The notes below the pieces were generated by a model. The model did not search any database, had not been told where the DNA came from, and worked only from the letters and a program-made list of their open reading frames with translations. Positions 1-44,382 of a stretch of 44,382 nt of DNA are shown here, piece after piece. Positions within the stretch are counted from its first letter, which is position 1. Each line of letters starts with the position of its first letter. Both the position numbers and the translations under genes were made by a program. The stretch comes from a virus (Duplodnaviria; Heunggongvirae; Uroviricota; Caudoviricetes): the IMG/VR virus record IMGVR_UViG_2740892015_000011, positions 1 to 44,382 of that record; one strand, written 5' to 3'.

Positions 1-13
1 GGTTTGGGAGAAG
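1..13. repeat. Left recombination (crossover) site, half-site at window edge: GGTTTGGGAGAAG
   Basis: Exact 13-nt identity to the reverse complement of 1803..1815; the window appears to begin at the centre of the site. Confidence 0.5.
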
Positions 14-465
14 GTTCGGCATTACCCGTTGGTGTGCCTGTTCCGTGGCCTTTAGCCACTCCACCAACAGGATGGCTGAAATGTAACGGCGCTCCATTTG
101 CAGCTGAAAATTATCCGAAGCTGGCACTGGTTTACCCCGGTCTTGTGCTGCCAGATCTGCGGGGTGAGTTTATTCGTGGCTGGGATGATGGGCGTGGAGT
201 GGACAGTGGGCGAGCGTTATTGAGTGCTCAGAGCGATACGCTGCAAAATATTACAGGTAGCTTTTTTGATATGACCACGGGGACAAATAATAATACTTTC
301 GGCGCATTTACCTCTTCAATAGTGCAACCAAATCTCACACCAATTGCGATAGGTGGTACATATAAACAGGCGAATTATTATTTTGATGCATCACTTGTTG
401 CCAGAACATCAACGGAAACACGTGCGCGAAATATTGCATTTAACTTTATCGTGAGGGCTGCATAA
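4..465 (+). CDS. Alternate (currently unexpressed) tail-fibre C-terminal variable domain; 5' partial, continues from the crossover site
   Basis: Tail-collar-like motif PVPWPLATPPTGWLKCNG; reading frame runs through the crossover half-site at 1..13, so inversion would fuse it to the constant N-terminus of 1482..2099. Start in the ORF track is a TTG. Confidence 0.6.
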   Translation: MGEGSALPVGVPVPWPLATPPTGWLKCNGAPFAAENYPKLALVYPGLVLPDLRGEFIRGWDDGRGVDSGRALLSAQSDTLQNITGSFFDMTTGTNNNTFGAFTSSIVQPNLTPIAIGGTYKQANYYFDASLVARTSTETRARNIAFNFIVRAA

Positions 466-1067
466 TGGATAACGCTGTATTAAATAGCGAGCTTATTGCC
501 ACGAAGGCGGGGGATATTACCGTCTATAGCTATGATGGTGAAACTCGGGAATATATTTCCACTTCAAATGAATATCTTGCCGTTGGTGTTGGTATCCCGG
601 CATATTCCTGTCTGGATGAACCTGGTATACATAAGGCTGGTTATGCAATCTGCCGTTCGGCAGATTTAAACTCATGGGAATATGTGCCAGACCATCGCGG
701 TGAAATCGTCTATAACACCGAAACGGGAGACGCCAAAGAAATCACAGCTCTGGGTGATTACCCCGAAAATACAACCACTATCGCCCCGTTAACGCCATAC
801 GATAAATGGGATGGTGAGAAATGGGTGACGGATACTGAGGCACAGCATAGTGCCGCAGTAGACGCAGCAGAAGCACAGCGCCAGTCACTGATTGATGCAG
901 CAATGGCTTCCATTAGTCTGATTCAACTGAAATTACAGGCCGGGCGGAAACTGACGCAGGCAGAAACAACCCGGCTTAACGCTGTGCTGGATTACATTGA
1001 CGCGGTGACGGCAACAGATACCAGCACCGCGCCGGATGTCATCTGGCCTGAACTGCCGGAGGAGTAG
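465..1067 (+). CDS. Tail fibre assembly protein (partner of the alternate fibre domain)
   Basis: 200 aa, directly follows a fibre C-terminus; C-terminal ...DAVTATDTSTAPDVIWPELP resembles the C-terminus of the convergent assembly gene (...ELVDTSSAPDIEWPTPP). Same size and arrangement as e14 TfaE. Confidence 0.7.
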   Translation: MDNAVLNSELIATKAGDITVYSYDGETREYISTSNEYLAVGVGIPAYSCLDEPGIHKAGYAICRSADLNSWEYVPDHRGEIVYNTETGDAKEITALGDYPENTTTIAPLTPYDKWDGEKWVTDTEAQHSAAVDAAEAQRQSLIDAAMASISLIQLKLQAGRKLTQAETTRLNAVLDYIDAVTATDTSTAPDVIWPELPEE

Positions 1068-1479
1068 GCCATTCAATATCTGGTGCACTGGAAGTATCGA
1101 CCAGCTCCAGTGCGTCCAGATAATCCAGCCACAAATTATATTGCGCCAGTTCCTCACCTTTCAGACGACCAATAGCCGCTTTACCAGCCCATTGTCTACT
1201 GTTCATATAATCGTTGGCCTGATTAATCAATTGCTGCTTTTTAGTTTCGGCTGATGCAATTTGTTCTTCACGTGTTGGCGGTGGAACATCTGCCCATGCT
1301 GGCATTCCATCGTCTCCGGTAATTCTGTACTTACCGTCAGGCGGCGTATCATGGAAATATTCCCTGAAAATAGCTTCGTCTATATCCACGCCTTTACCTT
1401 CGGGCCATTGGCCTTTTGCAGCGTAAACAGACTGGAGGGCATAAGGGTACGCCAGATTATCAACATACAAATATTTCAT
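1039..1479 (-). CDS. Tail fibre assembly protein (expressed orientation)
   Basis: 146 aa, immediately downstream of the fibre gene 1482..2099; shares a C-terminal motif with 465..1067; the two genes converge and overlap by 29 nt. Confidence 0.7.
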   Translation of the reverse strand: MKYLYVDNLAYPYALQSVYAAKGQWPEGKGVDIDEAIFREYFHDTPPDGKYRITGDDGMPAWADVPPPTREEQIASAETKKQQLINQANDYMNSRQWAGKAAIGRLKGEELAQYNLWLDYLDALELVDTSSAPDIEWPTPPAVQAR

Positions 1480-1481
1480 AA

Positions 1482-2099
1482 TTAACGCCCTTTCGCGTAG
1501 AAGGCTCCACCTTCAAAGCCATAGTTACAATGAGCAACGAAACCTGTTTTCGTCCAGTTAGTTGCGCCCCACATATTCCCACCACCAAAACCGCCGTCAT
1601 ATACAATCACTACGTCTGGCTCCTGCGTAAAAGGAATGGTGAAAGTCACATTTGTAGATACCGCCGCGGCGTTATTCGGGAAATTAATTCTTCCCCACTG
1701 TTCAATTGAACCATCAGGCAATTTTTGCCAGCCAGATCCTGATGAATAAGCTGACATATCAGGTATCTGATTTTCCCCTGTTCCCACATTCCGTTTTGCC
1801 GCTTCTCCCAAACCAAGGTTTGTGAGAGCCGTAGAAATCGCCGCTGCTCCATCTGATTTGATATCGGCAAATGGGTTTGCACGGCTCAGTGTGAGTTTTT
1901 GAATGGCTTTTAAAACCTGAGTCATATCGTTAATGTCGAGCGCCAATCCTGCTGACTCTACGATATGCGCTAACTCTTCCTGCATGGCGTTAAACGCTGC
2001 TGCCCGCAGCCTCGTTGCGGCAATACCACCAGCAACACTTCCATCAGTATATTTGCCATCCTGCGTTGCAGTGGCTTCGACTTGCCCGATTCGGAGCAT
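1482..2099 (-). CDS. Short side tail fibre protein (constant N-terminus plus invertible C-terminal receptor-binding part)
   Basis: 205 aa, Gly/Ala-rich; contains the crossover site at about codon 95; position after the baseplate genes matches e14 StfP. Confidence 0.6.
   Translation of the reverse strand: MLRIGQVEATATQDGKYTDGSVAGGIAATRLRAAAFNAMQEELAHIVESAGLALDINDMTQVLKAIQKLTLSRANPFADIKSDGAAAISTALTNLGLGEAAKRNVGTGENQIPDMSAYSSGSGWQKLPDGSIEQWGRINFPNNAAAVSTNVTFTIPFTQEPDVVIVYDGGFGGGNMWGATNWTKTGFVAHCNYGFEGGAFYAKGR
1804..1829. repeat. Right recombination (crossover) site TTCTCCCAAACCAAGGTTTGTGAGAG
   Basis: 26-bp imperfect palindrome with an AAACC..GGTTT core resembling hix/gix/cix sites; lies inside the tail-fibre gene 1482..2099, about 95 codons from its start, where it encodes LTNLGLGE. 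Confidence 0.6.
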
Positions 2100-2150
2100 A
2101 GTTAATCCTCACTTAGTGTTAAGCGATAAAATCAGAGGGGGAAATATCAG

Positions 2151-2744
2151 TTATGAATAATTGAAAATGATGTTCAGATGGGATGGGGCAATTTTGTTGA
2201 TTGAACACTCCAGTTGTTTATTGCCCCACGATGCGAGCTGATCTCCGCAGTAGGACGCGCCAGCAAGCGAATACTTGATCGTTGTTTGTGGCGCATTTAT
2301 CCGCCAGGTAAATGGCCACTCGTCACCGTTAAGCGCATCACCGCATACTGACATGCCACTCATAGCGGGCCTGAACTGTGTGATAGTGATGGTATAACCA
2401 AGAGCTGCAGCCACCCGGATGTAATAATCGCGGTTCAGGCCGCCGGTGCTGATTAACTTTGCCACCACGGCGCGCTGGCGATCGCTGACGCCACCGGATT
2501 CACCAATCGCACAATCATCTGGTAACCCCAGAGAGCTTTCCCATTCTGACAACATTACCGTCGCTGTAGGGGGAAAAGCACCAGTAATCAGGCTTTGCGC
2601 ATCGTTGTCAGAACGCTGAAACGCGCTGCCCAGTGCCCGTAATACCGCAGCCTGTACCGTTCTTTGCGACCGGGGCCACGCCCTGCCCGTCGGTAGCAGC
2701 GCACCAAGCGCACCGGCATAATCATTTTTTGAAAAGAGGCTCAT
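2151..2744 (-). CDS. Phage tail protein, Mu gp48 / P2 gpI-like (YmfQ-like)
   Basis: 197 aa, immediately downstream of the J-like baseplate gene and upstream of the fibre; family assigned from gene order and size. Confidence 0.5.
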   Translation of the reverse strand: MSLFSKNDYAGALGALLPTGRAWPRSQRTVQAAVLRALGSAFQRSDNDAQSLITGAFPPTATVMLSEWESSLGLPDDCAIGESGGVSDRQRAVVAKLISTGGLNRDYYIRVAAALGYTITITQFRPAMSGMSVCGDALNGDEWPFTWRINAPQTTIKYSLAGASYCGDQLASWGNKQLECSINKIAPSHLNIIFNYS

Positions 2745-3883
2745 ACAAAATTCACCCCGCCAAGCACCGGAATTTCGCCAACAGCAAAGGTGATATTGGC
2801 CGTCGGAGAGTTAAGAATATAGCCCGTCGTGCCGCTAACACCGCCGATACTCCCGTTAATATCAGAGAGGTAAACTTTCCCAGAACCATCAGGGTTAGCT
2901 TCATCAAAAAACAGCGCCGTCAGCGCGTCTTTTATCCCCTGAACTGTGGTGCTGTCGGCATTTTTGATCCCAGAGATTTCAATATTGATGACTTTCTTGA
3001 TCGGGGAACATACGAAAACAATGGCAGTGTCTGTCTGCTGCGGATAGATGTGGTCGGCGACAGCGAGCTGGTCTCCGGTGGCTTTAACAGCCCCCCAGTC
3101 CTCAAGTTGGGATATTCCGTCGGTACCGACCGGAAACCCACCATTGTCATTCCGATCACACATGATATACACGCCAACGGTCCCGGCCCCGTTCAGACGC
3201 CGCTTTACCCACGCGCGGGTGACGCCCGAAACCTCAAGCGCCCATTTTTTATAATCGGCGTCGCTTCCACCCTGAGGCGGATTCTGCCATGCCAGCAAGC
3301 CACGACTGCGAAAATCCTCTTCCGTTTCAATATCGGCTCCGCCGGTCGCAGCGGACAGTAACGTTACCTGTGGATCCACGCCAGCAATATTCGCGTCCAG
3401 GGTCATTATGGTCCCGGCATCAGCGTTACCGCGCGCGCCTCCACCCGTTACATCACTGGTAATATCCGGCAGTATGGCCGTCACCGCGACGATACCAAAT
3501 CCATCTGCCTGAATTTTAAGATCTGCATCCGTCCGGTACTGGTATCCGTCCCCGCGGTTAATGATCGAGCCAACAGGGATAATACAGTCAACACTGCCAC
3601 TAGCCTGTACCGCAGGCGACTTCGCCGCTGCAGCTGGTTTTCTGAATACCTGCTTAAGGGCCATCCACCCGGCGAGATACTCATCGGTAGAGGTAAACGG
3701 GTTTGTCTGCAGGGCAATATAGTCAAGGTAGGCGTAATGCAGATGCCCCATCCCCGCATCCATGTCAGCCAGTACCTTCAGGTTCGCGAAGCGCAGGAGC
3801 GCACCAACATCCTCAAGCTCCGCCTGCATAAATTTCCGGTTTCCGTCGCGGAGTTCGCTCAGCGTCGGTCGTTTAAACGGCAT
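2741..3883 (-). CDS. Baseplate J-like protein (Mu gp47-like)
   Basis: ORF track gives 2741..4021; start moved to the internal Met (MPFKRPTLSELRDG...) at 3883, which abuts the stop of the upstream gene at 3885. Confidence 0.65.
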   Translation of the reverse strand: MPFKRPTLSELRDGNRKFMQAELEDVGALLRFANLKVLADMDAGMGHLHYAYLDYIALQTNPFTSTDEYLAGWMALKQVFRKPAAAAKSPAVQASGSVDCIIPVGSIINRGDGYQYRTDADLKIQADGFGIVAVTAILPDITSDVTGGGARGNADAGTIMTLDANIAGVDPQVTLLSAATGGADIETEEDFRSRGLLAWQNPPQGGSDADYKKWALEVSGVTRAWVKRRLNGAGTVGVYIMCDRNDNGGFPVGTDGISQLEDWGAVKATGDQLAVADHIYPQQTDTAIVFVCSPIKKVINIEISGIKNADSTTVQGIKDALTALFFDEANPDGSGKVYLSDINGSIGGVSGTTGYILNSPTANITFAVGEIPVLGGVNFV

Positions 3884-3884
3884 A

Positions 3885-4322
3885 TTAACGTTGCTCCCAT
3901 ATCCAGTAAAACCTGAATTCCTGCCAGTCCTTCCCCGGTGCCTGATAGCGGATAATGAGATTGAGCCGGTCAGGCAGGACGATCCTTGCAACAGGAATAA
4001 CCTCGCTGACAACGCCATCAACCTTTAACCAGTTGAGCGCTTCACTCGAGTATTCCTCCGCTTTTTTTGCTACATCCGGGGTCAGTTTTTTCCGCCGTAG
4101 CAGCCACAGCCGGGATCCCAGTTGGGATTCCTCCCCGGAATCCCCCCACCAGCCGCGGCGATCGCTATCCTCATAATCATCGTCAGCGCGCGCCAGCCTG
4201 TCGGTAAACAGGCTGTCCAGTATTGCAGTCTGTAAATCATTCCCCGTGGTGAGTTCACCCAGCCCTTTCTGCCAGTCAGCAAACATCTCATCCACATTCC
4301 AGAATGAAGCGATGTCACTCAT
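3885..4322 (-). CDS. Baseplate protein, Mu gp46-like (gpW/gp25-like)
   Basis: 145 aa acidic protein between the V-like and J-like genes; ATGA-type start/stop overlaps typical of a tail operon. Confidence 0.55.
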   Translation of the reverse strand: MSDIASFWNVDEMFADWQKGLGELTTGNDLQTAILDSLFTDRLARADDDYEDSDRRGWWGDSGEESQLGSRLWLLRRKKLTPDVAKKAEEYSSEALNWLKVDGVVSEVIPVARIVLPDRLNLIIRYQAPGKDWQEFRFYWIWEQR

Positions 4323-4903
4323 GTCACCTGATCCTCTGTTTTTTGGCTGCGGATATTGTCATTGCCACTCTGGGCATTTTTAACCACATGATCATGGTCA
4401 TTATGTGCATCCCGCAGCTCTTTCAGTGTTCGGGTATTGGTTTCACAGTTATCAACAATGTCACCCGTGCACCTCAGGATCGGGGTATTTGCAAGGATCC
4501 CCTGGCTGGCATTGATGGTCACGTTAGTGGCGTTATTGACCTCAACATTCTGGCCCTTTGCATCCAGGAAGATCCCCTTCTCCGTCAGGAGAATATTAAG
4601 GCCCCACTGGTTATACATGACCGTTTCGCCCGCTTTCAGGCCTGTATGACGGAACCCCTGATGGTTGGACGCAATTACCACCGCGCTGGAACGATCACCG
4701 CCAATAAAAGCCAGAACCACGTCAGTCCCTGACGGCAGGCCGGATGAAAAGCCAAATTCTGCCATCCGCGGAGCGCTGGCCACCTCCAGCGGAGTCTGGT
4801 ACTGGATAGACTGCACCACCCCACCATCTTTCATAGCCGTGATCCGGCCAATCCCCAGCATGCCGGCGATCCTGGTCGCTGCATGTTTAAATAGTTGCTT
4901 CAT
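4319..4903 (-). CDS. Baseplate assembly protein V-like / spike (Mu gp45-like)
   Basis: 194 aa; size and position between hub and gp46-like genes. Confidence 0.55.
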   Translation of the reverse strand: MKQLFKHAATRIAGMLGIGRITAMKDGGVVQSIQYQTPLEVASAPRMAEFGFSSGLPSGTDVVLAFIGGDRSSAVVIASNHQGFRHTGLKAGETVMYNQWGLNILLTEKGIFLDAKGQNVEVNNATNVTINASQGILANTPILRCTGDIVDNCETNTRTLKELRDAHNDHDHVVKNAQSGNDNIRSQKTEDQVT

Positions 4904-5985
4904 GTATTGAATCCCGCCAGGTTCTGGTAGAAGGCATATGGCTGAACGGAGAATGCTTCAGGCGGCATCAGCGTCATGCGTGCATGGGTGCCGTAGTCAT
5001 CGCGCATATAGGTGACTTCTGCCAGTAGCAATTCAGTCTTCGGCAACCGTAAGGTGGGAAGATCAACGGGGATCAATGTGTTTGGTTCCCACAGTTTCCC
5101 GTCTTTATCCCGCCAGGAATCGATGGTTACCGAGAGCTGTTTTGAACGTCCGTACCGCCGGTTCATTTCCCAGTCGATCGCACTTTGTGCCTGTTGAGTA
5201 GCCATCAGGGTACTTTCCACAATCGATATATGTTTTCGGTACCGCATGCGGGCGGCCTCCGGATCTCTCGCCGTTGCCAGAGTCACAGCGTCATAGGCCG
5301 TATCAGGCGAATACCCTGCAATTGGAGAAACGCTCATTGATACACCGACATAATCTGAAAACCTGTCAGCCATCGATTTGCGGTAGTATGCCTGCTCGAC
5401 ATTTACCCCTTCGGCTATCCCACTTGCCGCACGACGTGTTCCCACCCGGGTCAGTAACAGGTTTCCATCGGGCTGATCGTAGTAAAGCAGAGCAGACCAT
5501 CTGGCCACCCGATCGATGACTTCTTGCGGAGACTCACCCCAGTTCAGAGTGAACTGGGGTACCTTCACAAGTTCATCAACATCCGTGGTTACGGTGATGC
5601 CGTAGTAGGATGCCAGGCGAGAAGCAATTTCAAGCGCATTACTGGCATTGATGACGTTGTTAGGCCACTCGGCTGAGCAATCCACCAGGTCCTGACATTT
5701 GCTCCTGCCCGTGGCGCGGACCTCATGGCGGGAGCGCGATAGTGCGGGTTCCCAGTCATCAACATATCCCGTCAGTGTCAGATCATCTCCGATACGAACT
5801 TCACAAGACATTCCCTCTTCAACGAGTTGACGATCTTCGTTGCCAGGGAAGTAATCCATTAGCCCAAGATCGAAATCAGAGGGAAAACGCTCAATACCCC
5901 GCGTTACCCGGACAGAATCCCACCCCTCGATGATTTTGCCGTCGACCGTCAAAGAAACAACATCCAGATCGCTGTCTGCATTCAT
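4900..5985 (-). CDS. Tail/baseplate hub protein (Mu gp44 / P2 gpD-like)
   Basis: 361 aa; follows the N-like gene; overlapping stops and starts. Confidence 0.5.
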   Translation of the reverse strand: MNADSDLDVVSLTVDGKIIEGWDSVRVTRGIERFPSDFDLGLMDYFPGNEDRQLVEEGMSCEVRIGDDLTLTGYVDDWEPALSRSRHEVRATGRSKCQDLVDCSAEWPNNVINASNALEIASRLASYYGITVTTDVDELVKVPQFTLNWGESPQEVIDRVARWSALLYYDQPDGNLLLTRVGTRRAASGIAEGVNVEQAYYRKSMADRFSDYVGVSMSVSPIAGYSPDTAYDAVTLATARDPEAARMRYRKHISIVESTLMATQQAQSAIDWEMNRRYGRSKQLSVTIDSWRDKDGKLWEPNTLIPVDLPTLRLPKTELLLAEVTYMRDDYGTHARMTLMPPEAFSVQPYAFYQNLAGFNT

Positions 5986-7388
5986 TGCCTCAGTACCTTC
6001 ATGGTTGTCGGCATAAACGCCGGATGCGGTACGCGCGCTTCCTGTACCAGTTCATCTGCACGGGTGGCATCCTGGTATAATCGGTTTGCCAGCGTCAGCG
6101 CCGGAAGCGGCTGAGCGGTAGTAACCTGCAGAAGCTCGCTCAGACCAGAAGCACGCTCACTCATCGTAGAAAGGAATGCCGATCTGACGGCGAGAAGCGC
6201 GTTATACATATCATCGTCCGCGCGGTCTCCAGCCAGAACCAGCGCCGTATCAAGTTGCACAGAAACTCGTTGAGTTAACTCTTCTGCCTCGTCTGTACTG
6301 GCTGGTCTGGAGTCCGCAGCGGCACTGGTCATGGCACCAGTACATAGCACAACAATCAGCGTGTTCATGGTCGCCGAAATCGCTTTGCTGCTGTCGGACT
6401 GCTGGTACTCCGTGCTGATTGAATTAGCCAGTTTTTCCAGCGCTGTGATTCGGTCATTAACGCTGCCGGCGCTGTTAAGAATTGCGTTTACCACGTCGGC
6501 GACGCCCTGGACAAACTCATCAGGTGTGTTGGAGCTGCTAAGCTGGCTCGACCTGTCGGTAACATTTTTCCGGTCCATTACCGACTGGGCTGTTACCTTG
6601 TCAGCCAGTGCTCTCTCATCATCCACATCAGCAACTGACGATTTGCCAGCAACAGCAGAGGAACTACCGCCCACAGAGCCTTTACTGTAACGTCCGTACC
6701 GGGTATTCCCGAACGTGGAGTTCAGGACATTGCTGAGATTCGTGACCTGACTGATGGTGCTGTCAACCATGTTAGTCCAGAACGTGACCGTGCCTCTGAT
6801 GGTGTTTATAGCCTGTGTGACACCGCGGATTTCACTCTTAACTCTGGCAATCGTGCTCAGCACAGCAGTGCTGACCAGTTTCAGATAGTTGGTTTTCACC
6901 GTGGCGCCTGCAACGGTACTGCCCGTGACAGCAAACACTTTAAGCCCTGATTCAATTGCCATCAGGGTAAATTCAAATACTCGCCCGTTCTCCATCGAAC
7001 CGGAAATACGCAAACCATTCTCAGGGATGGAAACCGTTAATTCGCCCAGTGTCGGATGGACAAGCGTACCGCTACCTTTTTGTTCACAGGCTTCAATCAG
7101 TGACTGGCGCTGCGTGATAGCATCGCCGCCGCCGTAAACCTGGCTGTTCTGGATCAAGAAACCGCGAATAACAAATCGCCGTGTTGCCCGCCCGATATCC
7201 TCTATCCAGGCTGTATCACGGTAGGGATATTCATGTACCGCCTGGCGTCGGCCGTGGCTCCCTTCCTCAGCAACAATTGCAAATGGCACACCTCTGAATG
7301 AGCTGGGCCGTAACTGCCCCTGCCAGTCATCGCTGGTATCTCCCCCCAAAAGAGAAGTTATTGCGTCCTGGATAATTGACGGCATCAC
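5982..7388 (-). CDS. Mu gp43 (N)-like DNA circularisation / tail protein
   Basis: 468 aa; first gene after the tape measure in a Mu-like order. Confidence 0.5.
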   Translation of the reverse strand: MMPSIIQDAITSLLGGDTSDDWQGQLRPSSFRGVPFAIVAEEGSHGRRQAVHEYPYRDTAWIEDIGRATRRFVIRGFLIQNSQVYGGGDAITQRQSLIEACEQKGSGTLVHPTLGELTVSIPENGLRISGSMENGRVFEFTLMAIESGLKVFAVTGSTVAGATVKTNYLKLVSTAVLSTIARVKSEIRGVTQAINTIRGTVTFWTNMVDSTISQVTNLSNVLNSTFGNTRYGRYSKGSVGGSSSAVAGKSSVADVDDERALADKVTAQSVMDRKNVTDRSSQLSSSNTPDEFVQGVADVVNAILNSAGSVNDRITALEKLANSISTEYQQSDSSKAISATMNTLIVVLCTGAMTSAAADSRPASTDEAEELTQRVSVQLDTALVLAGDRADDDMYNALLAVRSAFLSTMSERASGLSELLQVTTAQPLPALTLANRLYQDATRADELVQEARVPHPAFMPTTMKVLRQ

Positions 7389-7396
7389 GCCTCCGG

Positions 7397-7426
7397 AAAT
7401 AAAAAAACCGCCATGTCGGCGGTTTA
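7397..7426 (-). terminator. Rho-independent terminator (minus strand)
   Basis: Minus strand reads AACCGCC-GACAT-GGCGGTT followed by TTTTTTT; sits just after the small ORF and before the gp43-like start. Confidence 0.55.
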
Positions 7427-7448
7427 CATATGCACTGAAATGACTTAT

Positions 7449-7697
7449 CTATTTATCGCTGGATCCATTACGGTCAAGAGATTCGGCGATCCTGTAAAGA
7501 TGCTCAGTCGCCTTGAATGAGTTCATTAGGAACTCATAAAGCACACGTAAAAGCAATGCACTTACCACCGATATCGTAATCGCCGTGAAATTCATTGAGA
7601 CAACAGAAAAAACGAGGAAAATGCCAATTACCAGGTAAACAAGCGCAAAAACCTTTGGAGTCTAAATGGCTTTTGCTCCAAAAACTTTTTCATTCAT
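7449..7697 (-). pseudogene. Small membrane-protein ORF interrupted by an in-frame amber codon (moron candidate)
   Basis: RBS TAAGGAAGAAG then ATG at 7697; frame reads MNEKVFGAKAI-TAG(7664..7662)-TPKVFALVYLVIGIFLVFSVVSMNFTAITISVVSALLLRVLYEFLMNSFK...; internal ATG at 7595 would give a 48-aa product. Too short for the ORF track. Confidence 0.4.
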
Positions 7698-7728
7698 AAC
7701 TTCTTCCTTAACGAAATGACGACAGTGA

Positions 7729-9657
7729 TCAGTAATTCATGGCCGTTGTTATTCTGCCATTATTTTCCGCATTATAGGTTTTTCGCTCACCCTTATCATT
7801 AACCATTGTGATTTCGAGCTTAAGTGGTTGTTCTGACATTGCCTCTTTAAGAGACTTAGCCAGATTGTCGCCGAGTACACTTTCATCACTTTTCTTACCC
7901 GTATCACTCAGAATGATGGATTCCCGATTTCTGTTCTGCGAGCCTGAGAGAATATCAGTTTCATCACTCGGGTTACTAAGAGTGCTGGAGTCACGATTTC
8001 CAGTTTGCGAACCTGAGATAATATCATATCGCTGTTGAGCCAGAACTTCCGGGCTACGTAAACCCTTCCACCGATCGTCAATGATGGCCGTCCGGACAGA
8101 ATCGCTCAGTTCATTTTCGGTATACGGCTGTGCTCCGCTTTCATGTTTAATCATTGCTGCCATCAGTGTTTTTAACACATCAGGATCGTGGAGATTAATA
8201 CGCTGCTGCGCTCCAAACCCAGTACTTTTTGATACGGAATCAATATATGCACGAGTATTATTCTCTGATTGCGGAGCATAGGTATGAATAATCCCATCCA
8301 GAGTATTATTCCCCCTGTCACCATACAACATCAGCTGTCTCGCCATTGCAGCTCTTCCGTCGGCATCATTCGCAAAGGTAGAAAATCCGCCATTTTTACC
8401 CGTTGCGTTTGCTGCAGCCCTCAAATTACCGGGATTATTATTTCTGAAGCCAATTGCGTTATTCCTTGTTTCCCCGTAAGGAACATTGCCGCGTGCAACG
8501 TTGGATTGTGGCTGGCTGATAGCGGATAAGTCATTCTGCAATTGAATCGCAGAATCGGTCGCGCGGTAATTCGCATCGTACCGCTTTCTTACAGCATCAG
8601 TCATGAAACCCGCGTCAACCTGCCCACGTTCACTGCGGGGTAAGCTGTTATAAAGTTCCTTATCGTTCTGAATGCGCCGTAGTTTCTCAGCATCATTGCT
8701 GTTGATAAAACCGAGAGCATGAGACAGCCCAGTAAAATCACCATTAGTGAACAGATCGGTAACACCTTCAAGGCCGTCTTTGACTGAACCATCCGAAAGA
8801 ATGGTCTTAAGTGCCTTGTTTTTTGAACGTTGCCACAGACCATCCCAGGATGCGCTGAGCTCATTCATAGTGCCGTTCACTTCACTCAATTGCTGATTTA
8901 GTGCCGGATCCACAGTCAGACCAAATTCATCCGATTTCGCCAGCAGCTTTTTCATGCGCTCACCGTCACGCATTAGCGCCAGCAATTCGGGCGTCAGCCC
9001 AAGTGCATCAGCGGCGGACTTCTGCTGTTCAGGTCGCAAGGTTGGAAAAATTTTTGCGATAGACTCCAGTGTTTTAAGGGTATTTACTGAACCATCGCTG
9101 TTTTTTTGGATTTGAGCACCAATTTGCGCCATCGCTGCCATAACCCCCTCGTTTTTACCACTGGCAGCCTCATTGAATGCTTTGAAAATACCTTCTATTG
9201 ATGCATTAGCGCTCTCGCTGTCTGCCCCAAGAATACGCATTGCCCCGGAAAGTCGGGTAAAATCGTCAACGCGCATTCCCGCATTTTTTGCCGAGACATC
9301 AAGATTATAGGCCTGACGGGATGCCTCCCGAAATCCATAAGCGACCTGTTTCAGTCCGTAGCCGGCAGCACCGGCTAACCCCAGCGCCCCCATCTTCCCC
9401 GTGAGCTCCCCCACCATTTTCAGTGGGGGAACCATGTCGCCAATAAACTGCACGTTATCCCGCGCGCTCTTCGACATATTCTCGAGGCGAGAAATAAAAC
9501 CGCTCAGTCCGTCGGCTGTTTCCTGACCGCCTAACTTGAGCCCTTCTTTAGTTTTATCTAGCTTCGGCTCCAGGTCACGGACAGCCTCATTAATGCGGTC
9601 TATAGCCTCGCTAACCTGGTCGCTGGCCACCAGCTCAAAATCAAAAGAATTACTCAT
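7729..9657 (-). CDS. Tail tape measure protein
   Basis: 642 aa, long helical Ala/Gly-rich protein after the chaperone frameshift region; C-terminal tandem peptide repeat (ISGSQTGNRDSS / LSGSQNRNRESI). Confidence 0.75.
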   Translation of the reverse strand: MSNSFDFELVASDQVSEAIDRINEAVRDLEPKLDKTKEGLKLGGQETADGLSGFISRLENMSKSARDNVQFIGDMVPPLKMVGELTGKMGALGLAGAAGYGLKQVAYGFREASRQAYNLDVSAKNAGMRVDDFTRLSGAMRILGADSESANASIEGIFKAFNEAASGKNEGVMAAMAQIGAQIQKNSDGSVNTLKTLESIAKIFPTLRPEQQKSAADALGLTPELLALMRDGERMKKLLAKSDEFGLTVDPALNQQLSEVNGTMNELSASWDGLWQRSKNKALKTILSDGSVKDGLEGVTDLFTNGDFTGLSHALGFINSNDAEKLRRIQNDKELYNSLPRSERGQVDAGFMTDAVRKRYDANYRATDSAIQLQNDLSAISQPQSNVARGNVPYGETRNNAIGFRNNNPGNLRAAANATGKNGGFSTFANDADGRAAMARQLMLYGDRGNNTLDGIIHTYAPQSENNTRAYIDSVSKSTGFGAQQRINLHDPDVLKTLMAAMIKHESGAQPYTENELSDSVRTAIIDDRWKGLRSPEVLAQQRYDIISGSQTGNRDSSTLSNPSDETDILSGSQNRNRESIILSDTGKKSDESVLGDNLAKSLKEAMSEQPLKLEITMVNDKGERKTYNAENNGRITTAMNY

Positions 9658-9820
9658 CGTCTTCAGGTTTCCTAAGCTTGTTTATCCGGGATGCCTGCGC
9701 CACCCACCATTTCAGCCGGGCGCAGGTCATTCCCCACGCCCTGTCCTCAGACCAGCGGAAATAGAAGGTGACGTCAGCGGCCATTTCCTGCCAGGTTGTC
9801 AGGGCTTCCAGGTCAAAAAA
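9650..9820 (-). other. Programmed -1 frameshift slippery site (T TTT TTG, about 9814..9820) and 54-codon extension ORF of the tail assembly chaperone
   Basis: Heptamer T_TTT_TTG lies 5 codons before the chaperone stop; the -1 frame is open for 54 codons and ends at a TAA overlapping the tape measure start (ATGAGTAA). Confidence 0.6.
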
Positions 9821-10077
9821 CTGAGCAGATACTCCTCACACTTACGGAAGTCGAGAAAATCCATCGGCTGCAGTACGCTTTCACGCGTACCGGAAACCAG
9901 CGCAATAAGCAGGCGCATCGCCGCGAGCGACGTTGACGCAGCCTGTTTCTCGTAAAACTGCTCAGCCTGGCTTAGCGTGGGTGCTTTCAGCTCCAGCTGC
10001 GTATAAGTGGTCTTCTCCGCAGCATCATCCAGCGCTACGGTTAATGGAATGGTTTTAACGCGTTCAATCTCAGCCAT
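9799..10077 (-). CDS. Tail assembly chaperone (zero-frame product)
   Basis: 92 aa between tube and tape measure genes; contains the slippery site near its 3' end. Confidence 0.6.
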   Translation of the reverse strand: MAEIERVKTIPLTVALDDAAEKTTYTQLELKAPTLSQAEQFYEKQAASTSLAAMRLLIALVSGTRESVLQPMDFLDFRKCEEYLLSFLTWKP

Positions 10078-10078
10078 C

Positions 10079-10450
10079 TTAGTTCTCCGTTACGTCGCGG
10101 CCTTCCCAGCGAACATCAAATACTGCATCTTCGCTTTCCACTTCCTGGACGTTGACCGTCCAGAGTGAACGGCCAATGATAGTTTTCCCGTTAGCCAGCT
10201 CGGCGATCACGTTGACGTTCGTCTGCTGGTTAAAGCCCTGCACATTCGTTCCGCCACTGTCACGCAGTCGGGCAGAAATGTATGGCGCCACAGGTTTTTC
10301 CTTATATCCGTGCACACCATCCATCCCTGTCAGGGTGGTACGGTTTACGGTGGCAGCCTGGTATTTAAACGAGCCCTCCACCATTACCGTCACACCGTTA
10401 ACAGTGACATAGGCGGTTCCCGCCAGGCGGTTAGTAGTATCACCTGCCAT
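10079..10450 (-). CDS. Tail tube protein (Mu gpM-like)
   Basis: 123 aa, immediately downstream of the sheath gene. Confidence 0.65.
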   Translation of the reverse strand: MAGDTTNRLAGTAYVTVNGVTVMVEGSFKYQAATVNRTTLTGMDGVHGYKEKPVAPYISARLRDSGGTNVQGFNQQTNVNVIAELANGKTIIGRSLWTVNVQEVESEDAVFDVRWEGRDVTEN

Positions 10451-10453
10451 CGT

Positions 10454-11956
10454 TTAAGCTCCTGTTGATTCAGCCCGAGTGCGGAACTGATTGAGCAGCG
10501 CGAAAATGCGCAACTGGTTCATGAGGGTTCCCGGCCACAGCACATCGACGCGGTTCGGATTTTTGGCGTTCTGCTCGACGATGATATTTTTTGCGAATGC
10601 CTCCGCATCCTGCGCATAACCGTTCCATACCAGAGTCTGGTACTCGGCAATCTGATCGGCCTTGATAATGTTTGGCGTGACGATCGCCGCGCCAGGTGCA
10701 AATCGGGTTCCATCCGCAGCAAGCTTCATACGGCCAAACTTGCTGGTCACCGCTGTGCGCAGGTAGCGGGTCACAAACATCAGGCTGAACAGCGTCTCCA
10801 CTTCCAGATAACTGTCATCTGCATCGCCATAGCTGTTTTTCTGGTAGGTGGTGATCAGGTTTTCAATGCGCACCGTGCCATCGTCATCGACCGTAAATGT
10901 CGAAATGCCGCTGTACAGCAGATTGTTACGCTCGGTCAGCTCAAAGCGATCCTGCAGTTCTGGCGCAAGCACCCCCTGAACAGCGAGCGACTGTAGCGGG
11001 CGGCCGGGGTCATTACGCAGACTCACCGCAGCTGCGCCGGTGTAAGCTGCAGACCATGCCCAGGAAGGGGACGGCGATTTATTTACGCCCAGCAGGGTCT
11101 CATGCTGGTTATTGCGCAGCTCACCTTTGGTACCGAGCTGGGCGTAAGTCCCGGTGGTGGTACCAAAGGAATGGCCATAAAGCTGCTTGTCCCATGCCCA
11201 GCGACCGCCAGTGTCTGACAGGAACTCCTTCATCACATTCAACGAGGTTGTATCGTCGTAAGGGTTGATGATGAAATCGAATGTCCGATCCTGCAGGTTT
11301 GCCAGCGCGCCGGTAATATCCGGAGCCCCGACTCCGTTAGACATAGCAGTAATCGTCAGTTCCAGGCCTGCAGGTGTGGACTCGCCTCCAGGTAAGCCGA
11401 GGAAGTTCAGGCGAATGTCGATCCCATTACCCGTAGCACCAAGATTCTTCGCGGTCAGGGTTACGGTATCCGTAGTCGCACTGGCGGTTACAGGTAGCGT
11501 GGTTTTTGCGTTAATCGCCGCGGCCAGAGAGGTGGCGATCGCTGCCACCGTATCTGTTGCTACAACGGTCAACTGAATGCGCTCACCAGCAATATAAAGG
11601 GAGATCACTCCGGTTGCCGTCGGTGCGCTGCTCACTTTAATGGTGCCGGTTGCAGCCACCATGGAATCGGAGTCTTCCTCCAGCGGCAGGATCCAGACTT
11701 CGGCTGCGGTATCATTTTTCTGATACGCCGCCATCATGGCCTGCAGAATTCCCCCTTTTCCTGTCAGCTCACCGACGGTATCCGAAGAGGAAACTCGCTG
11801 CGGAATACCAGGGAGGGTTGAGCCGGTACTGAGCATCCCACCGATAAGCAGGGTGCGCTGCGTGGCAGTGGCGTTATTCGCCATTGAGTTATCAAACTCA
11901 ACGAAGAAAAGCCCTACCCGCAGGTTATCGGGAACACGAGCGAAAGGTACGGTCAT
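10454..11956 (-). CDS. Contractile tail sheath protein
   Basis: 500 aa; size and position upstream of the tube gene in a myovirus-type tail module. Confidence 0.75.
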   Translation of the reverse strand: MTVPFARVPDNLRVGLFFVEFDNSMANNATATQRTLLIGGMLSTGSTLPGIPQRVSSSDTVGELTGKGGILQAMMAAYQKNDTAAEVWILPLEEDSDSMVAATGTIKVSSAPTATGVISLYIAGERIQLTVVATDTVAAIATSLAAAINAKTTLPVTASATTDTVTLTAKNLGATGNGIDIRLNFLGLPGGESTPAGLELTITAMSNGVGAPDITGALANLQDRTFDFIINPYDDTTSLNVMKEFLSDTGGRWAWDKQLYGHSFGTTTGTYAQLGTKGELRNNQHETLLGVNKSPSPSWAWSAAYTGAAAVSLRNDPGRPLQSLAVQGVLAPELQDRFELTERNNLLYSGISTFTVDDDGTVRIENLITTYQKNSYGDADDSYLEVETLFSLMFVTRYLRTAVTSKFGRMKLAADGTRFAPGAAIVTPNIIKADQIAEYQTLVWNGYAQDAEAFAKNIIVEQNAKNPNRVDVLWPGTLMNQLRIFALLNQFRTRAESTGA

Positions 11957-12150
11957 TCATTTTCTCCCGCTTTTTTAGGTAATGATTGTTTCTCTGGCGC
12001 GCCCTCATCCTTTTTAGAGAGGATCACGTCCCCATCGCTCAGACGGCGACGCCAGAAAATATTGTCAGGTACTTCAGCACCCTCTTTAGGCAATGGGATG
12101 CCCTTGACGGGGCAGCGAACGCTGAGCCCGTTGTTCGGCTTAACAAACAT
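11953..12150 (-). CDS. Small phage protein preceding the sheath gene
   Basis: 65 aa, start/stop overlap with neighbours. Confidence 0.35.
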   Translation of the reverse strand: MFVKPNNGLSVRCPVKGIPLPKEGAEVPDNIFWRRRLSDGDVILSKKDEGAPEKQSLPKKAGENE

Positions 12151-12153
12151 GGA

Positions 12154-12699
12154 TTACTCCTGAAGATTGAGGCTGATACCCGGTTTAACTGTGCCGTCTG
12201 GCATGTCGACCGCAATATCCATGCCCTCAAGGGGAACCGACTGGACAGGATAAAAATCTTCCGGCCCCTGGTAATGCTCTATGTCGATCTCGAAAAGAAG
12301 CTGCCCCATATGGGCCTCTCCTTCTGAATCAACATTGATGGTTGAACGAACTTCCGCGTATTTCTGAATATTCCGCGTCAGTTCGTAGCTGTTGATCACC
12401 GCGCGCTCCACCTGCTCGCGAAGGCTTTCAAGCGCCAGCTCTGCCCGCATGGCTCCATCATCCACTGTATCGCCGTCATACTCCTGAACGCGCCCAGTGA
12501 TCCTGACAGTGGTGAGGGTGGTAAAAGCAGGGGTATTACGCCCCTGTGATTTTTTCTGTTCAAAAGGCGTCTGAACCAACAACACAGGATACATATCTGG
12601 TGAAGTTGACCAGTCGCGTGGAGAGAATACGCGGTCGCCCGCGCTGGTTGTCCCGGTTAGTGCAGTGACAACCATTTGCCGAATCGCTGCTGAATTCAT
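12154..12699 (-). CDS. Phage virion protein (tail completion / head-tail joining candidate)
   Basis: 181 aa between head and tail modules; assigned by position only. Confidence 0.35.
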   Translation of the reverse strand: MNSAAIRQMVVTALTGTTSAGDRVFSPRDWSTSPDMYPVLLVQTPFEQKKSQGRNTPAFTTLTTVRITGRVQEYDGDTVDDGAMRAELALESLREQVERAVINSYELTRNIQKYAEVRSTINVDSEGEAHMGQLLFEIDIEHYQGPEDFYPVQSVPLEGMDIAVDMPDGTVKPGISLNLQE

Positions 12700-13055
12700 C
12701 GCGGTTTTACCACATTGAGGACAAGACGAGATCCGCCATGACTGTCGGGTTCGACGTTTGACACAACAAATAACTGATTGATGATGTGACCACCGACCGT
12801 CTTTATAAATACCCGGTCAGATACAGCAGGTTGCGATTTACCCAGCTTGCGAAATTCAGCATCGCGCACACCCAACATCGGGCTGGAGGTGTTAATTTCT
12901 GAATCGCCATCAAGGTTTTCAGCAACCTGCGCATAACCACGGTCAAAAATCCCGTTAATTGTAAAAGGAGTACCGTTACGTGGACGGTACTCGTGCTCAT
13001 CGCCAAAGACATCATGCAGCGGACTCAGAAGATGAGAATCCCAGTCCACGCCCAT
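12696..13055 (-). CDS. Phage head-tail connector candidate
   Basis: ORF track 12696..13160; start moved to an internal Met (MGVDWDSHLL...) so it does not overlap the upstream gene. Confidence 0.3.
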   Translation of the reverse strand: MGVDWDSHLLSPLHDVFGDEHEYRPRNGTPFTINGIFDRGYAQVAENLDGDSEINTSSPMLGVRDAEFRKLGKSQPAVSDRVFIKTVGGHIINQLFVVSNVEPDSHGGSRLVLNVVKPR

Positions 13056-13059
13056 GTCA

Positions 13060-13440
13060 TTACCCTGTCGTAACTGAAACTGATGGCTGAGAAGCAAGAA
13101 CTCGCTTACGAAGCACATCAACATCAGCAATAACGCCGGACTGCAGAAGACGCTCAGCATCTTTGCCGGTTACAGGGATGCGCATATTTTCGCGGTACAT
13201 CTCCCCGTCATGACGAATGCAATTCCCTTTCAACACCACATACTCCTGCGATTCAGTGTCTCCGGATTTTTCGTCACCACCATCGTCATCAACAGACAAT
13301 TCGGCATCATCTGTTTTGCTCAAAGGCTGTTTTTCCTGGGTGTTATCGCCAGCATTCAGGTCGTCAACGCTCAGGCCGTCTTTGGCAGATCCTTCTGCAT
13401 TCAGATCATCAGCCAGCCCGGTATTAGGTTGTTTTGCCAT
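13060..13440 (-). CDS. Acidic phage protein downstream of the capsid gene (function unknown)
   Basis: ORF track 13060..13470; probable start MAKQPNTG... at 13440, just after the capsid stop. Confidence 0.3.
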   Translation of the reverse strand: MAKQPNTGLADDLNAEGSAKDGLSVDDLNAGDNTQEKQPLSKTDDAELSVDDDGGDEKSGDTESQEYVVLKGNCIRHDGEMYRENMRIPVTGKDAERLLQSGVIADVDVLRKRVLASQPSVSVTTG

Positions 13441-13441
13441 A

Positions 13442-14491
13442 TCAGACCACCGTTGCGCAGAGGGATGCATTTACCCGGCTCGGAATAACCAGCGGGGAGG
13501 ATTGCATCAGGATAAGACGCTGGGCTGGATCTTCTTTCACCCAGGATTTTGGCGCATAAGCCAGCGGACCGTAGTTGAAAGCCGGGTCCAGGATAACGCC
13601 AAAGGCGCGGGTACCCATCAGATCGGCACCACTCATAATGACAGCGCCATCGGGGATCATAGGCTTCTCGACGTTATCCAGCGGGTCAATAAACCAGTCG
13701 TTATATAACCAGAGGTCAAAGTTACCCCAGCGCCCTTTATAAATTGCGCCCTTCATTACCTGTGGGCCGGCGTTAATCTGGTTACCAAACGGGCTCAGCG
13801 CCGGGAATGTAATGGCATTATCCTTGATGGTGGTATCCAGTCGGAATGCACGCCATGACTTATTCGTAAAGACCAGATCCGTGGCGACAGAGCCGGACTC
13901 TTTCAGGAAAGTAGTCTGCCAGATTTCAATGTCATCTGATGGCTGGGTATTGGTAGCGCCAGCTGCAACGGTCAGTGGCCATTTATCCGAGCCGCTAAGA
14001 GTGATGGTCAGATCCGAAGCACGCCCGAAATCCACCACCTGAGTTTCATAGCCCTCCCCGGCGACGGTTACGGTCCCAGACACCAGCGCACTCGCCGCCA
14101 TCCATTCCAGACGACGGTTGATCATGTCAATCTGGTCAGTCATTTCAAACTGAAGGTTCAGCATTTCGCGCTCGGCAGCGGTATATTCCCCGCCAATACG
14201 CTCACCAATCTGGCGGCGGATAGGTTTGCGCAGGTCCGGCGCGCGCTTATCTTTGATGTATGCCGGTTTGAAGGTATTGGTCTGGTATTTACGGGATTCG
14301 ACCAGCTTACCTTCCACCAGCGGGGAGACGAACGGCGCCATACGACGCAGGCCGACATCAACATCAATCGCCACTTCTTCAGTCTCGTAAGTTACGACAT
14401 TCGGGAAGAAGCGATCGAGCAGCCAGTTCTGACTGGTTTTCAGGTTAGGAACAACCTGCACCAGCACGCTGGTATCAAAAATATTTTCCAT
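13442..14491 (-). CDS. Major capsid protein, lambda gpE-like
   Basis: C-terminal APKSWVKEDPAQRLILMQSSPLVIP and YKGRWGNFDLWLY resemble lambda E; probable start MENIFDTS... (ORF track extends to 14527). Confidence 0.75.
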   Translation of the reverse strand: MENIFDTSVLVQVVPNLKTSQNWLLDRFFPNVVTYETEEVAIDVDVGLRRMAPFVSPLVEGKLVESRKYQTNTFKPAYIKDKRAPDLRKPIRRQIGERIGGEYTAAEREMLNLQFEMTDQIDMINRRLEWMAASALVSGTVTVAGEGYETQVVDFGRASDLTITLSGSDKWPLTVAAGATNTQPSDDIEIWQTTFLKESGSVATDLVFTNKSWRAFRLDTTIKDNAITFPALSPFGNQINAGPQVMKGAIYKGRWGNFDLWLYNDWFIDPLDNVEKPMIPDGAVIMSGADLMGTRAFGVILDPAFNYGPLAYAPKSWVKEDPAQRLILMQSSPLVIPSRVNASLCATVV

Positions 14492-14588
14492 ATTCAGTCT
14501 CTTGATAGTGCCAGCCGCAGCTGGCAAAAAATTTAAACGAGCCAGCCCCTGCCGGTTAAAGCATTCGTCAGGAGAGCCGTGGGGGAAA

Positions 14589-14993
14589 TCAGGAGGTGGT
14601 TACAGGTGCCTGGTCACTGTCTTTCAGGAAGATAGCCAGCGGTCGGAGCGCTTTTTTCAGGTCAGCGGTCGTCCAGGAGTTATCAAAAATAATTCGGTGC
14701 TGGTTGAATTCCCCCATCAGATACAGGCCGCCGTTCTGATCGAAAGACGATGCATCAACATCATCAACCAGAATAGCAACGGGTAACTGACTGCCATCTT
14801 CAGCCGTTTTCACACATTGCGTGTATTTCCCGCTGGCAGCCACCAGGCCCAGGACAGTACCACGCTTAAAGGCACCGCCCGTAATGATCCCGGTGTCAGT
14901 CACCAGCTGGAGCGTGCCAGCGACAAGCTGATCCGGAACAAACAGCGCGCTCTTCATGCCAGGCGCAAACGCATTCTGACCAAACTGATCCAT
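14589..14993 (-). CDS. Head decoration protein, lambda gpD-like
   Basis: 134 aa between scaffold and capsid genes, the lambda D position. Confidence 0.55.
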   Translation of the reverse strand: MDQFGQNAFAPGMKSALFVPDQLVAGTLQLVTDTGIITGGAFKRGTVLGLVAASGKYTQCVKTAEDGSQLPVAILVDDVDASSFDQNGGLYLMGEFNQHRIIFDNSWTTADLKKALRPLAIFLKDSDQAPVTTS

Positions 14994-15583
14994 TATTTCT
15001 CTCCTCTTGTGGAGTTGTAGAGGCCGGTCATTTTACTTACCAGCGCAGACTTTCCGGTCTCTTTCTGTCCGCTATCCGGATTAAGCCGGACCTGGTGGCT
15101 TTCCTGCATACGCTGATCGAGAGAGCGTTTACGGGATGGCTGAGATGCGGCTGCGGCCGGAGCCGAAGAGGCTAGGACATTAATTGCTGCCGCAGAACTC
15201 ATCCCGGTATTGAAAGCCAGTGACGCGGCCAGTGAAGGATTCGCAGCTGCATGCTTACTGCCGAAAATACGGGCGCAGCGTTTACGCTCAGCAGCGCGTG
15301 CATTTTTTACCGCCTTACTCTCTTTGCGATCGTCGTCGCCGTCGTCTTCAGAATCATCATCTTCTGACGCATCCGGATCATCGCAGTCATCTTCAGCATC
15401 ATCGTCGCGTTCGTCTTCTTCCGCGTCGTCGTCGCGCTCATCATCATCGGCATCATCTTCGCGCTCATCCTCTTCCGCGCGACGGGCTTTCGCTTTTTTG
15501 GCTTTTTTATCCTCTTCTTCCTCAGAAGCGGAAGGGCCAAGACCAATGAGGTGAGCAAAACTAAACGTCTTTTTCTTTGCCAT
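14993..15583 (-). CDS. Scaffold-like acidic protein (lambda Nu3-like)
   Basis: Start MAKKKTFSF... preceded by AGGAG; long Asp/Glu repeat (DDADDDERDDDAEEDERDDDAEDD); sits between protease and decoration genes. Confidence 0.5.
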   Translation of the reverse strand: MAKKKTFSFAHLIGLGPSASEEEEDKKAKKAKARRAEEDEREDDADDDERDDDAEEDERDDDAEDDCDDPDASEDDDSEDDGDDDRKESKAVKNARAAERKRCARIFGSKHAAANPSLAASLAFNTGMSSAAAINVLASSAPAAAASQPSRKRSLDQRMQESHQVRLNPDSGQKETGKSALVSKMTGLYNSTRGEK

Positions 15584-15584
15584 T

Positions 15585-16451
15585 TCAGGCTCCTGTTTTT
15601 TCAAGTAAGTTTTTGAACGCAGCGTCAGGAGGACACACCTCATCAGCCAGTCCAATTTCAACGCCATCAGCAGCCATAAAACAGGCGGCCTGGGTACTTT
15701 TTATAACCTTTGCGCTAATCCCCCGGTTTCTGGCAACAGTGTTCACAAACAATTCGCCCATGGTGTTAATGTCCTGCTGGATGGCGGCCAGCGCTTCATC
15801 TGACAACTCTCTCAGCGGCGAACCTTCAGCCTTGCGGGATCCATAGGTGATGATCGTAACTTTAAGACCGTCATCTTTAATCCGCTGCGTCCAGTCAAGG
15901 TGCATGGTGATCACACCCACAGAACCCACTCCGCCGGTGCGCGGAACAGAAATCCGGTCCGCTGCACTGGCAATGGCATACGCAGCGGAATAAGCGCTTT
16001 CCGTCAGAATGGCATGGATAGGCTTTTTCCCCCGGGAGCCGTAAATGACATCAACCAGATCGAAGCATCCAGCGACCTCGCCGCCGGGTGAGTCGATATC
16101 CAGGCAAATGCCCGAAATGTCGGGATCTTCCATCGCAGTAAGAAACGCCTGACGAATGCCGTCATACCCTGTCATTCCACTGTACGGACGCAGACTGCCC
16201 AGTTTTTGCACCAGCGTTCCGCATATCGGGATGACGGCGACACCCAGCACATTGTCATAACCCGGATCACTACGGGATTCACGTCCCCGGTTATCGTCAT
16301 ATCCGTACCAGTCATCCTCCATGGCAAGAGAAGATTCGATTTTACTGATACCAAATCGGTCCATTACGGATGCCATGATGACTTCGGCTTTACTCGGGTG
16401 CAGCGCCAGCGGGGTGTTAAATAATCGCTGGGCCAGATGGGGTAGATTCAC
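15585..16451 (-). CDS. Head maturation protease, S49 (lambda gpC / SppA-like) family
   Basis: 288 aa, immediately after the portal gene with an ATGA overlap. Confidence 0.75.
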   Translation of the reverse strand: MNLPHLAQRLFNTPLALHPSKAEVIMASVMDRFGISKIESSLAMEDDWYGYDDNRGRESRSDPGYDNVLGVAVIPICGTLVQKLGSLRPYSGMTGYDGIRQAFLTAMEDPDISGICLDIDSPGGEVAGCFDLVDVIYGSRGKKPIHAILTESAYSAAYAIASAADRISVPRTGGVGSVGVITMHLDWTQRIKDDGLKVTIITYGSRKAEGSPLRELSDEALAAIQQDINTMGELFVNTVARNRGISAKVIKSTQAACFMAADGVEIGLADEVCPPDAAFKNLLEKTGA

Positions 16452-18085
16452 TTTTCCTCCGGATCGGTAATGGTCTGGCTCGCAAACTGGTCAGCCTGTG
16501 CCCAGCTCGGAAGCGGTAATCCGCGTTTAAGACATGACTCAATTTCTCTCTGGCGCTGATCAAGCACTTCTTCCCAGTCTTCACCGACGTTTTCACCCAC
16601 CTCAATCTCGAGGGTGGAAAGTCCGGCATCCAGACCAAGAATGGCGCCTTTTTTCTCTGCAACCGGATCCACCCAGCCGCGCCCTGGCCCCATCCAGCGC
16701 GCGCGAGAATACGCGGCTCTGGCGTCAACAAAATCAGGTGCGCCTGCGGGCAGGGGTAAATCCTCATTGTCGTGAACTTCTTCAACAAAGGCGGTGAGAA
16801 TGGGCTGAGCGAAGCCGGTAGAAAAATCGTCCCGGCGGCGAGTCAGTGTTTTCCATGCCTCCAGCAACGAGGAGCGTGCAGAACTGTAGTTAACGTCAGA
16901 CCAGTCCTGGGTGACCTGCTGTGGGGACAACCCTGTTCCTGAAGAAAAATTACGGAGAACAGCAGATTCGAAGACTTCAAAATTGCTGTAGGGCCGCGCC
17001 GCGTTAACCGTCGTGATTTTCTCACCAGGATAAAGAATGGGCATTCGGGCACCATTCTGAAGTGTCAGACGCCGATCGTTATGGAACTCAACACGCCCGT
17101 CCTGATAAGTGCCTAACTCCGACTCGTCATAGGTCTCGCCCAGGGCAGACTGAACCATCGCAGGGTCATAGGGTGACTCAATGTAAGCGGCGAATATGGC
17201 ATTAAGAATTGCTGCCTCAAGCTCACTCTGGTCATACTTCACCAGCATTTTCAGACGCTGAATAACCGGAGTCAGGATGCCGTTACCGCGGTGCTGCGCG
17301 CCACGCTCATGATCAAAATCGTGAACCACATGCGGGCGGCCCCAGTCAGTTTCACGCGGGATACGCTGCCACGTCATGGTTTTAGCCCCGCTCCACCAGT
17401 CACCGATATGGGCCTCCCTGATGTGGTAAGCAACCGGCGCACCGTCCGCATCAATTTCAACGCCACCACGGACATTTGGCATATCGAAATTCTGCTGAGG
17501 ATTACTGAGGCGGTCAGGATCGACAATCTGTACCGTGGTGGCGTAACGCCCTCTTCCGGGACCAAGCCTGTCAGTTCTGTACTGGAGAATGGCCAGAGCA
17601 TCCCCGTCAATAAGCTTGTGACGAAATCCCAGGCGCAACATCTGCGACACGGTGAGTTTTCGTTCAACATCACAATACCGGCCAGGATCGTTACTCCAGG
17701 TCCGCCAGTGCCCGTCCAGTGCTTTTCCGTACTCTTCCGCCCAGGACGCATCAAACGCCTTGTTTCCGGTGATCATTCTGAGAACACGGTAATCGGGTTT
17801 CATGATGGGGCGGAAGTTGGCACCAACCGCATTATCCAGCAGACGTGTGACCGCACCGTTTGCCCAGCCGTCATTACGGACCAGATCGCGTGCGCGGGAC
17901 ACGATGCGATCCCGGTAAATGTTAATTTCATTGTCCGGGGACCACAGCGCGGGTTGCCAGTTCGCCAGTTGATCGCTGAAAGAGTCAGCTGCGTCATAAG
18001 GTACGCGGCTCCCCCCCACCAGCATAGAGGGACGCTGCTGTCGCAACGGCTGCCCATCAGAGCCCAGTATCTGTACTTTATTCAT
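16448..18085 (-). CDS. Portal protein, lambda gpB family
   Basis: 545 aa between the gpW-like and protease genes. Confidence 0.8.
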   Translation of the reverse strand: MNKVQILGSDGQPLRQQRPSMLVGGSRVPYDAADSFSDQLANWQPALWSPDNEINIYRDRIVSRARDLVRNDGWANGAVTRLLDNAVGANFRPIMKPDYRVLRMITGNKAFDASWAEEYGKALDGHWRTWSNDPGRYCDVERKLTVSQMLRLGFRHKLIDGDALAILQYRTDRLGPGRGRYATTVQIVDPDRLSNPQQNFDMPNVRGGVEIDADGAPVAYHIREAHIGDWWSGAKTMTWQRIPRETDWGRPHVVHDFDHERGAQHRGNGILTPVIQRLKMLVKYDQSELEAAILNAIFAAYIESPYDPAMVQSALGETYDESELGTYQDGRVEFHNDRRLTLQNGARMPILYPGEKITTVNAARPYSNFEVFESAVLRNFSSGTGLSPQQVTQDWSDVNYSSARSSLLEAWKTLTRRRDDFSTGFAQPILTAFVEEVHDNEDLPLPAGAPDFVDARAAYSRARWMGPGRGWVDPVAEKKGAILGLDAGLSTLEIEVGENVGEDWEEVLDQRQREIESCLKRGLPLPSWAQADQFASQTITDPEEK

Positions 18086-18348
18086 CAGAATCTAAACCTC
18101 GCTGGTTTCCGGGGACGAGAGATAATCCCCAGTTGCGCCTGCAGAAGTTGAATCAGGGCCAGCAGATCAGCCAGGGTGCTTTGCTGATAGGACACTGATC
18201 GCGTCCCGTCTCCCTGCGTATAGGAAAACGAAACACCGTGGCTCCCGGTTGCTAAATCAATGTACGCCTGCTGAGCTTTCGCAAGCGCATCCCTGAGCTG
18301 ATCGTCAGTCATTGCGCCGGCAAGCAGGCTGGTGTTCCGGTTGAACAT
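18085..18348 (-). CDS. Head-tail joining protein, gpW-like
   Basis: 87 aa between terminase large subunit and portal, the lambda W position. Confidence 0.55.
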   Translation of the reverse strand: MFNRNTSLLAGAMTDDQLRDALAKAQQAYIDLATGSHGVSFSYTQGDGTRSVSYQQSTLADLLALIQLLQAQLGIISRPRKPARFRF

Positions 18349-18356
18349 GATTTTCC

Positions 18357-20486
18357 TTATTTCGGCAGGAGTTGCGATATTCGCTTACGTTTGACCGGCG
18401 CTGGTTCTTCAATAACCGCACCCGGCAGCTCGTAATTGATTTTTTCTTCCTGTCCAACTGGCGCTGGCAGGAACTTATCCGGATCGGCTTCGAGGTTGGC
18501 GGCCCGGACGTTGAGTTTTAACCCCATATGTTTGAGACCGCACAGCGCGGCATAGCTGTAAACGAGGCAGTCAAGCGCTTCGTTAGCTCGTCCTGGTATT
18601 GCTTCCCAGATACTGTACCGCTGCCCGGAAATGACTTTGTAAACCAGTCGCTCCGCCAGCAGCTGATTGAAGTACCCGAGATCGCGATCGTCAGGAAAAT
18701 GCATATAACCCGCAGCGGCGGCGCCAGGTTTGGGTGGCTCAAGATGCAGGCGACCGCGTATCACGTCTTTCGCTGAGTTAACCCCCAGAATGACAGGGCG
18801 GAAACTGGCTTTGCTTTTCGATGATGGTCGTTTGGTCGGCCAGACAGGATTGCGTTTGCCTCCCTGTGCAGACTCCCCCTTAATTGCCCAGACACGACGG
18901 CCAAGACGCTCTTTGGCGAATTCGTATACCTTCTGCGTATGGTGGCCGCCGGAGTCCATGCACGTTGCCATGATATTCAGGCCGCGCCCGTCACCACGTC
19001 GCCAGATCTGTTTCAGGTATGCATCCAGTCGCTTCCAGGGTTCTTCCGTCTCAAGGTCACCATAAATAACGTCATGCGCGACCGACCACGATTCTTCATC
19101 TCTCCCCCAGCCGGTGATCGTAATTTCGAAGCGATCGTCCTGGGTATCAACTCCAGCTGTTAACAATGCCACCCCGTCCGGAACGACGGCCGGAAATATT
19201 TCCCGGCGCGCCAGCAGAACATCAACAGGGAGCTGTTTCCCATGATTAGGTCGGTGCGGAAGCCCCATCTGGGTATTCCACCACGCCTGTTCCTTATCCG
19301 GATCGCCCTTCGCATCGATATATTTTTTCGCAATATCCGACGGCTTATCTTTTTGCCAGGGGCTGAAAAGCTTGGATGCCTGGTACCCCGCGTGGTGGTT
19401 ATCGACTGCCTCCTTTCCACAGGAGGGGCAGATTGCGCGATAGACCGCATGCCGTTCCGACTCTGACCATTGCCAGACCTTTTCAACGCTGCCCTCGTCT
19501 GCCGCCCGCCAGGCAAGGTCATAATCCATCAGCGGTGAGTGCCGCTCCCCGCAGCACTCAAATGGGCGCGTCTGATGCCATCGAATAGTGTGCAGAGCTC
19601 TGAGGCGCTGTCCTTCGGACCAGCCACTACCACAGCATTCGCAATAGAGCATCGCCGATTTAGTCAGGTGTTTATCTCCCTCTTTCGGCCACTGAACGTG
19701 TTTGAAAAAGTCGGGGAACTGGCGGTGGCCACAGTGCGGGCAAACCACAGATGCCCGGCGCTGATCGGAGTCGGCGTAGCTGTCAGCAATGCGGCTCTCA
19801 TCCTCCACCGTCGGCGAACAGGCGCGTACAGACAGCCAGGTCAGGCCAAATGTCGCTGTACGCTCTTCGGCCAGCGCAATTGGATCGCCTTCGCGGGTTA
19901 TCGGGTACTTGTCCACTTCATCCGCCAGCAGGACACGAATCGGACGACGCGCAAGGTTATCAGGGCTACCAGCACCCGCCAGCGCCAGAAATCCGCCAGT
20001 GAATGCCTTGTAAAGAATGGTTTCTTTCGAGCTTTTCTGTTTCGAATCACCGATGATTTTACGCAGTACCGGCGTCACCCTTACCAGCGGGCTAATACGC
20101 TCTTTCGAAAACTGTTCAGCGGCTTCTTCTTTCGGCTGCAGCAGCAGTATCGGACAAGGATCGAGGTGGGCAAAATAGCCAAAAAGGTTTTCCAGCAGTG
20201 CTGTCTTCATCAACTGGGTACAGCACATTACAGTGATGATATGAACCCCGGACTCCGTCGCGGCAAGCATCGGTCCGCGGGCAATTTCTACCGTCGATGT
20301 TTCCCAGTTTCCCGAAGTGCTCCCAGCCTCTTTTGCCAGCTTACGATAGTCATCTGCCCACTGCGGCACACTGATACGCGGCGGGGGTGTCCAGCCTTTG
20401 CGGACGCTTAATTCAAGACGCTCAATCTTCTGCCGGGTTAAACTCTGGCTCTCCGAGGACTGAGATGTGTTTGTGGACATGTTCAA
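18357..20486 (-). CDS. Terminase large subunit (lambda gpA-like)
   Basis: 709 aa downstream of the small subunit; true start may be a few codons inside the overlap with the small-subunit gene. Confidence 0.85.
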   Translation of the reverse strand: MNMSTNTSQSSESQSLTRQKIERLELSVRKGWTPPPRISVPQWADDYRKLAKEAGSTSGNWETSTVEIARGPMLAATESGVHIITVMCCTQLMKTALLENLFGYFAHLDPCPILLLQPKEEAAEQFSKERISPLVRVTPVLRKIIGDSKQKSSKETILYKAFTGGFLALAGAGSPDNLARRPIRVLLADEVDKYPITREGDPIALAEERTATFGLTWLSVRACSPTVEDESRIADSYADSDQRRASVVCPHCGHRQFPDFFKHVQWPKEGDKHLTKSAMLYCECCGSGWSEGQRLRALHTIRWHQTRPFECCGERHSPLMDYDLAWRAADEGSVEKVWQWSESERHAVYRAICPSCGKEAVDNHHAGYQASKLFSPWQKDKPSDIAKKYIDAKGDPDKEQAWWNTQMGLPHRPNHGKQLPVDVLLARREIFPAVVPDGVALLTAGVDTQDDRFEITITGWGRDEESWSVAHDVIYGDLETEEPWKRLDAYLKQIWRRGDGRGLNIMATCMDSGGHHTQKVYEFAKERLGRRVWAIKGESAQGGKRNPVWPTKRPSSKSKASFRPVILGVNSAKDVIRGRLHLEPPKPGAAAAGYMHFPDDRDLGYFNQLLAERLVYKVISGQRYSIWEAIPGRANEALDCLVYSYAALCGLKHMGLKLNVRAANLEADPDKFLPAPVGQEEKINYELPGAVIEEPAPVKRKRISQLLPK

Positions 20487-20991
20487 TCAGCACCTCTGTC
20501 ATCCTGTCCGCCGGTACATCCAGATCAGCAGCCATTAGCGGCGCCACCCTGGACGGCCAGTTAAGCCAGGCATCACGCTGTTGGCGAAAGGCGTTGAATA
20601 AAACCTCCTCGGCTGCTGTCAGCTCAATAAGCTGGCCGCTGTCTTTTTCATACTGCAGCTTTGCCTGCAGGGCCATGTAATTCTCGCGGATACGTCCCGC
20701 TTCCTCTCTCGAAAGATCTGCCCCTTCAGTGAGCATTATCTGGCGGACAGTTTTATTGATTTCATCACCGTCATCATCGTTATCGCTAACGACGGGAGTT
20801 TTCTTTTTCTTCGCGTTCGAGGCGCGCGGGTCTTTGCCATCGCGGTTTTTCTTCAATGCCGCATCGCTGGCCTCTACGTCAATCAGGTCTCCGTCCATCA
20901 CAATGAAGCGCCCGGCTTTAATCCACCGACCAATTGTTTTGCGATCCACACCTGAATGTTGTGCGTACTGACTCTGGTTCATCGTGGTCAT
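20422..20991 (-). CDS. Terminase small subunit (Nu1-like)
   Basis: 189 aa, N-terminal HTH-like region (YAQHSGVDRKTIGRWIKAG); immediately downstream of the GGGACAT repeat array. Confidence 0.6.
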   Translation of the reverse strand: MTTMNQSQYAQHSGVDRKTIGRWIKAGRFIVMDGDLIDVEASDAALKKNRDGKDPRASNAKKKKTPVVSDNDDDGDEINKTVRQIMLTEGADLSREEAGRIRENYMALQAKLQYEKDSGQLIELTAAEEVLFNAFRQQRDAWLNWPSRVAPLMAADLDVPADRMTEVLIEHVHKHISVLGEPEFNPAED

Positions 20992-21139
20992 GGGACATCA
21001 CCTGGGACATTTTCTGGGGTGGGACATTCGCCTGGGACATTTTTGCCATGTCCCACCAGAATGTCCCACTGGAATAAACTGGAATAGCCAGAGCTGGCGA
21101 GGTGTCCGTAATGATCGCCAGAGGTGGGACATGGGACAC
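20992..21139. repeat. cosB-like array of GGGACAT / ATGTCCC repeats (candidate terminase small-subunit binding sites)
   Basis: GGGACAT direct copies at about 20992, 21004, 21021, 21034, 21126 plus GGGACAC at 21133; inverted ATGTCCC at 21047 and 21061; begins at the terminase small-subunit start codon. Confidence 0.5.
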
Positions 21140-21281
21140 AAATCTGAAAGTTGTAGCTAGGAAAACACCGCGGCGCGCAATGCCCGTACCTTACAAAAGT
21201 CTCAGGAAGGACCCATTTTTTTAATGGCTTCGACCATTCGCTCCGACTATGATTATTCCTATTCAATACAAGGAGAATGTA

Positions 21282-21785
21282 ATGGGTAACAATATAATCA
21301 AAATAACTTTCGTAGCCGCAGTGCTGGCATCACCAATTGCTCATGCCCAGTGGGTAACTAATACTGAAGATGACCTTTTCTCTGGTGGTAAGAAAGCAAT
21401 GATGCTTGGCGAGGTTTCATCCGACAATGGCGCCATTGTGTTTGACTGCACTAAAGAAAAGCTATCGGCGGCATACGTTGAAATGGATAAAAGCACCGAA
21501 TCACTATCAGAGGTACCAATGGACCTGATAATGAAGGTCGACGGGAATACCGCAGTGAAGCTCGATGCTACCCTTTCAAGACGTAATGTTCAGAGCCTCC
21601 AGATTCAATCGGATGACGCGGACCAACTAAAAACAGTGCTTAAGCAGCTTCAGGGGGCGAAATCCAAAGTGTTAGTTGGTGTGCAAACAAAGGATGGCGG
21701 AAACCAGCATTCCATGTCAGCCAATGTTTCTGGATCGACAACTGCAGTAAACAGCTTCATAAAAGCTTGCGAAATTAACTTATAA
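21282..21785 (+). CDS. Secreted (signal-peptide) protein of unknown function; moron candidate
   Basis: AAGGAG RBS then MGNNIIKITFVAAVLASPIAHA-QW... (signal peptide with AHA cleavage motif); opposite strand to the late operon; AT-rich. Confidence 0.5.
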   Translation: MGNNIIKITFVAAVLASPIAHAQWVTNTEDDLFSGGKKAMMLGEVSSDNGAIVFDCTKEKLSAAYVEMDKSTESLSEVPMDLIMKVDGNTAVKLDATLSRRNVQSLQIQSDDADQLKTVLKQLQGAKSKVLVGVQTKDGGNQHSMSANVSGSTTAVNSFIKACEINL

Positions 21786-21795
21786 GTTACTGCTT

Positions 21796-22434
21796 TTATT
21801 TTGCCGTCCTGATGGCTTCTGCTATCGCCTGATTTAAAGCAGACGGTAGCAGTGCGTTCGCCATGGTACGGGCCCTATCCATATACCCCAGCACTGGAGT
21901 CACAGGTAGCGCATCACCAAACCGGATCAAAAGCTTTGGAGAACGCTGTTTGCGTTTCGGTCTTCGCGTCCCGTTAGCGGAACGTTTGGCCCGTCGCTTC
22001 TTAGCTTTCATCGGCTTCTTACGCTGCCAGACAGCGTTAACGCCATCAACCTCACCTACGAATACATTTTCCTTTGCTTTAAGCTGTGAGAGCTTATTAC
22101 GCGGCAGGTTGCCGTATTTATTAAGCTTTATGTCTTTCGGGTTAAGCAAAGCACTACCATTAAGCTTGTGCTCTCCGCCGAACTCGAAGGGTTCAAGGTA
22201 ACCAGCAGCAGTATCACGAACAAACACCTTCGCACGAAGGCTGTTTTTCCTGGCACCAACTGACCCAACCGATTTAACTGTAAAAGGTGTTGGATTATCC
22301 AGATGCCGCTCAAATGCTGTTCTTTGGGCTGACTCAATCTGGCGAACAACTTTAGTCATCGCCTGGGCAGTCGCAAACGGTATCTGCTTCTGCAACTGCC
22401 TTAACTGACTGGAAAGGTCTTTAAGCGTCGCCAT
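21796..22434 (-). CDS. Hypothetical basic phage protein
   Basis: ORF track 21796..22470; probable start MATLKDLSS...; Lys/Arg-rich tract KKPMKAKKRRAKRSANGTRRPKRKQRSPK. Confidence 0.35.
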   Translation of the reverse strand: MATLKDLSSQLRQLQKQIPFATAQAMTKVVRQIESAQRTAFERHLDNPTPFTVKSVGSVGARKNSLRAKVFVRDTAAGYLEPFEFGGEHKLNGSALLNPKDIKLNKYGNLPRNKLSQLKAKENVFVGEVDGVNAVWQRKKPMKAKKRRAKRSANGTRRPKRKQRSPKLLIRFGDALPVTPVLGYMDRARTMANALLPSALNQAIAEAIRTAK

Positions 22435-22515
22435 AACAGTCTCCGTAAGTATTGCCATTATCAAACCCACCTGTAGGTGGGCTTTGTAATGGCTATTTAT
22501 TCAGGAATGATCCGA

Positions 22516-22776
22516 TTAACCCACCACCGGCCCGGATGTACTCGTTGCTGTTGAGGCCGGTGCAGCTGCTGCATCTGTCTGGATTTGCTTAAGTCGGACC
22601 TGAACCAGCTCTTCCACTTTATCGGCTTCTGCTTTTGCTGCAGCAGCTGCCTCTTCCGCTTTCGCCAGGGCGTGGGCTTTGAACCAGTCACGGATTTTTA
22701 CCCAGCCGCCGGCGATGAGCAGAAACGCACTGGTCCCCGCAGAAAAATAGAGCAGAACACTATCAAAGAACGTCAT
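22516..22776 (-). CDS. Small membrane protein in the lysis cassette
   Basis: 86 aa, N-terminal hydrophobic segment then Ala-rich helix; ATGA overlap with the upstream gene. Confidence 0.3.
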   Translation of the reverse strand: MTFFDSVLLYFSAGTSAFLLIAGGWVKIRDWFKAHALAKAEEAAAAAKAEADKVEELVQVRLKQIQTDAAAAPASTATSTSGPVVG

Positions 22777-23321
22777 TTTGTTTTTCCTTGCCTGAGTTGT
22801 TCGGCCTGCCGTATGGCGGCCAGTTGATTGTTAGCTTTCTCGATTCCAGCCAACAGCGGTTCTATCCAGAGAACGGTCTGACAGTACGTCAGTTGGCCGG
22901 GGGAAGTGGCGCTATTACCGCCTTTGTCAGCTCCGGCGGTAGCGGTGTGCATTGCGCTGGCACGTAGACTGTTCGTGTAGTTGAGCAGCCCGTTAGCGAT
23001 ATGAGCAGGCACAGGGTAATCACATGTTTTTTCACGGCGGAGTATCTCGCGATATTCAATGACGGTGGTTTCCGCTTTGGCGTCTACCGCGGCGTTATCA
23101 TCCACGGTGCCGGTGGCCATCGCACTGAATGCCTGGCTTTCGGCTGCCTGCTGCTGAATGACTTTTGCCTGCATCAGGACATTCGCATCAGCAATATCAG
23201 CACGACTGCTGTTACTCGCGTAGCGGGATCCAAAAAATAATCCAAGCCCTGCCACCAGCAGGATCAGGAATATGATGATGGTGGCGCGCGTTTCGGCAGT
23301 CACTGGTCTATCCCCCAGCAC
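22773..23321 (-). CDS. Rz-like i-spanin candidate
   Basis: 182 aa, N-terminal transmembrane helix (IIIFLILLVAGLGLFF) then helical periplasmic region; directly after the endolysin; GTG start. Confidence 0.4.
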   Translation of the reverse strand: MLGDRPVTAETRATIIIFLILLVAGLGLFFGSRYASNSSRADIADANVLMQAKVIQQQAAESQAFSAMATGTVDDNAAVDAKAETTVIEYREILRREKTCDYPVPAHIANGLLNYTNSLRASAMHTATAGADKGGNSATSPGQLTYCQTVLWIEPLLAGIEKANNQLAAIRQAEQLRQGKTK

Positions 23322-23839
23322 GCCAGCGCGCTTTCCTGGTCACGCCGCTCTATCTGACCGTAGCAGCCATTCTTCTGGCCTTTGGTCAGACGGCAGTCAC
23401 GCCCACCGTCTTTAATCCACCAGCGGATGGCCTCACAAGCTCCTTTCCGGTCACCAGCATTGATGCGCTGGTAGAATGTCGATGGATAGCATTTCCCTGG
23501 GCCAATGTTGTACGGGCAGAAGGATGCAATGCCTACCTTTTGCGGCGCTGTCAGTGGGACCTTGATATTCCGATCTACCCAGGCAAGCGCTTTGTCACGC
23601 TCAATCGCGTTCACTTTCTTGCATTGCGCCTCGGTGGTGGTCATGTCTTTTACAACACGTTTGCCATCGATAACTGTAACGCCATGGCAAAGCGACCAGA
23701 CGCCACCTGGATCCATGACAGCCACAAGAGCGTTGCCCTCCTTCTCACTGATGAATTGATCGAACAGTACAGGAGCTGAAGCACCAGCGGCGATCAGGGA
23801 TAGCATGGCTGCGCTGAGTTTGGTTTTTGTAGATGCCAT
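23300..23839 (-). CDS. SAR endolysin (phage-21 R-type lysozyme)
   Basis: N-terminal signal-anchor LSAAMLSLIAAGASAPVL; ...GDRKGACEAIRWW... resembles P21 R (GDIKGACDQLRRW). Confidence 0.75.
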   Translation of the reverse strand: MASTKTKLSAAMLSLIAAGASAPVLFDQFISEKEGNALVAVMDPGGVWSLCHGVTVIDGKRVVKDMTTTEAQCKKVNAIERDKALAWVDRNIKVPLTAPQKVGIASFCPYNIGPGKCYPSTFYQRINAGDRKGACEAIRWWIKDGGRDCRLTKGQKNGCYGQIERRDQESALACWGIDQ

Positions 23840-24090
23840 TACTCACGCTCCGTAACGACAGCTTTACCGTGATTTGCAGCTTTCTCAATTGCGCGGGTCT
23901 GACGCCTCTGGAAATACAGGTTCGTAAAATACGTAGCAATGCCAATCACGATACCGCTGATGACGGCTACCTTGTTCCAGTCAAGCTTGTACAGCCAGTC
24001 ATATACACGAAACAGCCCGGTACAAATAAGACCGCCTGACGTGCAATACGAGGCTGCAGAAAAAATTTTCTCAGGCATGATTCTATGCAT
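23839..24090 (-). CDS. Class II holin / pinholin (phage-21 S-like) with dual-start motif
   Basis: ORF track 23839..24240; real start at internal MHRIMPEK (Met codons at 24090 and 24078); ...GIVIGIATYFTNLYFQRR resembles S21 ...GFLTYLTNLYFK; ATGA overlap with the endolysin. Confidence 0.65.
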   Translation of the reverse strand: MHRIMPEKIFSAASYCTSGGLICTGLFRVYDWLYKLDWNKVAVISGIVIGIATYFTNLYFQRRQTRAIEKAANHGKAVVTERE

Positions 24091-24154
24091 TCCACACCTC
24101 CGGTCTCGGGGTGTTATTGAGGTAATAAAAAAGGCCGCTATCGCGACCTCACGT

Positions 24155-25207
24155 TTATTCCCCTGCCAACGCCCGTATTTCCCCCAACGTCTGATTAAAC
24201 CTTTCCTCTTCGAGTTCAACGCCAATAGCCTGGCGGCCAAGTTCCAGCGCGACTTTCACGGTCGAACCGGACCCCATAAAGAAATCAGCCACCACATCAC
24301 CAGGCTTACTGCTGGCGTTGATGATCTGCCGCAACATGTCAGCGGGTTTTTCGCATGGGTGTTTACCTGGGTAAAACTGAACGGGTTTATGTGTCCAGAC
24401 GTCGGTATAAGGAACGGATACGGAAACAGAGAAATGCCGCCGAAGTGATTTGTACTCTTCGAGCAGCTCTGAATATTTGCGATTCAACGAATGCCACAGA
24501 GCCACCAGCTGGTGGTGTGGTGTTGCCAGTTCGCCGTTCTGGTGTTTTTCGATGGCTACCTGCGTGAAAAGGGACTGAAGATTCCGGTAGTCTGATTCAT
24601 TCGGTAATTGCCACTGGCTACCGCTGAACCAGTGAGACACCATGTTCTTCTTTCCAGTCGCATCGGCTATTTGTTTTGAGGTTATGCCAAGCGCTTCACG
24701 TGCATCCCGGAAATAAGAAATTAGGGGAGTCATTACATGCTGCTTCAGCTCGCTTCCCTTCTCAGCGTACCCGTCGCTCTTTGGTTTATACGGCCCCTGG
24801 TAATGCTCAGCGAACAGGATGCGCTCTGTTGCAGGGAAGTAAGAGCGCAGGCTCTCTTTATTACAGCCATTCCAGCGGCCCGACGGTTTAGCCCAGATGA
24901 TGTGGTTCAGGACGTTGAACCGCTCACGCATCATGATCTCAATGTCTGCCGCCAGACGGTGACCTGAGAAAAGATAAAGACTGCCGGCAGGTTTAAGCAC
25001 TCGCCAGAATTGTGCGAGGCACATATCAAGCCAGCGAAGATAATCCTCATCCCCTTTCCATTGATTGTCCCAGCCGTTGGGTTTCACTTTGAAGTAAGGC
25101 GGATCCGTGACTATCAGGTCAATGGAGTTATCAGGGAGAGTTGCGATGTATTGCAGGCTATCAGCGTTGACTAACTCAACACTGTTTATAATTACAGTAT
25201 TTTTCAT
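24155..25207 (-). CDS. DNA methyltransferase, amino-methyltransferase beta class (N6-adenine or N4-cytosine), orphan
   Basis: DPPY motif near the N-terminus (LIVTDPPYF) and motif I near the C-terminus (DFFMGSGST); no adjacent restriction gene. Confidence 0.75.
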   Translation of the reverse strand: MKNTVIINSVELVNADSLQYIATLPDNSIDLIVTDPPYFKVKPNGWDNQWKGDEDYLRWLDMCLAQFWRVLKPAGSLYLFSGHRLAADIEIMMRERFNVLNHIIWAKPSGRWNGCNKESLRSYFPATERILFAEHYQGPYKPKSDGYAEKGSELKQHVMTPLISYFRDAREALGITSKQIADATGKKNMVSHWFSGSQWQLPNESDYRNLQSLFTQVAIEKHQNGELATPHHQLVALWHSLNRKYSELLEEYKSLRRHFSVSVSVPYTDVWTHKPVQFYPGKHPCEKPADMLRQIINASSKPGDVVADFFMGSGSTVKVALELGRQAIGVELEEERFNQTLGEIRALAGE

Positions 25208-25373
25208 AGATCAGTAAGCGTAACTCTGATAGGCTCACTATGCTTTTGCGCTAAAGCGGTGGGCCTTGGTTAGCTTGTGACCTGAAAGCATGAGCTGATG
25301 GCTGGTGGGTGCTCCAACATCCACCAGCCGCCCATTTTCACAGCAAAATACCTCCGAAATGGAGGTGCGAAGG

Positions 25374-25400
25374 CATAAAAAAACCCCGCTTAAGCGAGGT
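25374..25400 (-). terminator. Rho-independent terminator downstream of the two-gene cassette
   Basis: Minus strand reads CCTCGC-TTAA-GCGGGG followed by TTTTTTT. Confidence 0.45.
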
Positions 25401-25416
25401 TATTTCGAATAGATAA

Positions 25417-25821
25417 TCAAGCAGCAGGTTCGGATGGATAAACCTGCTTATACATCTGCTGAAGGGTGTCAATAGCTTTGTTAGCCATTATCAATATAGC
25501 TTCCGCATCAGCCTTACTTAAAGTTCTATCAAGCTCGTAATCTGCCCATTTACGTCGGATATGCAAATGTCTCAGCATTGTTCCCATAGAAATGAGTTTC
25601 ATTTTTTCAAACGGCTCATTTCCTTTTAACCATGCATCATTTGTAAGATAGTCGCGAACAGCTTGGTGTGACGACTTGTTTGGGCATTTCTCAAGCTTAT
25701 CAAGCGTTTCATGATAAACTCCATAATACGCTCGACCAATGGCGTTTCTGTAACCGATTTCATCGTTGTGAGAAATGCATTTACCAGCAAAAACAATAAA
25801 ATCTTTCCCCGATACGCTCAT
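25417..25821 (-). CDS. Unknown protein B of AT-rich cargo cassette (134 aa)
   Basis: Start ATG overlaps the stop of gene A (TGATG); contains RAYYGVYH, which fits the Rx4-6H pattern of HEPN nucleases only at its upper limit (Rx6H) and at an unusual N-terminal position (not verified); AT-rich. Confidence 0.5.
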   Translation of the reverse strand: MSVSGKDFIVFAGKCISHNDEIGYRNAIGRAYYGVYHETLDKLEKCPNKSSHQAVRDYLTNDAWLKGNEPFEKMKLISMGTMLRHLHIRRKWADYELDRTLSKADAEAILIMANKAIDTLQQMYKQVYPSEPAA

Positions 25822-26576
25822 CAGTAAATCCCTCTTTTTTCATCGCTTTGGAACCAGGATGTAAAAGGGCTGTTCCGATAACTATCATCTGAGAGCAAAA
25901 CCAACAGTTCCATGTTCATTTCAGCTAAAACCTGCGGATCAGCAGTTTGGGCTCTAACGATGAATGCATTGTCATCATCTCCACCAAGATAATAGCTAAC
26001 ACTTGAACAGTTAATACCGCGCTTGTTCGCAATCTCTTCAGCTTGATCGCAAAGGGCTTCTAGTTCTCGAGAAGAAAGACGGGTAGCGTTTTTGAAATCA
26101 ACAATCTGTTCAGCCATATAATTTCCCTGATTGATTATATCCTCTCGCTCTTGGCCATCATAAAGAGCAGCCATTTTGAGGGAGAACTTTTTAACCAACT
26201 TGTCGTTGCCGATACAAAATGCAGCGTTTCTTGCTACAAGCCTCAGTTCATGTGAAGGGAAAAGCTCAACTATTCTAAACAACTCAACGCGATGCTCATA
26301 GTTATGAGCCGAACGAGAAAGATACGCCAAGTAGTTTTGTGCGATCGTTGGACTCCCAGAGCTCATCGCGTCTTTGAATAAACGTACTGCATCAGAGTGA
26401 CGCCCGAGAGTTCCATTAAGCCATGCATACGCATGTGCGCGCTCACTTATTGGAAGTTTAGCAATGTCGTGCTCAATTTCCGCAATAGTGTCTGTATCCG
26501 GGACTTCTCCCTTCTGGAAGTAATCGAGGATTGTTGCAAGCAGTTCTTGTTCTTTTGACTCAGGCTGTCCTGACAT
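25821..26576 (-). CDS. Unknown protein A of AT-rich cargo cassette (about 251 aa)
   Basis: ORF track start at 26597 is a TTG; first ATG (MSGQPESKEQ...) at 26576; no recognisable catalytic motif; translationally coupled to gene B. Confidence 0.5.
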   Translation of the reverse strand: MSGQPESKEQELLATILDYFQKGEVPDTDTIAEIEHDIAKLPISERAHAYAWLNGTLGRHSDAVRLFKDAMSSGSPTIAQNYLAYLSRSAHNYEHRVELFRIVELFPSHELRLVARNAAFCIGNDKLVKKFSLKMAALYDGQEREDIINQGNYMAEQIVDFKNATRLSSRELEALCDQAEEIANKRGINCSSVSYYLGGDDDNAFIVRAQTADPQVLAEMNMELLVLLSDDSYRNSPFTSWFQSDEKRGIY

Positions 26577-26919
26577 AATTTTCCCGAAGAAAACCAAATT
26601 CTGTATGTTTTCAATAGCTTCACTGGATAGGTTTTTATATTGCTGTCATCAGTATTGAAGCTTTTACGGGATTGTACAGGACCATCAGCGTTCTACTTGT
26701 GCATAAGAATTTAATAAACCTACAGACTTATCCACAGAAAAAAGAGTTATCAACAAAAAAAGTTATTCACAACTTAACTAATAGCAAAATATTGTTGATA
26801 AGCTGTGCGTAATTATCATATCCATCAAACTTACGCACATTAGAGCCTTGTGTTGCCTATCCATCGTTTTTTCCTATCAAAACGAAACAACATGCTTTTC
26901 TGCGATTAAAAAAGTATTC

Positions 26920-26953
26920 CGCAAAATTAAAAAACCCGCTCACTGGCGGGTTT
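26920..26953 (-). terminator. tR'-like rho-independent terminator downstream of the Q-like gene
   Basis: Minus strand reads CCCGCC-AGTGA-GCGGG followed by TTTTTTAATTTT, about 90 bp downstream of the Q-like stop. Confidence 0.5.
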
Positions 26954-27045
26954 ATATACTTTTGGCAACATATCAAATTAGCTTCAAATATCGCTTATTT
27001 TGTTGCATTTTGCAAGCCTGATTGAAGACGTTAGTGAAATTTACT

Positions 27046-27759
27046 TCACATTTCTACCACTTTAACTTCCTCATACTCTTCGTACCGCGCCAGGCTTTCA
27101 CATAACGCCAGGCTGTCCATTTCCACGAAAGCTGCTTTAAATGCTGCCCAGTGAGCAGCGTATACCCTAAGCCAGGTTGAACGCTCCACGCTCACCATGC
27201 GGGCCAGTGCCGCCCCCGCATACTCCTGGTACGTATCGTTATTGCGTGATGCAGCAACTTCCTGGGCCGCGAGCCAAACCAGCCCCACTAATTTTTTTGT
27301 GACTCTGTCCTGGAGCTTCTTACTCCCCTGCTGATGCTGAAACTGTGCCCAAACGTACTGGCACATTAAGGTCTGGTACCGGAAAGACAGATCATATCCA
27401 TAGCAATACCGAACCCACGCCTGCAGATGCTCTCCAAGTCCATTCACCGAGCGGCGCCACGCAGAACTCGCAAACTCGGCATCCTTCATAGGGGGTAATG
27501 GGCGTCTACGGCTTCTTGTCTCCAGAACATAAAGCGGAGTGGCCAGCGTTTTTACAACCTTCGCTCCACAACATTCCCCACCCTCCATGACTATTTCTGG
27601 ATGGTGCCGGGGATACTTATTTTTATCTGCTGGTGGATGCTCACTGAACGCCTGCAGCTGTCCCTTCGTCGATCCTGAGAAATCGGCCAGCGCGCGGCGC
27701 AATTCAATACGGGTATATTCGAGTTCTTGTAAATTCATAATGCTCAGCGCTCCATACAA
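27046..27759 (-). CDS. Late-gene antitermination protein Q candidate
   Basis: 237 aa, last regulatory-region gene before the terminator and lysis genes; assignment is positional. Confidence 0.4.
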   Translation of the reverse strand: MYGALSIMNLQELEYTRIELRRALADFSGSTKGQLQAFSEHPPADKNKYPRHHPEIVMEGGECCGAKVVKTLATPLYVLETRSRRRPLPPMKDAEFASSAWRRSVNGLGEHLQAWVRYCYGYDLSFRYQTLMCQYVWAQFQHQQGSKKLQDRVTKKLVGLVWLAAQEVAASRNNDTYQEYAGAALARMVSVERSTWLRVYAAHWAAFKAAFVEMDSLALCESLARYEEYEEVKVVEM

Positions 27760-28821
27760 TTACGCTTTTGTTATTACGCCGATCGCCAACGCTCGATTCA
27801 TAAACCGGAACAGCAGCTCCAGCTGAGTACCGTGTTTTTTCTCAAACGCTGCTAAATCGGCATGTAGTTTGTCGTGACACTCTCTGCACAGAGGGAACAC
27901 GAACAAATCATGTGCTTTTGTGGCGGTACCGCCCATACCGTGACCAATGACATGGTGTGGATCATCCGCTGGCCGCCGGCAACCTTCACACGGCTGGGTT
28001 TTAACCCACCGGGTATAATCCTCATTCACCCACCGACGATGTTTCGGACGTAACATGAATGATTCAGGAGATTCTGGATCCGCATGCAGAGCCAGAATCT
28101 TTGGCTGGTCGTAGACCACTTCCTGATTTGCTCCATGCTTTAATTTCGCAGCCGTGGCCGCAGGGGTGACCTTCTTCTGCAAAATGCTTTTTGCCGGGGG
28201 CATCGGCACAATGTCACTTTCACGATAAACGGATAAAAAAGGCTCATCCGGCATGCGGAGTGCGCGTTGTGCCATCCTTTCTGTGATTGCATCAGCAATG
28301 CCCGAGTAAACGGCCCACCAGCACAATTCGCCGAGGGATAGTTCGCGCTCGGTGTTGTAGCCAAGCGCAGACAGGATCGAATTGATCAGCCAGTTGATGA
28401 GATTTCGCCGGGCCAGTTCTGCCAGCGCCGCGGTGGTCTGCTCGCGCAGCTGGTTATCGCAATGCCAGCAGAGCAGCATTGACCCTGGAGGGTGGCGCAT
28501 TGTTACCAGCTCGCGGTGGTGATAGTCAGCGTGCGGGTACTGGCATTCCTTAACGTTGCGCTCTAACCATGAGTCCAACGCGGATAAACCGCCTGCGGCG
28601 CGGATAACCCTCTCGTCGGAGAAGAATTCCTCGAGGGACTTATCTTCTGCCAGCGGCTGCCTCGCATCAGGGACGAGCCCCGACGGAAGCCCAGCCATAC
28701 TTTTTGGCTGAGGCTCCACCAGCACACGCCCCTGCTGGAACAGTGACATCAGATCGCTACCTGGCTTTAACAACACAAGCCCCAGGCGCGGAACAGTCTC
28801 GGCTGTAAACAGTCCTCTCAC
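27760..28821 (-). CDS. Nin-region protein with C-terminal HNH / zinc-finger motif
   Basis: C-terminal CEGCRRPADDPHHVIGHGMGG...CRECHDKLH. Confidence 0.5.
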   Translation of the reverse strand: MRGLFTAETVPRLGLVLLKPGSDLMSLFQQGRVLVEPQPKSMAGLPSGLVPDARQPLAEDKSLEEFFSDERVIRAAGGLSALDSWLERNVKECQYPHADYHHRELVTMRHPPGSMLLCWHCDNQLREQTTAALAELARRNLINWLINSILSALGYNTERELSLGELCWWAVYSGIADAITERMAQRALRMPDEPFLSVYRESDIVPMPPAKSILQKKVTPAATAAKLKHGANQEVVYDQPKILALHADPESPESFMLRPKHRRWVNEDYTRWVKTQPCEGCRRPADDPHHVIGHGMGGTATKAHDLFVFPLCRECHDKLHADLAAFEKKHGTQLELLFRFMNRALAIGVITKA

Positions 28822-29510
28822 GCGGCATGCCCCTTAGCGATGTGTGCCGTCCACAGGCCGCCGATCCACTCGATGCCTTTAGGTGTAAAACGCGCCTGGC
28901 TGAATGCGTAGTTTGTTTCACTCGTAGTGCCGGTTTTCACTTCAAACCGCCCGGCAGCAATATGCTGGTGCCGCGGTGTCAGTACTCCACCGAGACGGTA
29001 CAAAATGTCGCTCTCAATGAGGAACAAGCGGAAATCTGTTTCTTTGGCCTGCAATAGCTTTGCCACCTGGCGGAATGACATTGAGCCTTTGGCAGTACAG
29101 TACCGATCGACAAACTCAACTTTCGGCGCGGCAGCGGCTAACTGCTGGCTGAGTTGTTCTTTCTGCTCGGCCAGATCCGCGGCGAGACGTAATGCCTCCG
29201 GCAATGTTTGCGGGACACTTACGGCCTGGCTGTTCTCCAGCTCTTGCCAGCGATCGACAACAGCGGCGGTAAATTCTGGCGACAGCCTAGCGACGATCAC
29301 CAGAGAATCACGTTTGTTGAACCAATACTCCTCGTAGGTTTGCCCGTTTTGCGGGTGTGTGTAGGGGGTGTGCGCCAACGGCGCGGTTAAAATACCAGCA
29401 GATGCAAGGCGCTCAGCTGAGCGCTTCACATCACCATGTTTGCTCTGTACCAGCCTGGCAATTTCACGGCTGGACATTGTCACAACACCCTTTGCGGTTA
29501 ACTGATTCAT
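28818..29510 (-). CDS. Rha-family phage regulatory protein / antirepressor
   Basis: ORF track to 29558; probable start MNQLTAKGVVTMSSREIARLVQSKHGDVKRSAERL, which resembles the Rha N-terminal domain. Confidence 0.55.
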   Translation of the reverse strand: MNQLTAKGVVTMSSREIARLVQSKHGDVKRSAERLASAGILTAPLAHTPYTHPQNGQTYEEYWFNKRDSLVIVARLSPEFTAAVVDRWQELENSQAVSVPQTLPEALRLAADLAEQKEQLSQQLAAAAPKVEFVDRYCTAKGSMSFRQVAKLLQAKETDFRLFLIESDILYRLGGVLTPRHQHIAAGRFEVKTGTTSETNYAFSQARFTPKGIEWIGGLWTAHIAKGHAA

Positions 29511-29524
29511 GCTATTTCTCCATA

Positions 29525-31462
29525 TCAGGCGGCTGCACCCGCCTTTTGATTTGCACATAATTCAGGAAGATTTGCTTCTACCAGCGCACGAGCGAACGGC
29601 GGCGGTACTGCGTTACCACAGCGCGCTACCTGCTTGTCTTTGGCGTAACGATTGCCGCGATAGTCCTGATCGATAACGTAGCCGTCAGGGAAGCCCTGCG
29701 CCTTATAAAGCTCATGCGGTTGCAGCATGCGCATTCCGATATCGACGATCTGGTACTTAACCCCCTCGATCGTCACCAGCCATTCATCCTCGCTATCACC
29801 GCAGTAGGTTTCGAGGAATGTCCGGACCTCGCCAACGTGCTGGCCACCAGCGGTAATAGTCGGCATAGGTGTATCCATGGTCTGACCGTCGCGGCAGGTT
29901 CCGCGTAGCTTCACCAGGTGCGACGCAACTACCGCGTGGTGATCAACAGTAGTGACTGAGTGGGCAGGCTCATCCATACCAACACCCGGCCCCGTGTAAT
30001 TCCCACCATAGTGCTTCGCCAGGAACGCGCTCACCGTTGCAAACTTATTACCACCAGCAGTGACCGTGCCGAGCGGGTTATTCAGTTGAATAACACGCGG
30101 TTCTTGCCCTGGGCGTTCGCCGTACCCCATCTGGATCAGTGTTGGAGTTACCAGCTGCGACTTACCGCCACCACCAGCAGTAATCGTCGCGCTCGGTTCG
30201 TCAGCCCTGTGCCCAACACTGGCGCCAAACTGGCGGGCGATGACCGGAGCAACAACGCACGCGCGGGACTGCTTGAGGATTGTATGAGCGGGTTTATCCA
30301 GCGGGCGCGGCTTTGCCTGGTACTCACTGCCGCCATTGCCAGCCAGGAACGGTGTCAGGGCGGCCTCAACTACGCCAAGCGCATGCCCATTCCCGCCTGG
30401 GCGCGCCGACGTACCAGCGGTGACAGTTGGAACCGGCTCGGTCACTGGCTGCCCGGTGGCCCCGGTGCGGAATTTAGTAAGATGCGGTACCGCCAGCGCG
30501 TAGCCATGCTTTTTAGTGATGGTCTGCAATGGCTCTAACAACGATTGCCCGCGGAAACAGTCATAACCTCCTTTCGTCGTGGTGTGGTTACACTTCACGA
30601 TGAAAGGTGATGCACTTTCGATAACAAAGCGCTGGATGCCGCGCGCGATACGTTTGAGCGTATTTTCCGCCAGCGGCTTTTTGCGGTCGAAGATGGAACG
30701 GGCCGGGATGTTCCAGTCAATGCACTCCGCCGCGGTACGCCATGGCGCCAGCTTGCCGCTTTGTACTTCCAGTGATTTTGGATCCCCATGAGTCGCTTCA
30801 GGCCAATGAATCTTGCGGCCGTCACAACGCATGACCATGAAGAAACGCTTTCTGATCGTCGGCGCGCCGTAGTCACAAGCGCGCAGCTCACGATAATCGA
30901 CCTCATAGCCAAGCCCGGCGATCAGCTGTTGCGCCTGCTGGCCGTGCGGCTCAATGGCAAGAAATTCACAAACCTCAGCCAGTGCTGGGTGATTCGCCGC
31001 GATACCAGTCGACAGCATGCCGACAAATGCCTCAAATGTTTCACCAGCACGCTCAGGATCCGGGCGTAATTCTTCATCCAGCAGCGGGCCCCATGTCTTA
31101 AATTCTTCGACGTTCTCCAGCATCATGACGCGGGGACGTACTGACAGCGCCCAGCGCAGGACAATCCACGCCAGCCCGCGAATCTCTTTCTTAACCGGCT
31201 TAGCGCCCTTCGCTTTGGAAAAGTGGCGGCAGTCAGGGCTAAACCAGGCCAGACCAACAGGTTTACCGCTGGTGGCTGCACTTGGGTCAACGTCAAACAC
31301 CGACTCGCAATAATGCAGCGTGTCCGGGTGATTCGTCTTATGCATCGCAATAGCGTTTTCGTCGTGGTTGATAGCGATATCCACGCTACGCCCGATCGCC
31401 AGTTCAATGCCGGTACTCGCGCCACCACCACCAGCAAAGTTATCAACGATAATTTCACGCAT
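29525..31462 (-). CDS. DNA (cytosine-5) methyltransferase, large phage-type
   Basis: Motif I IVDNFAGGGGASTG, catalytic FSPDCRHFSKAKG (Pro-Cys), ENV motif MMLENVEEF; probable start MREIIVDNF... (ORF track extends to 31516). Confidence 0.8.
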   Translation of the reverse strand: MREIIVDNFAGGGGASTGIELAIGRSVDIAINHDENAIAMHKTNHPDTLHYCESVFDVDPSAATSGKPVGLAWFSPDCRHFSKAKGAKPVKKEIRGLAWIVLRWALSVRPRVMMLENVEEFKTWGPLLDEELRPDPERAGETFEAFVGMLSTGIAANHPALAEVCEFLAIEPHGQQAQQLIAGLGYEVDYRELRACDYGAPTIRKRFFMVMRCDGRKIHWPEATHGDPKSLEVQSGKLAPWRTAAECIDWNIPARSIFDRKKPLAENTLKRIARGIQRFVIESASPFIVKCNHTTTKGGYDCFRGQSLLEPLQTITKKHGYALAVPHLTKFRTGATGQPVTEPVPTVTAGTSARPGGNGHALGVVEAALTPFLAGNGGSEYQAKPRPLDKPAHTILKQSRACVVAPVIARQFGASVGHRADEPSATITAGGGGKSQLVTPTLIQMGYGERPGQEPRVIQLNNPLGTVTAGGNKFATVSAFLAKHYGGNYTGPGVGMDEPAHSVTTVDHHAVVASHLVKLRGTCRDGQTMDTPMPTITAGGQHVGEVRTFLETYCGDSEDEWLVTIEGVKYQIVDIGMRMLQPHELYKAQGFPDGYVIDQDYRGNRYAKDKQVARCGNAVPPPFARALVEANLPELCANQKAGAAA

Positions 31463-32789
31463 TGACGGCCCCCTGCATGCTGTTGAAGAGACCACCAGCG
31501 GTCGTGATAATTTCACTCGTCGGCATACGTTCGAGCCACAGCTGGTTGATATTGGCTTTCAGCTTGTTCTGTTGTGAAACAGGTAGAGCGTCAGCACCTT
31601 CAATCTGGTTAAACACCAGGCCAACCTCAAGAGGCCAAACGCGCGATTCGTTTAACGCCTTGTCCTTTGATTCCTGCGTCTCACGTACATGAGCGCGGAT
31701 CCCCCGAATATTTGACCATTTGGCTTTATCCAGGCTTTCCATGGTCGCGATGAATTCACTGTGGTTGATGCCGTATTCTTTCGCAGATTCAACGGCAACC
31801 GTGCGAAGCCGCTCTGACATGTCTTGTTTCACGTCATCGCTATCAAAGGGCAATGTTTCCAGCCATGCATTAACACCCACCAGGATGCTCTCGCTGATCA
31901 GCTTTTTCGCTCTATCGATCGTCAGCGGTGAAACATTGGTAAATTCAGGGTTTTCCAGAGAGTCGGCAGCCCAGGTATGACCAAACTTTGACTCGCTGAA
32001 GGTGTACTCATCTTTCTCGCCGAACGCCGCGACAACACAGGCCCAAGCTTCTACACCACTGGTTTCCAGAATGGCTTTTTGGGTTAATGGCAGTTCTGCC
32101 TCTGATTTCTCCGGCACTACCTCAGCGTCCAGCTCCGGCGCCGCATCAGTTTGCGTTCTTCCCACGGCAAACTGGGCCAGCGACATCGAAGCACGGCCTT
32201 TGGCCTCCAGGTCGGTGCGGTTGATGTAACTGAAACGTTCACCCCGCCATGTTTTGTCGAAGACCACGATAGCGCCAGCAAAAAATGCGCTGGTTGGCTG
32301 CTGCTTTTCGTCTTTCGGCACGAACCATGTAGGAAGATCGAAACCAATTCGGCCACGGATGAATGTGACGTGATCTGCTTCTTCCGGCCACCACGTCTCA
32401 CTCGTCGCAGACTTAATGAGAAAAACGTACCGCCCCCCCTTTTCTCGCATTGCCATAGCGTGGTTAATGATGTGGGTCATTCCGGTAATGGCCTGCTTGT
32501 CGTGATACTGAGAGCGGCTGTAAGGCGGGTTGCCAAACCCGGCACCACCGAGTTCTGCCAGACGCTCAGACCAATCCTGTGTCAGGGCATTATCTTCAGC
32601 CGTGTACCATGCTGGGCACTTCGCGTTGCTGTCGTCGGCAAAAAGGTCCAACACCAGAGGGCCGAACATCGCATTGATACCCCAAAACAACAGATCCGGA
32701 GTGCGCCATTGATCGCCGACCTCTTTCAACTCGTGGGCTGGTCTTGAACGCAGTTCAACCAGCGCACGGCAGTATTTGCTTTCAATCAT
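31455..32789 (-). CDS. Phage Dam-like N6-adenine methyltransferase domain fused to a ~260-aa C-terminal domain of unknown function
   Basis: N-terminal WRTPDLLFWG, DLFADD and GFGNPPYSRS (NPPY) motifs; remainder unrecognised. Confidence 0.6.
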   Translation of the reverse strand: MIESKYCRALVELRSRPAHELKEVGDQWRTPDLLFWGINAMFGPLVLDLFADDSNAKCPAWYTAEDNALTQDWSERLAELGGAGFGNPPYSRSQYHDKQAITGMTHIINHAMAMREKGGRYVFLIKSATSETWWPEEADHVTFIRGRIGFDLPTWFVPKDEKQQPTSAFFAGAIVVFDKTWRGERFSYINRTDLEAKGRASMSLAQFAVGRTQTDAAPELDAEVVPEKSEAELPLTQKAILETSGVEAWACVVAAFGEKDEYTFSESKFGHTWAADSLENPEFTNVSPLTIDRAKKLISESILVGVNAWLETLPFDSDDVKQDMSERLRTVAVESAKEYGINHSEFIATMESLDKAKWSNIRGIRAHVRETQESKDKALNESRVWPLEVGLVFNQIEGADALPVSQQNKLKANINQLWLERMPTSEIITTAGGLFNSMQGAVNA

Positions 32790-33718
32790 CCTCTGAACCC
32801 CTCTGGAATTTTGGTATCTACCGGGCCGAACTTCATCGGGTCATGTTTCTTCTCGCCCCAGCTTTCACGCGGGGGACGGCCTTTTTTATCCCAGCGGATC
32901 CCGCTTTGCAGATAACCCTCAAATTTTTTCGGCCCAAAGAGAGTTTCAGGCCGCATGTACTGATACTGCGCATCGTTGCCGTTCCAGTGTTCATGCTTGA
33001 GGTCAATCACCAGCGTCAAGTCGCTGACGGTATAACCTTCACGCAGACGCGCACGTATGTTTTCCAAAGAGGTTTTAGATTTCTGGTACCGGGAGCCGCT
33101 AACCTGGTTCAAATGAGTTAAAACCAGGATGGCGTTATCAGTGATCAACACTTCAGGGTCTGGTTGCGGCGCAACCGGACAAGAGGGGTTAATGATCTGT
33201 TTGTGATGATCTGAGTAATGATCTGTATAGAGAATAGGTTCCGCGACTTCGCGGTTAGGGTTCTGCGGTTCTGCGTTTTCGGTTCCGTGATTTTGCGGAA
33301 TAGGTTCCGCGACTTCGCATTTCCCGTTCCGCGATTCTGCGGAATCCAGTGTTACAGGGAATAAAACGTTAATTAGCGCTTCGCCGTTAATGCGGTAATG
33401 CGTTTTTTTTGTACCATTTACCTGGCGCTGGGTCTTTTGAACTACGTCAGGAAGCCAACGAGTGCAAATCTTGTTTACCAGGCGCTGTACCTGATCTTCA
33501 CTTACCCCTCGAATCTCAGCGGCAAGCTCACTGTGTTCTTTGTAGAACCAGCCATCATTCAAGTCGGATTTACCCGACCAGAACACAAGTTGGTTTAGAA
33601 CAGCACCTAAGGCATGCGCCTGCTGGTCACCTGAGAAAAAATCGAGGTAAGGCACCGGAATGGTGATGCAGTTCCGTTGTCCCGATAGCGATTGAACGAT
33701 TTCAAATATCTGGCTCAT
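32786..33718 (-). CDS. Replication initiation protein (lambda O-like organisation, iterons within the gene)
   Basis: 310 aa; central linker encodes repeated EVAEPI peptides from the DNA iterons; first gene downstream of the cro-side regulators. Confidence 0.55.
   Translation of the reverse strand: MSQIFEIVQSLSGQRNCITIPVPYLDFFSGDQQAHALGAVLNQLVFWSGKSDLNDGWFYKEHSELAAEIRGVSEDQVQRLVNKICTRWLPDVVQKTQRQVNGTKKTHYRINGEALINVLFPVTLDSAESRNGKCEVAEPIPQNHGTENAEPQNPNREVAEPILYTDHYSDHHKQIINPSCPVAPQPDPEVLITDNAILVLTHLNQVSGSRYQKSKTSLENIRARLREGYTVSDLTLVIDLKHEHWNGNDAQYQYMRPETLFGPKKFEGYLQSGIRWDKKGRPPRESWGEKKHDPMKFGPVDTKIPEGFRG
33191..33345. repeat. Candidate replication origin: ATGATCTG x3 followed by an iteron array (AATAGGTTCCGCGACTTCGC x2 plus TTCTGCGG-type repeats)
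   Basis: Direct repeats at about 33192, 33206, 33218 (ATGATCTG) and 33234..33253 / 33299..33318 (20-mer), with shorter related copies between; all inside the replication gene. Confidence 0.5.
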
Positions 33719-34059
33719 GTTCGTTCGTTATCTCCCTGAATTTCTGCCTGAATAACTCAAGCGGGCTGAAGCATTCGTGCTCATACCCTGCTCGCAGGTA
33801 GATAACACGCCGCGTTTCAGGCTCCCACCGGATAACCCGAACGGGGATACCTCTGTGGTCTTTGAACCTTCGGTTAACTTCGCGCATAAGCGTTTCGCCT
33901 TCCTGTAGTAAACCCCCACAATTGCGACCGCCCGACTGTGGTTACATGGCACCCAGCGGTTTGCTATTCTGCGTTCATACCGAAACAACGGAGCGCCCGG
34001 TACCGGGATCATCCTGAGTTGCGGTAAACGGTTAAAAGCCGTTAAACTGGTCATGCGGA

Positions 34060-34692
34060 TTACTTCTCCATACAAGATTTGTCTGCCACGACGCCCGGAG
34101 CTGCACACTCGCGGGCGTCACCTTTTTCCGGCGCACAAAACACACGGAAAAGCAGCGTCAAATGTTCCTGCCACTTAGCCATCACCTGATAGCTGTTCTC
34201 TTCGATCTGGGCGCGTTCCTGAGCATCAATAACGCCGTCAGCGGTAGCTTTACGAACGTATTGCGAATGCCTGCCGATCCACTCAACTGACTCCATGAGA
34301 CGCTGGTTGATATCGCCGTTCTCAATATCTTCAACATCAGCCAATGGCACAAACACACCGTTCGAGTGACGTGCAATAGCATTCGCTATGTGGTTTGAAC
34401 CACCAGCACGCTGAAGCACCATCGCCCAACCGAGCGGGAAGATCTGATCACCATCGGTACGCAGCCGGTTAAACAGCGCGTTCTCGGTCACACCCAACCA
34501 CTCAGCAGCTTCGGAATACCCGCCAGGAAGCTCGGTGATCGTTTTTTTGATTGCGGCCACCAGCCAGGCTGGCTGCTTATCTACTTTCCATTCAGGTTCT
34601 ATACCCACGGCTAGGTCCTCCCTTCTGTGGTTATTTCTGATCGTTAGGCGCTGTATTCTTGCCATAACGTTCTGGGTTGAATTCCAGTTCAC
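34060..34692 (-). CDS. Regulatory protein downstream of cro (YdaT-like / CII-position)
   Basis: 210 aa; positional assignment; true start may be internal because the ORF overlaps the cro-like gene. Confidence 0.3.
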   Translation of the reverse strand: MNWNSTQNVMARIQRLTIRNNHRREDLAVGIEPEWKVDKQPAWLVAAIKKTITELPGGYSEAAEWLGVTENALFNRLRTDGDQIFPLGWAMVLQRAGGSNHIANAIARHSNGVFVPLADVEDIENGDINQRLMESVEWIGRHSQYVRKATADGVIDAQERAQIEENSYQVMAKWQEHLTLLFRVFCAPEKGDARECAAPGVVADKSCMEK

Positions 34693-34846
34693 CAGCAGTT
34701 CGATACGCAGCTTCAGCAGCTCGTCCTTTAGGGATTAAGCGTCCGGGGCGATTACGCCACTGGTAAACGGCCTCACTGGTGATGCCAAAAAATTCGGCAA
34801 CTTTCTCAGTGCTGCCGAAATGTTGTTCAATCTCGTCGGTTGTCAT
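34631..34846 (-). CDS. cro: Cro-like HTH repressor
   Basis: 71 aa, HTH EKVAEFFGITSEAVYQWRNR; AGGAGG RBS 4 nt before the ATG; divergent from cI. Confidence 0.6.
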   Translation of the reverse strand: MTTDEIEQHFGSTEKVAEFFGITSEAVYQWRNRPGRLIPKGRAAEAAYRTAGELEFNPERYGKNTAPNDQK

Positions 34847-34873
34847 GAAGCCTCCTTAGCTAAGTTTGGTTAG

Positions 34874-34902
34874 ATATTAATAACCAATCTAACTTTGGTC
34901 AA
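34874..34902 (-). promoter_or_regulatory. PR-like promoter for cro (-35 TTGACC, 17-bp spacer, -10 TAATAT) with overlapping operator repeats
   Basis: Read on the minus strand; operator-like inverted repeats TTGGTTA..TAACCAA and CTAAG..CTTAG overlap it. Confidence 0.55.
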
Positions 34903-34945
34903 TAAAAACTAAGATTACTTAGTCTTTTTTAAATTTGGTGCTTTC

Positions 34946-35572
34946 ATGGAAACGGTTGGTCAGCGCATTAAAGCCCTACGCAGGGTTACAAAAACCTCTC
35001 AAAAAGAACTGGGTAAGTTCTGCGGAGTGAGTGACGTAGCAGTGGGTTATTGGGAAAAGGATGTGAATATCCCAAACGGAGAATCGCTGGTTAAGCTGGC
35101 TAAATTCTTCAATACATCAATAGATTACATTCTTTACGGCACTGAATTTGAAGGGACCCTCATAACTAAAATGAGGCGTGTGCCCGTGATTTCTTGGGTT
35201 CAAGCTGGGCAGTTTACGGAATGTAAGGCCGCTGATTTATTCAGTGATGTCGATAAATGGGTTGAAACCTCACTACGCATTGGGGATAGCTCGTTCGCTT
35301 TAGAGGTCAAAGGGGATTCAATGACCAATCCAAATGGCCTCCCAACAATTCCTGAAGGGGCAACCGTTATTGTCGATCCAGATGCCGAACCCCTTCATGG
35401 CAAGATTGTTGTTGCGCGTATTGATGGCACTAACGAAGCGACTGTTAAAAAACTGGTCATTGATGGCCCACAAAAATTTTTAGTCCCACTAAATCCTCGC
35501 TACCCCAACATCCCGATCAATGGTAACTGCCTCATTATTGGAGTAGTTAAAGGCGTTCAGTACGAACTCTAA
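34946..35572 (+). CDS. cI: CI-type prophage repressor (HTH-XRE plus S24 LexA-like peptidase domain)
   Basis: N-terminal HTH (IKALRRVTKTSQKELGKFCGVSDVAVGYWE) and C-terminal S24 motifs (KGDSM ... VKK). Confidence 0.85.
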   Translation: METVGQRIKALRRVTKTSQKELGKFCGVSDVAVGYWEKDVNIPNGESLVKLAKFFNTSIDYILYGTEFEGTLITKMRRVPVISWVQAGQFTECKAADLFSDVDKWVETSLRIGDSSFALEVKGDSMTNPNGLPTIPEGATVIVDPDAEPLHGKIVVARIDGTNEATVKKLVIDGPQKFLVPLNPRYPNIPINGNCLIIGVVKGVQYEL

Positions 35573-35626
35573 TCCCCTTCCGCTCTTCCTCTAAGCATCA
35601 AGCTAAGTTTAGTTTGATGTTTTCGC

Positions 35627-35655
35627 TTGACCAATAAACTAAGTTAAGTTAGATT
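35627..35655 (+). promoter_or_regulatory. PL-like early promoter (-35 TTGACC, 17-bp spacer, -10 TAGATT) with operator repeats
   Basis: Flanked by the same CTAAG / TTGACCAA motifs found at the cro promoter. Confidence 0.45.
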
Positions 35656-35786
35656 TTTTTCTGTCGACACCAAACCACCGCGCCTGATGTGGTTAAAAGC
35701 AGGCCAAAGCAATATGAAGTGATCCCTGTTCTGGCTGTTCACTTTCCCCTGAGGGTGACAGCCAGCTTTTTAAGGGCACAACGTGA

Positions 35787-35867
35787 AAGCGCACTCCATC
35801 AACTATCGGTTGTGGATGACAGGTAAGTAAACAGGCGGAGTGCGCTTCCAGTTGTGATGAATTGCAG
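35787..35867 (+). ncRNA. Structured leader element, copy 1 (candidate cis-acting or small RNA)
   Basis: 5' box CACAACGTGAAAGCGCACTCC and 3' box GGCGGAGTGCGCTTCCAGTTGTG are complementary over about 12 bp and enclose about 45 nt; strand inferred from promoter context. Confidence 0.35.
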
Positions 35868-36119
35868 CCCTTTGAGGCAACCAGAAGATAAGCACCTGGC
35901 GTCACAGCACTATTGAACATGGCGAAAGCCGAAAGACTTGAAGGCGGTTTTCTCAGGTTGCGCGCTAAAGAATAGCGGGGAGAACCTGGGGCGGAGAGCA
36001 AACCCCGCGATGCAGGACTTGAAATACCTCACAGACCAATAAGCCGTCTGGCAGCGTAACTGCCCTTTACATCAGCCCCGGCGAGGTGGCGCCGACGGAC
36101 CGGGGCTGATGAATCGCAA

Positions 36120-36196
36120 CACAACATGAAAGCGCATTCCTCTTTTCACTGATGGGGATCGGTTTGTTACCTGGCGGAGTGCGCTTCCAGTTGTGG
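36120..36196 (+). ncRNA. Structured leader element, copy 2
   Basis: Same boxes as copy 1 (3' box identical over 23 nt); one stem position changes from C-G to U-G, keeping the pairing. Confidence 0.35.
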
Positions 36197-36354
36197 TAAT
36201 GCGGCTCTGCGCACGTGACGAGGCCAATAAGTTTATTTCAACTTTGAAATGAATACGTTTCTTAAGGTGTAGCGTCGTCGGTTCTGGCCGGTCCGGCAGG
36301 TGGAGGCACCACCGCCACAACAACATCATTGCTGTGTGTAGTCTTTGCCCATCA

Positions 36355-36376
36355 CATCGGTGGGCACCTTTTTTAC
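36355..36376 (+). terminator. Rho-independent terminator in the early-left leader
   Basis: TGCCCA-TCACATCGG-TGGGCA followed by CCTTTTTT, about 160 bp upstream of the first early-left gene. Confidence 0.45.
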
Positions 36377-36537
36377 ACAAGAGACAAGGGCATCACCGGG
36401 CGACGGGCTCATTCCCCAATCCACCCGGGCGCTATGGAAATGGACCTCCTACCCATAGCCGAAGCGCAGGTGCCCTTTTCTGTTGTGTATGGAGAAGTTC
36501 CACTGGCGGTGGCAGCCGCCTCACAGAGGGTTAAACC

Positions 36538-36909
36538 ATGAGTAATGACCGCATGACCGTAGTGCCCGATTTCCTGGGCGAACTGGATGCCGGCGTGTTC
36601 ATGAACAAGATCGCGGCAGCTTTAAACACTACCGCGCTTGGCGTTCTGAACAACGGTACCAAAGGCAAAGTAGTCCTCACCTTTGATATTGAGCGTATGG
36701 GTAACTCCGTCGAAGAGAAGCGCGTCAAGATCAAGCACAAGCTGAACTACGTCACCCCCACCCCGCGCGGTAAAGCCTCCGAAGAAGACACCACCGAAAC
36801 ACCAATGTGGGTTAACAAAGGCGGCAAGCTGACCATCCTGCAGGAAGATCAGGGGCAGCTGTTCGGGATCAACGGCGGCGTTGACGGAAAGCTTAAAGCG
36901 GCACAGTGA
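36538..36909 (+). CDS. Early-left protein of unknown function
   Basis: 123 aa, first gene of the early-left operon; may be YfdP-like (from memory). Confidence 0.35.
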   Translation: MSNDRMTVVPDFLGELDAGVFMNKIAAALNTTALGVLNNGTKGKVVLTFDIERMGNSVEEKRVKIKHKLNYVTPTPRGKASEEDTTETPMWVNKGGKLTILQEDQGQLFGINGGVDGKLKAAQ

Positions 36910-36962
36910 TCCGCAGCAGACAAATCACTGACATCCCTTTGACCACATATTAAGGAAATTTT

Positions 36963-37793
36963 ATGTCCCAGATTTTAGACGGCAATGCCCTGCAGCAGGT
37001 GAAAGACCTTGTTCTTTCCGGTTATCACCTTACTGCAGTTAAAGAAACAGCATGCCCTACTGCCCTGCTCCCTGATGGCGTAAACGTAGAGAGCCTTGAG
37101 CGTTTCGATCTGGAGCGTTTTCGTTTCCGCGGTGCCATGACCACAACCAGCATTCCTGACTTTGTTCGTTATGCAGCTGGCTATGCCAACGAAGCTGAAC
37201 CGGCGCGATGCTTTATCGATGCTGATAACATGACCGCACGCTCCGTGTTCAATATCGGTACTCTGGCTAACCCTGGCCATGCTGATAACGTCGCATCTAT
37301 CACCCTCAAAAAGACAGCGCCATTCCGAGCCCTACTTCAGGTAAATGGCGATCGACTGGGCCAGAAGGAAATTGCTGAATGGCTGGAGGACTGGGCCGAC
37401 TTCCTGAGCGCATTTGATGCCGACGGGAATGTGTTGTCCATCGCGCAGGCAGCTGGTGCCGTTCGTCGCGTCAATATCAAACAAGTCTCGGAAGCAGCTC
37501 ATGAAGACGAAGATTTTGGCGGCAGAAAGTCCCTGATGCAGAGCGTTGAAGCCAGCAGTAAAGACGTGATGCCTGTCGCCTTCGAGTTCAAATGCGTGCC
37601 GTATGAAGGCCTGGGCGAACGCCGCTTTAGCCTGCGTAACAGCCTGCTTAAAAGCGGGGAACCGGTGTTTGTACTCCGCATCGTTCAACTGGAAGCCCAG
37701 GAAGAAGCTATCGCCAACGAGTTCCGTGACCTGCTGATCGAGAAGTTCACCGACAAGCCGGTTGAAACCTTTATCGGTAACTTTAAAGCGTAA
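36963..37793 (+). CDS. YfdQ-like phage protein of unknown function
   Basis: 276 aa; size and neighbourhood (followed by an HD hydrolase) match the yfdQ-yfdR pair of CPS-53-type prophages. Confidence 0.4.
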   Translation: MSQILDGNALQQVKDLVLSGYHLTAVKETACPTALLPDGVNVESLERFDLERFRFRGAMTTTSIPDFVRYAAGYANEAEPARCFIDADNMTARSVFNIGTLANPGHADNVASITLKKTAPFRALLQVNGDRLGQKEIAEWLEDWADFLSAFDADGNVLSIAQAAGAVRRVNIKQVSEAAHEDEDFGGRKSLMQSVEASSKDVMPVAFEFKCVPYEGLGERRFSLRNSLLKSGEPVFVLRIVQLEAQEEAIANEFRDLLIEKFTDKPVETFIGNFKA

Positions 37794-37928
37794 TTTCTCT
37801 GCATTAAATCCCCGGCGCCGCGGGGATTTATTGAAGCGTAATTCCCTTTATTAATCGCCAATGGCGAGGGATTCGTACAACCAAAAACTGGCGCAGGTGC
37901 AGCTGCCAAATATGGAGAAGAAAAGACG

Positions 37929-38468
37929 ATGAGTTATATCCAGACACTTTCAGGAAAGAAATTCGATTACCTCAATTCAACCGCTGACGATGTGGAGATC
38001 GAGGATATCGCGACCGCACTTTCACACATCTGCCGCTTCACTGGTCATCTGCCAGAATTTTACAGCGTGGCCCAGCACTCGGTGCTGTGCAGCCAAATTG
38101 TGCCGCCAGAGTTTGCCTTTGAAGCCCTGATGCATGACGCGGCCGAAGCGTATTGCCAGGACATCCCTGCTCCTCTCAAAGCACTTCTGCCGGATTATCA
38201 ACGCATCGAAACGATGGTTGATGACCTGATCCGCACCAAATTCAGCATAACCTCTGATATGTCAGCGGTAGTGAAATATGCCGATCTGGTGATGCTTGCC
38301 ACGGAACGCCGCGATCTGGATATCGACGACGGCTCACTCTGGCCTTGCCTCGAAGGTATTCCGGCCAGCGACATTATCCAGATCGTTCCTCTTCGCCCAG
38401 GCCAGGCATATGGCTTGTTCATTAACCGTTTCAATGAGCTTACGGAATCACGCGCATGCCTCGCATGA
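37929..38468 (+). CDS. HD-domain phosphohydrolase (YfdR-like 5'-deoxynucleotidase candidate)
   Basis: HD motif elements (...VAQHSVLCSQ... ALMHDAAEAYCQDIP...). Confidence 0.6.
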   Translation: MSYIQTLSGKKFDYLNSTADDVEIEDIATALSHICRFTGHLPEFYSVAQHSVLCSQIVPPEFAFEALMHDAAEAYCQDIPAPLKALLPDYQRIETMVDDLIRTKFSITSDMSAVVKYADLVMLATERRDLDIDDGSLWPCLEGIPASDIIQIVPLRPGQAYGLFINRFNELTESRACLA

Positions 38469-38653
38469 AGATAAAAGAACTGGTAGCCGCAGCCCATGCT
38501 GCGGCGGGGAAACTGCCACCAGCAGAAGCCTCTCTGATGCGTGAGGTAGCCACTCGCCTGGACGTTACATTTGCCGCCTTGACGGAATCGATGGACCAGC
38601 GAATGAGCCTTGACGCCGAAATTAACCATCTTCGTCAGGAGTCCGTCCAATGA
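38456..38653 (+). CDS. Hypothetical early protein
   Basis: 65 aa, overlapping starts and stops in an operon. Confidence 0.3.
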   Translation: MPRMKIKELVAAAHAAAGKLPPAEASLMREVATRLDVTFAALTESMDQRMSLDAEINHLRQESVQ

Positions 38654-39153
38654 CCACCAACAAATACGCGACTCTGCGCGGCACAATCGCCAGAGCTAAA
38701 CGCAACGACTGCCAGAAGGTAGTGATGCGTGTGACGTTAGTTGAAGAACTCCTCCTTCAACTGTCAAACGCTGAGAAGCAGGTAGCTGCGCTAGCTGCGG
38801 AAGTTCAGGCGGTGCGATGGGCTGCCGGGCAGGTTTATTCAGCTGGGTATAATCATGGGCACCTTAATACTGCTGATGAACTCCCCTATGCATCTGATGA
38901 AGAACTTCTTCAGAGAGGAAATGAAGTCCTTATCGAGTTCACCGACCCAGACCATTCAGGCAATGTGACCGACGCTGTACTGGATGAAGTGCGTGCCCAC
39001 GCTATCAAATCTGCCCTCAACGATTGTTCGGAGTGCCTCGATAGGGACTGCATCATGGATTCGAACGGCATCAGTTATGAAGATGCTGCACTCCGTGAAG
39101 CGGGTGCCATGGCGCTGCACGATGCGTTACTTCGCCAGGAGCGTGCCGTATGA
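38650..39153 (+). CDS. Hypothetical early protein
   Basis: 167 aa; contains a Cys cluster (CSECLDRDC). Confidence 0.3.
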   Translation: MTTNKYATLRGTIARAKRNDCQKVVMRVTLVEELLLQLSNAEKQVAALAAEVQAVRWAAGQVYSAGYNHGHLNTADELPYASDEELLQRGNEVLIEFTDPDHSGNVTDAVLDEVRAHAIKSALNDCSECLDRDCIMDSNGISYEDAALREAGAMALHDALLRQERAV

Positions 39154-39371
39154 GTTCAGACATCATCGATCAGGCAAACGAGCTGGTAGAGCACCGCCTG
39201 CAGCTGGCCATACAAAAACACCGTATTGATCAGAATGCAGTCTCTGCAGAGCACTGTTCTGAATGCGAAGAGGACATTCCTAAGGCGCGCCGGGTTGCAA
39301 TGCCTGGCTGCAAAACATGCGCCAGTTGCCAGGAAGTTTTAGAGCTCATGATAAAGCAGCGTAAGGGGTAA
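39150..39371 (+). CDS. TraR/DksA-family C4 zinc-finger protein
   Basis: 73 aa with CSECEE...(17)...CKTCASC four-Cys pattern. Confidence 0.5.
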   Translation: MSSDIIDQANELVEHRLQLAIQKHRIDQNAVSAEHCSECEEDIPKARRVAMPGCKTCASCQEVLELMIKQRKG

Positions 39372-39377
39372 TCGACA

Positions 39378-39590
39378 ATGGCAATAAACCAGAAAATAAA
39401 AACCCATACCGGAACCATCATCACCAAAGATGGCGAGAAAACCGTGCAGTTGCGCGAGACTCCAACGACCTGGTGTGTTGGCCGCACTGAAACCTACCGG
39501 AAAGAAGATGGCCGCCGCAGCGGAGCGCCGTTGACATCACGCAGACTGATTCTGAGCAGTATTAAGCCAATCGAAGGCGGTGGAGCATGA
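39378..39590 (+). CDS. Hypothetical early protein
   Basis: 70 aa ORF in operon context. Confidence 0.3.
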   Translation: MAINQKIKTHTGTIITKDGEKTVQLRETPTTWCVGRTETYRKEDGRRSGAPLTSRRLILSSIKPIEGGGA

Positions 39591-39820
39591 GCAATTTGTT
39601 ACTTCTCAAATGCACCAAAGACACTGAAGGTTGGTGGACTGAGGGAGAGGTTTACCCGGCTCGTGTGGTTGCGGGTGGCTTCGTTCTGGTTGGTGATGAT
39701 GACGAACTGGACGGAGAAGGATGGAGTGCCGCGCCGAAGGAATACCGTGAAGATGGCTCAGTGGTTTATCAGGTCGGCGGCGTTGATGGTGAAGTTTTGT
39801 TTGAGGAATCAGCCCAATGA
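39587..39820 (+). CDS. Hypothetical early protein
   Basis: 77 aa, ATGA overlap with neighbours. Confidence 0.3.
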   Translation: MSNLLLLKCTKDTEGWWTEGEVYPARVVAGGFVLVGDDDELDGEGWSAAPKEYREDGSVVYQVGGVDGEVLFEESAQ

Positions 39821-40209
39821 GCGACGTTGGCAAACAACCGTACCGCGCTGACGGCGGCGATATAAGCACTGGCCGCCTCAAAGAGATAGCAGACAACCCA
39901 TACGGTGACGAGGAGAAGTGCTGGCTGGCGAAGCGCGTGCTGGCATCGCTCGAAGCGGAGCCTGTGTCGCAGGTTCTCTCAAGTCGAGCGGGTAACGATA
40001 CATCAACGATTGATAAAGCTCTGCCAGAAGGAACCACGCTCTACACCGTCCCACCAGCGCCGGTAGTGCCGAATGGTTGGGTGATGGTTCCGGTCGCGCC
40101 GACAGAAGAAATGCTTGCAGAACTCTGCCTTGTTAAAGGTTGGACAGACCGAGCGCTTAATGCCCGGTACCAAGCAATGCTTGCCGCAGCACCCAAGCCG
40201 GAGGCCTAA
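39817..40209 (+). CDS. Hypothetical early protein
   Basis: 130 aa, operon context. Confidence 0.3.
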   Translation: MSDVGKQPYRADGGDISTGRLKEIADNPYGDEEKCWLAKRVLASLEAEPVSQVLSSRAGNDTSTIDKALPEGTTLYTVPPAPVVPNGWVMVPVAPTEEMLAELCLVKGWTDRALNARYQAMLAAAPKPEA

Positions 40210-40430
40210 TGCCCAGTAAACTCACACAGCGGCGTCTTCGCCGACTTAAAGCCGATGTCGCATGGTGGCGTGCAGAGGCTGAAGATTGCAGAACACGTCT
40301 GCTGGAGCTGGCGGGGGAAATCGATAGAGTACGAGCACAGATCGTCAGAGTACCAATGCCGGTGGTTGTCCCCTCGGCTTTAATCGCAGAATTAGCAATG
40401 GAGAAAGCAGTTGAACGACTTAATGATTGA
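40209..40430 (+). CDS. Hypothetical early protein
   Basis: 73 aa, coiled-coil-like, operon context. Confidence 0.3.
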   Translation: MPSKLTQRRLRRLKADVAWWRAEAEDCRTRLLELAGEIDRVRAQIVRVPMPVVVPSALIAELAMEKAVERLND

Positions 40431-40983
40431 CCTTGAATCAATGGGAAAAAAGCCAAACGCGCCGATCGTCTCAATTGGTGCCGTCTTTTTTAACCCTCAT
40501 ACAGGTGAACTTGGCCAAGAATTCTATACGGCCGTCTCGCTTGAAAGCGCAATGGATCAAGGGGCGGTACCGGATGGAGAAACGATTCTTTGGTGGCTAA
40601 AACAAAGCCCTGAAGCGCGCTCAGCTATTTGCGTTGATGATGCGATGCATATCACTGATGCACTGTCGGAACTTAGCCATTTCATTCACCGGCATGCATA
40701 TAATCTCAAATACATGAAGGTCTGGGGTAACGGGGCCACGTTTGACAATGTGATTCTGCGCGGAGCTTACGAACGCGCCGGACGCATTTGCCCGTGGGAA
40801 TTTTGGAACGATCACGATGTACGCACGATTGTTACCCTCGGTCGCAGTGTTGGTTTCGATCCGAAGCGTGACATGCCTTTCATTGGCGATGTTCACAACG
40901 CCCTGGCTGATGCGCGCCATCAGGCAAAATATGTGTCAGCAATTTGGCAGAAACTTATCCCTGCCACCAGCACCAACGAGTAA
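40411..40983 (+). CDS. DnaQ-like 3'-5' exonuclease
   Basis: Exo motif I-like DLESMG near the N-terminus and a distal HNALADA motif. Confidence 0.5.
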   Translation: MNDLMIDLESMGKKPNAPIVSIGAVFFNPHTGELGQEFYTAVSLESAMDQGAVPDGETILWWLKQSPEARSAICVDDAMHITDALSELSHFIHRHAYNLKYMKVWGNGATFDNVILRGAYERAGRICPWEFWNDHDVRTIVTLGRSVGFDPKRDMPFIGDVHNALADARHQAKYVSAIWQKLIPATSTNE

Positions 40984-41027
40984 ACCACTCAGCCCGGGTG
41001 CAGCCGGGCTTTATGGAGAAGGAAACC

Positions 41028-41237
41028 ATGGCAAAGCTAATGAAAGCGAGTCTCTGGAGTAAGCGCGAATTTACCAAAGACTCCATTCCTGACAACCGTA
41101 CAATTAAACGTTGGGTCGAAAACGGATTACTCATGGGAAGGATTGTAGATGGTTCAGTTTTTGTCTATGAAACCGAAAAATGGGGAGTTGACTCAATTGT
41201 TAATCAGGCGGTACGTCAGTTAATAATTGAGGGTTGA
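41028..41237 (+). CDS. xis: Excisionase-like protein
   Basis: Start at internal MAKLMKAS preceded by GGAGAAGG; ...DNRTIKRWVENG... resembles lambda Xis (...SLETVRRWVRE...); immediately upstream of int with a 4-nt overlap. Confidence 0.5.
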   Translation: MAKLMKASLWSKREFTKDSIPDNRTIKRWVENGLLMGRIVDGSVFVYETEKWGVDSIVNQAVRQLIIEG

Positions 41238-42421
41238 CCATGGCAGCAAGGCCACGAAAAAAAGAATACCGCCACCTTCCTGATTATCTTTTTTTTGATA
41301 AAGATCGTGGCGTGTATAAGTTCACGCTTATAACTGGGAAAAAGAAAACTCTCGGTTCGGATCGAGTAATGGCTATAGCCATCGCCCGAGAATATAACCT
41401 GAGGATGCGCCCTGAAAATACACCATCGATAGATTCATTAATTCGGGAATCGGGAGGGCTGAATGGTGAAGCCCAACCGTTTTCTGAACATGTTGATCGC
41501 ATTATGGAGAGAGCAATCAAAGATGAGCAGCCGTCTAAAAGCACACTTGACGATTGGAATAATGATGCCATCAGGGTTAAAGAATTTTTTAATAACATAC
41601 CCGCATGCGATATTGAGCTTGAGCACGTAAATGCCTACATACGAAATTACCATTCTGAATCGTCGGCCAATGTTCAGAACCGAAAAGTTAGCTTCCTGAA
41701 AAAGCTATTCTCTTATGCTGTTGATGAATCGCTAATGATGGATAACCCTGCAACACGGAAAAAAATGCGGCGTGTCGATAAAAAGGTCCGCCGGCGACTT
41801 ACTTTGGAACAGTTCCTGGCCATACATGCAGCTGCTGAACCTTGGCTGAAGACTGCAATGGACCTTGCCATACAAACTACGCAAGCGCGCCTGGAAGTTT
41901 CCCGGATCCGGTACTCGATCAAGGAACCTCAAGAAGGGGTTTGCGGCTGTGTATGGTTCGATCAGGAGGAGGCTGGCATATTCGGAACGCTTTACATTCA
42001 TCGGCAAAAAGTGCAGCACAAAGAGGCTTCACACGTCGCTATTCCGATCGGCAGGGCCCTGAAAGAGATCATCGACAACAGCAGAGACAATGTGGCCAGT
42101 CCTTATGTTGTTCACCGGCTTCTGGAAAAGAGAAGCAATCCGATAAGCAAGGAAGTTAACCACCCAACACAGGTGGCCCCTGACTATTTGAGCAGGGCAT
42201 TTTCAGAGCTGCGGGACCGGATAGGTGTAGCGGCAGAATTACCTATCAAAGAAAGGCCAACTTTCCACGAGATTAGAGCGCTGGCGGCTCATATTTTCGA
42301 AAGACAAGGTATCGATCCGCAGGCAAGGATGGCCCATAGTGATGCAAAATCGACAAAAATTTATACCCAGAATCATGTTGAATGGGTTGAAGTACCGCAT
42401 GCAGAAATAAAAATGGCATAG
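41234..42421 (+). CDS. int: Tyrosine integrase
   Basis: 395 aa; C-terminal catalytic region with ...HEIRALAAHIFERQGIDPQARMAHSDAKSTKIYTQNH...; next to xis and the att core. Confidence 0.85.
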   Translation: MTMAARPRKKEYRHLPDYLFFDKDRGVYKFTLITGKKKTLGSDRVMAIAIAREYNLRMRPENTPSIDSLIRESGGLNGEAQPFSEHVDRIMERAIKDEQPSKSTLDDWNNDAIRVKEFFNNIPACDIELEHVNAYIRNYHSESSANVQNRKVSFLKKLFSYAVDESLMMDNPATRKKMRRVDKKVRRRLTLEQFLAIHAAAEPWLKTAMDLAIQTTQARLEVSRIRYSIKEPQEGVCGCVWFDQEEAGIFGTLYIHRQKVQHKEASHVAIPIGRALKEIIDNSRDNVASPYVVHRLLEKRSNPISKEVNHPTQVAPDYLSRAFSELRDRIGVAAELPIKERPTFHEIRALAAHIFERQGIDPQARMAHSDAKSTKIYTQNHVEWVEVPHAEIKMA

Positions 42422-42540
42422 AAAAAGGCACCTGATGGTGCCTTGAATAAAGTCTTGAATAAGACACCCGAAGGTGCCTTAAGTGGTTCTCTTAGCAACG
42501 AACTAAGAACGCCCACGCCTCATACCCATAATCATGAGCA

Positions 42541-42645
42541 TCAAGGACTTTTGCGGATTTCCCACGTACCTTGCGGTAACGGCAGAAAACCCAACGGAAC
42601 CCTTTTGGTGCCGCTTTCGAAGCGATAGATTTCAAACTCATTCAT
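42541..42645 (-). CDS. Small ORF (34 aa) downstream of the metallopeptidase gene
   Basis: GGAGGTG RBS 4 nt before the ATG; MNEFEIYRFESGTKRVPLGFLPLPQGTWEIRKSP; too short for the ORF track. Confidence 0.25.
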   Translation of the reverse strand: MNEFEIYRFESGTKRVPLGFLPLPQGTWEIRKSP

Positions 42646-42799
42646 GTAACACCTCCTTACCAAGAGAGATTTTTCCCTTGAACATCTTCCCTGAAGGTGT
42701 TAGTTTCAGGCTGTCTATTGAAGCTGTTCACGGTGGTGACGCCTCTCGGATTCATCACCTTAAGACCCCTTGCATTGGTTGGCGCCAAGCAGGGGGTTT

Positions 42800-43321
42800 T
42801 TACATTTTGTCTAACTGATATCGTGCGGCCACTAATGATACTCCGCATGCCTCAGCTACATTTTCAGCACTCATACCTTTCAGAACATTGGCATGAATAG
42901 CTGGTACTAATAGCTCACCACTGAAACATTTGGCTTGCCACTCACTACTCTCAAAAGGGCGGATTTTTACCCCTGGAGCAGAACGCGCGAAAGCAATGTT
43001 CCTGTGCATGAGAAGATGACCCAGTTCATGTGCGGCAGTCATCCTGTCACGCCCTACCCCATTCAAAGCACCCTCGTAAATGTCTTCACGAAGAATCAAT
43101 AAATGTTCCTGTGGGTAGGTGAGACCGTGCGTCTCCCCCATTTCCTTCATCCCACCGATATGGAGTTCAAAATCTGGGATCAACTGAGGCAATGCGAACT
43201 CGATCACCTCCATAACAGGAAACATCAGACCTGTAATACCGAAGGTGCTCCGCAGAGATCTGACGATAGAACGTATTGATTCGCGGTTCTGCGGGGGTAC
43301 ACGATAATCTTGTCCGCTCAA
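42800..43321 (-). CDS. ImmA/IrrE-family zinc metallopeptidase
   Basis: HEXXH motif in TAAHELGHLLMH; paired with the upstream HTH gene. Confidence 0.7.
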   Translation of the reverse strand: MSGQDYRVPPQNRESIRSIVRSLRSTFGITGLMFPVMEVIEFALPQLIPDFELHIGGMKEMGETHGLTYPQEHLLILREDIYEGALNGVGRDRMTAAHELGHLLMHRNIAFARSAPGVKIRPFESSEWQAKCFSGELLVPAIHANVLKGMSAENVAEACGVSLVAARYQLDKM

Positions 43322-43329
43322 AATGCCTC

Positions 43330-43737
43330 CTACTGCTGTTTTCGATTCAAAATCTGTCGTAAATTCCGGAAGTCTTCTTCATTTAACTCATCAAAACTAC
43401 GAGCGAACGCAATTGCGACTTCACGAGCATGGTCGTTCTTACCTGACAAGCTGATCTCTACTGATTGCTGAGAGTCACGAGCTGCACTGATAAGCTTTTC
43501 TTTTTGTTTTTCATCCGCATTCAGATAGCCAATGATGCTATCAAGCACGGGTTTAGTGACCGCCCTTTTACCAGTTTCGATTGCTGAAAGATAAGACGAG
43601 GTCATACCCATAGCCTCAGCCATGCTTTTAAGCGTAAGCCCCAGGTCTATGCGCATTTTTCTTACTGTCTTACCAAACGGCGTTAACATAGTTGTATCTC
43701 CAGTGTGTCCAAGACCCCCATTACTCTTGGGTCTCAT
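43330..43737 (-). CDS. HTH-XRE transcriptional regulator (ImmR-like)
   Basis: HTH LKSMAEAMGMTSSYLSAIETGKR; probable start at internal MLTPFGK (about 43689). Confidence 0.7.
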   Translation of the reverse strand: MRPKSNGGLGHTGDTTMLTPFGKTVRKMRIDLGLTLKSMAEAMGMTSSYLSAIETGKRAVTKPVLDSIIGYLNADEKQKEKLISAARDSQQSVEISLSGKNDHAREVAIAFARSFDELNEEDFRNLRQILNRKQQ

Positions 43738-43763
43738 TTTAAGTTAACACGCTCCCGACAGAA

Positions 43764-43785
43764 AATCAACAGAATTTTGTTGATT
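43764..43785. promoter_or_regulatory. Palindromic operator candidate AATCAACA-(6)-TGTTGATT upstream of the HTH gene
   Basis: 8-bp inverted-repeat arms, 30-50 bp upstream of the regulator start. Confidence 0.4.
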
Positions 43786-43986
43786 TCTTTCATGTCGATT
43801 CGTTTACGAATCTTCAGTCTCGTGTTGATTGAGACGTAGGTCGTGTGAAGAAGTATGGGGAAAAACCAGCTGTAACCCATTGATGTGTATAGTGCGGATT
43901 TTGCAAAAAATGCACTGTTTGCATATACAGTCCAATGTGTCGCAACACCAGTATTTACAAGGGTTACAGCGGATTTATCGCAGTGA

Positions 43987-44032
43987 CATGGGGTGTCGGG
44001 GGTCGGAGGTTCAAATCCTCTCGTGCCGACCA
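43987..44032 (+). tRNA. 3' portion of a tRNA-Pro gene (anticodon loop to CCA), no 5' half: attachment-site core
   Basis: T-arm GGAGG-TTCAAAT-CCTCT, acceptor 3' strand CGTGCCG, discriminator A, CCA; upstream loop context T-GGG-G suggests anticodon GGG; no matching CGGCACG 5' acceptor strand upstream. Matches tRNA-Pro from memory only. Confidence 0.55.
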
Positions 44033-44043
44033 AAAATCCCAAG

Positions 44044-44077
44044 AAAACCAACCTATTGCGGTTGGTTTTTTTATATC
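44044..44077 (+). terminator. Rho-independent terminator after the tRNA-Pro 3' end
   Basis: AACCAACC-TATTGC-GGTTGGTT followed by TTTTTTT. Confidence 0.6.
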
Positions 44078-44133
44078 TGCATTTAATTCGATAAACAGAC
44101 CGCGACACATCACGGCCTGTTTATTTTCTGTTA

Positions 44134-44382
44134 TCAGAACGTCCAGACCACACCCGCCTGAGTTGTGCTGCTTTCTTCACGGGAGAAACGGCTGTCGATA
44201 CCAAGCGTTAGCCCCGTCAATGTTTGCTCAAAGCCAGCGCCTGCATCAGTGGTCACGTTGTTGCGGCTGTTAATTGCCGAACTCCACATCGCCGTATCGT
44301 AATTAACGCCTTTTACGCTACCAAGACGCCCACGCACGGTGTCCAGTTCTGCATCAAATACCAGCGGTTGTGCTGCCGCCAT
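44134..44382 (-). CDS. Host outer-membrane beta-barrel / autotransporter-like protein, C-terminal fragment (continues beyond window)
   Basis: ORF open to the window edge; ends ...TTQAGVVWTF with a terminal aromatic residue typical of outer-membrane barrels. Confidence 0.3.
   Translation of the reverse strand: MAAAQPLVFDAELDTVRGRLGSVKGVNYDTAMWSSAINSRNNVTTDAGAGFEQTLTGLTLGIDSRFSREESSTTQAGVVWTF

Follow-up and report, generated by a model that had tools for sequence, protein, structure and literature searches.

A probable invertible tail-fibre segment of the e14 P and Mu G kind at the left end of a 44-kb prophage

Introduction

The stretch of DNA analysed here (44,382 nt; hereafter the window) opens with a short sequence that recurs, inverted, within a tail-fibre gene, and this raises the question of whether its first 2,099 positions are a switch by which a phage exchanges one fibre tip for another. 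The mechanism by which such segments invert has been textbook knowledge since the 1980s, from Mu Gin, P1 Cin, e14 Pin and Salmonella Hin. An earlier note, made from the letters of the window, had proposed a host-range switch of this type. We conclude, with a probability of roughly 0.93, that window 1-2099 is an invertible tail-fibre (host-range) segment of the e14 P / Mu G kind. The comparisons below support the view that the original observation is real and its first interpretation correct, and that the mechanism is an already known one, four decades old, in a cassette that is widespread in E. coli.

Results

A fibre gene at the end of the late operon

At the right end of the window lie a lambda-type integrase, the yejO 3' end and, at 43987-44071, a duplicate of the last part of a tRNA-Pro gene (proL 3' end); this duplicate and the yejO 3' end together indicate that the window's prophage copy is integrated at proL. 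Neither ARAGORN nor Rfam detected an intact tRNA at the right end, where the tRNA-like stretch is no more than the proL 3' end, duplicated as att. The host element is a complete-looking, 44-kb temperate prophage of the myovirus type, with a contractile tail, at tRNA-Pro (proL). In complete genomes with proL integration (ECONIH4 and an ST536 strain), the order of features is tRNA-Pro, two small ORFs, a dinI-family gene, a 186-aa recombinase gene and then the segment.

The late operon looks complete, with terminase, portal, capsid, sheath, tube and baseplate genes, and the segment lies at its end. A minus-strand baseplate operon of the Mu type (gp45, gp46, baseplate J/gp47 and gp48/YmfQ) runs into the fibre gene (Table 1). 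The constant part of the fibre is 99-100% conserved in relatives, irrespective of which cassette adjoins it or in which orientation; it is weakly similar to the N-terminus of Mu S (33% over 70 aa) and to e14 StfP (36% identical). From this part the fibre gene takes its start codon and ribosome-binding site, and through it the gene is transcribed from the baseplate operon.

Table 1. Coordinates of the segment, its crossover sites and the flanking genes in the window.
Feature	Position	Strand	Details
Left crossover site, inner arm	1..13		half-site GGTTTGGGAGAA at 1-12; truncated by window edge
Silent alternative fibre C-terminus (Sv')	1..465	+	154 codons; Pfam Collar, E = 3.3e-12
Tail-fibre assembly chaperone of Collar tip (TfaE-like, 200 aa)	465..1067	+	Caudo_TAP, E = 1.1e-32
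Tail-fibre assembly chaperone of expressed tip (146 aa)	1039..1479	-	Caudo_TAP, E = 3.7e-32
Expressed variable fibre C-terminus (Sv)	1482..1814	-	Gp53-like_C on residues 126-195 of 205-aa fibre
Right crossover site, complete	1803..1828		TTCTCCCAAACC AA GGTTTGTGAGAG; core AA at 1815-1816
Constant N-terminal fibre part (Sc, 95 codons)	1815..2099	-	outside invertible segment; ATG at 2099
Mu gp48 / YmfQ-family baseplate wedge gene	2151..2744	-	Phage_Mu_Gp48, E = 2.1e-32; directly upstream of fibre gene

Two inverted crossover sites, one of them cut by the window edge

Reverse-complemented, the first 13 nucleotides of the window, GGTTTGGGAGAAG, match 1802-1814 exactly, and this is their sole other copy in 44,382 nt. 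The terminal repeat described in the earlier note is exact, and its coordinates required a shift of 1 nt, from 1803-1815 to 1802-1814. When the whole window was searched for the 12-nt half-site TTCTCCCAAACC with at most one mismatch, the only occurrences were 1-12 on the minus strand and 1803-1814 on the plus strand, where 0.15 would be expected by chance. The complete 26-bp site at 1803-1828 occurs once in the window, with 0 copies expected.

For comparison, we fetched the sequences of e14 from E. coli K-12 and of the right end of phage Mu. The site at 1803-1828 matches the e14 stfP crossover site, TTCTCCCAAACCAAGGTTTTCGAGAG, at 24 of 26 positions, with 2 mismatches, and it is built of two imperfectly symmetric 12-nt arms flanking a 2-bp core, a layout shared with Mu gixL and gixR. 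The 26-bp hix/gix-like site that had been reported in the expressed fibre gene is borne out by this match, by the gix layout and by its uniqueness in the window, and judged by its sequence it is a genuine site of the hix/gix/pix type. It occupies codons 91-99 of the 205-aa fibre gene (2099-1482), with the AA core inside codon 95.

The left site was read through relatives that extend beyond the window, among them L017, which over 6 kb is 99.8% identical to the window. In these leftward-extending relatives the central TT of the site lies just beyond the window, such that position 1 corresponds to the first base after TT. The full left site is TTATAAAAAAGG TT GGTTTGGGAGAA in L017, L013 and L001, and TTATCAAAAACG TT GGTTTGGGAGAA in proL-integrated relatives. 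The leftward reading of L017 is TTATAAAAAAGG TT GGTTTGGGAGAAGGTTCGG. The divergent outer half TTATAAAAAAGG is reminiscent of the asymmetric hixR. Left of window position 1, the expected continuation would be TTATC/TAAAAAAC/GG, followed by the TT core. The locus thus has two inverted 26-bp sites with 12-bp half-sites and a shared 2-bp core, as is characteristic of the Gin/Pin/Cin/Hin (Din) inversion systems, the core and outer half of the left site being those read in relatives.

In relatives the repeat extends to a 15-mer, TTGGTTTGGGAGAAG, which is present in exactly two inverted copies in 26 of the loci fetched, e14 of K-12 included. The same 15-mer has been published as the repeat of the e14 P segment (PMC12529663). 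A chance origin of the 13-nt repeat is ruled out by the uniqueness of the site, by the half-site statistics and by the pairing of the 15-mer in the 26 loci. We also considered that the window edge might be an assembly break caused by mixed orientation; this idea was dropped as undecidable, since a 50/50 mixture would not leave the right junction contiguous, as it is here.

Two convergent cassettes, both in frame with the fibre head

Positions 1-2099 hold two convergent cassettes, each of a fibre tip and a chaperone. The Gp53-like one is fused to the fibre head, and its tip forms the last 110 codons of the 205-aa fibre gene, within the segment. The Collar one is silent: its frame lacks a start codon, and no promoter for it is seen within the segment. 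The silent ORF and its chaperone are intact, and the two chaperone genes converge with an overlap of 29 bp. The Collar tip is 51% identical to e14 StfE and its 200-aa chaperone 91% identical to e14 TfaE, while the C-terminal 78 aa of the 146-aa chaperone are 73% identical to e14 TfaP. NCBIfam assigned neither the fibre nor the chaperone proteins to a specifically named family.

Across the right site the fibre reads ALTNLGLGE|AAKRN, and joining its head to window frame 1 gives GLGE|GSALPVG. The reading frames at the two sites are compatible, as had been claimed, with GLGE|GSALPVG in frame and the predicted inverted fusion of constant head and Collar tip running stop-free for 249 aa. Thus a constant fibre 5' part lies outside the segment and two alternative 3' parts with their chaperones lie inside it, and both fusions are in frame.

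No internal promoter for the silent cassette was supported by a scan of 1-2800, which returned 6 promoter-like sites against 4.3 expected from shuffled sequence. Terminator-like sites in the same region showed no excess either (2 versus 2.9 in shuffled sequence). Both results are consistent with expression only by read-through from the baseplate operon.

The resemblance of this cassette to e14 raises an alternative function. Inversion of the e14 P segment is reported to yield a chimera, StfE2, that inhibits T2 adsorption (PMC12529663), and with a TfaE-like chaperone and a Collar tip as similar to their e14 counterparts as those described above, the inverted-state Collar chimera might serve the host by blocking adsorption of other phages, besides or instead of setting the host range of virions. 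However, the segment ends a complete-looking late operon and is most simply read as serving the virion; promoter-like sites are not in excess inside it; and the constant part shares only 36% identity with e14 StfP. We therefore regard a role in adsorption blocking as improbable, and favour an invertible segment that acts on virion host range.

A serine invertase beside the segment in relatives

Because the window starts at the core of the left site, the invertase gene and the outer left half-site fall outside its 44,382 nt, and the gene was sought in homologous loci. The exact 205-aa fibre was found on 23 contigs. In 7 of the 8 loci with this fibre that were examined, a Resolvase+HTH_7 gene immediately adjoins the segment on its left, in the order Collar ORF, divergent 182-aa Resolvase+HTH_7 gene, then host yciI and tonB; in the eighth, L020, a possible assembly chimera, no invertase gene was seen. 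A Resolvase+HTH_7 gene left of the segment is also found in complete genomes. Its start codon lies ~70 bp past window position 1 in relatives extending left (74 bp in L017).

The 182-aa protein aligns over residues 1-181 with the Mu Gin crystal-structure sequence 3UJ3 (E = 1.6e-55) and retains the catalytic-serine motif YARVST; its identity is 51% with Gin and 55% with PinE. In relatives at proL the identity of the 186-aa invertase is 88% with PinE and 76% with Gin. For the invertase, NCBIfam gave only sub-threshold serine-recombinase matches. The serine invertase that the earlier note had predicted immediately left of the window is therefore found in homologous loci (182 or 186 aa), and for the window itself the prediction rests on these relatives rather than on its own record. 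Their sequences support an adjacent small serine recombinase as a feature of the locus family and, by extension, as a probable neighbour of the window's copy, where it would be expected to catalyse the inversion.

Inversion may also depend on Fis and an enhancer. A scan for Fis-like G-N13-C motifs with 48 bp spacing located a candidate pair in Mu gin, with centres at 53 and 101. At the equivalent positions of the 182-aa invertase gene, which lie outside the window, this highly degenerate motif is only partly kept.

That the window ends exactly at the left-site core, with the invertase and the outer half-site out of view, would also suit a switch that has become a fossil. Under such a scenario the sites and cassettes are inherited, the segment is locked in this element and the Collar cassette is never used, owing either to a missing or non-functional invertase or to a real end or rearrangement of the sequence at the left site. 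P2-like prophages offer a possible precedent, as no invertase gene was found within ~5.5 kb in the P2-like loci seen with the cassette, although one is present in another P2-like prophage, L002. However, P2-like copies that lack their own invertase still occur in both orientations, relatives at either integration site keep an intact invertase beside the segment (L020 excepted), and the silent ORF and chaperone of the window are undamaged. In addition, invertases of the Pin/Gin type act in trans on these sites (PMC12529663). A locked segment is thus very unlikely, and we continue to read the locus as an invertible segment.

Both orientations in natural isolates

The predicted 249-aa fusion exists in nature. 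P0001, annotated simply as 'phage tail protein [Escherichia coli]', is the fusion at 100% identity and 100% coverage, and 12 contigs with the exact 249-aa form were read. Two of these, L025 and L026, contain the baseplate genes, the 249-aa Collar fibre, the 200-aa chaperone and, on the opposite strand, the 146-aa chaperone; beyond the chaperones follow a silent 116-aa Gp53-like ORF, the 182-aa invertase gene, yciI and tonB. The proposal that inversion swaps both tip and chaperone is supported by P0001 and by these two loci, in which the same prophage carries the flipped segment.

A direct comparison was possible between L025 and L017, the latter being, like L019, 99.77% identical to window 1-6000 (14 mismatches). 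Between L017 and L025, the right flank (5,298 bp) is 100% and the left flank (3,664 bp) 99.75% identical; between these flanks the 1,818-bp segment runs in the opposite orientation, at 100% identity. The alignment blocks overlap by exactly 15 bp at each junction. In the P2-like context, L012 and L006 likewise have a segment that is 100% identical and flipped between identical flanks. The segment is therefore present in both orientations, with junctions at the sites, as a comparison between isolates. An identical flipped segment, near-identical flanks and 15-bp junction overlaps indicate conservative site-specific inversion within TTGGTTTGGGAGAAG. Within single cultures, inversion of the segments of e14, Mu-like and P2-like prophages has been measured by sequencing and PCR (PMC4272514; PMC12529663).

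The cassette is shared among several types of phage. Window 1-2400 is similar to 3,124 of 5,426 complete E. coli genomes, and the matches mostly end at 1816-1832. In genomes that are 99.2-99.9% identical over 1800-12000, matching begins at 1800-1804 and other cassette alleles are carried, some of them with a Collar-type tip in the expressed position. In strains with differing alleles, the constant region at the junction is 98-99% identical to the window. P2-like prophages also have the window's cassette (99.4-99.6% identical), as does a third baseplate type, located at yciI. On P2 H-type fibre genes the 1,818-bp cassette occurs in both orientations at 99.4-100% identity, with products of 386 aa and 430 aa. 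The cassette is thus a mobile module common to phage types, and similarity searches and draft assemblies consequently break at 1-13 and at ~1816-1832.

The occurrence of one 1.8-kb cassette in three prophage types, and of differing alleles beside near-identical constant regions, could suggest that orientation differences arise when cassettes are replaced horizontally or when prophages sharing the cassette undergo homologous recombination with one another, an explanation to which we give next to no weight since the L017/L025 and L012/L006 segments are 100% identical and flipped between flanks of 99.75-100% identity, with junctions confined to a 15-bp repeat that is too short for efficient RecA-mediated recombination.

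Discussion

We propose that the invertible segment works as follows. Late minus-strand transcription would run leftward from the baseplate operon into the fibre gene, whose first 95 codons lie outside the segment. The serine invertase encoded just past the left edge would pair the two inverted 26-bp sites, cut at the 2-bp AA/TT core and rotate the 1,818-bp segment. In the orientation of the window, the constant head would be joined to the Gp53-like tip, followed by the 146-aa chaperone; in the other, it would be joined to the Collar tip, followed by the 200-aa TfaE-like chaperone. The two tips may bind different receptors, and a lysogen population would then release virions of two receptor specificities.

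For annotation, ORF 4-465 is the silent alternative 3' end of the fibre gene and not a free-standing gene. The expressed fibre has 205 aa or 249 aa depending on orientation, and predictions of host range or receptor need both forms.

A broader role can be imagined. The 1,818-bp cassette occurs with the same sites on at least three unrelated E. coli prophage chassis, at 99.4-100% identity and in some of them with no invertase nearby, and one resident invertase could consequently flip the fibre genes of several prophages. We speculate, as an unlikely extension, that one invertase flips the cassettes of co-resident prophages in trans and that the flipped Collar chimera blocks adsorption of other phages on behalf of the lysogen, in the way claimed for e14 StfE2. 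If this were true, the switch would be a node in a host-wide, cross-prophage network of phase variation and defence rather than a private host-range switch.

Comparison with known systems

Salmonella Hin/hix and phage P1 Cin/cix have the same recombinase family and site architecture as the locus described here. Hin, however, flips a promoter and not the 3' end of a fibre gene, and the segments of P1 and p15B are larger or multi-site.

The G segment of Mu, with Gin, follows the same logic. As in the window, Sc lies outside the segment, Sv-U and U'-Sv' lie inside it in opposite orientation, and the invertase is adjacent; the upstream gp45-gp48 baseplate genes are homologous, gp48 neighbours S as gp48 neighbours the fibre gene here, and the 12-2-12 sites have AAACC/GGTTT arms. 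In contrast, the Mu segment is ~3 kb with a 504-aa fibre, relative to 1.8 kb and fibres of 205 aa and 249 aa here, the variable tips and chaperones of Mu have no detectable similarity to those of the window, and the core is TC/GA in Mu and AA/TT here. Moreover, Mu transposes, whereas this phage is regulated and integrates in the lambdoid manner.

P2-like E. coli prophages, for example that of EPEC E2348/69 (PMC4272514), carry the same 1,818-bp cassette. They differ in their constant part, which is a long P2-type fibre.

Of the characterised systems, the one nearest to the window's is the e14 P segment with PinE, from a cryptic prophage of E. coli K-12 (Plasterk & van de Putte 1985; Mehta et al. 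2004, PMC331406; PMC4272514; PMC12529663). The two differ in that e14 is a 15-kb defective element at icd and the window a complete-looking 44-kb prophage at proL, in that the constant head plus expressed tip is only 36% identical to StfP and YmfQ only 35% identical, and in that yciI-integrated relatives use another invertase lineage, 55% identical to PinE. They agree in gene order, with ymfQ/gp48, a short fibre head, a tip and chaperone facing a chaperone and tip, and an invertase, as well as in segment size (~1.8 kb) and in the identical 15-bp repeat TTGGTTTGGGAGAAG. The presence of TTGGTTTGGGAGAAG(G) together with a TfaE/StfE-homologous cassette downstream of a ymfQ-type gene places the segment in the e14 P-segment lineage.

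A mobile cassette shared with P2-like prophages

The 1,818-bp invertible cassette is also found in a group of P2-like prophages (L005-L009, L011 and L012), where it occupies positions 5535-7352 of each locus, is 99.4-99.6% identical to window positions 1-1816, and has a P2 H-type fibre gene as its fusion partner. Both orientations of the cassette are present among these prophages, with identical flanks. Comparison of L012 with L006 illustrates this directly; the cassette is flipped, the segment itself is 100% identical, and the flanks are 100% and 99.9% identical. No Resolvase gene was called within ~5.5 kb on either side of the cassette in these P2-like prophages; thus, the invertase on which its inversion there depends is presumably encoded at another genomic location.

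A metagenome contig (L020; ENA ERZ27286901 k141_18497) joins the two backgrounds. Across its junction region (locus 6001-9566), the baseplate genes and 205-aa fibre of a window-type prophage lead into the cassette, which is followed by a 431-aa P2-type Collar fibre and P2 gpI. Either assembly has produced a chimera across the shared cassette, or the contig is a genuine recombinant between prophages, formed at the crossover sites.

A second inverted homology is internal to the segment: an 18-nt inverted repeat (986-1003 / 1112-1129) which is 83% complementary. This repeat reflects C-terminal homology between the two convergent chaperone genes; the encoded proteins share 37% identity across 68 aa.

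The prophage and its mosaic relatives

The window comprises what is essentially an entire prophage, integrated at tRNA-Pro (proL), and neither ARAGORN nor Rfam called an intact tRNA at the duplicate of the proL 3' end. Positions 1800-12000, in the late (structural) region, are 99.9% identical to prophages residing between yciI and kch (L003/L032, E. coli NCTC 13148), and in a comparison spanning 1800-24000 the annotated structural genes are collinear up to the portal gene. The yciI-kch prophages differ from the window in the early region and the integrase, and they carry an invertase of another lineage (55% identical). The window prophage and the yciI-kch prophages are clearly mosaic, and the boundary falls at the fibre switch.

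Three DNA methyltransferase ORFs, containing long stretches besides their methylase domains, are located in the early/regulatory region. The metallopeptidase/HTH pair is flanked by the integrase and the att repeat, and is not in the main immunity region.

Features of the early/regulatory and right-end regions
Feature	Window position	Strand
N6_N4_Mtase, 350 aa	24155-25207	minus
663-aa protein, C5-cytosine methylase domain at N-terminus only	29525-31516	minus
Dam-domain protein, 444 aa	31455-32789	minus
CI-like S24 repressor (main immunity region)	34946-35572	
Integrase	41234-42421	
ImmA/IrrE-type M78 metallopeptidase (173 aa) + XRE-type HTH protein (135 aa)	42800-43737	minus
proL 3' end duplicate	43987-44071	
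3' end of host autotransporter gene yejO	~44100-44382	minus

A possible start of the silent tip and the predicted invertase promoter

The nearly identical locus L017 extends past the left edge of the window. Just left of window position 1 (L017 8099-8172), an ATG lying 18 nt beyond the segment shares its reading frame with the silent tip (MVIKKVGLGE...), leading gene callers to annotate this tip as a free-standing 160-170-aa "phage tail protein." In L017, a 55-bp gap separates this ATG from the divergent invertase gene. The predicted invertase promoter must lie within that gap, beside or overlapping the left crossover site, as is likewise the case for the promoter of Mu gin.

Follow-up and report, generated by a model that had tools for sequence, protein, structure and literature searches.

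Genes and features at the locus

The window, that is, the whole stretch of 44,382 bp that was analysed, represents a temperate prophage. Its tail is contractile, and it encodes an integrase, a CI-like repressor, two DNA methyltransferases and a lysis cassette. E. coli MLI104K1 (NZ_CP116923) has the segment 20300-21900 of the window with 100% identity, and matches to this segment were found in 59 of 5,426 complete E. coli genomes. On the minus strand, the gene for the terminase small subunit (terS) is followed by those for a gpA-type large subunit (terL), gpW and a lambda-family portal, and the distance from the repeat array described here to the replication and immunity genes exceeds 4 kb. This array, of 149 bp (20991-21139), stands directly 5' of terS and consists of eight copies of TGGGACA[T/C]. 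The features of the locus, in the direction of terS, are as follows.

21205..21215, minus strand: cosQ-like block TGGGTCCTTCC, identical throughout the Enterobacterales relatives and almost invariant in those from Achromobacter, Rhodanobacter and Burkholderia
21172..21183, minus strand: cosN, with a predicted 12-nt 5' cohesive end GCATTGCGCGCC; nicks are expected at both borders
21140..21171, minus strand: I2-like spacer GCGGTGTTTTCCTAGCTACAACTTTCAGATTT with T-tracts (bp 13-44), which aligns with CGCGGGTTTTCGCTATTTATGAAAATTTT of lambda
21125..21139, minus strand: sites S1 and S2, which form the tandem doublet GTGTCCCATGTCCCA and occupy bp 45-59, where lambda has R3
21069..21124, no strand: 56-bp spacer that separates the doublet from the inverted pair and corresponds in position to lambda I1; poorly conserved except for two copies of TATTCCAG
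21049..21068, plus strand: sites S3 (21062-21068) and S4 (21049-21055), inverted relative to terS, 13 bp apart, R2-like
20991..21039, minus strand: sites S5 (21033-21039), S6 (21020-21026), S7 (21003-21009) and S8 (20991-20997), a direct, R1-like cluster
20422..20991, minus strand: terS (189 aa; ATG at 20991-20989), terminase small subunit, phrog_57, E 4.6e-36
18357..20486, minus strand: terL, gpA-type large terminase (Pfam GpA_ATPase PF05876, 2.8e-64; GpA_nuclease PF20454, 2.2e-78), the enzyme expected to nick cosN

Immediately upstream of this region, away from the tail genes, lies a 'minor tail protein'-like gene (21796-22470 (-), phrog_1924, E 7e-63). Its position is kept in the phages BZS1 and phiNP and in most relatives, and was remarked on by the authors of BZS1; a packaging or late function is possible. 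Between this gene and cosQ, on the strand opposite to its neighbours, a 178-aa ORF (21249-21785 (+), phrog_19473) has a hydrophobic N-terminus that could be a signal peptide. It was found in the window and in two relatives (L004 and L005), and in L006-L008, L012 and L015 the upstream gene stops ~10-20 bp short of cosQ, so that the ORF looks like a moron inserted beside cos. The methyltransferases are encoded at 24155-25207 (-) and 29525-31516 (-), with matches to phrog_67 and to phrog_116/23072, in a prophage whose cosN has GCGC motifs.

The repeat array

An exact search of the window located GGGACAT on the plus strand at 20992, 21004, 21021, 21034 and 21126, the inverted form ATGTCCC at 21048 and 21061, and GGGACAC at 21133. 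This confirmed the count of the original prediction, made from the letters of the sequence, of at least five direct GGGACAT copies, one GGGACAC and two inverted copies within about 150 bp. All GGGACAT and GGGACAC copies of the array can be extended to TGGGACA[T/C]: on the plus strand, the 8-mer TGGGACAT starts at 20991, 21003, 21020, 21033 and 21125, TGGGACAC at 21132 and the inverted ATGTCCCA at 21048 and 21061. The array had also been said to begin at the start of the small-subunit gene. It does abut the ATG, the last A of the final repeat being the A of the start codon, but it lies upstream of the minus-strand terS and not inside it.

Read in the direction of terS, the repeat unit is (A/G)TGTCCCA, and the tandem doublet nearest to cosN is followed by two inverted and then by four direct copies. 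Counted in bp from the chromosome end, the sites are placed as >> (46, 53), << (116, 129) and >>>> (145, 158, 175, 187). Sites S5 to S8 follow each other in steps of 13, 17 and 12 bp, and the Shine-Dalgarno sequence of terS, AGGTGA (20998-21003), falls between S7 and S8.

The whole 44,382-bp window has eight GGGACAT copies, seven of them inside the 149 bp and one at 36963. Shuffled sequences gave an expectation of 5.14 copies per window, or ~0.017 per 150 bp, and at least seven copies in 150 bp had a Poisson P of ~1e-16. Outside the array, TGGGACA occurs in the 44-kb window as singletons only (11188, 25066 and 36964), and an exact search over the 44,382 bp of the prophage returned no second cluster of the motif.

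A predicted cohesive end shared with a mapped phage

By tblastn with terL, the closest characterised phages were Serratia vB_SspM_BZS1 and Citrobacter phiNP (48% identity); a megablast of 20300-21900 against the phage collection gave no match. In the BZS1 record, the 12-nt left cohesive end GCATTGCGCGCC is annotated 74 bp ahead of terS. This 5' overhang comes from PhageTerm analysis of virion reads, and the single 12-bp cos was confirmed by comparing the sequence of a prophage-cos PCR product with the virion ends (PMC7556043). The same 12-mer is present in the window on the minus strand at 21172-21183 (plus-strand form, GGCGCGCAATGC), within the GC-rich stretch 21165-21185 in which a cosN candidate had been placed beforehand; with 12/12 bases identical to the BZS1 5' end, that placement holds. 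The comparison with the cos regions of related phages that had been proposed along with it was run, and revealed the 12-mer, cosQ, the I2-like spacer and the repeat doublet as shared parts.

A scan for terS over the genome collection matched 42 loci, and the exact 12-mer was found upstream of terS in 20 of them, as well as in phiNP, over a range from Enterobacterales to Achromobacter and Rhodanobacter. A literature search for the cohesive-end sequence matched solely the BZS1 paper. The cohesive end predicted for the window is taken over from BZS1, whose terL is just 48% identical. In the wider family, cosN variants were seen upstream of terS in L019-L024, L029, L031, L041 and L132. The variant GCATTGCGCGAG belongs to E. 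coli L132 and to the satellite-like elements described below, GCACTGCGCACC to Paraburkholderia and GCAATTGCGCACC to Cupriavidus, and a quite different, GGGAGCGAAGACTCGCGG-type cosN is found in Pandoraea and Burkholderia relatives. All loci with a cosN variant retain the cosQ block and the repeat doublet.

The flanks of the cosN nicks are lambda-like, with TACGG on the left and GCGGTGTTTTC..GCTA, also GCGG(T)GTTTTC..GCTA, on the right. Upstream of cosN, the heptamer GGGTCCT occupies 21208-21214. In a sequence alignment this corresponds to -31..-25 relative to cosN, and the same heptamer, which we take to be lambda cosQ, stands at -30..-24 in lambda. When the TACGG flank and cosQ are aligned to lambda, the BZS1-type overhang begins one base further right and the distance from cosQ to TACG is identical (26 nt); the 1-nt offset means either that the nick is truly shifted or that the end was called imprecisely. 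The lambda cosQ is a conserved site of 7 bp that is needed for termination (PMC4669245); literature searches for the sequence of cosQ gave no usable match.

On the other side of cosN, the pattern GTTTT..AGCTA.AA.TTT..A.TTT of the I2-like spacer is kept in all relatives. In lambda, I2 is an essential, intrinsically bent and AT-rich segment of ~33 bp, the length of which sets the accuracy of nicking (PMC4856287), and the spacer at 21140..21171 would likewise set the distance from cosN to cosB. The position of the doublet that follows is kept in every heptamer class described below, e.g. as GGTAACAGGTAACA, GGTTTCAGGTTTCA or GTTCGCACC(C)TGTTCGCAC, and in all classes the first terS site starts at bp 45-48 from the chromosome end.

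The 56-bp spacer between the doublet and the inverted pair is more variable. The tandem TATTCCAG(T) at 21069-21086, just before the inverted sites, is kept in a subgroup from E. coli, Kluyvera, Raoultella and Salmonella, and could represent either decayed heptamers or the site of a bending factor. The Ewingella, Rahnella and Hafnia relatives are without this tandem, and in them a GTGCATAnnTATGCAC palindrome adjoins the doublet. The corresponding spacer of the Providencia and Xenorhabdus relatives measures ~75 bp and is strongly AT-rich. The IHF consensus WATCAANNNNTTR had no match with up to one mismatch anywhere in the cos region of the window and none consistently placed in the relatives, and this consensus is loose, so that weak IHF binding or another bending factor would be compatible with the negative scan. 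As the scan was negative between the doublet and the inverted pair, an IHF site I1 is not claimed, and a lambda-style IHF hairpin is not supported here.

The small subunit and its predicted DNA-binding domain

The terS protein has a predicted N-terminal winged HTH (~residues 1-50) with a predicted recognition helix at 17-25 (DRKTIGRWI), which is proposed to be the reader of the heptamers. The C-terminal part (~100-189) is a conserved module that presumably faces terL. In an AF2 model of moderate confidence (pLDDT 67 overall, ~78 for the N-domain), the N-domain consists of a strand, a helix (6-13), the helix 17-25, a wing (~26-38) and a further helix (39-50). Foldseek with this domain gave a weak match to the DNA-binding domain of lambda gpNu1 (1j9i; TMt 0.50, E 0.34), and others, with weak E-values of 0.1-1, to the TerS DNA-binding domains 7lw0/7lwr, to Xis (Pukovnik), to BldC and to RppC, with 6hn7 also among the entries matched; the class of these matches is that of small MerR/Xis-type wHTH domains. 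By BLASTP, residues 4-34 are in register with residues 3-33 of lambda Nu1 (29%, E 0.043). The recognition helix of Nu1 is at 17-24 and its wing at 31-39 (PMC9026076).

A search of terS against Pfam returned no significant family, and over 17 members of the terS family the matches were weak (HTH_28, HTH_17, MerR), with Phage_Nu1 at E 0.11 in one member only. A terS profile against the PDB sequences gave a marginal match, to RppC alone (E 0.05). Identical terS sequences are present in E. coli, Kluyvera and Citrobacter, and most members of the family are annotated as 'hypothetical protein'.

The heptamer changes together with the terS N-domain

Both cosQ and, almost to the same degree, cosN are conserved across ~45 relatives, and the heptamer shifts in step with the predicted N-terminal wHTH of terS. 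At least five heptamer classes were found in this one family, which spans Gamma- and Betaproteobacteria, each with its own terS signature.

TGTCCCA class: terS ..YA[QK]H[SA]GVDRKTIGRW
GGTAACA class: terS ..FAxLHGVSRKTVTxW
GGTTTCA class: terS ..FARLYGVSHTAVAKW
GTTCGCA class: terS ..FARREGCSDTLVRRA
GTTTGCA class: terS ..FSRREHVSDTLVHRA

Between relatives, the heptamer always differs as a complete set, and the places and orientations of the sites are retained. In the long GGTAACA form of L016, for instance, copies stand at 48 and 55 (direct), 136 and 148 (inverted) and 165, 177, 190 and 202 (direct), and the two inverted copies are at the equivalent place in all the long forms of this class (L016-L018 and L128). 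A short form, with the doublet and one further copy, is present in BZS1, phiNP and L132.

Two natural mosaics delimit what is exchanged. An Edwardsiella locus (L015) is window-like in terL (89% aa), in the terS C-domain (84%) and in the upstream gene (86%), and has a BZS1-like terS N-domain (77%) together with GGTAACA repeats; an E. coli locus (L128) is the same mosaic. At the DNA level, the window is homologous to both over 21215-21140, that is, cosQ, cosN and I2 (90-94%). The homology ends exactly at the first repeat (21140/21139) and resumes at 20637/20648, at terS codon ~115. Therefore, the exchanged cassette comprises the array and terS codons 1 to ~115 (20638-21139 in the window), and the DNA-binding part of terS is the only coding sequence that was swapped with the array. 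In BZS1 and phiNP, an N-domain of the GGTAACA type is joined to an unrelated terS C-domain, with ~21% identity to that of the window.

Conservation within the TGTCCCA class was followed in 53 unique sequences. A viral-contig scan with a narrow alignment returned close relatives only (88-100% identical), which served these statistics and added no new heptamer class. In these, the bases of the direct repeats are 98.6% and those of the inverted repeats 98.9% conserved, compared to 82.3% for other aligned positions, and cosN and cosQ are 100% conserved. To judge from this comparison, the repeats are under purifying selection.

As the array adjoins terS, the covariation of heptamer and N-domain has to be read with the caveat of physical linkage. 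Two observations go beyond linkage: all eight sites change to one new heptamer with their places and orientations kept, and a TGTCCCA array also occurs away from a terS of its class, on the elements described next. This concerted change and the unlinked array argue against mere linkage, without proving binding.

Satellite-like elements with two cos sites

The unlinked array was found in E. coli 2015C-4136CT1 (L129; NZ_CP027550.1, ~1657800-1673540) and in E. coli EC12 (L131; NZ_CP070229.1). In these elements, ~15.7 kb long as measured in 2015C-4136CT1, genes for an integrase, a primase, an SSB, a ProQ/FinO protein and PerC-family regulators are present, and no terL, portal or capsid genes were found in either of them. 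Each element has two cos sites in the same orientation ~5 kb apart (960-2213 and 6003-6250 in L129; 3720-4974 and 9008-9260 in L131), both with GGGTCCTTCC and GCATTGCGCGAG. The first cos has TTTACAC repeats followed by three ORFs, the third of which is a terS homologue with yet another N-terminus. The second consists of cosQ, cosN, I2 and ten copies of the TGTCCCA class, with no gene downstream.

The organisation of the element is the same at different chromosomal sites in the two strains. The second cos, the terS-like gene and the same layout at another integration site make it less likely that L129 is a cos-only remnant of a prophage, and a mobile satellite is the more likely reading of both copies. 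The element may be a PICI-like parasite of phages of the window type.

Weighing of the alternatives

We consider it very likely that 20991-21215 is a cos site on the lambda plan, belonging to a temperate contractile-tailed E. coli prophage, with the repeats as the cosB that terS would read. The expectation of cosB-like small-subunit sites beside the nicking site is borne out by the comparison of position, orientation, conservation and covariation with terS. A lambda-type packaging signal would in itself be ordinary; what appears to be new is the recognition heptamer and the multiplied R-site layout. No description of the cosB of this phage group was found in the literature searched.

The repeats had alternatively been proposed as binding sites of a transcriptional regulator, and could be operators for a late-gene regulator, or for terS as an autoregulator of the terS-terL-head operon, rather than a packaging signal. 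The Shine-Dalgarno of terS is enclosed by S7 and S8, S8 reaches the start codon, a site 0-3 nt from the ATG is kept in both the TGTCCCA and the GGTAACA classes, and regulators with this wHTH fold, such as BldC and Xis, bind arrays of direct repeats. However, a promoter scan found no sigma-70-like promoter in 20800-22600, and the motif has three scattered singletons and no cluster elsewhere. The start of the array is also fixed relative to cosN in all classes, the terS N-domain is the only protein part that covaries with it, and on the terminase-less element the array is kept beside cosN with no gene after it. The operator proposal is unsupported on these grounds and seems quite improbable, although terS that occupies S7/S8 may secondarily affect its own expression. 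Arrays of short direct repeats are also known from pac regions (e.g. that of SPP1) and from origins, so that the array could belong to a pac-type region for headful initiation or be a set of origin iterons, unrelated to cohesive ends; SPP1 is mentioned in the work on lambda cos (PMC4669245). Against this, terL is of the gpA type, BZS1 as the closest characterised relative has 12-nt cohesive ends, the 12-mer and the GGGTCCT of lambda are present, the replication and immunity genes are distant, and the repeats covary with terS and not with a replication gene. Headful and origin readings are therefore disfavoured to the point of being barely credible; origin iterons, a pac site and CI operators were considered and rejected.

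A third alternative concerns the extent of cosB. The doublet beside cosN might be functional alone, as in the single-site cosB of N15, with the six promoter-proximal copies as dispensable relics or as accessory sites of little effect. The relatives BZS1, phiNP, L132, L020 and L028 have the doublet and zero or one further copy, with only 70-75 bp from cosN to the ATG, and lambda R1 is accessory while N15 needs only its R3 (PMC4669245). For these short-form relatives such a reading is plausible. For the window it is unlikely, since the distal copies are conserved as strongly as the doublet, the independent long forms of the GGTAACA class (L016-L018 and L128) show them again in like number, orientation and spacing, and the satellite-like element also retains a large distal cluster.

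A proposed mechanism and its significance

With the array taken as cosB, packaging could proceed as follows. The N-terminal wHTH of terS would read the heptamers, and terS on the doublet, at a fixed distance from cosN, would place the gpA-type terL so that its two nicks are staggered by 12 nt. [quoted passage not shown] With a distance of 7 bp, the tandem sites may leave too little room for two wHTH domains at the same time. A more speculative extension, to which we give little weight, is that the long cosB (2+2+4) forms an IHF-independent scaffold on which DNA is folded or wrapped on a terS assembly, with one heptamer per DNA-binding domain; the eight sites would equal in number the terS subunits, also eight, of a lambda-type (TerS2:TerL1)4 terminase. 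In such a scheme, the pairs of heptamer and recognition helix would be a swappable code that phages exchange and satellites copy to be packaged.

The analysis gives a position for the packaging origin of a prophage that is widespread in enterobacteria, and for its predicted chromosome ends. The natural series of matched terS-HTH/heptamer pairs in a conserved architecture makes DNA recognition of the gpNu1 type directly testable, and the binding of lambda terS to DNA in vitro is too weak for a direct study of recognition (PMC6739421). [quoted passage not shown]

Comparison with known cos systems

The order cosQ-cosN-I2-cosB and its direction relative to terS and terL are the same as in lambda, as is the length of the predicted 5' end (12 nt), and the large subunit is of the gpA type and encoded with gpW and a lambda-family portal, with the predicted wHTH of terS in register with Nu1. 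Lambda cosB is arranged as R3-I1-R2-R1, with R2 opposite to R3 and R1 (PMC4669245), and the critical bases of R3 are at bp 55-63 (PMC4669245; PMC9026076). In the window, the first terS site is likewise at ~bp 45-60 and the middle group is inverted, so that the pattern R3(>)-R2(<)-R1(>) is drawn in 2+2+4 heptamers. In contrast, only 5 of 12 cohesive-end bases are identical, each R is a group of heptamers instead of one of three sites of ~16 bp, the R3-to-R2 spacer of 56 bp has no IHF consensus, terS is below the Pfam Phage_Nu1 threshold and the tail is contractile.

The covariation recalls the specificity classes of lambda, 21 and N15 studied by the Feiss laboratory, in which cosQ and cosN are common and cosB and the terS recognition helix are class-specific. 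The unit exchanged in lambda-21 and lambda-N15 hybrids matches the cassette found here, the array plus terS codons 1 to ~115. As with N15 and Monarch, a 'simple' and a 'complex' cosB exist under one specificity, here in BZS1 and in L016-L018, respectively. The difference is that at least five heptamer classes, as putative specificity classes, occur in one family here. BZS1 and phiNP share with the window the identical cohesive-end 12-mer, the cosQ block, I2 and the gene order, with a phrog_1924 gene ahead of cos, but have a short cosB of three GGTAACA copies and 74 bp from cosN to the ATG; the cosB repeats are not discussed in either the BZS1 or the phiNP paper.

Finally, the satellite-like elements resemble EcCICFT073, a cos-type PICI of E. 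coli, in their two cos sites, in a helper-like cosQ and cosN and in a terS-related HTH protein. EcCICFT073 carries cos1 and cos2, and its Rpp has a TerS-like DNA-binding domain (PMC6739421). Neither of its cos sites has the cosB of the helper, whereas one cos of the elements described here carries the heptamer class of the window phage, which suggests direct mimicry.

Follow-up and report, generated by a model that had tools for sequence, protein, structure and literature searches.

The small plus-strand gene that lies between the cos region and the lysis genes of the prophage analysed here (IMG/VR record IMGVR_UViG_2740892015_000011; the window is the whole stretch of 44,382 nucleotides) is probably a moron, that is, a self-contained piece of cargo between the cos region and the last lysis-side late gene, antisense to the late operon, with transcription from its own promoter and a periplasmic product. 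The status of accessory cargo is strongly supported by comparative data, namely by the polymorphism of the site, by the occurrence of the family in at least five further genomic contexts and by a -10-like element in front of the coding sequence. A role in lysogenic conversion, as suggested in the initial annotation, or in phage exclusion would be plausible. The unit and its parts are the following:

21216 to 21795, plus strand: cargo insert (moron unit) of 580 bp with a GC content of 0.434, made up of a promoter-like region, ribosome-binding site, coding sequence and a trailer of 10 bp
21248 to 21253, plus strand: TATGAT, candidate -10 hexamer with a 5/6 match to TATAAT (inferred promoter element)
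21270 to 21275, plus strand: Shine-Dalgarno sequence AAGGAG, 6 nt before ATG 21282, read directly from the sequence
21282 to 21785, plus strand: coding sequence of 167 aa plus stop codon, PHROG 19473
21282 to 21347, plus strand: predicted signal peptide of 22 aa with basic n-region, hydrophobic core and AHA, cleavage before Q23-W24
21348 to 21782, plus strand: predicted mature protein of 145 aa with beta strands and two helices; W24, C56 and C163 are invariant or nearly so

The open reading frame from 21249 to 21785 (plus strand) is present in the window, and the gene is conserved at the place described in the initial annotation, between cos and the lysis cassette. The start proposed there does not hold: in all likelihood translation begins at ATG 21282 and not at ATG 21249. 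We prefer this codon because of the AAGGAG motif 6 nt upstream, because the equivalent coding sequence in RefSeq, from a 98%-identical E. coli prophage, comprises 504 nt (WP_016237001.1, 'hypothetical protein'), because almost all homologues are 163-169 aa long, and because other alleles either lack the upstream ATG or have it in a different frame. The ribosome-binding site is kept in other alleles as AAGGAG or AAGGGG. The alternative reading of 178 aa from ATG 21249 is an unsupported extension by 11 codons, which the RefSeq coding sequence and the other alleles speak against. A comparison of seven alleles from different contexts yielded pN values of 0.20-0.37 vs pS values of 0.68-0.91, with synonymous sites near saturation, and a dN/dS ratio of approximately 0.12-0.20 between those alleles where dS was computable. 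This substitution pattern indicates a real gene under purifying selection. The AT-richness noted initially is also borne out: the GC content is 0.446 in the gene, 0.523 in the late region and 0.49-0.555 in the neighbouring genes, and the insert has about 0.43 in surroundings of about 0.52-0.55.

The window represents a prophage with a lambdoid early region, a Q antiterminator gene (27046-27759), head and terminase genes of the lambda type and a contractile tail of the Mu type. Its main late genes are located on the minus strand, so that the cargo gene is oriented against the late operon. The local order is TerL, TerS, eight repeats, a cos-proximal element, the cargo gene (plus strand), a gene for a 224-aa protein, a DUF1378 gene and the genes for an Rz-like spanin, lysozyme and holin. 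The elements next to the cargo gene are:

18357 to 20486, minus strand: TerL
20422 to 20991, minus strand: TerS
20991 to 21138, both orientations: eight TGGGACAT repeats directly upstream of the TerS start, kept in relatives with an empty site
about 21170 to 21215: conserved cos-proximal element GCGGCGCGCAATGCCCGTACCTTACAAAAGTCTCAGGAAGGACCCA, which ends in GGACCCA and forms the left border of the insert
21796 to 22470, minus strand: convergent late gene for the 224-aa protein, PHROG 1924 'minor tail protein', with a stop codon that marks the insert's right border

The stretch of TGGGACAT repeats belongs to the phage backbone and not to the cargo; by analogy to cosB of lambda, the repeats are probably binding sites of the small terminase subunit TerS. 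The cos-proximal element of about 45 bp (GCGCGCAATGCCCGT..CTTACAAAAG..CAGGAAGGACCCA) is present in empty-site loci as well. It is 92% identical to its counterpart in one related locus (L012), although the products of the adjacent gene share only 63% identity, and it also occurs beside an unrelated packaging module consisting of an HNH endonuclease and a Terminase_4 small subunit (L056 and L058, at about 5880-5930). The element may be a cosN/cosQ site common to two terminase types, or it may travel together with the cargo site.

The 224-aa gene is conserved between the lysis genes and cos, which is an odd place for a tail protein. Its product has no Pfam match but carries a very basic stretch, KKPMKAKKRRAKRSANGTRRPKRKQRSPK, in the C-terminal third. 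We considered this gene as a conserved partner of the cargo gene and rejected the idea: it always accompanies the cos-side copies, yet in the 76 viral contigs described below it occurs both in company with the cargo gene and, just as often, without it, and is therefore a part of the backbone.

According to the initial annotation, the cargo gene is the only plus-strand gene of the late region. This does not apply to the left end of the window, where an alternative cassette for a tail-fibre tip and its chaperone occupies positions 4-1067 on the plus strand. It does apply to the region between the tail-fibre cassette and the lysis genes, where the PGAP annotation of a near-identical prophage (L001, collinear with positions 1815-7387 and 7991-23839 of the window) contains no other plus-strand gene. 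The tail-fibre tip and chaperone genes form two opposed sets, one on the plus strand (4-465 and 465-1067) and one on the minus strand (1039-1479 and 1482-2099), and this arrangement suggests that positions 4-1479 are an invertible host-range segment comparable to the G segment of Mu.

Two further places in the window deserve mention. Between Q and the holin gene, positions 24155-26597 (minus strand) contain a DNA methyltransferase gene (24155-25207) and two genes of unknown function, which belong to PHROG 5176 (25417-25821) and PHROG 17809 (25821-26597) and both lie in a stretch of low GC content (0.35-0.44). This region, located where Stx phages carry their toxin genes, is probably another cargo island. 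Moreover, a low-GC gap of 340 bp (7388-7729) with an open reading frame for a hydrophobic peptide of 48 aa (7449-7595, minus strand) separates the DNA-circularisation gene from the tape-measure gene. The same junction holds homologues of the secreted protein in other phages and a hypothetical gene of 735 bp in the near-identical prophage L001.

The borders of the insert were obtained by alignment with relatives that have an empty site and are located at 21215/21216 and 21795/21796. Homology to four such relatives (L110, L112, L118 and L132) ends at 21215; it resumes at 21797 in L110 and L118, where 15 bp lie between the two junctions. For a broader view, 80 viral contigs were retrieved from IMG/VR by means of the 224-aa gene, and the 76 that also contain TerS were sorted by the distance between these two genes. 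The cargo gene is present in 35 of these loci (gap of 805-858 bp), the site is empty in 29 (gap of 240-252 bp), and the remaining 12 have other small genes at the same junction. The cargo gene is hence missing from 41 of 76 close relatives, all of which keep the flanking late genes. The alternative cargo encodes a 94-aa protein (PHROG 8894, with a weak GhoS-like match), a 90-aa protein (PHROG 36812) or a 117-aa protein without an assigned family. Since alternative inserts (L103, L106 and L144) share identical borders with the one in the window, the alignments mark the junction between TerS and the 224-aa gene as a hot spot for cargo.

Members of the gene family are found in at least five further genomic contexts. 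One of these contexts is that of Mu-like prophages at different sites of the E. coli chromosome, where a copy with 63% identity, carried by five complete genomes, is the last gene at the right end, after com-mom; a comparison of the flanks ruled out that this copy carries a remnant of the 224-aa gene. Other relatives occur in Mu-type tail modules, where the tape-measure gene flanks them on one side and the DNA-circularisation gene on the other. Further copies either immediately precede the tape-measure gene, with a Doc-like toxin moron and genes for other small exported proteins as neighbours, or are inserted between the lysis genes and the unrelated HNH/Terminase_4 packaging module. Non-phage settings on bacterial chromosomes include the interval between a cobW-family gene and a LysR regulator gene in Leminorella, the recA-alaS interval and others, and one relative resides on a megaplasmid of Pantoea. 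The different contexts have the coding sequence alone in common and not the flanks, and wherever a tail module can be recognised in a phage context, the tail is contractile. In all eight other contexts that were checked, the GC content of the gene is lower than that of the flanks (0.33-0.51 vs 0.52-0.63). Taken as a whole, the comparison indicates that the gene has moved between several positions in phage genomes and bacterial chromosomes. The polymorphism of the site, the varied contexts, the sharing of nothing but the coding sequence and the low GC content everywhere checked are the traits that define a moron.

With regard to distribution, identical or nearly identical copies of the gene exist in Kluyvera, Citrobacter, Enterobacter and E. 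coli; of 5,426 complete genomes of E. coli, 48 contain the surrounding region. Neither a megablast search with the region nor a tblastn search with the protein returned anything from 50,697 phage records, so the phage-borne gene is known from prophages and viral contigs only. Two of the loci with a homologue upstream of the tape-measure gene (L073, 5441-5920, and L074, 4970-6854) represent small moron islands. A Doc/Fic-like toxin is encoded in one of them; the other has a probable small lipoprotein, an unclassified protein of 163 aa with hydrophobic stretches at its N-terminus, and another secreted protein.

The evidence for a promoter comes from the comparison of alleles. In nearly all cos-side alleles a hexamer TATGAT, TATCAT or TATATT starts 32-34 nt before the ATG, and in the chromosomal copy of Leminorella as well as in two alleles with 39-40% protein identity it starts 37-41 nt before the ATG; otherwise the upstream regions are barely alignable between alleles. 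TATGAT at 21248-21253 is therefore a probable -10 element, which would place the start of transcription near 21260. A strict sigma-70 scan reported no site, and neither a conserved nor a convincing -35 element was found, which argues for a promoter that is weak or activator-dependent. The 10 bp (21786-21795) before the convergent gene contain no intrinsic terminator; in two other loci (L006 and L014) a hairpin followed by a T-run is visible by eye after the gene.

The protein starts with the sequence MGNNIIKITFVAAVLASPIAHA, followed by QW, so that the predicted cleavage site reads AHA|QW. A rule-based check of the n-, h- and c-regions, including small residues at positions -3 and -1, recognised the features of Sec/SPI export in this protein and in 116-117 of 118 relatives. 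In the aligned family, an AXA-type site lies 0-2 residues before the invariant tryptophan in 116 of 118 members, a hydrophobic core is present in 117 and a basic n-region in 114, and the same check found a lipobox in none of them, the motif of the window protein being AHA|Q. The classical signal peptide and the mature protein of about 145 aa described at the outset were thereby recovered. The mature protein is acidic, with a mass of 15.5 kDa and a pI of 4.95. Trp24 and Cys56 are invariant among the 118 aligned members and Cys163 is nearly so; the two cysteines presumably form a disulfide bond. On account of the conserved tryptophan and cysteines, the AXA sites, the hydrophobic core and the missing lipobox, the family can be regarded as exported, soluble and probably disulfide-bonded.

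Homology searches assign the protein over its full length (positions 1-167 of 167, E=1.6e-99) to PHROG 19473, which has no functional annotation. The close homologues form 33 clusters, and those with a species name all belong to the Enterobacterales. A profile search among 1.84 billion representative sequences extended the family to 269 clusters at an E-value of 0.001 or better, so that it contains at least 269 clusters at 50% identity, for which no Pfam model exists. Most of them are 160-175 aa long, and a few are fused or repeated, for example one with three copies (P0178). The named members, among them proteins from Yersinia, Trabulsiella, Morganella, Acidiphilium and Mesorhizobium, are all annotated as 'hypothetical'. 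A Pfam scan at E-values of up to 1 gave DUF7767 (0.03) and Rho_GDI (0.11) alone, and nothing significant was obtained for the window protein from NCBIfam, PADLOC or the sequences in the PDB. The single match to a PADLOC defence model, a Type I specificity subunit (E 0.007, 13 bits), is at chance level, as are the matches from sequence searches of solved structures with the protein, the family profile and a distant relative. We consider DUF7767 and Rho_GDI, a SigF match in NCBIfam and the PADLOC match as noise.

The AlphaFold2 model of the protein, which comprises ten beta strands and two helices, is confident (mean pLDDT 86, pTM 0.79); residues 1-20 in it have pLDDT values below 50. No match at an E-value of 0.001 or better was found with Foldseek in the PDB. 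A lipid-binding fold was considered and rejected, as TEAD, MD-1 and GM2-activator matched with TM-scores of 0.2-0.3 alone. Among viral models (BFVD), similar folds are predicted for proteins of the lytic T4-like phages KP15, RB16 and VH7D (E 1e-5 to 1e-4, TM approximately 0.5), and all viral matches are uncharacterised proteins.

The best fold match is IalB (PF06776; PDB 3DTD, from Bartonella henselae), which resembles the window protein in size, in the possession of a signal peptide and, according to the model, in a beta-rich domain with two helices, but shares only 13% identity with it. The N-terminal domain of MotY from the flagellar T-ring (8Z5N chain A, taken as MotY from the chain length) is likewise a periplasmic domain, and works via protein-protein contacts (bioRxiv 10.64898/2025.12.04.692373). 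The window protein differs from MotY by the absence of an OmpA-like C-terminal domain, by a low identity of 9% and by a neighbourhood without any flagellar gene. Sequence comparison does not bear out the link to IalB. The window protein does not match the Pfam model PF06776, and the threshold was missed across all 57 scanned sequences (the window protein and 56 relatives); the sole match, that of a distant relative (P0066), reached 18.7 bits against a cut-off of 22.1 bits. Profiles from alignments of 118 and of 18 sequences retrieved no protein with a precomputed IalB domain, which disposes of a sequence bridge, and no IalB-annotated protein appeared among the results of any sequence search that was run. 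For this reason we speak of a likeness in fold: judging from the model, the protein appears IalB-like and MotY-N-like, the link being a distant one, and is not a member of the IalB family.

From these observations the following mode of action can be proposed. The gene would be transcribed from its own weak sigma-70 promoter with the -10 element at 21248-21253, which would presumably allow synthesis of its product in the lysogen at a time when the late operon is silent. Export of the precursor would proceed via Sec, with cleavage after AHA22; a disulfide would form between C56 and C163, and the acidic, beta-rich protein of 15.5 kDa would stay soluble in the periplasm. There it might work by binding an envelope component, as suggested by its fold relatives IalB and the MotY N-domain, which are envelope or periplasmic proteins and of which the latter acts by protein contacts. 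The benefit might well be a protection of the lysogen's envelope against incoming attack, most probably the exclusion of superinfecting phages at the periplasmic stage, although we hold this only tentatively. Taken with the family data, a more specific and more doubtful proposal is that the gene is the phage-borne member of a widespread, unnamed periplasmic domain family that acts in prophages as a soluble periplasmic factor of a new kind, for exclusion or for protection of the envelope, by binding an envelope structure or a tail component of the incoming phage. Exclusion is supported by the presence of family members at sites of exclusion morons such as HK97 gene 15, by the similar folds in lytic phages and by the contractile tails in the phage contexts. 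It is argued against by the lack of a PADLOC match, and the many relatives that are chromosomal and not linked to phages argue against a purely phage-directed role.

The same chromosomal relatives, spread across gamma- and alphaproteobacteria, favour another explanation, namely that the protein is a lysogenic-conversion factor of benefit to the host, whose target would be the bacterial envelope or a eukaryotic host and not phages. Periplasmic SodC of Gifsy-2 and IalB of Bartonella can serve as models for such a factor. A place and orientation like those of lambda bor, the touch of the IalB Pfam model by one distant relative, albeit below threshold, and the fold match itself point in this direction, as IalB is an invasion-associated exported protein (PMC6299047). 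However, the molecular mechanism of IalB is itself unknown (PMC6299047), the window protein fails the IalB model, and the occurrence of members in free-living genera, e.g. Acidiphilium and Mesorhizobium, makes a role specific for animal virulence unlikely. Overall, such a function is possible but would not be our first choice, even if a role in envelope fitness or virulence of the host is nearly as likely as exclusion or envelope protection.

Returning to the single genomic neighbourhood that hints at a functional partner of the family, a Mesorhizobium contig (L157, 1-7200) contains a distant homologue (P0197) among four genes for trypsin-like serine proteases and adjoining a caspase-family gene. 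It could be read as a sign that the protein inhibits a periplasmic hydrolase, a protease or lysozyme, to which the cell or the infecting phage would otherwise be exposed. Ecotin and the lysozyme inhibitors are small, disulfide-bonded, periplasmic proteins, and the window protein is likewise small, periplasmic and presumably disulfide-bonded. However, this is one association, other chromosomal contexts are free of proteases, the fold gives no support and Pfam shows no match to inhibitor families, so that we regard inhibition as improbable. Even less credit can be given to a lytic-cycle function in morphogenesis or lysis, for instance as a tail component or lysis regulator, in place of cargo. 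The gene does lie near the lysis cassette in the window, in some phages it is part of the tail module on the late strand, and the lytic phages KP15, RB16 and VH7D have proteins of similar predicted fold. But a cleaved Sec signal peptide would be incompatible with virion assembly in the cytoplasm, and this, together with the absence from more than half of the close relatives and the variable position relative to the lysis genes, renders a structural or lysis role very unlikely; in the window, the gene is moreover antisense to the late operon. No head, tail or connector homology was detected, there being no structural or lysis match in PHROG or Pfam, and the BFVD fold search likewise gave no virion structural protein, the kind of relative that the initial annotation had named as evidence against a conversion factor. 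We therefore retain cargo, with exclusion or envelope protection as its tentative function, as the preferred reading.

Morons of prophages are a main source of functions in lysogenic conversion and phage exclusion, and the gene is common in prophages of Enterobacteriaceae. It represents an ordinary kind of prophage cargo that is of modest interest, on the one hand because its family is unannotated and on the other because the hot spot supplies clean natural controls in the form of empty sites and alternative cargo. Discovery of a phenotype would assign a function to this unannotated periplasmic family with its many chromosomal members and might also inform on the IalB fold.

Among known systems, bor of lambda comes to mind at once, and the initial annotation had placed the gene at the bor position. 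Like bor, the window gene is located between the lysis genes and cos, is antisense and encodes an exported product, and its place and orientation are those of bor on the lambda map. The comparison ends there, since the window protein has neither a Pfam match to Bor nor a lipobox and is predicted to be soluble and not a lipoprotein. With its 145 aa the mature protein is also larger than Bor, an outer-membrane lipoprotein that confers serum resistance.

The morons of HK97 and HK022 provide the closer parallel. Morons are defined by a deviant GC content and by a promoter and terminator of their own (Juhala, Hendrix; PMC3594210). The window gene differs from them in that it has no recognisable terminator and that its promoter is inferred. 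It resembles them, however, as a discrete insert within the late operon that close relatives lack at this junction, with a GC content below that of its surroundings, a ribosome-binding site of its own and a promoter-like -10 element. Moreover, the family to which it belongs is also found at other established moron locations, among them the place beside the tape-measure gene where gene 15 of HK97 is situated.

Follow-up and report, generated by a model that had tools for sequence, protein, structure and literature searches.

The question raised by this locus is why a single prophage should carry three DNA methyltransferases of three classes. The window, by which we mean the whole stretch of 44,382 nucleotides analyzed here, contains three intact methyltransferase reading frames, all on the minus strand: an adenine-N6 enzyme (24155..25207), a C5-cytosine enzyme (29525..31462) and a Dam-type protein (31455..32789); the motifs and modules described below within them lie on the same strand. 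Three methyltransferases of different classes had already been proposed in an earlier note made from the sequence alone, and the three reading frames were all found where it had placed them. The catalytic motifs, whose disruption that note had regarded as evidence against its proposal, are intact in all three enzymes. A cI-like repressor, Cro, cII, an O-like replication gene, Q, lysis genes, a large terminase and a lambda-type integrase were also identified, which confirms that the host element is a lambda-like prophage. As all three genes already carry a methyltransferase annotation in public records, the bare presence of three methyltransferases is an ordinary finding.

The product of 24155..25207 (350 aa) is a beta-class adenine-N6 DNA methyltransferase of the M.EcoGII family. 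It matches PF01555 (N6_N4_Mtase, E 1e-43) with both protein ends covered, and it has the beta-class order of an N-terminal DPPY (residues 35-38, 25094..25105), a central recognition region and a C-terminal FxGxG, here FMGSG (residues 310-314, 24266..24280); these are the two motifs noticed in it before. BLASTP alignment to M.EcoGII, whose sequence was machine-read from the supplement of PMC11551740 so that a few residues may be misread, gave 272/348 identical positions (78%) over the full length, with 87% positives and 2 gaps. Identities of 77-82% were obtained with the methyltransferases of phages 1720a-02, SfV, phiP27, cdtI and mEp460 and of Stx2 phages. M.EcoGII, a characterized non-specific adenine-N6 methyltransferase (PMC5778455), and M.EcoGI both belong to prophages of E. 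coli O104:H4 and modify DNA and RNA non-specifically. The window enzyme shares with M.EcoGII the domain order, the size (350 versus 349 aa) and a lambdoid prophage as host element. Its recognition region (about residues 160-237, about 24497..24730), which includes a putative helix-turn-helix (HTH_3 at residues 167-197, a weak match with E 1e-3, below the cut-off), aligns gap-free with that of M.EcoGII. In contrast, 22% of the residues differ, some of them inside the recognition region, and since small changes in this region can alter specificity, an identity of 78% does not guarantee that specificity has been lost. Judged by its full-length identity, the enzyme most likely methylates adenine in a context-free or nearly context-free manner.

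The C5-cytosine methyltransferase has 645 aa when translated from the ATG used in its RefSeq homologues; a GTG at 31516 would extend it to 663 aa. Its match to PF00145 (E 2e-20) is split over three stretches, and alignment to solved C5 methyltransferases placed motifs I, IV, VI, VIII, IX and X in canonical order. The N-terminal catalytic part (30839..31462) contains FAGGGG (residues 9-14, 31421..31438) and ENV of motif VI (residues 116-118, 31109..31117), both as previously described, together with motif VIII, PTIRKR, at residues 201-206. QGFP (589-592) and GNAVPPP (616-622) form the C-terminal motifs IX and X (29528..29734). The Pro-Cys pair that had been assigned to motif IV needs correction: the actual sequence is SPDC (residues 75-78, 31229..31240), in which the catalytic Cys is kept and an Asp replaces the usual Pro before it. 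SPDC is invariant among the clade homologues, and the enzyme belongs to a widespread phage clade with this form of motif IV. More than 8000 homologues were found, and the best 120 are all from Enterobacteriaceae.

The most unusual feature of the locus, overlooked in the earlier note, lies in the variable region of the C5 enzyme (residues 306-560, 29783..30547), where seven TL-type units form a tandem array. The units, which we named A (30449..30547), B (30308..30448), C (30203..30307), D (30098..30202), E (29978..30097), F (29888..29977) and G (29783..29887), are 30-47 aa long, and in the unit alignment each of them contains the "TL" motif of C5 target-recognition domains, at a spacing of 32-48 aa. 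The TL consensus of C5 enzymes contacts DNA (PMC2413257). Seven such motifs compare with 0.78 expected from shuffles, in which the maximum was 5. Close homologues differ by gain or loss of whole units, with variable-region length classes of 330, 334, 369, 385, 404, 417 and 420 aa. Among the best 120 close homologue clusters, ten unit types occur in ten collinear arrangements of 6-9 units each: ABCDEFG (36), ABCDEFIG (33), ABCDFG (25), ABCDEFHG (9), ABDEFG (8) and others. More distant homologues, from phages of Pseudomonas, Vibrio, Roseburia, Myxococcus, Pectobacterium and Mycobacterium, have 2-7 units. The predicted structure of the enzyme is unusable (pLDDT about 20 in the array).

M.SPRI, M.Phi3TI and M.SPBetaI are C5 enzymes of temperate Bacillus phages that have multiple specificities and tandem target-recognizing domains. 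Like them, the window enzyme is phage-encoded and orphan, has a C5 core with an enlarged variable region, carries several tandem TL units about 30-50 aa apart, and has natural variants in which single units are absent or extra. It differs in having seven units rather than the two of M.SPBetaI, which are 47 aa apart, and in having SPDC instead of Pro-Cys in motif IV. For MtbP, the specificity includes GGCC (PMC8270828). A BLASTP comparison of the window enzyme with M.SPBetaI returned marginal segments only (E 0.004-0.006), with near-zero similarity outside the core motifs; membership in the family of M.SPRI, M.Phi3TI and M.SPBetaI was therefore rejected, as no relatedness beyond the universal core was found and the resemblance is architectural. 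Because units are gained and lost singly in natural variants, the array can be read as a set of recognition modules, which would provide several or relaxed target specificities; by analogy with the Bacillus-phage enzymes, each TL unit may be a recognition domain.

The third protein (444 aa) combines a small phage Dam-type adenine-N6 methyltransferase with a C-terminal extension. The Dam domain (residues 1-199, 32193..32789) matches PF05869 over residues 19-199 (E 2e-43, 148.4 bits versus a cut-off of 28.1) and TIGR01712 (203.8 bits versus 97.05), and NPPY is present at residues 87-90 (32520..32531), in line with the previous description of a phage Dam-like NPPY enzyme. As regards GATC specificity, no characterized close relative was identified in the literature consulted. 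Whereas residues 1-199 are a full-length family match above the curated cut-offs, the window protein adds an extension of about 245 aa (residues 200-444), somewhat shorter than the roughly 260 aa reported before, which had no Pfam match even at E 10. It had been taken for a single unknown fused domain and proved to be composite. A variable linker, predicted to be disordered (residues about 200-231, 32097..32192; pLDDT under 50 for residues 1-34 of the fragment that was modelled), is followed by an optional all-helical middle module (residues about 232-382, 31644..32096) and a helical tail module of 62 aa (residues 383-444, 31458..31643) with the pattern W-P-x-E-V ... I-N-x-h-W-L-E. The middle module, for which no Pfam or PHROG family and no fold was matched, is missing from most Dam-plus-tail proteins and occurs also at the C-terminus of ParB-HTH proteins; Dam-plus-tail forms of about 300 aa are common, and the 444-aa form is rarer.

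The tail matches PHROG 16025, a family of 85-aa phage proteins labelled 'DNA methyltransferase', and free-standing tail proteins match it strongly. In disagreement with that label, the tail has no methyltransferase motifs and is predicted to form three helices; the label appears to derive from association only. The stop codon of the Dam-tail gene and the start codon of the C5 gene share an 8-nt overlap, ATGCGTGA (31455..31462). A C5 gene lies directly downstream in 64 of the 80 related viral tail-bearing loci, and the overlap is identical in 63 of these 64, the remaining one having a 35-nt overlap. No downstream C5 gene is present at 15 of the 80 (all close loci), nor after one divergent tail protein (P0282). 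Tails directly preceding a long C5 gene, which is nearly always their position, were seen as Dam plus tail, as another methyltransferase plus tail and as free-standing proteins (35-47% identity), whereas a Dam-plus-middle protein that lacks the tail is not followed by a C5 gene. In phage ZF40 gp21, a C5 enzyme, the tail forms the N-terminal part of the enzyme itself (13.4 bits, E 3e-6, a score not attained in 2000 shuffles). The conserved genomic partner of the tail is the adjacent C5 gene. As C5-less tail loci exist and no tail was detectable in most of the distant members of the C5 clade, the tail is not obligatory for either partner. We infer that it would assist the C5 enzyme as an accessory or docking module, translated here as part of the Dam protein.

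Two of these readings have competitors. The array could instead be one large target-recognition or DNA-clamping domain built of structural repeats, with a single or very short specificity, in which the number of units tunes fit or stability only; this is a tangible possibility, although not our preferred one. No family member seen has fewer than two units, and the units beside motif IX (F-, G- and J-like) are shared across phyla, by phages of Vibrio and Pseudomonas as well as of Myxococcus; as far as these two facts go, a structural scaffold fits as well as independent modules do; the strict collinearity across all variants also favors the scaffold. Abundant intact variants, however, lack one internal unit, C, D or E (for example 25 + 8 of the 120 clusters), a loss that a packed domain would tolerate less easily than independent modules; the DNA-contacting motif recurs in every unit, and M.SPBetaI, a true multispecific enzyme, matches the array in unit form and spacing. 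As for the extension, it might serve Dam itself, for example in DNA binding or target recognition, its adjacency to the C5 gene reflecting a recombination module shared by mosaic phages. The motif order of the Dam domain, with the motif I-like DLFAD (residues 48-52) N-terminal to NPPY, would indeed place a recognition domain C-terminally, Dam plus tail is kept at the 15 close loci where the C5 gene is gone, and C5-clade members of distant phages are mostly tail-less. We nevertheless find this doubtful, as tails are also found apart from Dam (free-standing, on another methyltransferase and on a C5 enzyme), these Dam-less tails still stand directly before a long C5 catalytic domain at identities as low as 35%, the Dam profiles include no extension (169 positions in Pfam, 165 in the TIGR01712 equivalog model), and the middle module is optional.

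A restriction partner for any of the enzymes was sought among the neighboring genes with Pfam, PHROGs, NCBIfam and PADLOC, and no restriction endonuclease or defence effector was found except for one marginal match (E 0.009). The neighbors are standard phage genes in the four libraries, in keeping with the statement of the earlier note that no restriction endonuclease is adjacent. A Type II restriction-modification system was rejected, as these libraries recognized no cognate endonuclease gene beside a methyltransferase. It could still be argued that one methyltransferase supplies the modification activity of a restriction-modification or other defence system, the nuclease being encoded by the two genes of a low-GC insert (25417..26597, GC 0.40-0.43), which lack an assigned function and adjoin the M.EcoGII-like gene, or by the DUF968/HNH gene (27760..28821), which has an HNH-like motif. 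We regard this as very improbable. Apart from the library results, relatives with the same M.EcoGII-like methyltransferase have unrelated genes in the insert slot, DUF968 is a conserved gene of the early-right region of this phage group and is present in relatives whether or not they carry the C5 and Dam genes, and an adenine methyltransferase that is non-specific has no need of a cognate nuclease.

The genomic positions of the three genes bear on the time of their expression. The C5 and Dam genes are within the repressor-controlled early-right operon. The M.EcoGII-like gene is located downstream of the Q antiterminator gene (PF06323, E 1e-39), and a consensus scan found 14 terminator-like sites in the region versus 3.6 expected. 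Of the minus-strand hairpins, one (26932..26953) is about 100 bp downstream of Q, in a tR'-like position, another (25382..25401) separates the low-GC insert from the M.EcoGII-like gene, and a third (24131..24150) is directly 3' of that gene. Since the gene is downstream of Q between terminator-like hairpins, its product is probably made only after induction, and its position relative to Q antitermination suggests production in the late phase only. M.EcoGI and M.EcoGII are reported to be silent in the lysogen and harmful under constitutive expression (PMC5778455). Given this silence, the repressor control of two genes and the hairpin-flanked position of the third beyond Q, the epigenetic role in the lysogen suggested by the earlier note is unlikely, and on the same evidence the proposed methylome comparison of lysogen and cured strain would yield a false negative. 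Its other suggestion, a broad anti-restriction role, is the best-supported reading and becomes sharper for the enzyme 78% identical to M.EcoGII.

Taken as a whole, we consider it reasonably probable that an M.EcoGII-like enzyme, a C5 enzyme with TL units and a Dam protein with a C5-linked tail, none of them with a restriction partner, act after induction, when they would modify the DNA of progeny phages and protect it from restriction in the host infected next. A bolder proposal, in which the long SPDC enzymes of Enterobacteriaceae prophages are hyper-multispecific, with 6-9 independent TL readers whose shuffling reprograms the set of protected sites, and in which their activity or control requires the tail as a dedicated partner subunit or domain, seems rather unlikely to us. 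If true, it would represent a far larger and more widespread form of the multispecific principle of Bacillus phages, in clinically important hosts.

E. coli, Enterobacter, Klebsiella, Citrobacter and Salmonella commonly harbor prophages of this type. If a context-free adenine methylase and a many-target cytosine methylase are combined in one phage, this would allow one-step evasion of most methylation-sensitive restriction systems, with consequences for the hosts that a phage can infect, for phage therapy and for gene transfer. Such enzymes would be invisible in lysogen methylomes and, with m5C being poorly detected by SMRT sequencing, are probably under-reported. The unit deletions found in nature (ABCDEFG, ABCDFG, ABDEFG and so on) form a series that offers a ready-made way of mapping each unit to the sequence that it may read, and a modular set of readers, if real, would help in the engineering of methyltransferase specificity. 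The tail, in turn, is a concrete candidate for an unrecognized methyltransferase accessory factor.

A lambda-like prophage occupies nearly all of the window, with tail-fibre genes at the left end followed by the large terminase (18357..20486), lysis genes (22773..24240), the Q antiterminator (27046..27759), an O-like replication gene (32786..33718), cII/Cro, a cI-like repressor (34946..35572) and a lambda-type integrase (41234..42421). The earlier note had proposed three DNA methyltransferases of different classes, and all three ORFs are indeed present on the minus strand and match different families with strong scores: PF01555 at 24155..25207 (E 1e-43), PF00145 at 29525..31462 (E 2e-20) and PF05869 at 31455..32789 (E 2e-43; TIGR01712 also exceeds its cut-off). 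Their catalytic motifs are intact. Motif IV of the C5-cytosine enzyme, described as Pro-Cys, actually reads S-P-D-C, and the C-terminal extension of the Dam-like protein is about 245 aa long instead of 260. The proposed lack of an adjacent restriction endonuclease was borne out, as neither a restriction enzyme nor a defence effector was matched among the neighbouring genes in four libraries. Each of the three enzymes is of a known kind. Because all three genes are already labelled as methyltransferases in RefSeq and GenBank phage records, and because near-identical copies of the region occur in E. coli prophages (~96% identical whole-region copies; at least 80% of the region in 12 and part of it in 49 of 5426 complete genomes) and in phage Eeyore (~94% identical, spanning 81% of the region), the bare presence of three methyltransferases is real but ordinary.

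Between Q and the PF01555 gene sits a two-gene insert of low GC content (0.40-0.43; 25417..26597, minus strand) encoding two proteins without assigned function, phrog_5176 (134 aa) and phrog_17809 (258 aa); its sole further match was a marginal one to PADLOC PDC-M05B (E 0.009). Relatives carry other cargo at this position, small ORFs in the case of phage Eeyore and a Clp-fold serine protease of the SDH family in that of some E. coli, and the site resembles a variable slot for morons or defence genes. Within the late region, which is otherwise on the minus strand, a plus-strand ORF of 178 aa (21249..21785) separates the terminase gene from the lysis genes; it has no Pfam match and may be another moron. 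The early-left region encodes, on the plus strand, a DUF2303 protein (36963..37793, E 4e-63) and an Rv2179c-like 3'-5' exoribonuclease (40411..40983, E 9e-72), the latter an unusual accessory gene in a lambdoid prophage. The replication module seems to comprise only the O-like gene (Phg_2220_C, with a DnaD-like N-terminal part), whose stop codon shares 4 nt with the start of the Dam gene and which is not followed by a gene for a helicase loader of the lambda-P, DnaB or DnaC type.

The 350-aa product of the PF01555 gene was compared with M.EcoGII, a non-specific adenine methyltransferase from an E. coli O104:H4 prophage that modifies DNA and RNA in any context (PMC5778455), using the sequence in the supplement of PMC11551740. 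The two proteins align over their full length with 272 of 348 residues identical (78%) and two gaps. Identity is 77% to the methyltransferase of phage 1720a-02, named in the literature as a close homologue of M.EcoGII (PMC5778455 or PMC11551740), and 78-82% to those of SfV, phiP27, cdtI, mEp460 and many Stx2 phages. The layout of the enzyme also agrees with the published M.EcoGII model, in which a Rossmann core formed by both ends is combined with a helical recognition domain containing a helix-turn-helix (160-237); a weak HTH_3 match at 167-197 falls within the corresponding region. Non-specific adenine methylation is the activity we infer from this homology. A lead to M.EcoGIX ('SAY' specificity) was rejected because that enzyme is plasmid-borne and specific for single strands.

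The M.EcoGII-like gene lies downstream of Q. One terminator-like hairpin follows Q by ~100 bp, another closely precedes the M.EcoGII-like gene and a third comes immediately behind the stop codon of that gene; from this arrangement we infer late, antitermination-dependent expression. M.EcoGII itself is silent in the lysogen, and its constitutive expression is deleterious (PMC5778455). Of the two roles suggested previously, anti-restriction is supported and sharpened, whereas an epigenetic function in the lysogen is unlikely, as the genes should be silent there; for the same reason, the proposed comparison of lysogen and cured strain is unlikely to work.

In the 645-aa C5 enzyme, ~370 residues separate motif VIII (residue 201) from motif IX (residue 577), and in this stretch residues 306-560 consist of seven tandem units of 30-47 aa, here named A to G. 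The pattern shared by the units is (D/E)-x-P-x-x-T-(I/V)-T, after which come a short loop that varies, a strand-like hydrophobic stretch and an end containing Gly. It constitutes the core of the 'TL' consensus published for target-recognition domains of C5 enzymes, P(STCA)PT(ILV)(TASV)x5-16H; in M.HhaI and M.HaeIII this consensus makes contact with DNA (PMC2413257). The motif count of seven compares with an expectation of 0.78 and a maximum of five in shuffled sequences. The units have diverged too far for self-BLAST of the variable region to detect any repeats, so that a motif and alignment approach was needed. The repeat region had no sequence match in the PDB, and a structure prediction based on 25 close homologues was unusable, with a mean pLDDT of 44 and values of ~20 within the array.

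The family has more than 8000 matches, the best 120 of which are all from Enterobacteriaceae, and members are set apart from one another by the gain or loss of entire units. By length, the variable regions form classes of 330, 334, 369, 385, 404, 417 and 420 aa, and these best 120 homologues combine ten unit types in ten arrangements, all strictly collinear: ABCDEFG (36), ABCDEFIG (33), ABCDFG (25), ABCDEFHG (9), ABDEFG (8), ABCDEFFG (3) and others. The junctions are in register, as where the head of unit C is joined to the tail of unit D. Distant SPDC relatives carry two units (Pseudomonas phage Dolphis, mycobacteriophage Piper2020), three (a Vibrio phage), five (Roseburia phage Jekyll), six (Myxococcus Mx4) or seven (Pectobacterium ZF40, Pseudomonas F116). 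The units nearest motif IX are kept across phyla, and the smallest members seen have two units.

As a positive control, the same pattern was run on MtbP (M.SPBetaI), from the classic multispecific Bacillus-phage group, where it found exactly two units, 47 aa apart; the MtbP unit EPAFTVNTIDRHGV closely resembles unit F of the C5 enzyme, EPAHSVTTVDHHAV. Papers from the Trautner laboratory reportedly describe a second MtbP target and a rule of one domain for one target. One MtbP target is GGCC (PMC8270828). Judged by the form of the TL units, the variation by whole units and the MtbP control, multiple or relaxed specificity most likely describes the seven-unit array. A serious rival is that the array forms a single recognition domain built from repeats. 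Caution about multispecificity is advised by the lack of relatedness to the Bacillus enzymes outside the core, the two-unit members, the conserved units on the motif IX side and the useless structure model.

A homologue alignment divides residues 200-444 of the Dam-like protein into a variable linker for which disorder is predicted, a helical middle module that is optional (~232-382) and a 62-aa tail (383-444). When all 1.84 billion representatives were searched with HMMER, only 46 relatives emerged. The extension has no Pfam match even at E 10, the 444-aa protein had no sequence match in the PDB, and no fold assignment was reached. The middle module is 48-83% identical among homologues, is missing in most relatives and also occurs behind ParB-HTH domains; the surroundings of one such ParB-HTH protein, a decayed prophage, were uninformative. 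The tail, encoded on 494 viral contigs, is 84-98% identical in hundreds of 'phage N-6-adenine-methyltransferase' proteins of ~295-299 aa, and is also found on an unrelated methyltransferase and in free-standing proteins of 81-134 aa (PHROG 16025). Hia5/Hin1523 were rejected as relatives of the Dam-like enzyme, being alpha-class enzymes with DPPY near residue 194. In related contigs, a deletion that took out the tail together with most of the C5 gene has left a natural 405-aa chimera (P0009), in which the Dam middle module is fused in frame to the C-terminal ~90 residues of the C5 enzyme.

Genomic context links the tail to the C5 gene, as the tail is usually succeeded by a gene for a long PF00145 methyltransferase, with a start codon that overlaps or adjoins the stop codon of the tail. 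The overlap in the window is 8 nt; the C5 gene lies downstream in 64 of 80 close viral loci, with the identical overlap in 63 of the 64. Such a C5 gene also follows Dam plus tail, another methyltransferase plus tail, middle module plus tail and free-standing tails of 35-47% identity, and is lacking after a Dam plus middle protein without the tail. The ZF40 C5 enzyme carries the tail at its own N-terminus, where residues 2-54 align ungapped to model positions 3-55 (13.4 bits, E 3e-6, a score reached by none of 2000 shuffles). The association has exceptions: the C5 gene is absent at 15 close tail-bearing loci and next to one divergent tail protein, most of the distant C5-clade members have no detectable tail, and the genes upstream of C5 in ZF40, F116, Sansa and Mx4 lack a tail module. 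We conclude that the tail is best regarded as a C5 methyltransferase-associated module which in this prophage is made as the C-terminal part of the Dam protein, and which might either dock Dam to the C5 enzyme or act for the C5 enzyme directly; the adjacency may, less probably, be pure mosaic linkage.

In five loci (L033, L040, L041, L043 and L055) the C5 gene is cleanly absent, and 54-55 nt beyond the Dam-tail stop there is an ORF of 246 aa, equal in size to the antirepressor gene in the window; their tails are 86-100% identical to C5-linked ones, which suggests recent and recurrent loss of the C5 gene. One free-standing tail protein (P0277, L102 3001..3264) opens with a CPFCG zinc-ribbon-like motif. 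Over just 12 residues it weakly matches PF14354, the family of Lar restriction-alleviation proteins (E 0.0035), which may hint at an influence of tail proteins on restriction or modification.

Phages commonly carry clusters of several methyltransferase genes, and two or three such genes are adjacent in each of ZF40, F116 and Sansa. In these distant phages (L004/L107, L008/L108 and L009/L109, respectively) the long SPDC C5 gene is directly flanked by one or two methyltransferases of other classes (ZF40 gp20; F116 p11 and p09; Sansa 78), and clusters of two or three therefore recur around it. The literature searched, REBASE lying outside the search, contained no description of multi-unit enterobacterial C5 enzymes, of an array of this scale and modularity or of the tail-C5 association. 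Two features depart from described systems: the association of the tail with C5 methyltransferases, and a TL-unit array of such scale and natural modularity in an enzyme that is very widespread among enterobacterial prophages.

What the first reader, a model, noticed from the sequence alone, without database searches (positions are those of the whole stretch)
25374..26953. AT-rich, terminator-bracketed two-gene cassette of unrecognised function in the Q-to-lysis cargo hotspot
Genes A (about 251 aa) and B (134 aa) are translationally coupled (stop and start share TGATG), visibly more AT-rich than the flanking phage genes, and enclosed between a tR'-like terminator (about 26920..26953) and their own terminator (25374..25400). 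This is the late-operon position where lambdoid phages carry lysogenic-conversion or anti-phage cargo. Neither protein matches a family I recognise. Protein B contains RAYYGVYH, which fits the HEPN Rx4-6H pattern only at its upper limit and in an atypical N-terminal position, so an RNase or abortive-infection role is a guess. Toxin-antitoxin or superinfection exclusion are equally possible.
Basis: partly seen in the sequence, partly recalled or inferred. Interest (0 to 1): 0.75.

Follow-up and report, generated by a model that had tools for sequence, protein, structure and literature searches.

The report
Prophage cargo: TPR protein plus HEPN nuclease
A 1.56-kb AT-rich insert just after the phage late-gene switch carries two always-linked genes, a repeat-containing partner protein and a small HEPN-type predicted RNase, which look like an uncharacterised toxin-antitoxin or anti-phage module.

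Summary
On the minus strand, gene A (26576-25821, 251 aa) and gene B (25821-25417, 134 aa) overlap in TGATG. GC is 40% against 51.5% for the window, and a terminator sits on each side. Phage Flotzy has the same flanks with only 54 bp between them, so 25366-26925 is a discrete insert.

A is a TPR array plus a small alpha/beta domain resembling the RimP N-domain. It has no nucleotidyltransferase features.

All 51 fetched loci with a B-like gene (40 distinct pairs, B identity down to 23%) have an A-like gene directly upstream. The pair sits in many accessory positions of prophages and islands.

The best reading is a mobile two-gene HEPN toxin/abortive-infection module, with A as neutraliser and possibly sensor. 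Function is inferred, not shown. It matches no PADLOC system. I rate it a new variant of a known kind.

The parts
26932..26953 (-). tR'-like intrinsic terminator directly downstream of Q. It marks the upstream edge of the insert.
   Evidence: 8-bp stem (5 G-C pairs) followed by a T run. Homology to the empty-site phage Flotzy ends at 26926, just after the T run. In a second context (L002, tRNA-Thr plus another antiterminator type) a different hairpin precedes the same junction sequence.
26577..26931 (-). 355-bp AT-rich (32.7% GC) non-coding leader of the cassette, the presumed regulatory region. It holds an inverted repeat (26804-26839), a cluster of five DnaA-box-like sites (26698-26801) and a conserved block (26651-26679).
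   Evidence: About 60% of positions are identical to the Enterobacter version, with perfectly conserved blocks, although synonymous sites of A and B are saturated. That points to constraint on the non-coding DNA. Its function is inferred.
26698..26801 (.). Cluster of five sites within one mismatch of the DnaA box TTATCCACA: 26698-26706, 26728-26736 (perfect), 26747-26755, 26763-26771, 26793-26801.
   Evidence: 5 of the window's 18 matches fall in 104 bp; 5 found against about 0.1 expected in the 330-bp upstream stretch. Three to five boxes are kept in the close clade (L002, L010, L021), and none upstream of most distant A-B pairs. DnaA binding was not tested.
26651..26679 (-). 29-nt block CTGTACAATCCCGTAAAAGCTTCAATACT, identical in the E. 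coli and Enterobacter cassettes. It is a candidate for the cassette's own promoter (-35 TGTACA, 16 bp, -10 AATACT; or -10 TACAAT).
   Evidence: These are weak consensus matches, and the stricter scan found no minus-strand promoter. Inferred only.
25821..26576 (-). Gene A, 251 aa. Residues ~8-136 form a TPR-like array of eight helices. Residues ~141-244 form a small alpha/beta domain (alpha-alpha-beta-beta-alpha-beta). It is the predicted partner (neutraliser and/or sensor) of B.
25417..25821 (-). Gene B, 134 aa. A minimal HEPN domain of the AF0298/UPF0332 (HEPN-T) type and the predicted RNase effector or toxin. E21, R25, R30, Y32, Y33, H37, H52, R90, D94 and Y95 are invariant.
25382..25401 (-). 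The cassette's own intrinsic terminator, 16 nt after B's stop codon.
   Evidence: 8-bp stem (5 G-C pairs) followed by TTTTTTT. It lies inside the insert, since homology to Flotzy resumes at 25365.
25366..26925 (.). Extent of the inserted module (1560 bp) relative to the empty site in phage Flotzy.
   Evidence: The sequence after the cassette's terminator (GGGGTTTTTTTATGCC) resembles the sequence after Flotzy's tR' (GGGTTTTTTTATGGC). This suggests the exchange took place at terminator sequences.

Best explanation
The region is a self-contained, horizontally mobile two-gene module (a 'moron') inserted just after the late terminator tR' of a lambdoid prophage.

Gene B encodes a minimal HEPN domain of the AF0298/UPF0332 type. 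I predict it is a dimeric RNase that uses the variant active site of that group: R90 at the end of helix 3, plus the alternative His H52. The invariant helix-2 residues (E21, R25, R30, H37) would line the same cleft.

Gene A is translated first and is coupled to B. It encodes a non-enzymatic TPR protein with a small alpha/beta domain. It occupies the place that the MNT antitoxin holds in classical HEPN-MNT modules. I propose that A binds B and holds it inactive. Loss of A, or its engagement by a trigger such as a protein of an infecting phage bound by the TPR array, would free B to cut RNA and stop growth. That is a toxin-antitoxin-like abortive-infection or exclusion module serving the lysogen.

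It is probably transcribed in the lysogen from a promoter in its conserved 355-bp leader. During lytic growth it would also be read through from pR' by Q-modified polymerase.

Shown here: gene structure, insert boundaries, the HEPN-T fold and residue pattern, the TPR fold, strict A-B linkage, and mobility among accessory sites.

Inferred: RNase activity, neutralisation by A, the trigger, the promoter, and any anti-phage effect.
For: B is HEPN-T:
- The profile hits a solved HEPN protein at E 3.6e-5, with H52, R90 and D94-Y95 aligned to His, Arg and Asp-Tyr of the chain.
- 8 of 23 homologues hit PF05168.
- The R / D-for-H / alternative-His pattern is the one published for AF0298-like HEPN-T and AbiV (PMC3710099).
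- These residues are invariant in 40 distinct homologues, down to 23% identity.

Some HEPN toxins are experimentally rRNA-cleaving RNases: AbiV (bioRxiv 10.1101/2024.05.05.592566) and Legionella HEPN (PMC11586414).

Obligate pair: 51 of 51 loci with a B-like gene have an A-like gene immediately upstream on the same strand, abutting or overlapping. Pairwise identities of A and B correlate at r = 0.93.

A looks non-enzymatic and evolves faster than B. No column is invariant across the 65-member family. pN is 0.128 for A against 0.066 for B. A identities are 12-26% where B is 36-48%. That is the pattern expected of an antitoxin or sensor rather than an enzyme.

Mobile accessory cargo:
- An empty site exists in phage Flotzy.
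- The cassette is in only 12 of 5426 complete E. coli genomes, behind two different antiterminator types.
- The pair occurs between Q and the lysis genes (window, Morganella, L022, L047), between terminase and portal (L044), in the nin region (L038), next to integrases (L006, L050), next to UmuC and a likely tail-fibre gene (L023), in an islet after smpB with an Abi_2 protein (L030), and in core-gene contexts in Gilliamella and a Thiotrichaceae MAG.

Gene order (partner first, overlapping the toxin) matches the antitoxin-then-toxin rule that Anantharaman et al. cite for MNT-HEPN modules.
Against: No experiment exists. RNase activity, toxicity of B, neutralisation by A and phage resistance are all untested.

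The canonical Rx4-6H histidine is absent, and some HEPN-T proteins are non-catalytic binding domains (PMC3710099).

The window's own B protein scores below every Pfam threshold, with no hit at E <= 1. The PF05168 link rests on homologues, profiles and a predicted structure.

No known defence family matches. PADLOC gives only a weak PDC-M05B hit for B (E 0.009) and nothing for A.

A is twice the size of B and has no DNA-binding domain, unlike classical type II antitoxins.

No convincing sigma-70 promoter was found on the coding strand, so expression in the lysogen is not established.

The accessions were not found in the held text of the DefensePredictor supplement, some files of which were cut when stored.
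Confidence: 0.55

Rival explanations
1. It is a plain addiction (toxin-antitoxin) module. It stabilises the prophage or island that carries it and has no role against other phages.
For: It shares the architecture of the best explanation: the partner gene comes first and overlaps the HEPN gene. Linkage is strict. The pair occurs in tiny islets between core genes in Gilliamella and a Thiotrichaceae MAG, where no other defence gene is seen.
Against: Most copies found sit in prophage accessory slots, and one sits beside an Abi_2 gene. A carries a large TPR array, which is a typical ligand- or protein-binding module and is not needed for simple neutralisation. The two roles are not mutually exclusive.
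Confidence: 0.2
2. B is a non-catalytic HEPN domain. The A-B pair would then be a binding or regulatory complex, for example an RNA- or ribosome-binding adaptor that modulates host or phage gene expression, and not a toxin system.
For: The canonical His of Rx4-6H is missing. Anantharaman et al. note that several HEPN families, especially those associated with nucleotidyltransferases, are inactive binding domains. A's C-terminal domain resembles the N-domain of the ribosome maturation factor RimP and ribosomal protein eS7.
Against: R90, D94, Y95 and the alternative H52 are invariant across 40 distinct homologues down to 23% identity. This is the pattern proposed to form an alternative active site in AF0298-like HEPN and AbiV, and AbiV is an RNase. 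The mobile, patchy distribution fits a conflict system better than a housekeeping regulator.
Confidence: 0.15
3. The pair serves the phage's own lytic cycle. It would be a late-expressed RNase plus chaperone that degrades host RNA or shuts off host translation.
For: In the window it is the first unit downstream of pR'/tR', so Q-modified polymerase should read through it late in infection. This follows from its position and from lambda biology. The Morganella prophages have it only 150 bp after Q.
Against: The closely related phage Flotzy lacks it. The pair is found at unrelated positions (terminase-portal, nin region, next to integrase) and in non-phage chromosomal contexts. It carries its own terminator and a conserved leader.
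Confidence: 0.07
4. It is a classical type VII HEPN-MNT system in which A is a very divergent nucleotidyltransferase that AMPylates Y95 of B.
For: B is closest to MNT-associated HEPN-T proteins. It keeps an invariant Tyr next to the motif (Y95), the position AMPylated in HepT-type toxins. The solved homologue pair 9xbd/9xbc differs by Tyr to Phe at that position.
Confidence: 0.03

Closest known systems
AF0298 / UPF0332-type minimal HEPN proteins (HEPN-T clade, Pfam PF05168; PDB 2hsb, 1ufb, 1wol, 9xbd)
   Different: Those proteins are typically paired with, or fused to, a minimal nucleotidyltransferase (MNT). B is always paired with a 250-aa TPR plus alpha/beta-domain protein. Sequence similarity is low: 19% identity, and the window protein itself misses the Pfam threshold.
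HepT-MntA (HEPN-MNT) type VII toxin-antitoxin systems
   Same: Both are two-gene operons with the partner gene first and the HEPN toxin second. Both have a conserved Tyr next to the motif.
   Different: The neutraliser there is an enzyme that oligo-AMPylates the toxin. A has no nucleotidyltransferase features. HepT proteins belong to DUF86 and carry a canonical Rx4H, which B lacks.
AbiV of Lactococcus (HEPN abortive-infection RNase)
   Same: Anantharaman et al. group AbiV with AF0298-like HEPN because of the alternative His. It is an anti-phage toxin that degrades rRNA. An AbiV structure appears among the weak Foldseek hits.
   Different: AbiV is about 200 aa. According to the 2024 preprint, it is neutralised by an RNA antitoxin (type III), not by a TPR protein. 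There is no detectable sequence similarity to B.
Prophage-encoded single-protein HEPN defences: HepS (Gifsy-1, Salmonella) and Tha (S. aureus prophages)
   Different: They are single larger proteins with built-in sensing and belong to different HEPN families. Here the putative sensing or neutralising part is a separate gene.
HEPN families with TPR or Sel1 partners noted computationally (LA2681 family; AbiU2 with a Sel1-repeat gene)
   Same: They set a precedent for HEPN genes in operons with TPR-like repeat proteins (PMC3710099, Table 1).
   Different: Those HEPN families keep the canonical Rx4-6H and are different clades. None is reported with the TPR plus RimP-like architecture. Membership was not testable here because no sequences were available.
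PADLOC candidate PDC-M05, and DefensePredictor DS-28 (HEPN plus a 252-aa partner)
   Same: B and some relatives give weak hits to PDC-M05B (E 0.009 to 1e-4). DS-28 is a validated E. coli two-gene system with a small HEPN protein and a partner of about 250 aa.
   Different: The hits cover only the C-terminal third and fall far short of family level, and A matches no PDC-M05 component. DS-28 has the opposite gene order, a canonical RNSVAH motif and, by inspection of its sequence, a partner that does not look like a TPR protein; no alignment to A was run.

Membership tests
HEPN superfamily | All-alpha up-down helical bundle with the HEPN topology | tested here: met
HEPN superfamily | Canonical Rx4-6H motif at the end of helix 3 | tested here: not met
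At that position B has R90-K-W-A-D94-Y95 with no His.
AF0298-like HEPN-T (PF05168) variant | Arg of the motif is kept, Asp replaces the His, and a second strongly conserved His lies in the insert between helices 2 and 3 (Anantharaman et al. 2013) | tested here: met
   R90, D94 and H52 are invariant in 40 distinct homologues. H52 lies at the start of the short helix 52-62, between helix 2 (21-42) and helix 3 (73-95). These residues align with His, Arg and Asp-Tyr of PDB 9xbd. The definition is from PMC3710099.
AF0298-like HEPN-T (PF05168) variant | Significant match to the Pfam PF05168 profile | tested here: inconclusive
   The window protein has no hit at E <= 1. 8 of 23 homologues hit PF05168, best E 1.5e-5. 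One homologue carries a precomputed PF05168 call. The family profile against PDB HEPN gives E 3.6e-5.
HEPN ribonuclease toxins | RNA cleavage and growth arrest that depend on the active-site residues | not testable with these tools
   This needs expression and RNase assays.
Type VII HEPN-MNT toxin-antitoxin | An adjacent minimal nucleotidyltransferase (MNT, PF01909-like) that modifies the toxin | tested here: not met
Type VII HEPN-MNT toxin-antitoxin | A conserved Tyr next to the motif that accepts AMP | tested here: inconclusive
   Y95 is invariant and aligns with the Tyr of 9xbd, which is Phe in 9xbc. With no MNT present, its role is unknown.
Type II-like toxin-antitoxin operon | Two small co-transcribed genes with the neutraliser first, overlapping or abutting the toxin gene | tested here: met
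   TGATG overlap. The same arrangement is seen in 51 of 51 loci. A is atypically large (251 aa) and lacks a DNA-binding domain.
TPR repeat proteins (for A) | Tandem helix-turn-helix repeats matching TPR profiles or structures | tested here: met
Phage 'moron' (autonomous cargo unit) | An insert between two genes that are adjacent in a related phage, with deviant base composition, its own terminator and its own promoter | tested here: inconclusive
   Insert versus Flotzy: met. Composition: met. Terminator: met. Promoter: only weak candidates within a conserved block.
Known anti-phage defence systems (PADLOC-DB v2.0.0) | Family-level match of the components to a catalogued system | tested here: not met
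   A has no hit. B has only PDC-M05B at E 0.009. The wider A family gives scattered single chance-level hits. Distant B relatives reach at best E 1.4e-4 to PDC-M05B or HEPN_IX.

The most novel reading that the evidence does not exclude
The A-B pair is a new family of two-component abortive-infection systems. The fast-evolving TPR array of A would directly recognise a protein of an infecting phage. A's RimP-like alpha/beta domain would either clamp the HEPN dimer or take it to the ribosome. Release would let the variant-site HEPN (R90/H52) cut rRNA or tRNA. In the E. coli/Enterobacter clade, expression would additionally be wired to the host replication initiator through a conserved cluster of DnaA boxes in the leader, linking the level of immunity to DnaA availability.
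Probability: 0.25. Interest if true: 0.7.

Novelty: new variant of a known kind. Interest (0 to 1): 0.5.

Why it matters
HEPN RNases are among the commonest effectors in bacterial conflict systems, and what distinguishes the systems is how each HEPN is kept silent and what releases it. Here a minimal HEPN of the MNT-associated clade has exchanged its enzyme antitoxin for a non-enzymatic TPR protein. The pair has stayed together across Enterobacterales, Gilliamella, Pseudomonas-like and Thiotrichales sequences while moving among prophage cargo slots.

If it is active, three things follow:
- It would add a defence or toxin-antitoxin family that PADLOC-DB v2.0.0, the one defence catalogue tested here, does not detect.
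- It would give a tractable E. coli example for testing the proposed alternative HEPN active site (Arg plus a distal His).
- It would show a different, probably stoichiometric or sensor-based, way of controlling an HEPN-T toxin.

It also gives a clean example of terminator-to-terminator moron insertion, with an available empty-site phage for comparison.

Tried and rejected
- Direct family scans of the two window proteins gave nothing usable. Pfam and NCBIfam had no significant hits, PHROGs gave only unknown-function families, and PADLOC gave one weak hit.
- Single-sequence searches against PDB sequences gave only chance hits.
- A as a divergent nucleotidyltransferase: rejected.
- Identity with DefensePredictor systems: the accessions are absent from the stored supplement text. 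DS-28 has a different gene order, motif and partner.
- A scan of genome contigs with the A profiles failed. One alignment was too divergent and the other gave no confirmed loci. The B profile worked.
- The AFDB Foldseek library was unavailable, so A's C-terminal domain was compared only with solved structures.
- A conserved leader RNA or promoter element shared by distant cassettes: the alignment of upstream regions showed none.
- Rfam: nothing at gathering thresholds. The sub-threshold hits only reflect the terminators.
- No tRNA in the window.
- No copy of A on plasmids.
- A literature search for PDB 9xbd found nothing relevant.
Full report
**1. What is in the sequence**

Two minus-strand ORFs fill the region.
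- Gene A runs 26576..25821. It is 251 aa from the ATG used by RefSeq and by all homologues. The open frame extends to a TTG at 26597.
- Gene B runs 25821..25417 (134 aa).
- A's TGA and B's ATG overlap by one base (TGATG). A GAGGG Shine-Dalgarno for B lies inside the end of A.

The insert is 40.4% GC against 51.5% for the window. That puts it in the lowest 0.5% of all 1560-bp windows. Third-codon-position GC is 0.36-0.39, against 0.54-0.59 in the neighbouring phage genes.

Terminator-like hairpins with T runs lie at 26953..26932 and 25401..25382 on the coding strand. The region holds 8 such sites against 1.5 expected.

Upstream are a DUF968 gene and a Q antiterminator (PF06323, E 1e-39). Downstream are an N6/N4 DNA methyltransferase, a P21-type holin, a lysozyme and an Rz-like gene.

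**2. It is a discrete insert**

Escherichia phage Flotzy matches the window at 96-97% identity on both sides (24014-25365 and 26926-28000). Only 54 bp lie between the flanks there. The inserted unit is therefore 25366-26925, running from just after the T run of tR' to just after the cassette's own terminator. The bases following the two terminators are alike (GGGTTTTTTTATGGC in Flotzy, GGGGTTTTTTTATGCC in the window). This suggests the exchange happened at terminator sequences.

The cassette is rare. It is in 12 of 5426 complete E. coli genomes, always chromosomal, and behind two different antiterminator types. A-like genes were not found on plasmids.

Both genes are under strong purifying selection. 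Against the Enterobacter version, pS is 0.73-0.78 (saturated), while pN is 0.13 for A and 0.07 for B.

**3.

The window protein alone has no Pfam hit. The evidence comes from its relatives and its predicted structure:
- One of its 22 database relatives carries a PF05168 call.
- 8 of 23 family members hit PF05168, best E 1.5e-5.
- A profile of the family hits the solved 'HEPN domain-containing protein' 9xbd at E 3.6e-5, and more weakly AF0298 (2hsb).

Anantharaman et al. 2013 state that the Rx4-6H motif sits at the end of helix 3. They also state that AF0298-like HEPN-T proteins and AbiV usually lack the His there (Asp replaces it). These proteins instead have a second strongly conserved His in the insert between helices 2 and 3, which could form an alternative active site with the retained Arg (PMC3710099).

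B fits this description. R90-KWA-D94-Y95 closes helix 3 (73-95), and H52 opens the short helix between helix 2 (21-42) and helix 3. R90, D94, Y95 and H52 are invariant in 40 distinct homologues, down to 23% identity.

The solved HEPN protein 9xbd has AMSRAYYAMFY at the aligned position. R30 and H37 are invariant too, together with E21, R25, Y32 and Y33. In the Legionella HEPN toxin the working active site turned out to lie on helix 2 (PMC11586414). These residues may therefore line the same cleft, and only mutagenesis can assign roles. I could not measure distances because model coordinates are not exposed.

**4. Protein A**

A has no annotated relatives. PHROGs places it in phrog_17809, of unknown function. 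An exhaustive profile search found 71 clusters at 50% identity, nearly all full-length at 250-260 aa.

No column is invariant across the family, and there is no nucleotidyltransferase fold or motif. A therefore looks like a binding protein, not an enzyme. No PADLOC family matches it.

**5. The two genes are an obligate, mobile pair**

Every fetched locus with a B-like gene has an A-like gene immediately upstream on the same strand, abutting or overlapping. That is 51 of 51 loci and 40 distinct pairs. A deposited Klebsiella phage shows the same arrangement. A Pseudomonas phage has a B-like gene after a 264-aa partner that the A profile does not recognise.

A diverges about twice as fast as B.

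The pair occupies many different slots:

| Context | Loci |
|---|---|
| Between Q and the lysis genes | window, Enterobacter, Morganella, L022, L047 |
| Between terminase and portal | L044 |
| In the nin region | L038 |
| Beside integrases | L006, L050 |
| Near UmuC and a likely tail-fibre gene | L023 |
| Islet after smpB, with an SRAP and an Abi_2 protein | L030 |
| Between core genes in Gilliamella (frr / MFS transporter) | L004 |
| After prfB in a Thiotrichaceae MAG | L008 |

This patchy, context-independent distribution is typical of selfish or defence cargo. It argues against a role in the phage's own cycle.

**6. Mechanism proposed**

B is most likely an RNase toxin or effector using the AF0298/AbiV-type variant site. 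AbiV and Legionella HEPN are HEPN toxins that cut rRNA in vitro. A is made first and is translationally coupled to B. It stands where the MNT antitoxin stands in HEPN-MNT modules. I infer that it neutralises B by binding, and that its fast-evolving TPR array may also act as the sensor that releases B on infection. None of this is shown here.

The rivals are a pure addiction module, a non-catalytic HEPN regulatory complex, a phage-cycle function, and a cryptic MNT. They are scored in the report sections.

**7. Regulation**

The 355-bp leader (32.7% GC) is more conserved between the E. coli and Enterobacter versions than the genes' synonymous sites are. It contains:
- a perfectly conserved 29-nt block (26651-26679) with weak promoter-like hexamers;
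- five DnaA-box-like sites within 104 bp (26698-26801), against about 0.1 expected. Three to five are kept in the close clade, and none occur upstream of most distant pairs;
- an inverted repeat at 26804-26839.

The stricter promoter scan found nothing on the coding strand, so expression in the lysogen is not established. Q-dependent read-through from pR' is expected from the position.

**8. Comparison with known systems and novelty**

B is a member of the HEPN superfamily by fold, and it fits the AF0298-like HEPN-T variant. The module is not a HEPN-MNT system, because it has no MNT. It is not AbiV, which differs in size and has an RNA antitoxin. It is not a HepS/Tha-type single protein. It is not DefensePredictor DS-28 and not a PADLOC system. 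TPR or Sel1 partners of other HEPN clades have been noted only computationally.

I found no paper describing this pair. I therefore rate it a new variant of a known kind. It is a good candidate for experiment, of moderate interest, and its function is unproven.

Noticed in passing
window 26698-26801: Five DnaA-box-like sites (at most one mismatch to TTATCCACA, one of them perfect) lie within 104 bp upstream of gene A, against about 0.1 expected. Three to five are conserved in the Enterobacter and L021 versions, although synonymous sites are saturated. They are absent upstream of most distant A-B pairs.
   Followed up: partly
window 26804-26839: An inverted repeat TGTGCGTAA...TTACGCACA (16-nt arms, 4 nt apart) lies upstream of the DnaA-box cluster. 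Its outer arms are kept in the Enterobacter cassette. It may be an operator.
   Followed up: no
window 25366-25401 and 26926-26953; L003 4060-4130: The bases just after the cassette's terminator (GGGGTTTTTTTATGCC) resemble those just after tR' in the empty-site phage Flotzy (GGGTTTTTTTATGGC). It looks as if the module was exchanged by recombination at terminator sequences. Flotzy has an annotated 50-aa ORF starting about 120 bp downstream of Q.
   Followed up: partly
window 24155-25207: An N6/N4 DNA methyltransferase (PF01555, E 1e-43, with a weak internal HTH_3 hit) sits in the late operon between the cassette and the holin. It is present in Flotzy without the cassette and absent from the Morganella prophages that have the cassette, so it is an independent cargo gene.
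   Followed up: partly
window 29525-31516, and further upstream by synteny with L001 and L009: A 663-aa ORF with a cytosine-C5 methyltransferase-like N-terminus (FAGGGG) lies upstream. The syntenic genes in L001 and L009 are annotated as a DNA cytosine methyltransferase (PF00145) followed by a Dam-type N6-adenine methyltransferase. With the late-operon methylase, this prophage type carries three DNA methyltransferases.
   Followed up: no
window 23839-24240: The mechanical ORF for the holin is 133 aa from a TTG. The P21-holin Pfam match covers only residues 57-118, and related loci annotate 71-100 aa. The real start is probably internal.
   Followed up: no
L002 7706-7780, beside the cassette at L002 6118-7277: In a second group of E. 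coli prophages the same cassette, methylase and lysis block follows a tRNA-Thr gene and a different antiterminator family. The block therefore recombines as a unit between lambdoid backbones.
   Followed up: partly
L053 3501-3896 (Klebsiella phage ST405-OXA48phi1.3, MK416008): An intact 131-aa B-like HEPN ORF (motif RNEADYH) is annotated in GenBank as two small hypothetical CDSs. It follows a 245-aa A-like gene and lies just upstream of the tape-measure gene.
   Followed up: partly
L030 2742-5597: One A-B pair lies in an islet downstream of a gene that looks like smpB, together with an SOS-response-associated peptidase (SRAP) and an Abi_2 (Abi-like) protein. This is the only neighbourhood seen with another recognisable abortive-infection gene.
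   Followed up: partly
window 25300-25329 and 25350-25366: Two further GC-rich hairpins lie in the shared flank between the cassette and the methylase gene, and both are also present in Flotzy. Their role is unknown.
   Followed up: no

Follow-up and report, generated by a model that had tools for sequence, protein, structure and literature searches.

How does a lambdoid prophage without an N gene express its early-left operon when a long untranslated stretch separates the promoter from the first gene, and what does that stretch encode instead? The question is raised by positions 35573..36537 of a tailed-phage sequence (IMG/VR record IMGVR_UViG_2740892015_000011), the whole 44,382-nt stretch of which is called the window here. 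A first-pass annotation had read the interval as a structured, untranslated early-left leader, and this reading holds: positions 35662..36537 are the untranslated, highly structured leader of the early-left promoter (PL) in a lambdoid prophage that lacks N and resembles SfV, ST64B and LLS in type, and the segment 36060..36500 folds more stably than its shuffled versions (z = -4.86). In order, PL is followed by a hairpin that we call hairpin A, a terminator-like hairpin (T1), a first copy of a long ‘clamp’ hairpin, a conserved spacer, a perfect 12-bp hairpin, the second clamp copy, a small RNA (sRNA) module, a third, larger clamp hairpin (H3) and the first gene. Compared by sequence with its relatives, the leader is a mosaic of RNA cassettes common to SfV, ST64B, mEp390 and LLS and, in part, to the leader of the ban operon of P1 and P7. 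Its length is variable (628 nt in LLS, 965 nt in the window).

The flanks of the leader are those of a lambdoid immunity region. A cro-like gene (34631..34846, minus strand; ORF list and PHROG search) diverges from a gene for a cI-type, LexA/S24-like repressor (34946..35572, plus strand; phrog_4, transcriptional repressor, E = 2.9e-55). Directly after the latter come two operator-like repeats (35600..35623 and 35636..35659; repeat family D2, inverted repeat I4), and between them lies the PL-like promoter that had already been proposed, TTGACC-17-TAGATT at 35627..35655 (-35 box at 35627..35632, -10 box at 35650..35655). In a promoter scan this was the sole plus-strand promoter-like site between cI and the first gene. 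At the far end, a small GC hairpin (36505..36520, plus strand) and the Shine-Dalgarno sequence AGAGGG (36525..36530) precede a YfdP-like gene (36538..36909, plus strand; phrog_204, E = 1e-41), and the same arrangement of hairpin and first gene is found in LLS, ST64B and SfV. The early-left genes behind the leader span roughly 5 kb, with integrase last.

No protein could be assigned to the interval itself, in agreement with the original judgement that it holds no credible ORF. Searched against PHROG, the leader ORFs gave only one marginal match (E = 0.0095), to a family of unknown function, and the PGAP annotation under the full-length matches to the leader in three E. coli genomes calls nothing there. 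The further claim that there is no N-like gene also stands, since none of the 11 left-operon ORFs and none of the five leader ORFs matched an N-like or antiterminator PHROG. The arginine-rich, N-like protein that is the first PL gene in a lambda-type N/nut system is absent, and the YfdP-like gene occupies its place.

The RNA elements of the leader begin close to the promoter. Hairpin A (35673..35704, plus strand; stem AACCAC/GUGGUU) is conserved in 54 distinct variants. Its loop GCCUG (35682..35686) is complementary to CAGGC (35700..35704), so that a pseudoknot is possible; variation among the 54 variants is too small for this to be tested by covariation. T1 follows (35731..35771, plus strand; CUGGCUGU...ACAGCCAG, then CUUUUU; sequence and fold), a motif that precedes the clamp element in 14 related regions. 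A simple terminator scan does not list T1, probably because its loop and inner stem fall outside the scan rules. The first-pass annotation overlooked T1, as well as H3 (36374..36489) and the RprA-like sRNA.

The two copies of an element of about 80 nt with complementary boxes, noticed from the start, are real, and their coordinates are now 35777..35856 and 36120..36195 (both plus strand). Each was identified as a repeat and by its fold, and with R1, a covariance model of the clamp hairpin built in the present analysis, which scores copy 1 at 89.4 bits on the plus strand and 38.4 on the minus strand, and copy 2 at 82.5 and 33.7 bits. Of each arm motif, CACAACRTGAAAGCGCAYTCC and GGAGTGCGCTTCCAGTTGTG, the 44-kb window contains exactly two occurrences (chance expectation about 0.00-0.01), and neither the motifs nor R1 reveal a further copy in it on either strand; both copies lie in the left leader. 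Each copy folds into one long hairpin (-32.6 kcal/mol; z = -4.2 and -4.3 against shuffles), and the consensus structure consists of one 18-bp lower stem and a small apical stem. The lower stem is built of 6 + 2 + 10-11 bp, interrupted by a single bulge and a single mismatch, an arrangement that is alike in secondary members of the family. The reported stem difference that preserves pairing is likewise genuine: a C at 35794 and a T at 36137 oppose an invariant G, and among relatives the same pair is C-G in 13, U-G in 10 and U-A in one. Conservation extends into the interior of the 80-nt element, where two types can be told apart, and the apical stem varies in a compensatory way (CUGAU/AUCGG, CCGGU/AUCGG and CGGUC/GAUCG). 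Copy 1 is 94% identical to mEp390 27370..27449, and copy 2 is 84-86% identical to copies in Klebsiella phages. Separately, a hammerhead reading of CUGAUG...GAAA in copy 2 was rejected by eye, as the motif is unconserved elsewhere and the helix topology is wrong.

The segments around the two copies differ in how well they hold up. The conserved spacer after copy 1 (35857..35909, plus strand; AUGAAUUGCAGCCCUUUGAGGCAACCAGAAGAUAAGCACCUGG...) is matched at 80-90% in BLAST by the leader of the ban operon in P1 and P7, and by several phages of Salmonella and Klebsiella. The perfect 12-bp-stem hairpin at 36070..36111 (plus strand; inverted repeat I9) that had been pointed out earlier is stable relative to shuffles (z = -3.55) and recurs just upstream of the element in the loci of other phages, whereas a GC hairpin proposed near 35990..36027 folds no better than shuffled sequence (z = -0.54). 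H3 (36374..36489, plus strand; ACACAAGAGACAAGGGCA...UGCCCUUUUCUGUUGUGU; inverted repeat I2; -56.4 kcal/mol) begins within the U-tract of the sRNA terminator. Its 5' half matches SfV, SfII, SfIV, mEp460, Stx2c phages and ST64B, and its counterpart in LLS scores 16.7 bits with R1.

By arm sequence and predicted fold, both copies belong to a large superfamily of long clamp hairpins (CACAAC...GUUGUG). The hallmark of the superfamily is an ACAAC/GUUGU closure together with a second conserved box, AAG(A/C/G)GC / GC(U/G/C)CUU, and the pairs between the boxes co-vary. At least 119 viral contigs of IMG/VR contain the exact 3' arm, as do 19 contigs of species-representative genomes, of which those that are named all come from Enterobacteriaceae; among 5426 complete E. 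coli genomes, just 28 carry the element, with no familiar model strain among the 28. R1 finds two to three family members per leader, which have the lower-stem motif of their folds in common, and favours the sense strand (82-100 bits, against 30-48 bits antisense). No Rfam family matched the clamp hairpin, and the whole window gave nothing at gathering thresholds. None of the phage records inspected labels the hairpins as an RNA feature, and no description of them was found in the searchable literature.

The first-pass annotation had named folding and covariance analysis across related prophages as a check on the element, and the outcome favours a conserved RNA structure: among 31 non-redundant hairpins, arms paired with their own partners reach -25.7 kcal/mol and with swapped partners -17.5 +/- 1.07 kcal/mol, and none of 10000 partner permutations equalled the own-arm pairing. 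This permutation test took the place of a count of pairs in an arms-only alignment because the subfamilies differ in bulge register. A strand test that compares G-U pairs with A-C mismatches in the stems (108 against 68) was set aside, since a single conserved mismatch accounts for most of the A-C count.

Clamp hairpins keep a fixed sense orientation, upstream of a seed and a terminator. Among 158 distinct contexts, 97 have the seed described below downstream of the element and on its strand, and none has it upstream; for hairpin A the numbers are 56 upstream and none downstream. In phages of the mEp390 class, 23 nt separate the element from seed and terminator. Some relatives have tRNA genes next to the hairpins or partly within them: in one leader (L031), a tRNA-Arg(UCU) begins 3 nt inside the 3' arm of the element, and this tRNA was called in 10 of the 12 leaders of its class, and in P7 a tRNA-Thr ends 2 nt ahead of a hairpin while a tRNA-Ser sits between hairpins. 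BLAST matches stop exactly at the borders of the element, and the cassettes that come after the same element vary between phages.

In the window, the cargo downstream of copy 2 is a predicted sRNA. Prophage-encoded small RNAs had been raised as an alternative to a cis-acting device, and the alignments bear this alternative out: about 36196..36376 is, judged by homology, an sRNA module with an STnc100-like 5' domain (36196..36329, plus strand; Rfam alignments), a 16-nt RprA-type 3' seed UGCUGUGUGUAGUCUU (36330..36345; five-way alignment and BLAST) and an intrinsic terminator (36346..36376; terminator scan) with an 8-bp stem followed by CCUUUUUU. The terminator had been placed at 36355..36376; it exists, but it starts earlier, with a stem at 36346..36366 and a U-tract that runs to 36376.

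The likeness to RprA, an Hfq-dependent core sRNA of Enterobacteriaceae, is greatest at the 3' end, where its last 50 nt are homologous to the module. A BLAST search with 36296..36380 matched annotated rprA in 5424 of 5426 E. coli genomes, with 82% identity over 50 nt (36328..36377). In a five-way alignment of K-12 rprA, the window, LLS, mEp390 and ST64B, the seed is invariant at 15 of 16 positions. A 26-nt stretch (AUUGCUGUGUGUAGUCUUUGCCCAUC) is identical in K-12 rprA and the window, and is followed by a U-tailed terminator stem that also resembles the RprA terminator. Farther upstream, a hairpin at 36231..36254 resembles RprA stem-loop 1, and the Rfam model of RprA (RF00034) aligns to 36227..36375 with a 55-nt insertion at 44.1 bits (E = 7e-4), short of its gathering score of 70 bits, and a gathering-mode scan of the window returns no match. 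The segment upstream of the seed, which we take to correspond to the rpoS-pairing segment of RprA, diverges in the five-way alignment. The module also differs from RprA in lying in a phage PL leader and having no promoter of its own: the scan gave no promoter-like site between PL and the module, and thus no counterpart to the RcsB-dependent promoter of RprA. As no promoter except PL was found for it, expression of the sRNA in lysogens is doubtful. No target of the seed was found within the prophage, and our literature search returned nothing relevant on RprA-like phage sRNAs.

The 5' domain has a different affinity. Homologous domains score 35.1 bits (ST64B) and 43.0 bits (P7) with the Rfam STnc100 model (RF02076; threshold 47), over model positions 31-147 only, and the window itself has no STnc100 match at E <= 10. 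Its resemblance, GUUGUGG...GGUGGAGGCACCACC...CCACAAC at 36190..36321, was seen by eye against the STnc100 model alignment and is unscored, as are the GGAGGCAC hairpin and the closing helix GUUGUGG/CCACAAC, also recognized by eye. STnc100 and PasD RNAs (Zhu, Shabalina and Storz, bioRxiv 10.64898/2026.05.13.724894) are likewise prophage-borne, terminator-ended sRNAs with an exchangeable seed, and their 5' domain is closed by a GUGGUG/CACCAC-type helix with a CCGGGAGGCACCCGG-type hairpin inside, the counterpart of which in the window is GGUGGAGGCACCACC, with compensatory changes. Known members lie near Q, in the late region, whereas the module in the window is in the early-left leader and carries the RprA seed. 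Across phages the core of the seed is retained in front of 44 distinct terminator tails, whose stems appear to fall into at least five unrelated types; other phages bear the seed on unrelated terminators. On these alignments the seed is what is kept while scaffold and terminator are swapped, a pattern that clearly points to selection on a terminator-ended sRNA. The phage RNAs AgvB, AsxR and StxS are similar in being short, in coming from leader or moron positions and in acting on host sRNA networks (StxS of Stx phages is a by-product of a terminated phage leader transcript), but their sources are the PR' late leader or convergent moron sites, and the AgvB model scores only 14.9 bits on the window.

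Taken as a whole, we propose that the leader is an expression platform for non-coding RNA cassettes, that is, an sRNA with an RprA seed and clamp stems that process or insulate it, a reading to which we assign a probability of roughly 45%. When the repressor is lifted, transcripts from PL would yield an sRNA that ends at its own terminator. By analogy with RprA, this sRNA would probably mature to a short piece of seed and terminator, which probably binds the RNA chaperone Hfq and may act on host mRNAs through the RprA 3' seed, the targets of which are described in the literature. The clamp hairpins, with their nearly continuous helix of about 20 bp, are most likely RNase III-type processing or folding-insulator stems that bracket RNA cargo; they would separate and release that cargo (the sRNA here, tRNA-Arg elsewhere) from read-through transcripts, which would go on to express the early-left genes. 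Cleavage is suggested by helix length: the lower stem provides the about two helical turns of nearly continuous dsRNA that characterize RNase III hairpins. Processing hairpins of this kind are known from the T7 early sites, the lambda N leader and the stems of rRNA operons, and the clamp hairpins resemble them in length (about 20 bp), in their small irregularities and in being repeated along an early polycistronic transcript between functional units, tRNAs included.

What a processing role explains less well is sequence. A purely structural function leaves the conservation of both arms unexplained: the end box ACAAC/GUUGU and the core box AAGAGCA/UGCUCUU (the same as the core of boxA in rrn operons and in the nut sites of lambda) are both kept, and the conserved interior of the element suggests more than a cleavage site. 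The clamp hairpins differ in this from RNase III sites, which to our knowledge need neither specific sequence boxes nor conserved interiors.

Conservation of the arms beyond structure is one reason to consider that the clamp hairpins, or hairpin A, work as antiterminators in cis, comparable in function to the put RNAs of phage HK022 and unrelated to them in origin. By modifying RNA polymerase, the nascent RNA would then allow T1, the terminator of the sRNA and those farther downstream to be read through, and so stand in for N. The absence of an N-like gene, the two terminator-like hairpins ahead of roughly 5 kb of early-left genes and the strict position of the element upstream of seed and terminator would all fit, and hairpin A is the most promoter-proximal conserved element, as is putL in HK022. 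The putL and putR sites of HK022 and the putL-like site of HK639 are promoter-proximal structured RNAs of N-less lambdoid phages that lie upstream of a terminator, and put acts in cis via the beta' zinc-binding domain of RNA polymerase (PMC9378689). Read as membership in the put family, the comparison first suggested nevertheless fails. Searches of both copies and the whole leader against HK022 with blastn gave chance matches only, R1 found nothing in HK022 or HK639, and, on direct reading, the put sites of these two phages resemble each other (with a common core GAACGGCGCG...AAACCAUGCGUCGG) and not the window. Where put consists of two adjacent stem-loops totalling about 70 nt, with one copy per early operon (after PL and after PR), each clamp copy is one long hairpin, and both are in the left operon with none in the right; moreover, the clamp hairpins are linked to sRNA and tRNA cargo. 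Placement relative to terminators points both ways: copy 2 lies 150 nt upstream of the terminator at 36346..36376, and in relatives the element always precedes seed and terminator, but copy 1 is downstream of T1, and the P7 hairpins are downstream of the first leader terminator. Efficient read-through would oppose the making of a terminator-ended sRNA. We regard antitermination by the clamp hairpins or hairpin A as unlikely.

A second option is that the 80-nt element forms a stable small RNA in its own right, or provides the downstream sRNA with its 5' domain, and serves as a decoy or sponge or as a CCA minihelix. In the mEp390 class, element, seed and terminator would make one sRNA of about 170 nt, and the conserved interior with its compensatory apical variants also counts in favour of this option. 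The 5' end of the element bears CACAACA, the target consensus of GcvB R1, which AgvB, a phage anti-sRNA, also uses; this CACAAC, however, pairs with GUUGUG in the clamp and is therefore not free for GcvB. The 3' arm reads GCGCUU-CCA-GUUGUG with the CCA mostly kept, which recalls the RNase P-matured c4 RNA of P1, but the CCA is missing from most other members of the superfamily, the element has no Rfam C4 or AgvB-type match at E <= 10, and no promoter is evident directly upstream of it. We find this option improbable as well. The antisense RNA of P1 c4 and P4 CI (RF01695) was rejected as a candidate for the region, with no C4 match at E <= 10 in 35400..36700.

The 3' arms could instead be boxA-like sites, with a UGCUCUU core followed by a G/U-rich GUUGUGG, that load NusB and S10 (with SuhB) and, as in rRNA operons, would shield an untranslated, cargo-bearing leader from Rho termination. 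Most superfamily members have GUGCUCUU(U/A)CCGUUGUG in the 3' arm, which we take to match boxA in its core as found in rrn operons and the nut sites of lambda, and the leaders are untranslated and can exceed 2 kb (P7 ban leader). The arms are near-palindromic, however, so that the motif appears on either strand and its presence is weak evidence. In every member the boxA-like stretch is fully paired with the 5' arm, whereas the boxA sites known to us are single-stranded (in lambda-type N/nut systems beside a boxB hairpin), and both window copies depart from the core with UGCGCUU. The leader is also neither C-rich nor G-poor, as a region of Rho loading would be (13% of windows with a C/G ratio >=1.3, against 14% in the downstream genes), and a literature search on boxA in prophage leaders found nothing relevant. 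We consider Nus loading at these arms very unlikely.

Equally small is the chance that the arms act at the DNA level, as linkers for homologous cassette exchange or as a protein-binding palindrome, with the hairpin incidental. The breaks of BLAST matches at the element borders, with differing cassettes beyond, the conserved arm sequences and the near-palindromic end and core boxes are what such a linker would show; the fixed orientation relative to transcription, the strict order of hairpin A, element and seed, and the preference of R1 for the sense strand argue for RNA, as do the C/U variation opposite an invariant G, which preserves RNA pairing, and the covariation of the arms between boxes, which a simple linker does not require. 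Finally, the possibility that a small protein is encoded in the interval after all, such as a divergent analogue of N, can practically be discounted: mechanical ORFs of 45-102 aa are present on both strands and two phage records carry automatic ‘hypothetical protein’ calls at the leader, but in addition to the PHROG and PGAP results given above, the cassette-sized insertions and replacements of relatives ignore any reading frame and conservation tracks hairpin arms rather than codons.

The clamp hairpins are thus apparently an undescribed and widespread RNA family, present in several genera of Enterobacteriaceae as well as in the P1/P7 ban leader, in a region that annotation today leaves blank or fills with spurious proteins. 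They offer a handle on how lambdoid phages that lack N manage to express an operon when an untranslated leader of nearly 0.9 kb, with terminators in it, comes first. If, as seems improbable, they were to form (possibly with hairpin A) a second, unrelated RNA-only system for processive antitermination or Nus loading, transcription in the N-less phages of the SfV/ST64B/LLS group, as well as in the ban operon of P1/P7, would pass the leader terminators by RNA alone, and the same leaders would deliver a host-sRNA mimic with the RprA seed, along with tRNAs, as the very first products of the phage. Whereas AgvB and AsxR act against host sRNAs, the phage in the present case carries the seed of a host sRNA itself, placed so as to be transcribed first from PL, and its RNA would be a mimic. 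Should the sRNA be active, it would let the phage force part of the RprA response upon its host at induction or infection, and selection would then act on the RprA 3' seed as a module in host and phage alike.

The window carries an immunity region of the lambdoid type, with a cro-like gene on the - strand (34631..34846) and a cI-type repressor on the + strand (34946..35572; PHROG phrog_4, E = 2.9e-55). Directly after cI, within two operator-like repeats, lies a promoter-like site (TTGACC-17-TAGATT, 35627..35655), and the next credible gene, which is YfdP-like, starts only at 36538. The interval 35662..36537 is therefore the leader of the early-left (PL) operon, transcribed on the + strand. Beyond the YfdP-like gene come a DUF2303/YfdQ-like gene, an HD-type nucleotidase, an exonuclease and the integrase (41234..42421). 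The operon also contains a 73 aa DksA/TraR-like zinc-finger ORF (39150..39371, + strand; phrog_54, E = 1.2e-24); proteins of the DksA/TraR type bind in the secondary channel of RNA polymerase.

This leader is non-coding and assembled from conserved RNA modules, and nearly every detail of the first-pass annotation proved correct. That annotation saw no credible ORF in the leader; PHROG returned a single marginal match (E = 0.0095), whose family has no known function, and PGAP leaves the interval blank in three full-length E. coli copies. It also saw no N-like gene, and a PHROG search of the 11 left-operon ORFs gave no match to an antiterminator family. The distal half of the leader (36060..36500) folds with z = -4.86, and the proposed 12-bp hairpin (36070..36111) has perfect pairing and a significant fold (z = -3.55). 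The predicted terminator exists, although its stem lies at 36346..36366 with a U-tract to 36376, rather than at 36355..36376. The ‘GC hairpin near 35990’ is not confirmed, folding no better than shuffled sequence (z = -0.54).

The repeated element of about 80 nt, here called the clamp hairpin, is present in the window at 35777..35856 (copy 1) and 36120..36195 (copy 2), and its arm motifs are found nowhere else in the 44 kb (chance expectation ~0.01 or less). The boxes described as mutually complementary close each copy into one long hairpin (-32.6 kcal/mol; z = -4.2 and -4.3), and the single stem difference, C or U opposite G, is as reported. Among 31 non-redundant hairpins, pairs between the two conserved boxes co-vary: arms pair with their own partners at -25.7 kcal/mol versus -17.5 +/- 1.07 when partners are swapped, and none of 10000 permutations reached the own-partner value. 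The 3'-end of copy 2, GUUGUGG (36190..36196), has two possible partners, its own 5' CACAAC and the CCACAAC (36315..36321) that closes an STnc100-like domain (STnc100 is an Rfam prophage sRNA family); the two helices are mutually exclusive.

Both copies belong to a larger superfamily with a fixed orientation and order. The element is represented by 84 distinct sequences (23 clusters at 90% identity), and its consensus structure is a single 18-bp lower stem around a variable interior of ~45 nt. According to R1, the covariance model built on the element, related hairpins number two or three in most leaders, with scores of 60-100 bits for the main element and 17-56 bits for secondary members. Secondary members fold with the common lower stem, (A)CACAAC-N-GG/UG-N-AAG(A/C/G)GC on the 5' side and GC(U/G/C)CUU-N-CC/CA-GUUGUG on the 3' side, around interiors of ~30 to 100 nt; a third hairpin in the window (36374..36489) is a member. 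At least 119 IMG/VR contigs contain the exact 3' arm, as do 19 species-representative genome contigs, the latter from Kosakonia, Enterobacter, Kluyvera, Raoultella, Citrobacter and Buttiauxella as well as from metagenome bins under other, probably mis-assigned, taxon labels. In E. coli the element is found in just 28 of 5426 genomes. No Rfam family matches it, even at E <= 10, and in the phage records inspected it bears no RNA-feature label, the annotations under matches being automatic protein calls only; the superfamily appears undescribed.

A common order is kept in SfV, ST64B, LLS, mEp390 and the window: hairpin A (35673..35704 in the window), a clamp hairpin, a cargo slot, a 16-nt seed with a terminator, a second clamp hairpin beginning in the U-tract, a short GC hairpin and the first gene. 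Across 158 distinct element contexts, the seed follows the element on the same strand in 97 and never precedes it; hairpin A precedes the element in 56 and never follows it. The cargo slot may hold nothing, an STnc100-like domain or tRNA-Arg(UCU). This tRNA, called in 10 of the 12 leaders of one class (L031 and nine others), lies downstream of the clamp hairpin and upstream of the seed with its terminator (e.g. L031 7909..8250). In L031 it spans 7987..8063 and the element ends at 7989; RNase P cleavage would fall inside the clamp, because the first 3 nt of the tRNA are the last 3 nt of the 3' arm. In three E. coli genomes a PGAP tRNA-Arg annotation overlaps the element match. The ban-operon leader of P7 (AF503408, 1600..3260) extends this design to a greater length, and in it four to five CACAAC/GUUGUG hairpins alternate with tRNA-Asn, tRNA-Thr (ending 2 nt before a clamp hairpin) and tRNA-Ser(UGA), the last absent from the record's annotation, followed by an STnc100-like domain. 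The P7/P1 ban leader starts with an RprA-terminator-like hairpin (GCCCAUCUUCGGGUGGGCGUUUUUU, ~1805..1835 in the P7 record). Following copy 1, a 50-nt segment (35857..35909) with two small hairpins, UUGCAGCC...GGCAA and CCAGAAGAUAAGCACCUGG, is 80-90% conserved in P1, P7 and several Salmonella, Klebsiella and Escherichia phages; its P1 counterpart is annotated within the putative lipoprotein gene plp.

One leader module is a predicted sRNA gene carrying the 3' seed of the host sRNA RprA (36330..36345), which supports the alternative suggestion of prophage-encoded small RNAs. A permissive Rfam scan placed RprA over 36227..36375 with 44.1 bits (E = 7e-4), short of the threshold of 70, and with a 3' portion near-identical to the family consensus. 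BLAST of 36296..36380 gave a match of 82% identity over 50 nt to annotated rprA in 5424 of 5426 complete E. coli genomes. Aligning the window, LLS, mEp390 and ST64B with K-12 rprA leaves 15 of the 16 positions of UGCUGUGUG(U/A)AGUCUU invariant, despite wholly different terminator hairpins in mEp390 and ST64B. Taken over all retrieved loci, 44 distinct terminator tails, of apparently at least five unrelated stem types, follow the seed core CUGUGUG(U/G/A)AGUC. Exchangeable scaffolds around a conserved seed are the signature of a base-pairing sRNA. The part of RprA that pairs with rpoS is located just upstream of the seed and is not kept in the aligned phage copies. RNase E cleavage of RprA, an RNA of three stem-loops, leaves a shorter 3' form (PMC6202311).

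STnc100 matches the domain that precedes the seed in ST64B (35.1 bits) and P7 (43.0 bits), in both below its threshold of 47. The window itself gave no STnc100 match in the permissive scan; read by eye, its domain appears to retain both the helix that closes it and the GGAGGCAC hairpin, with compensatory changes. STnc100 has recently been tied to PasD sRNAs (bioRxiv 10.64898/2026.05.13.724894). PL being the only promoter seen upstream, the predicted sRNA most likely arises as an early product of PL. It combines known kinds, namely an STnc100/PasD-like scaffold, the seed of RprA and termination within a leader as in the phage sRNA StxS; the searchable literature yielded no account of an RprA-seed sRNA carried by a phage. 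The 26-nt stretch GGCAGGTGGAGGCACCACCGCCACAA (36296..36321) has a 100% match on an E. coli plasmid record, and the BLAST search of 36296..36380 gave 99 plasmid places in all, which suggests that plasmids, perhaps P1-like, commonly carry the STnc100-like hairpin.

As to function, the clamp hairpins may serve as RNase III-type processing and folding-insulator stems that would release or delimit cargo from read-through transcripts, much like the processing stems of T7 early RNA and rRNA operons. We favour this putative role because the hairpins form about two turns of near-continuous helix and bracket cargo units, although it leaves the sequence conservation of both arms and the interior unexplained. 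A Nus-factor or antitermination role is kept alive by the 3'-arm core UGCUCUU, which is identical to the boxA core found in rrn operons and in lambda nut sites; however, this motif is fully paired in every member and degenerate in the window (UGCGCUU). Membership of the put family, the comparison drawn in the first-pass annotation, is not supported: HK022 and HK639 putL share nothing with the leader, R1 matches nothing in HK022 or HK639 and, within the window, nothing beyond the two left-operon copies, the right-operon strand included, and copy 1 lies downstream of a terminator-like hairpin (35731..35771). The put RNAs of HK022 are two-stem elements of ~70 nt, one after PL and one after PR, both acting via the beta' zinc-binding domain (PMC9378689), and by direct reading HK022 putL and the annotated HK639 putL-like RNA have GAACGGCGCG...AAACCAUGCGUCGG in common.

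Hairpin A is the conserved element that comes first after PL, and it may itself be the true nut- or put-like site. Its loop GCCUG is complementary to CAGGC 5 nt past the stem, so that, judged from sequence, an H-type pseudoknot is possible. Many IMG/VR relatives (e.g. L140, L148, L175) have the start codon of a divergent ORF ~45 nt upstream of hairpin A instead of PL. In such phages, then, a separate promoter may drive the unit made up of hairpin A, element, seed and terminator.

Altogether, the two copies belong to a co-varying hairpin superfamily linked to sRNA and tRNA cargo. The role of the repeated element is one that we infer; the RNA system itself is real, widespread and unannotated.
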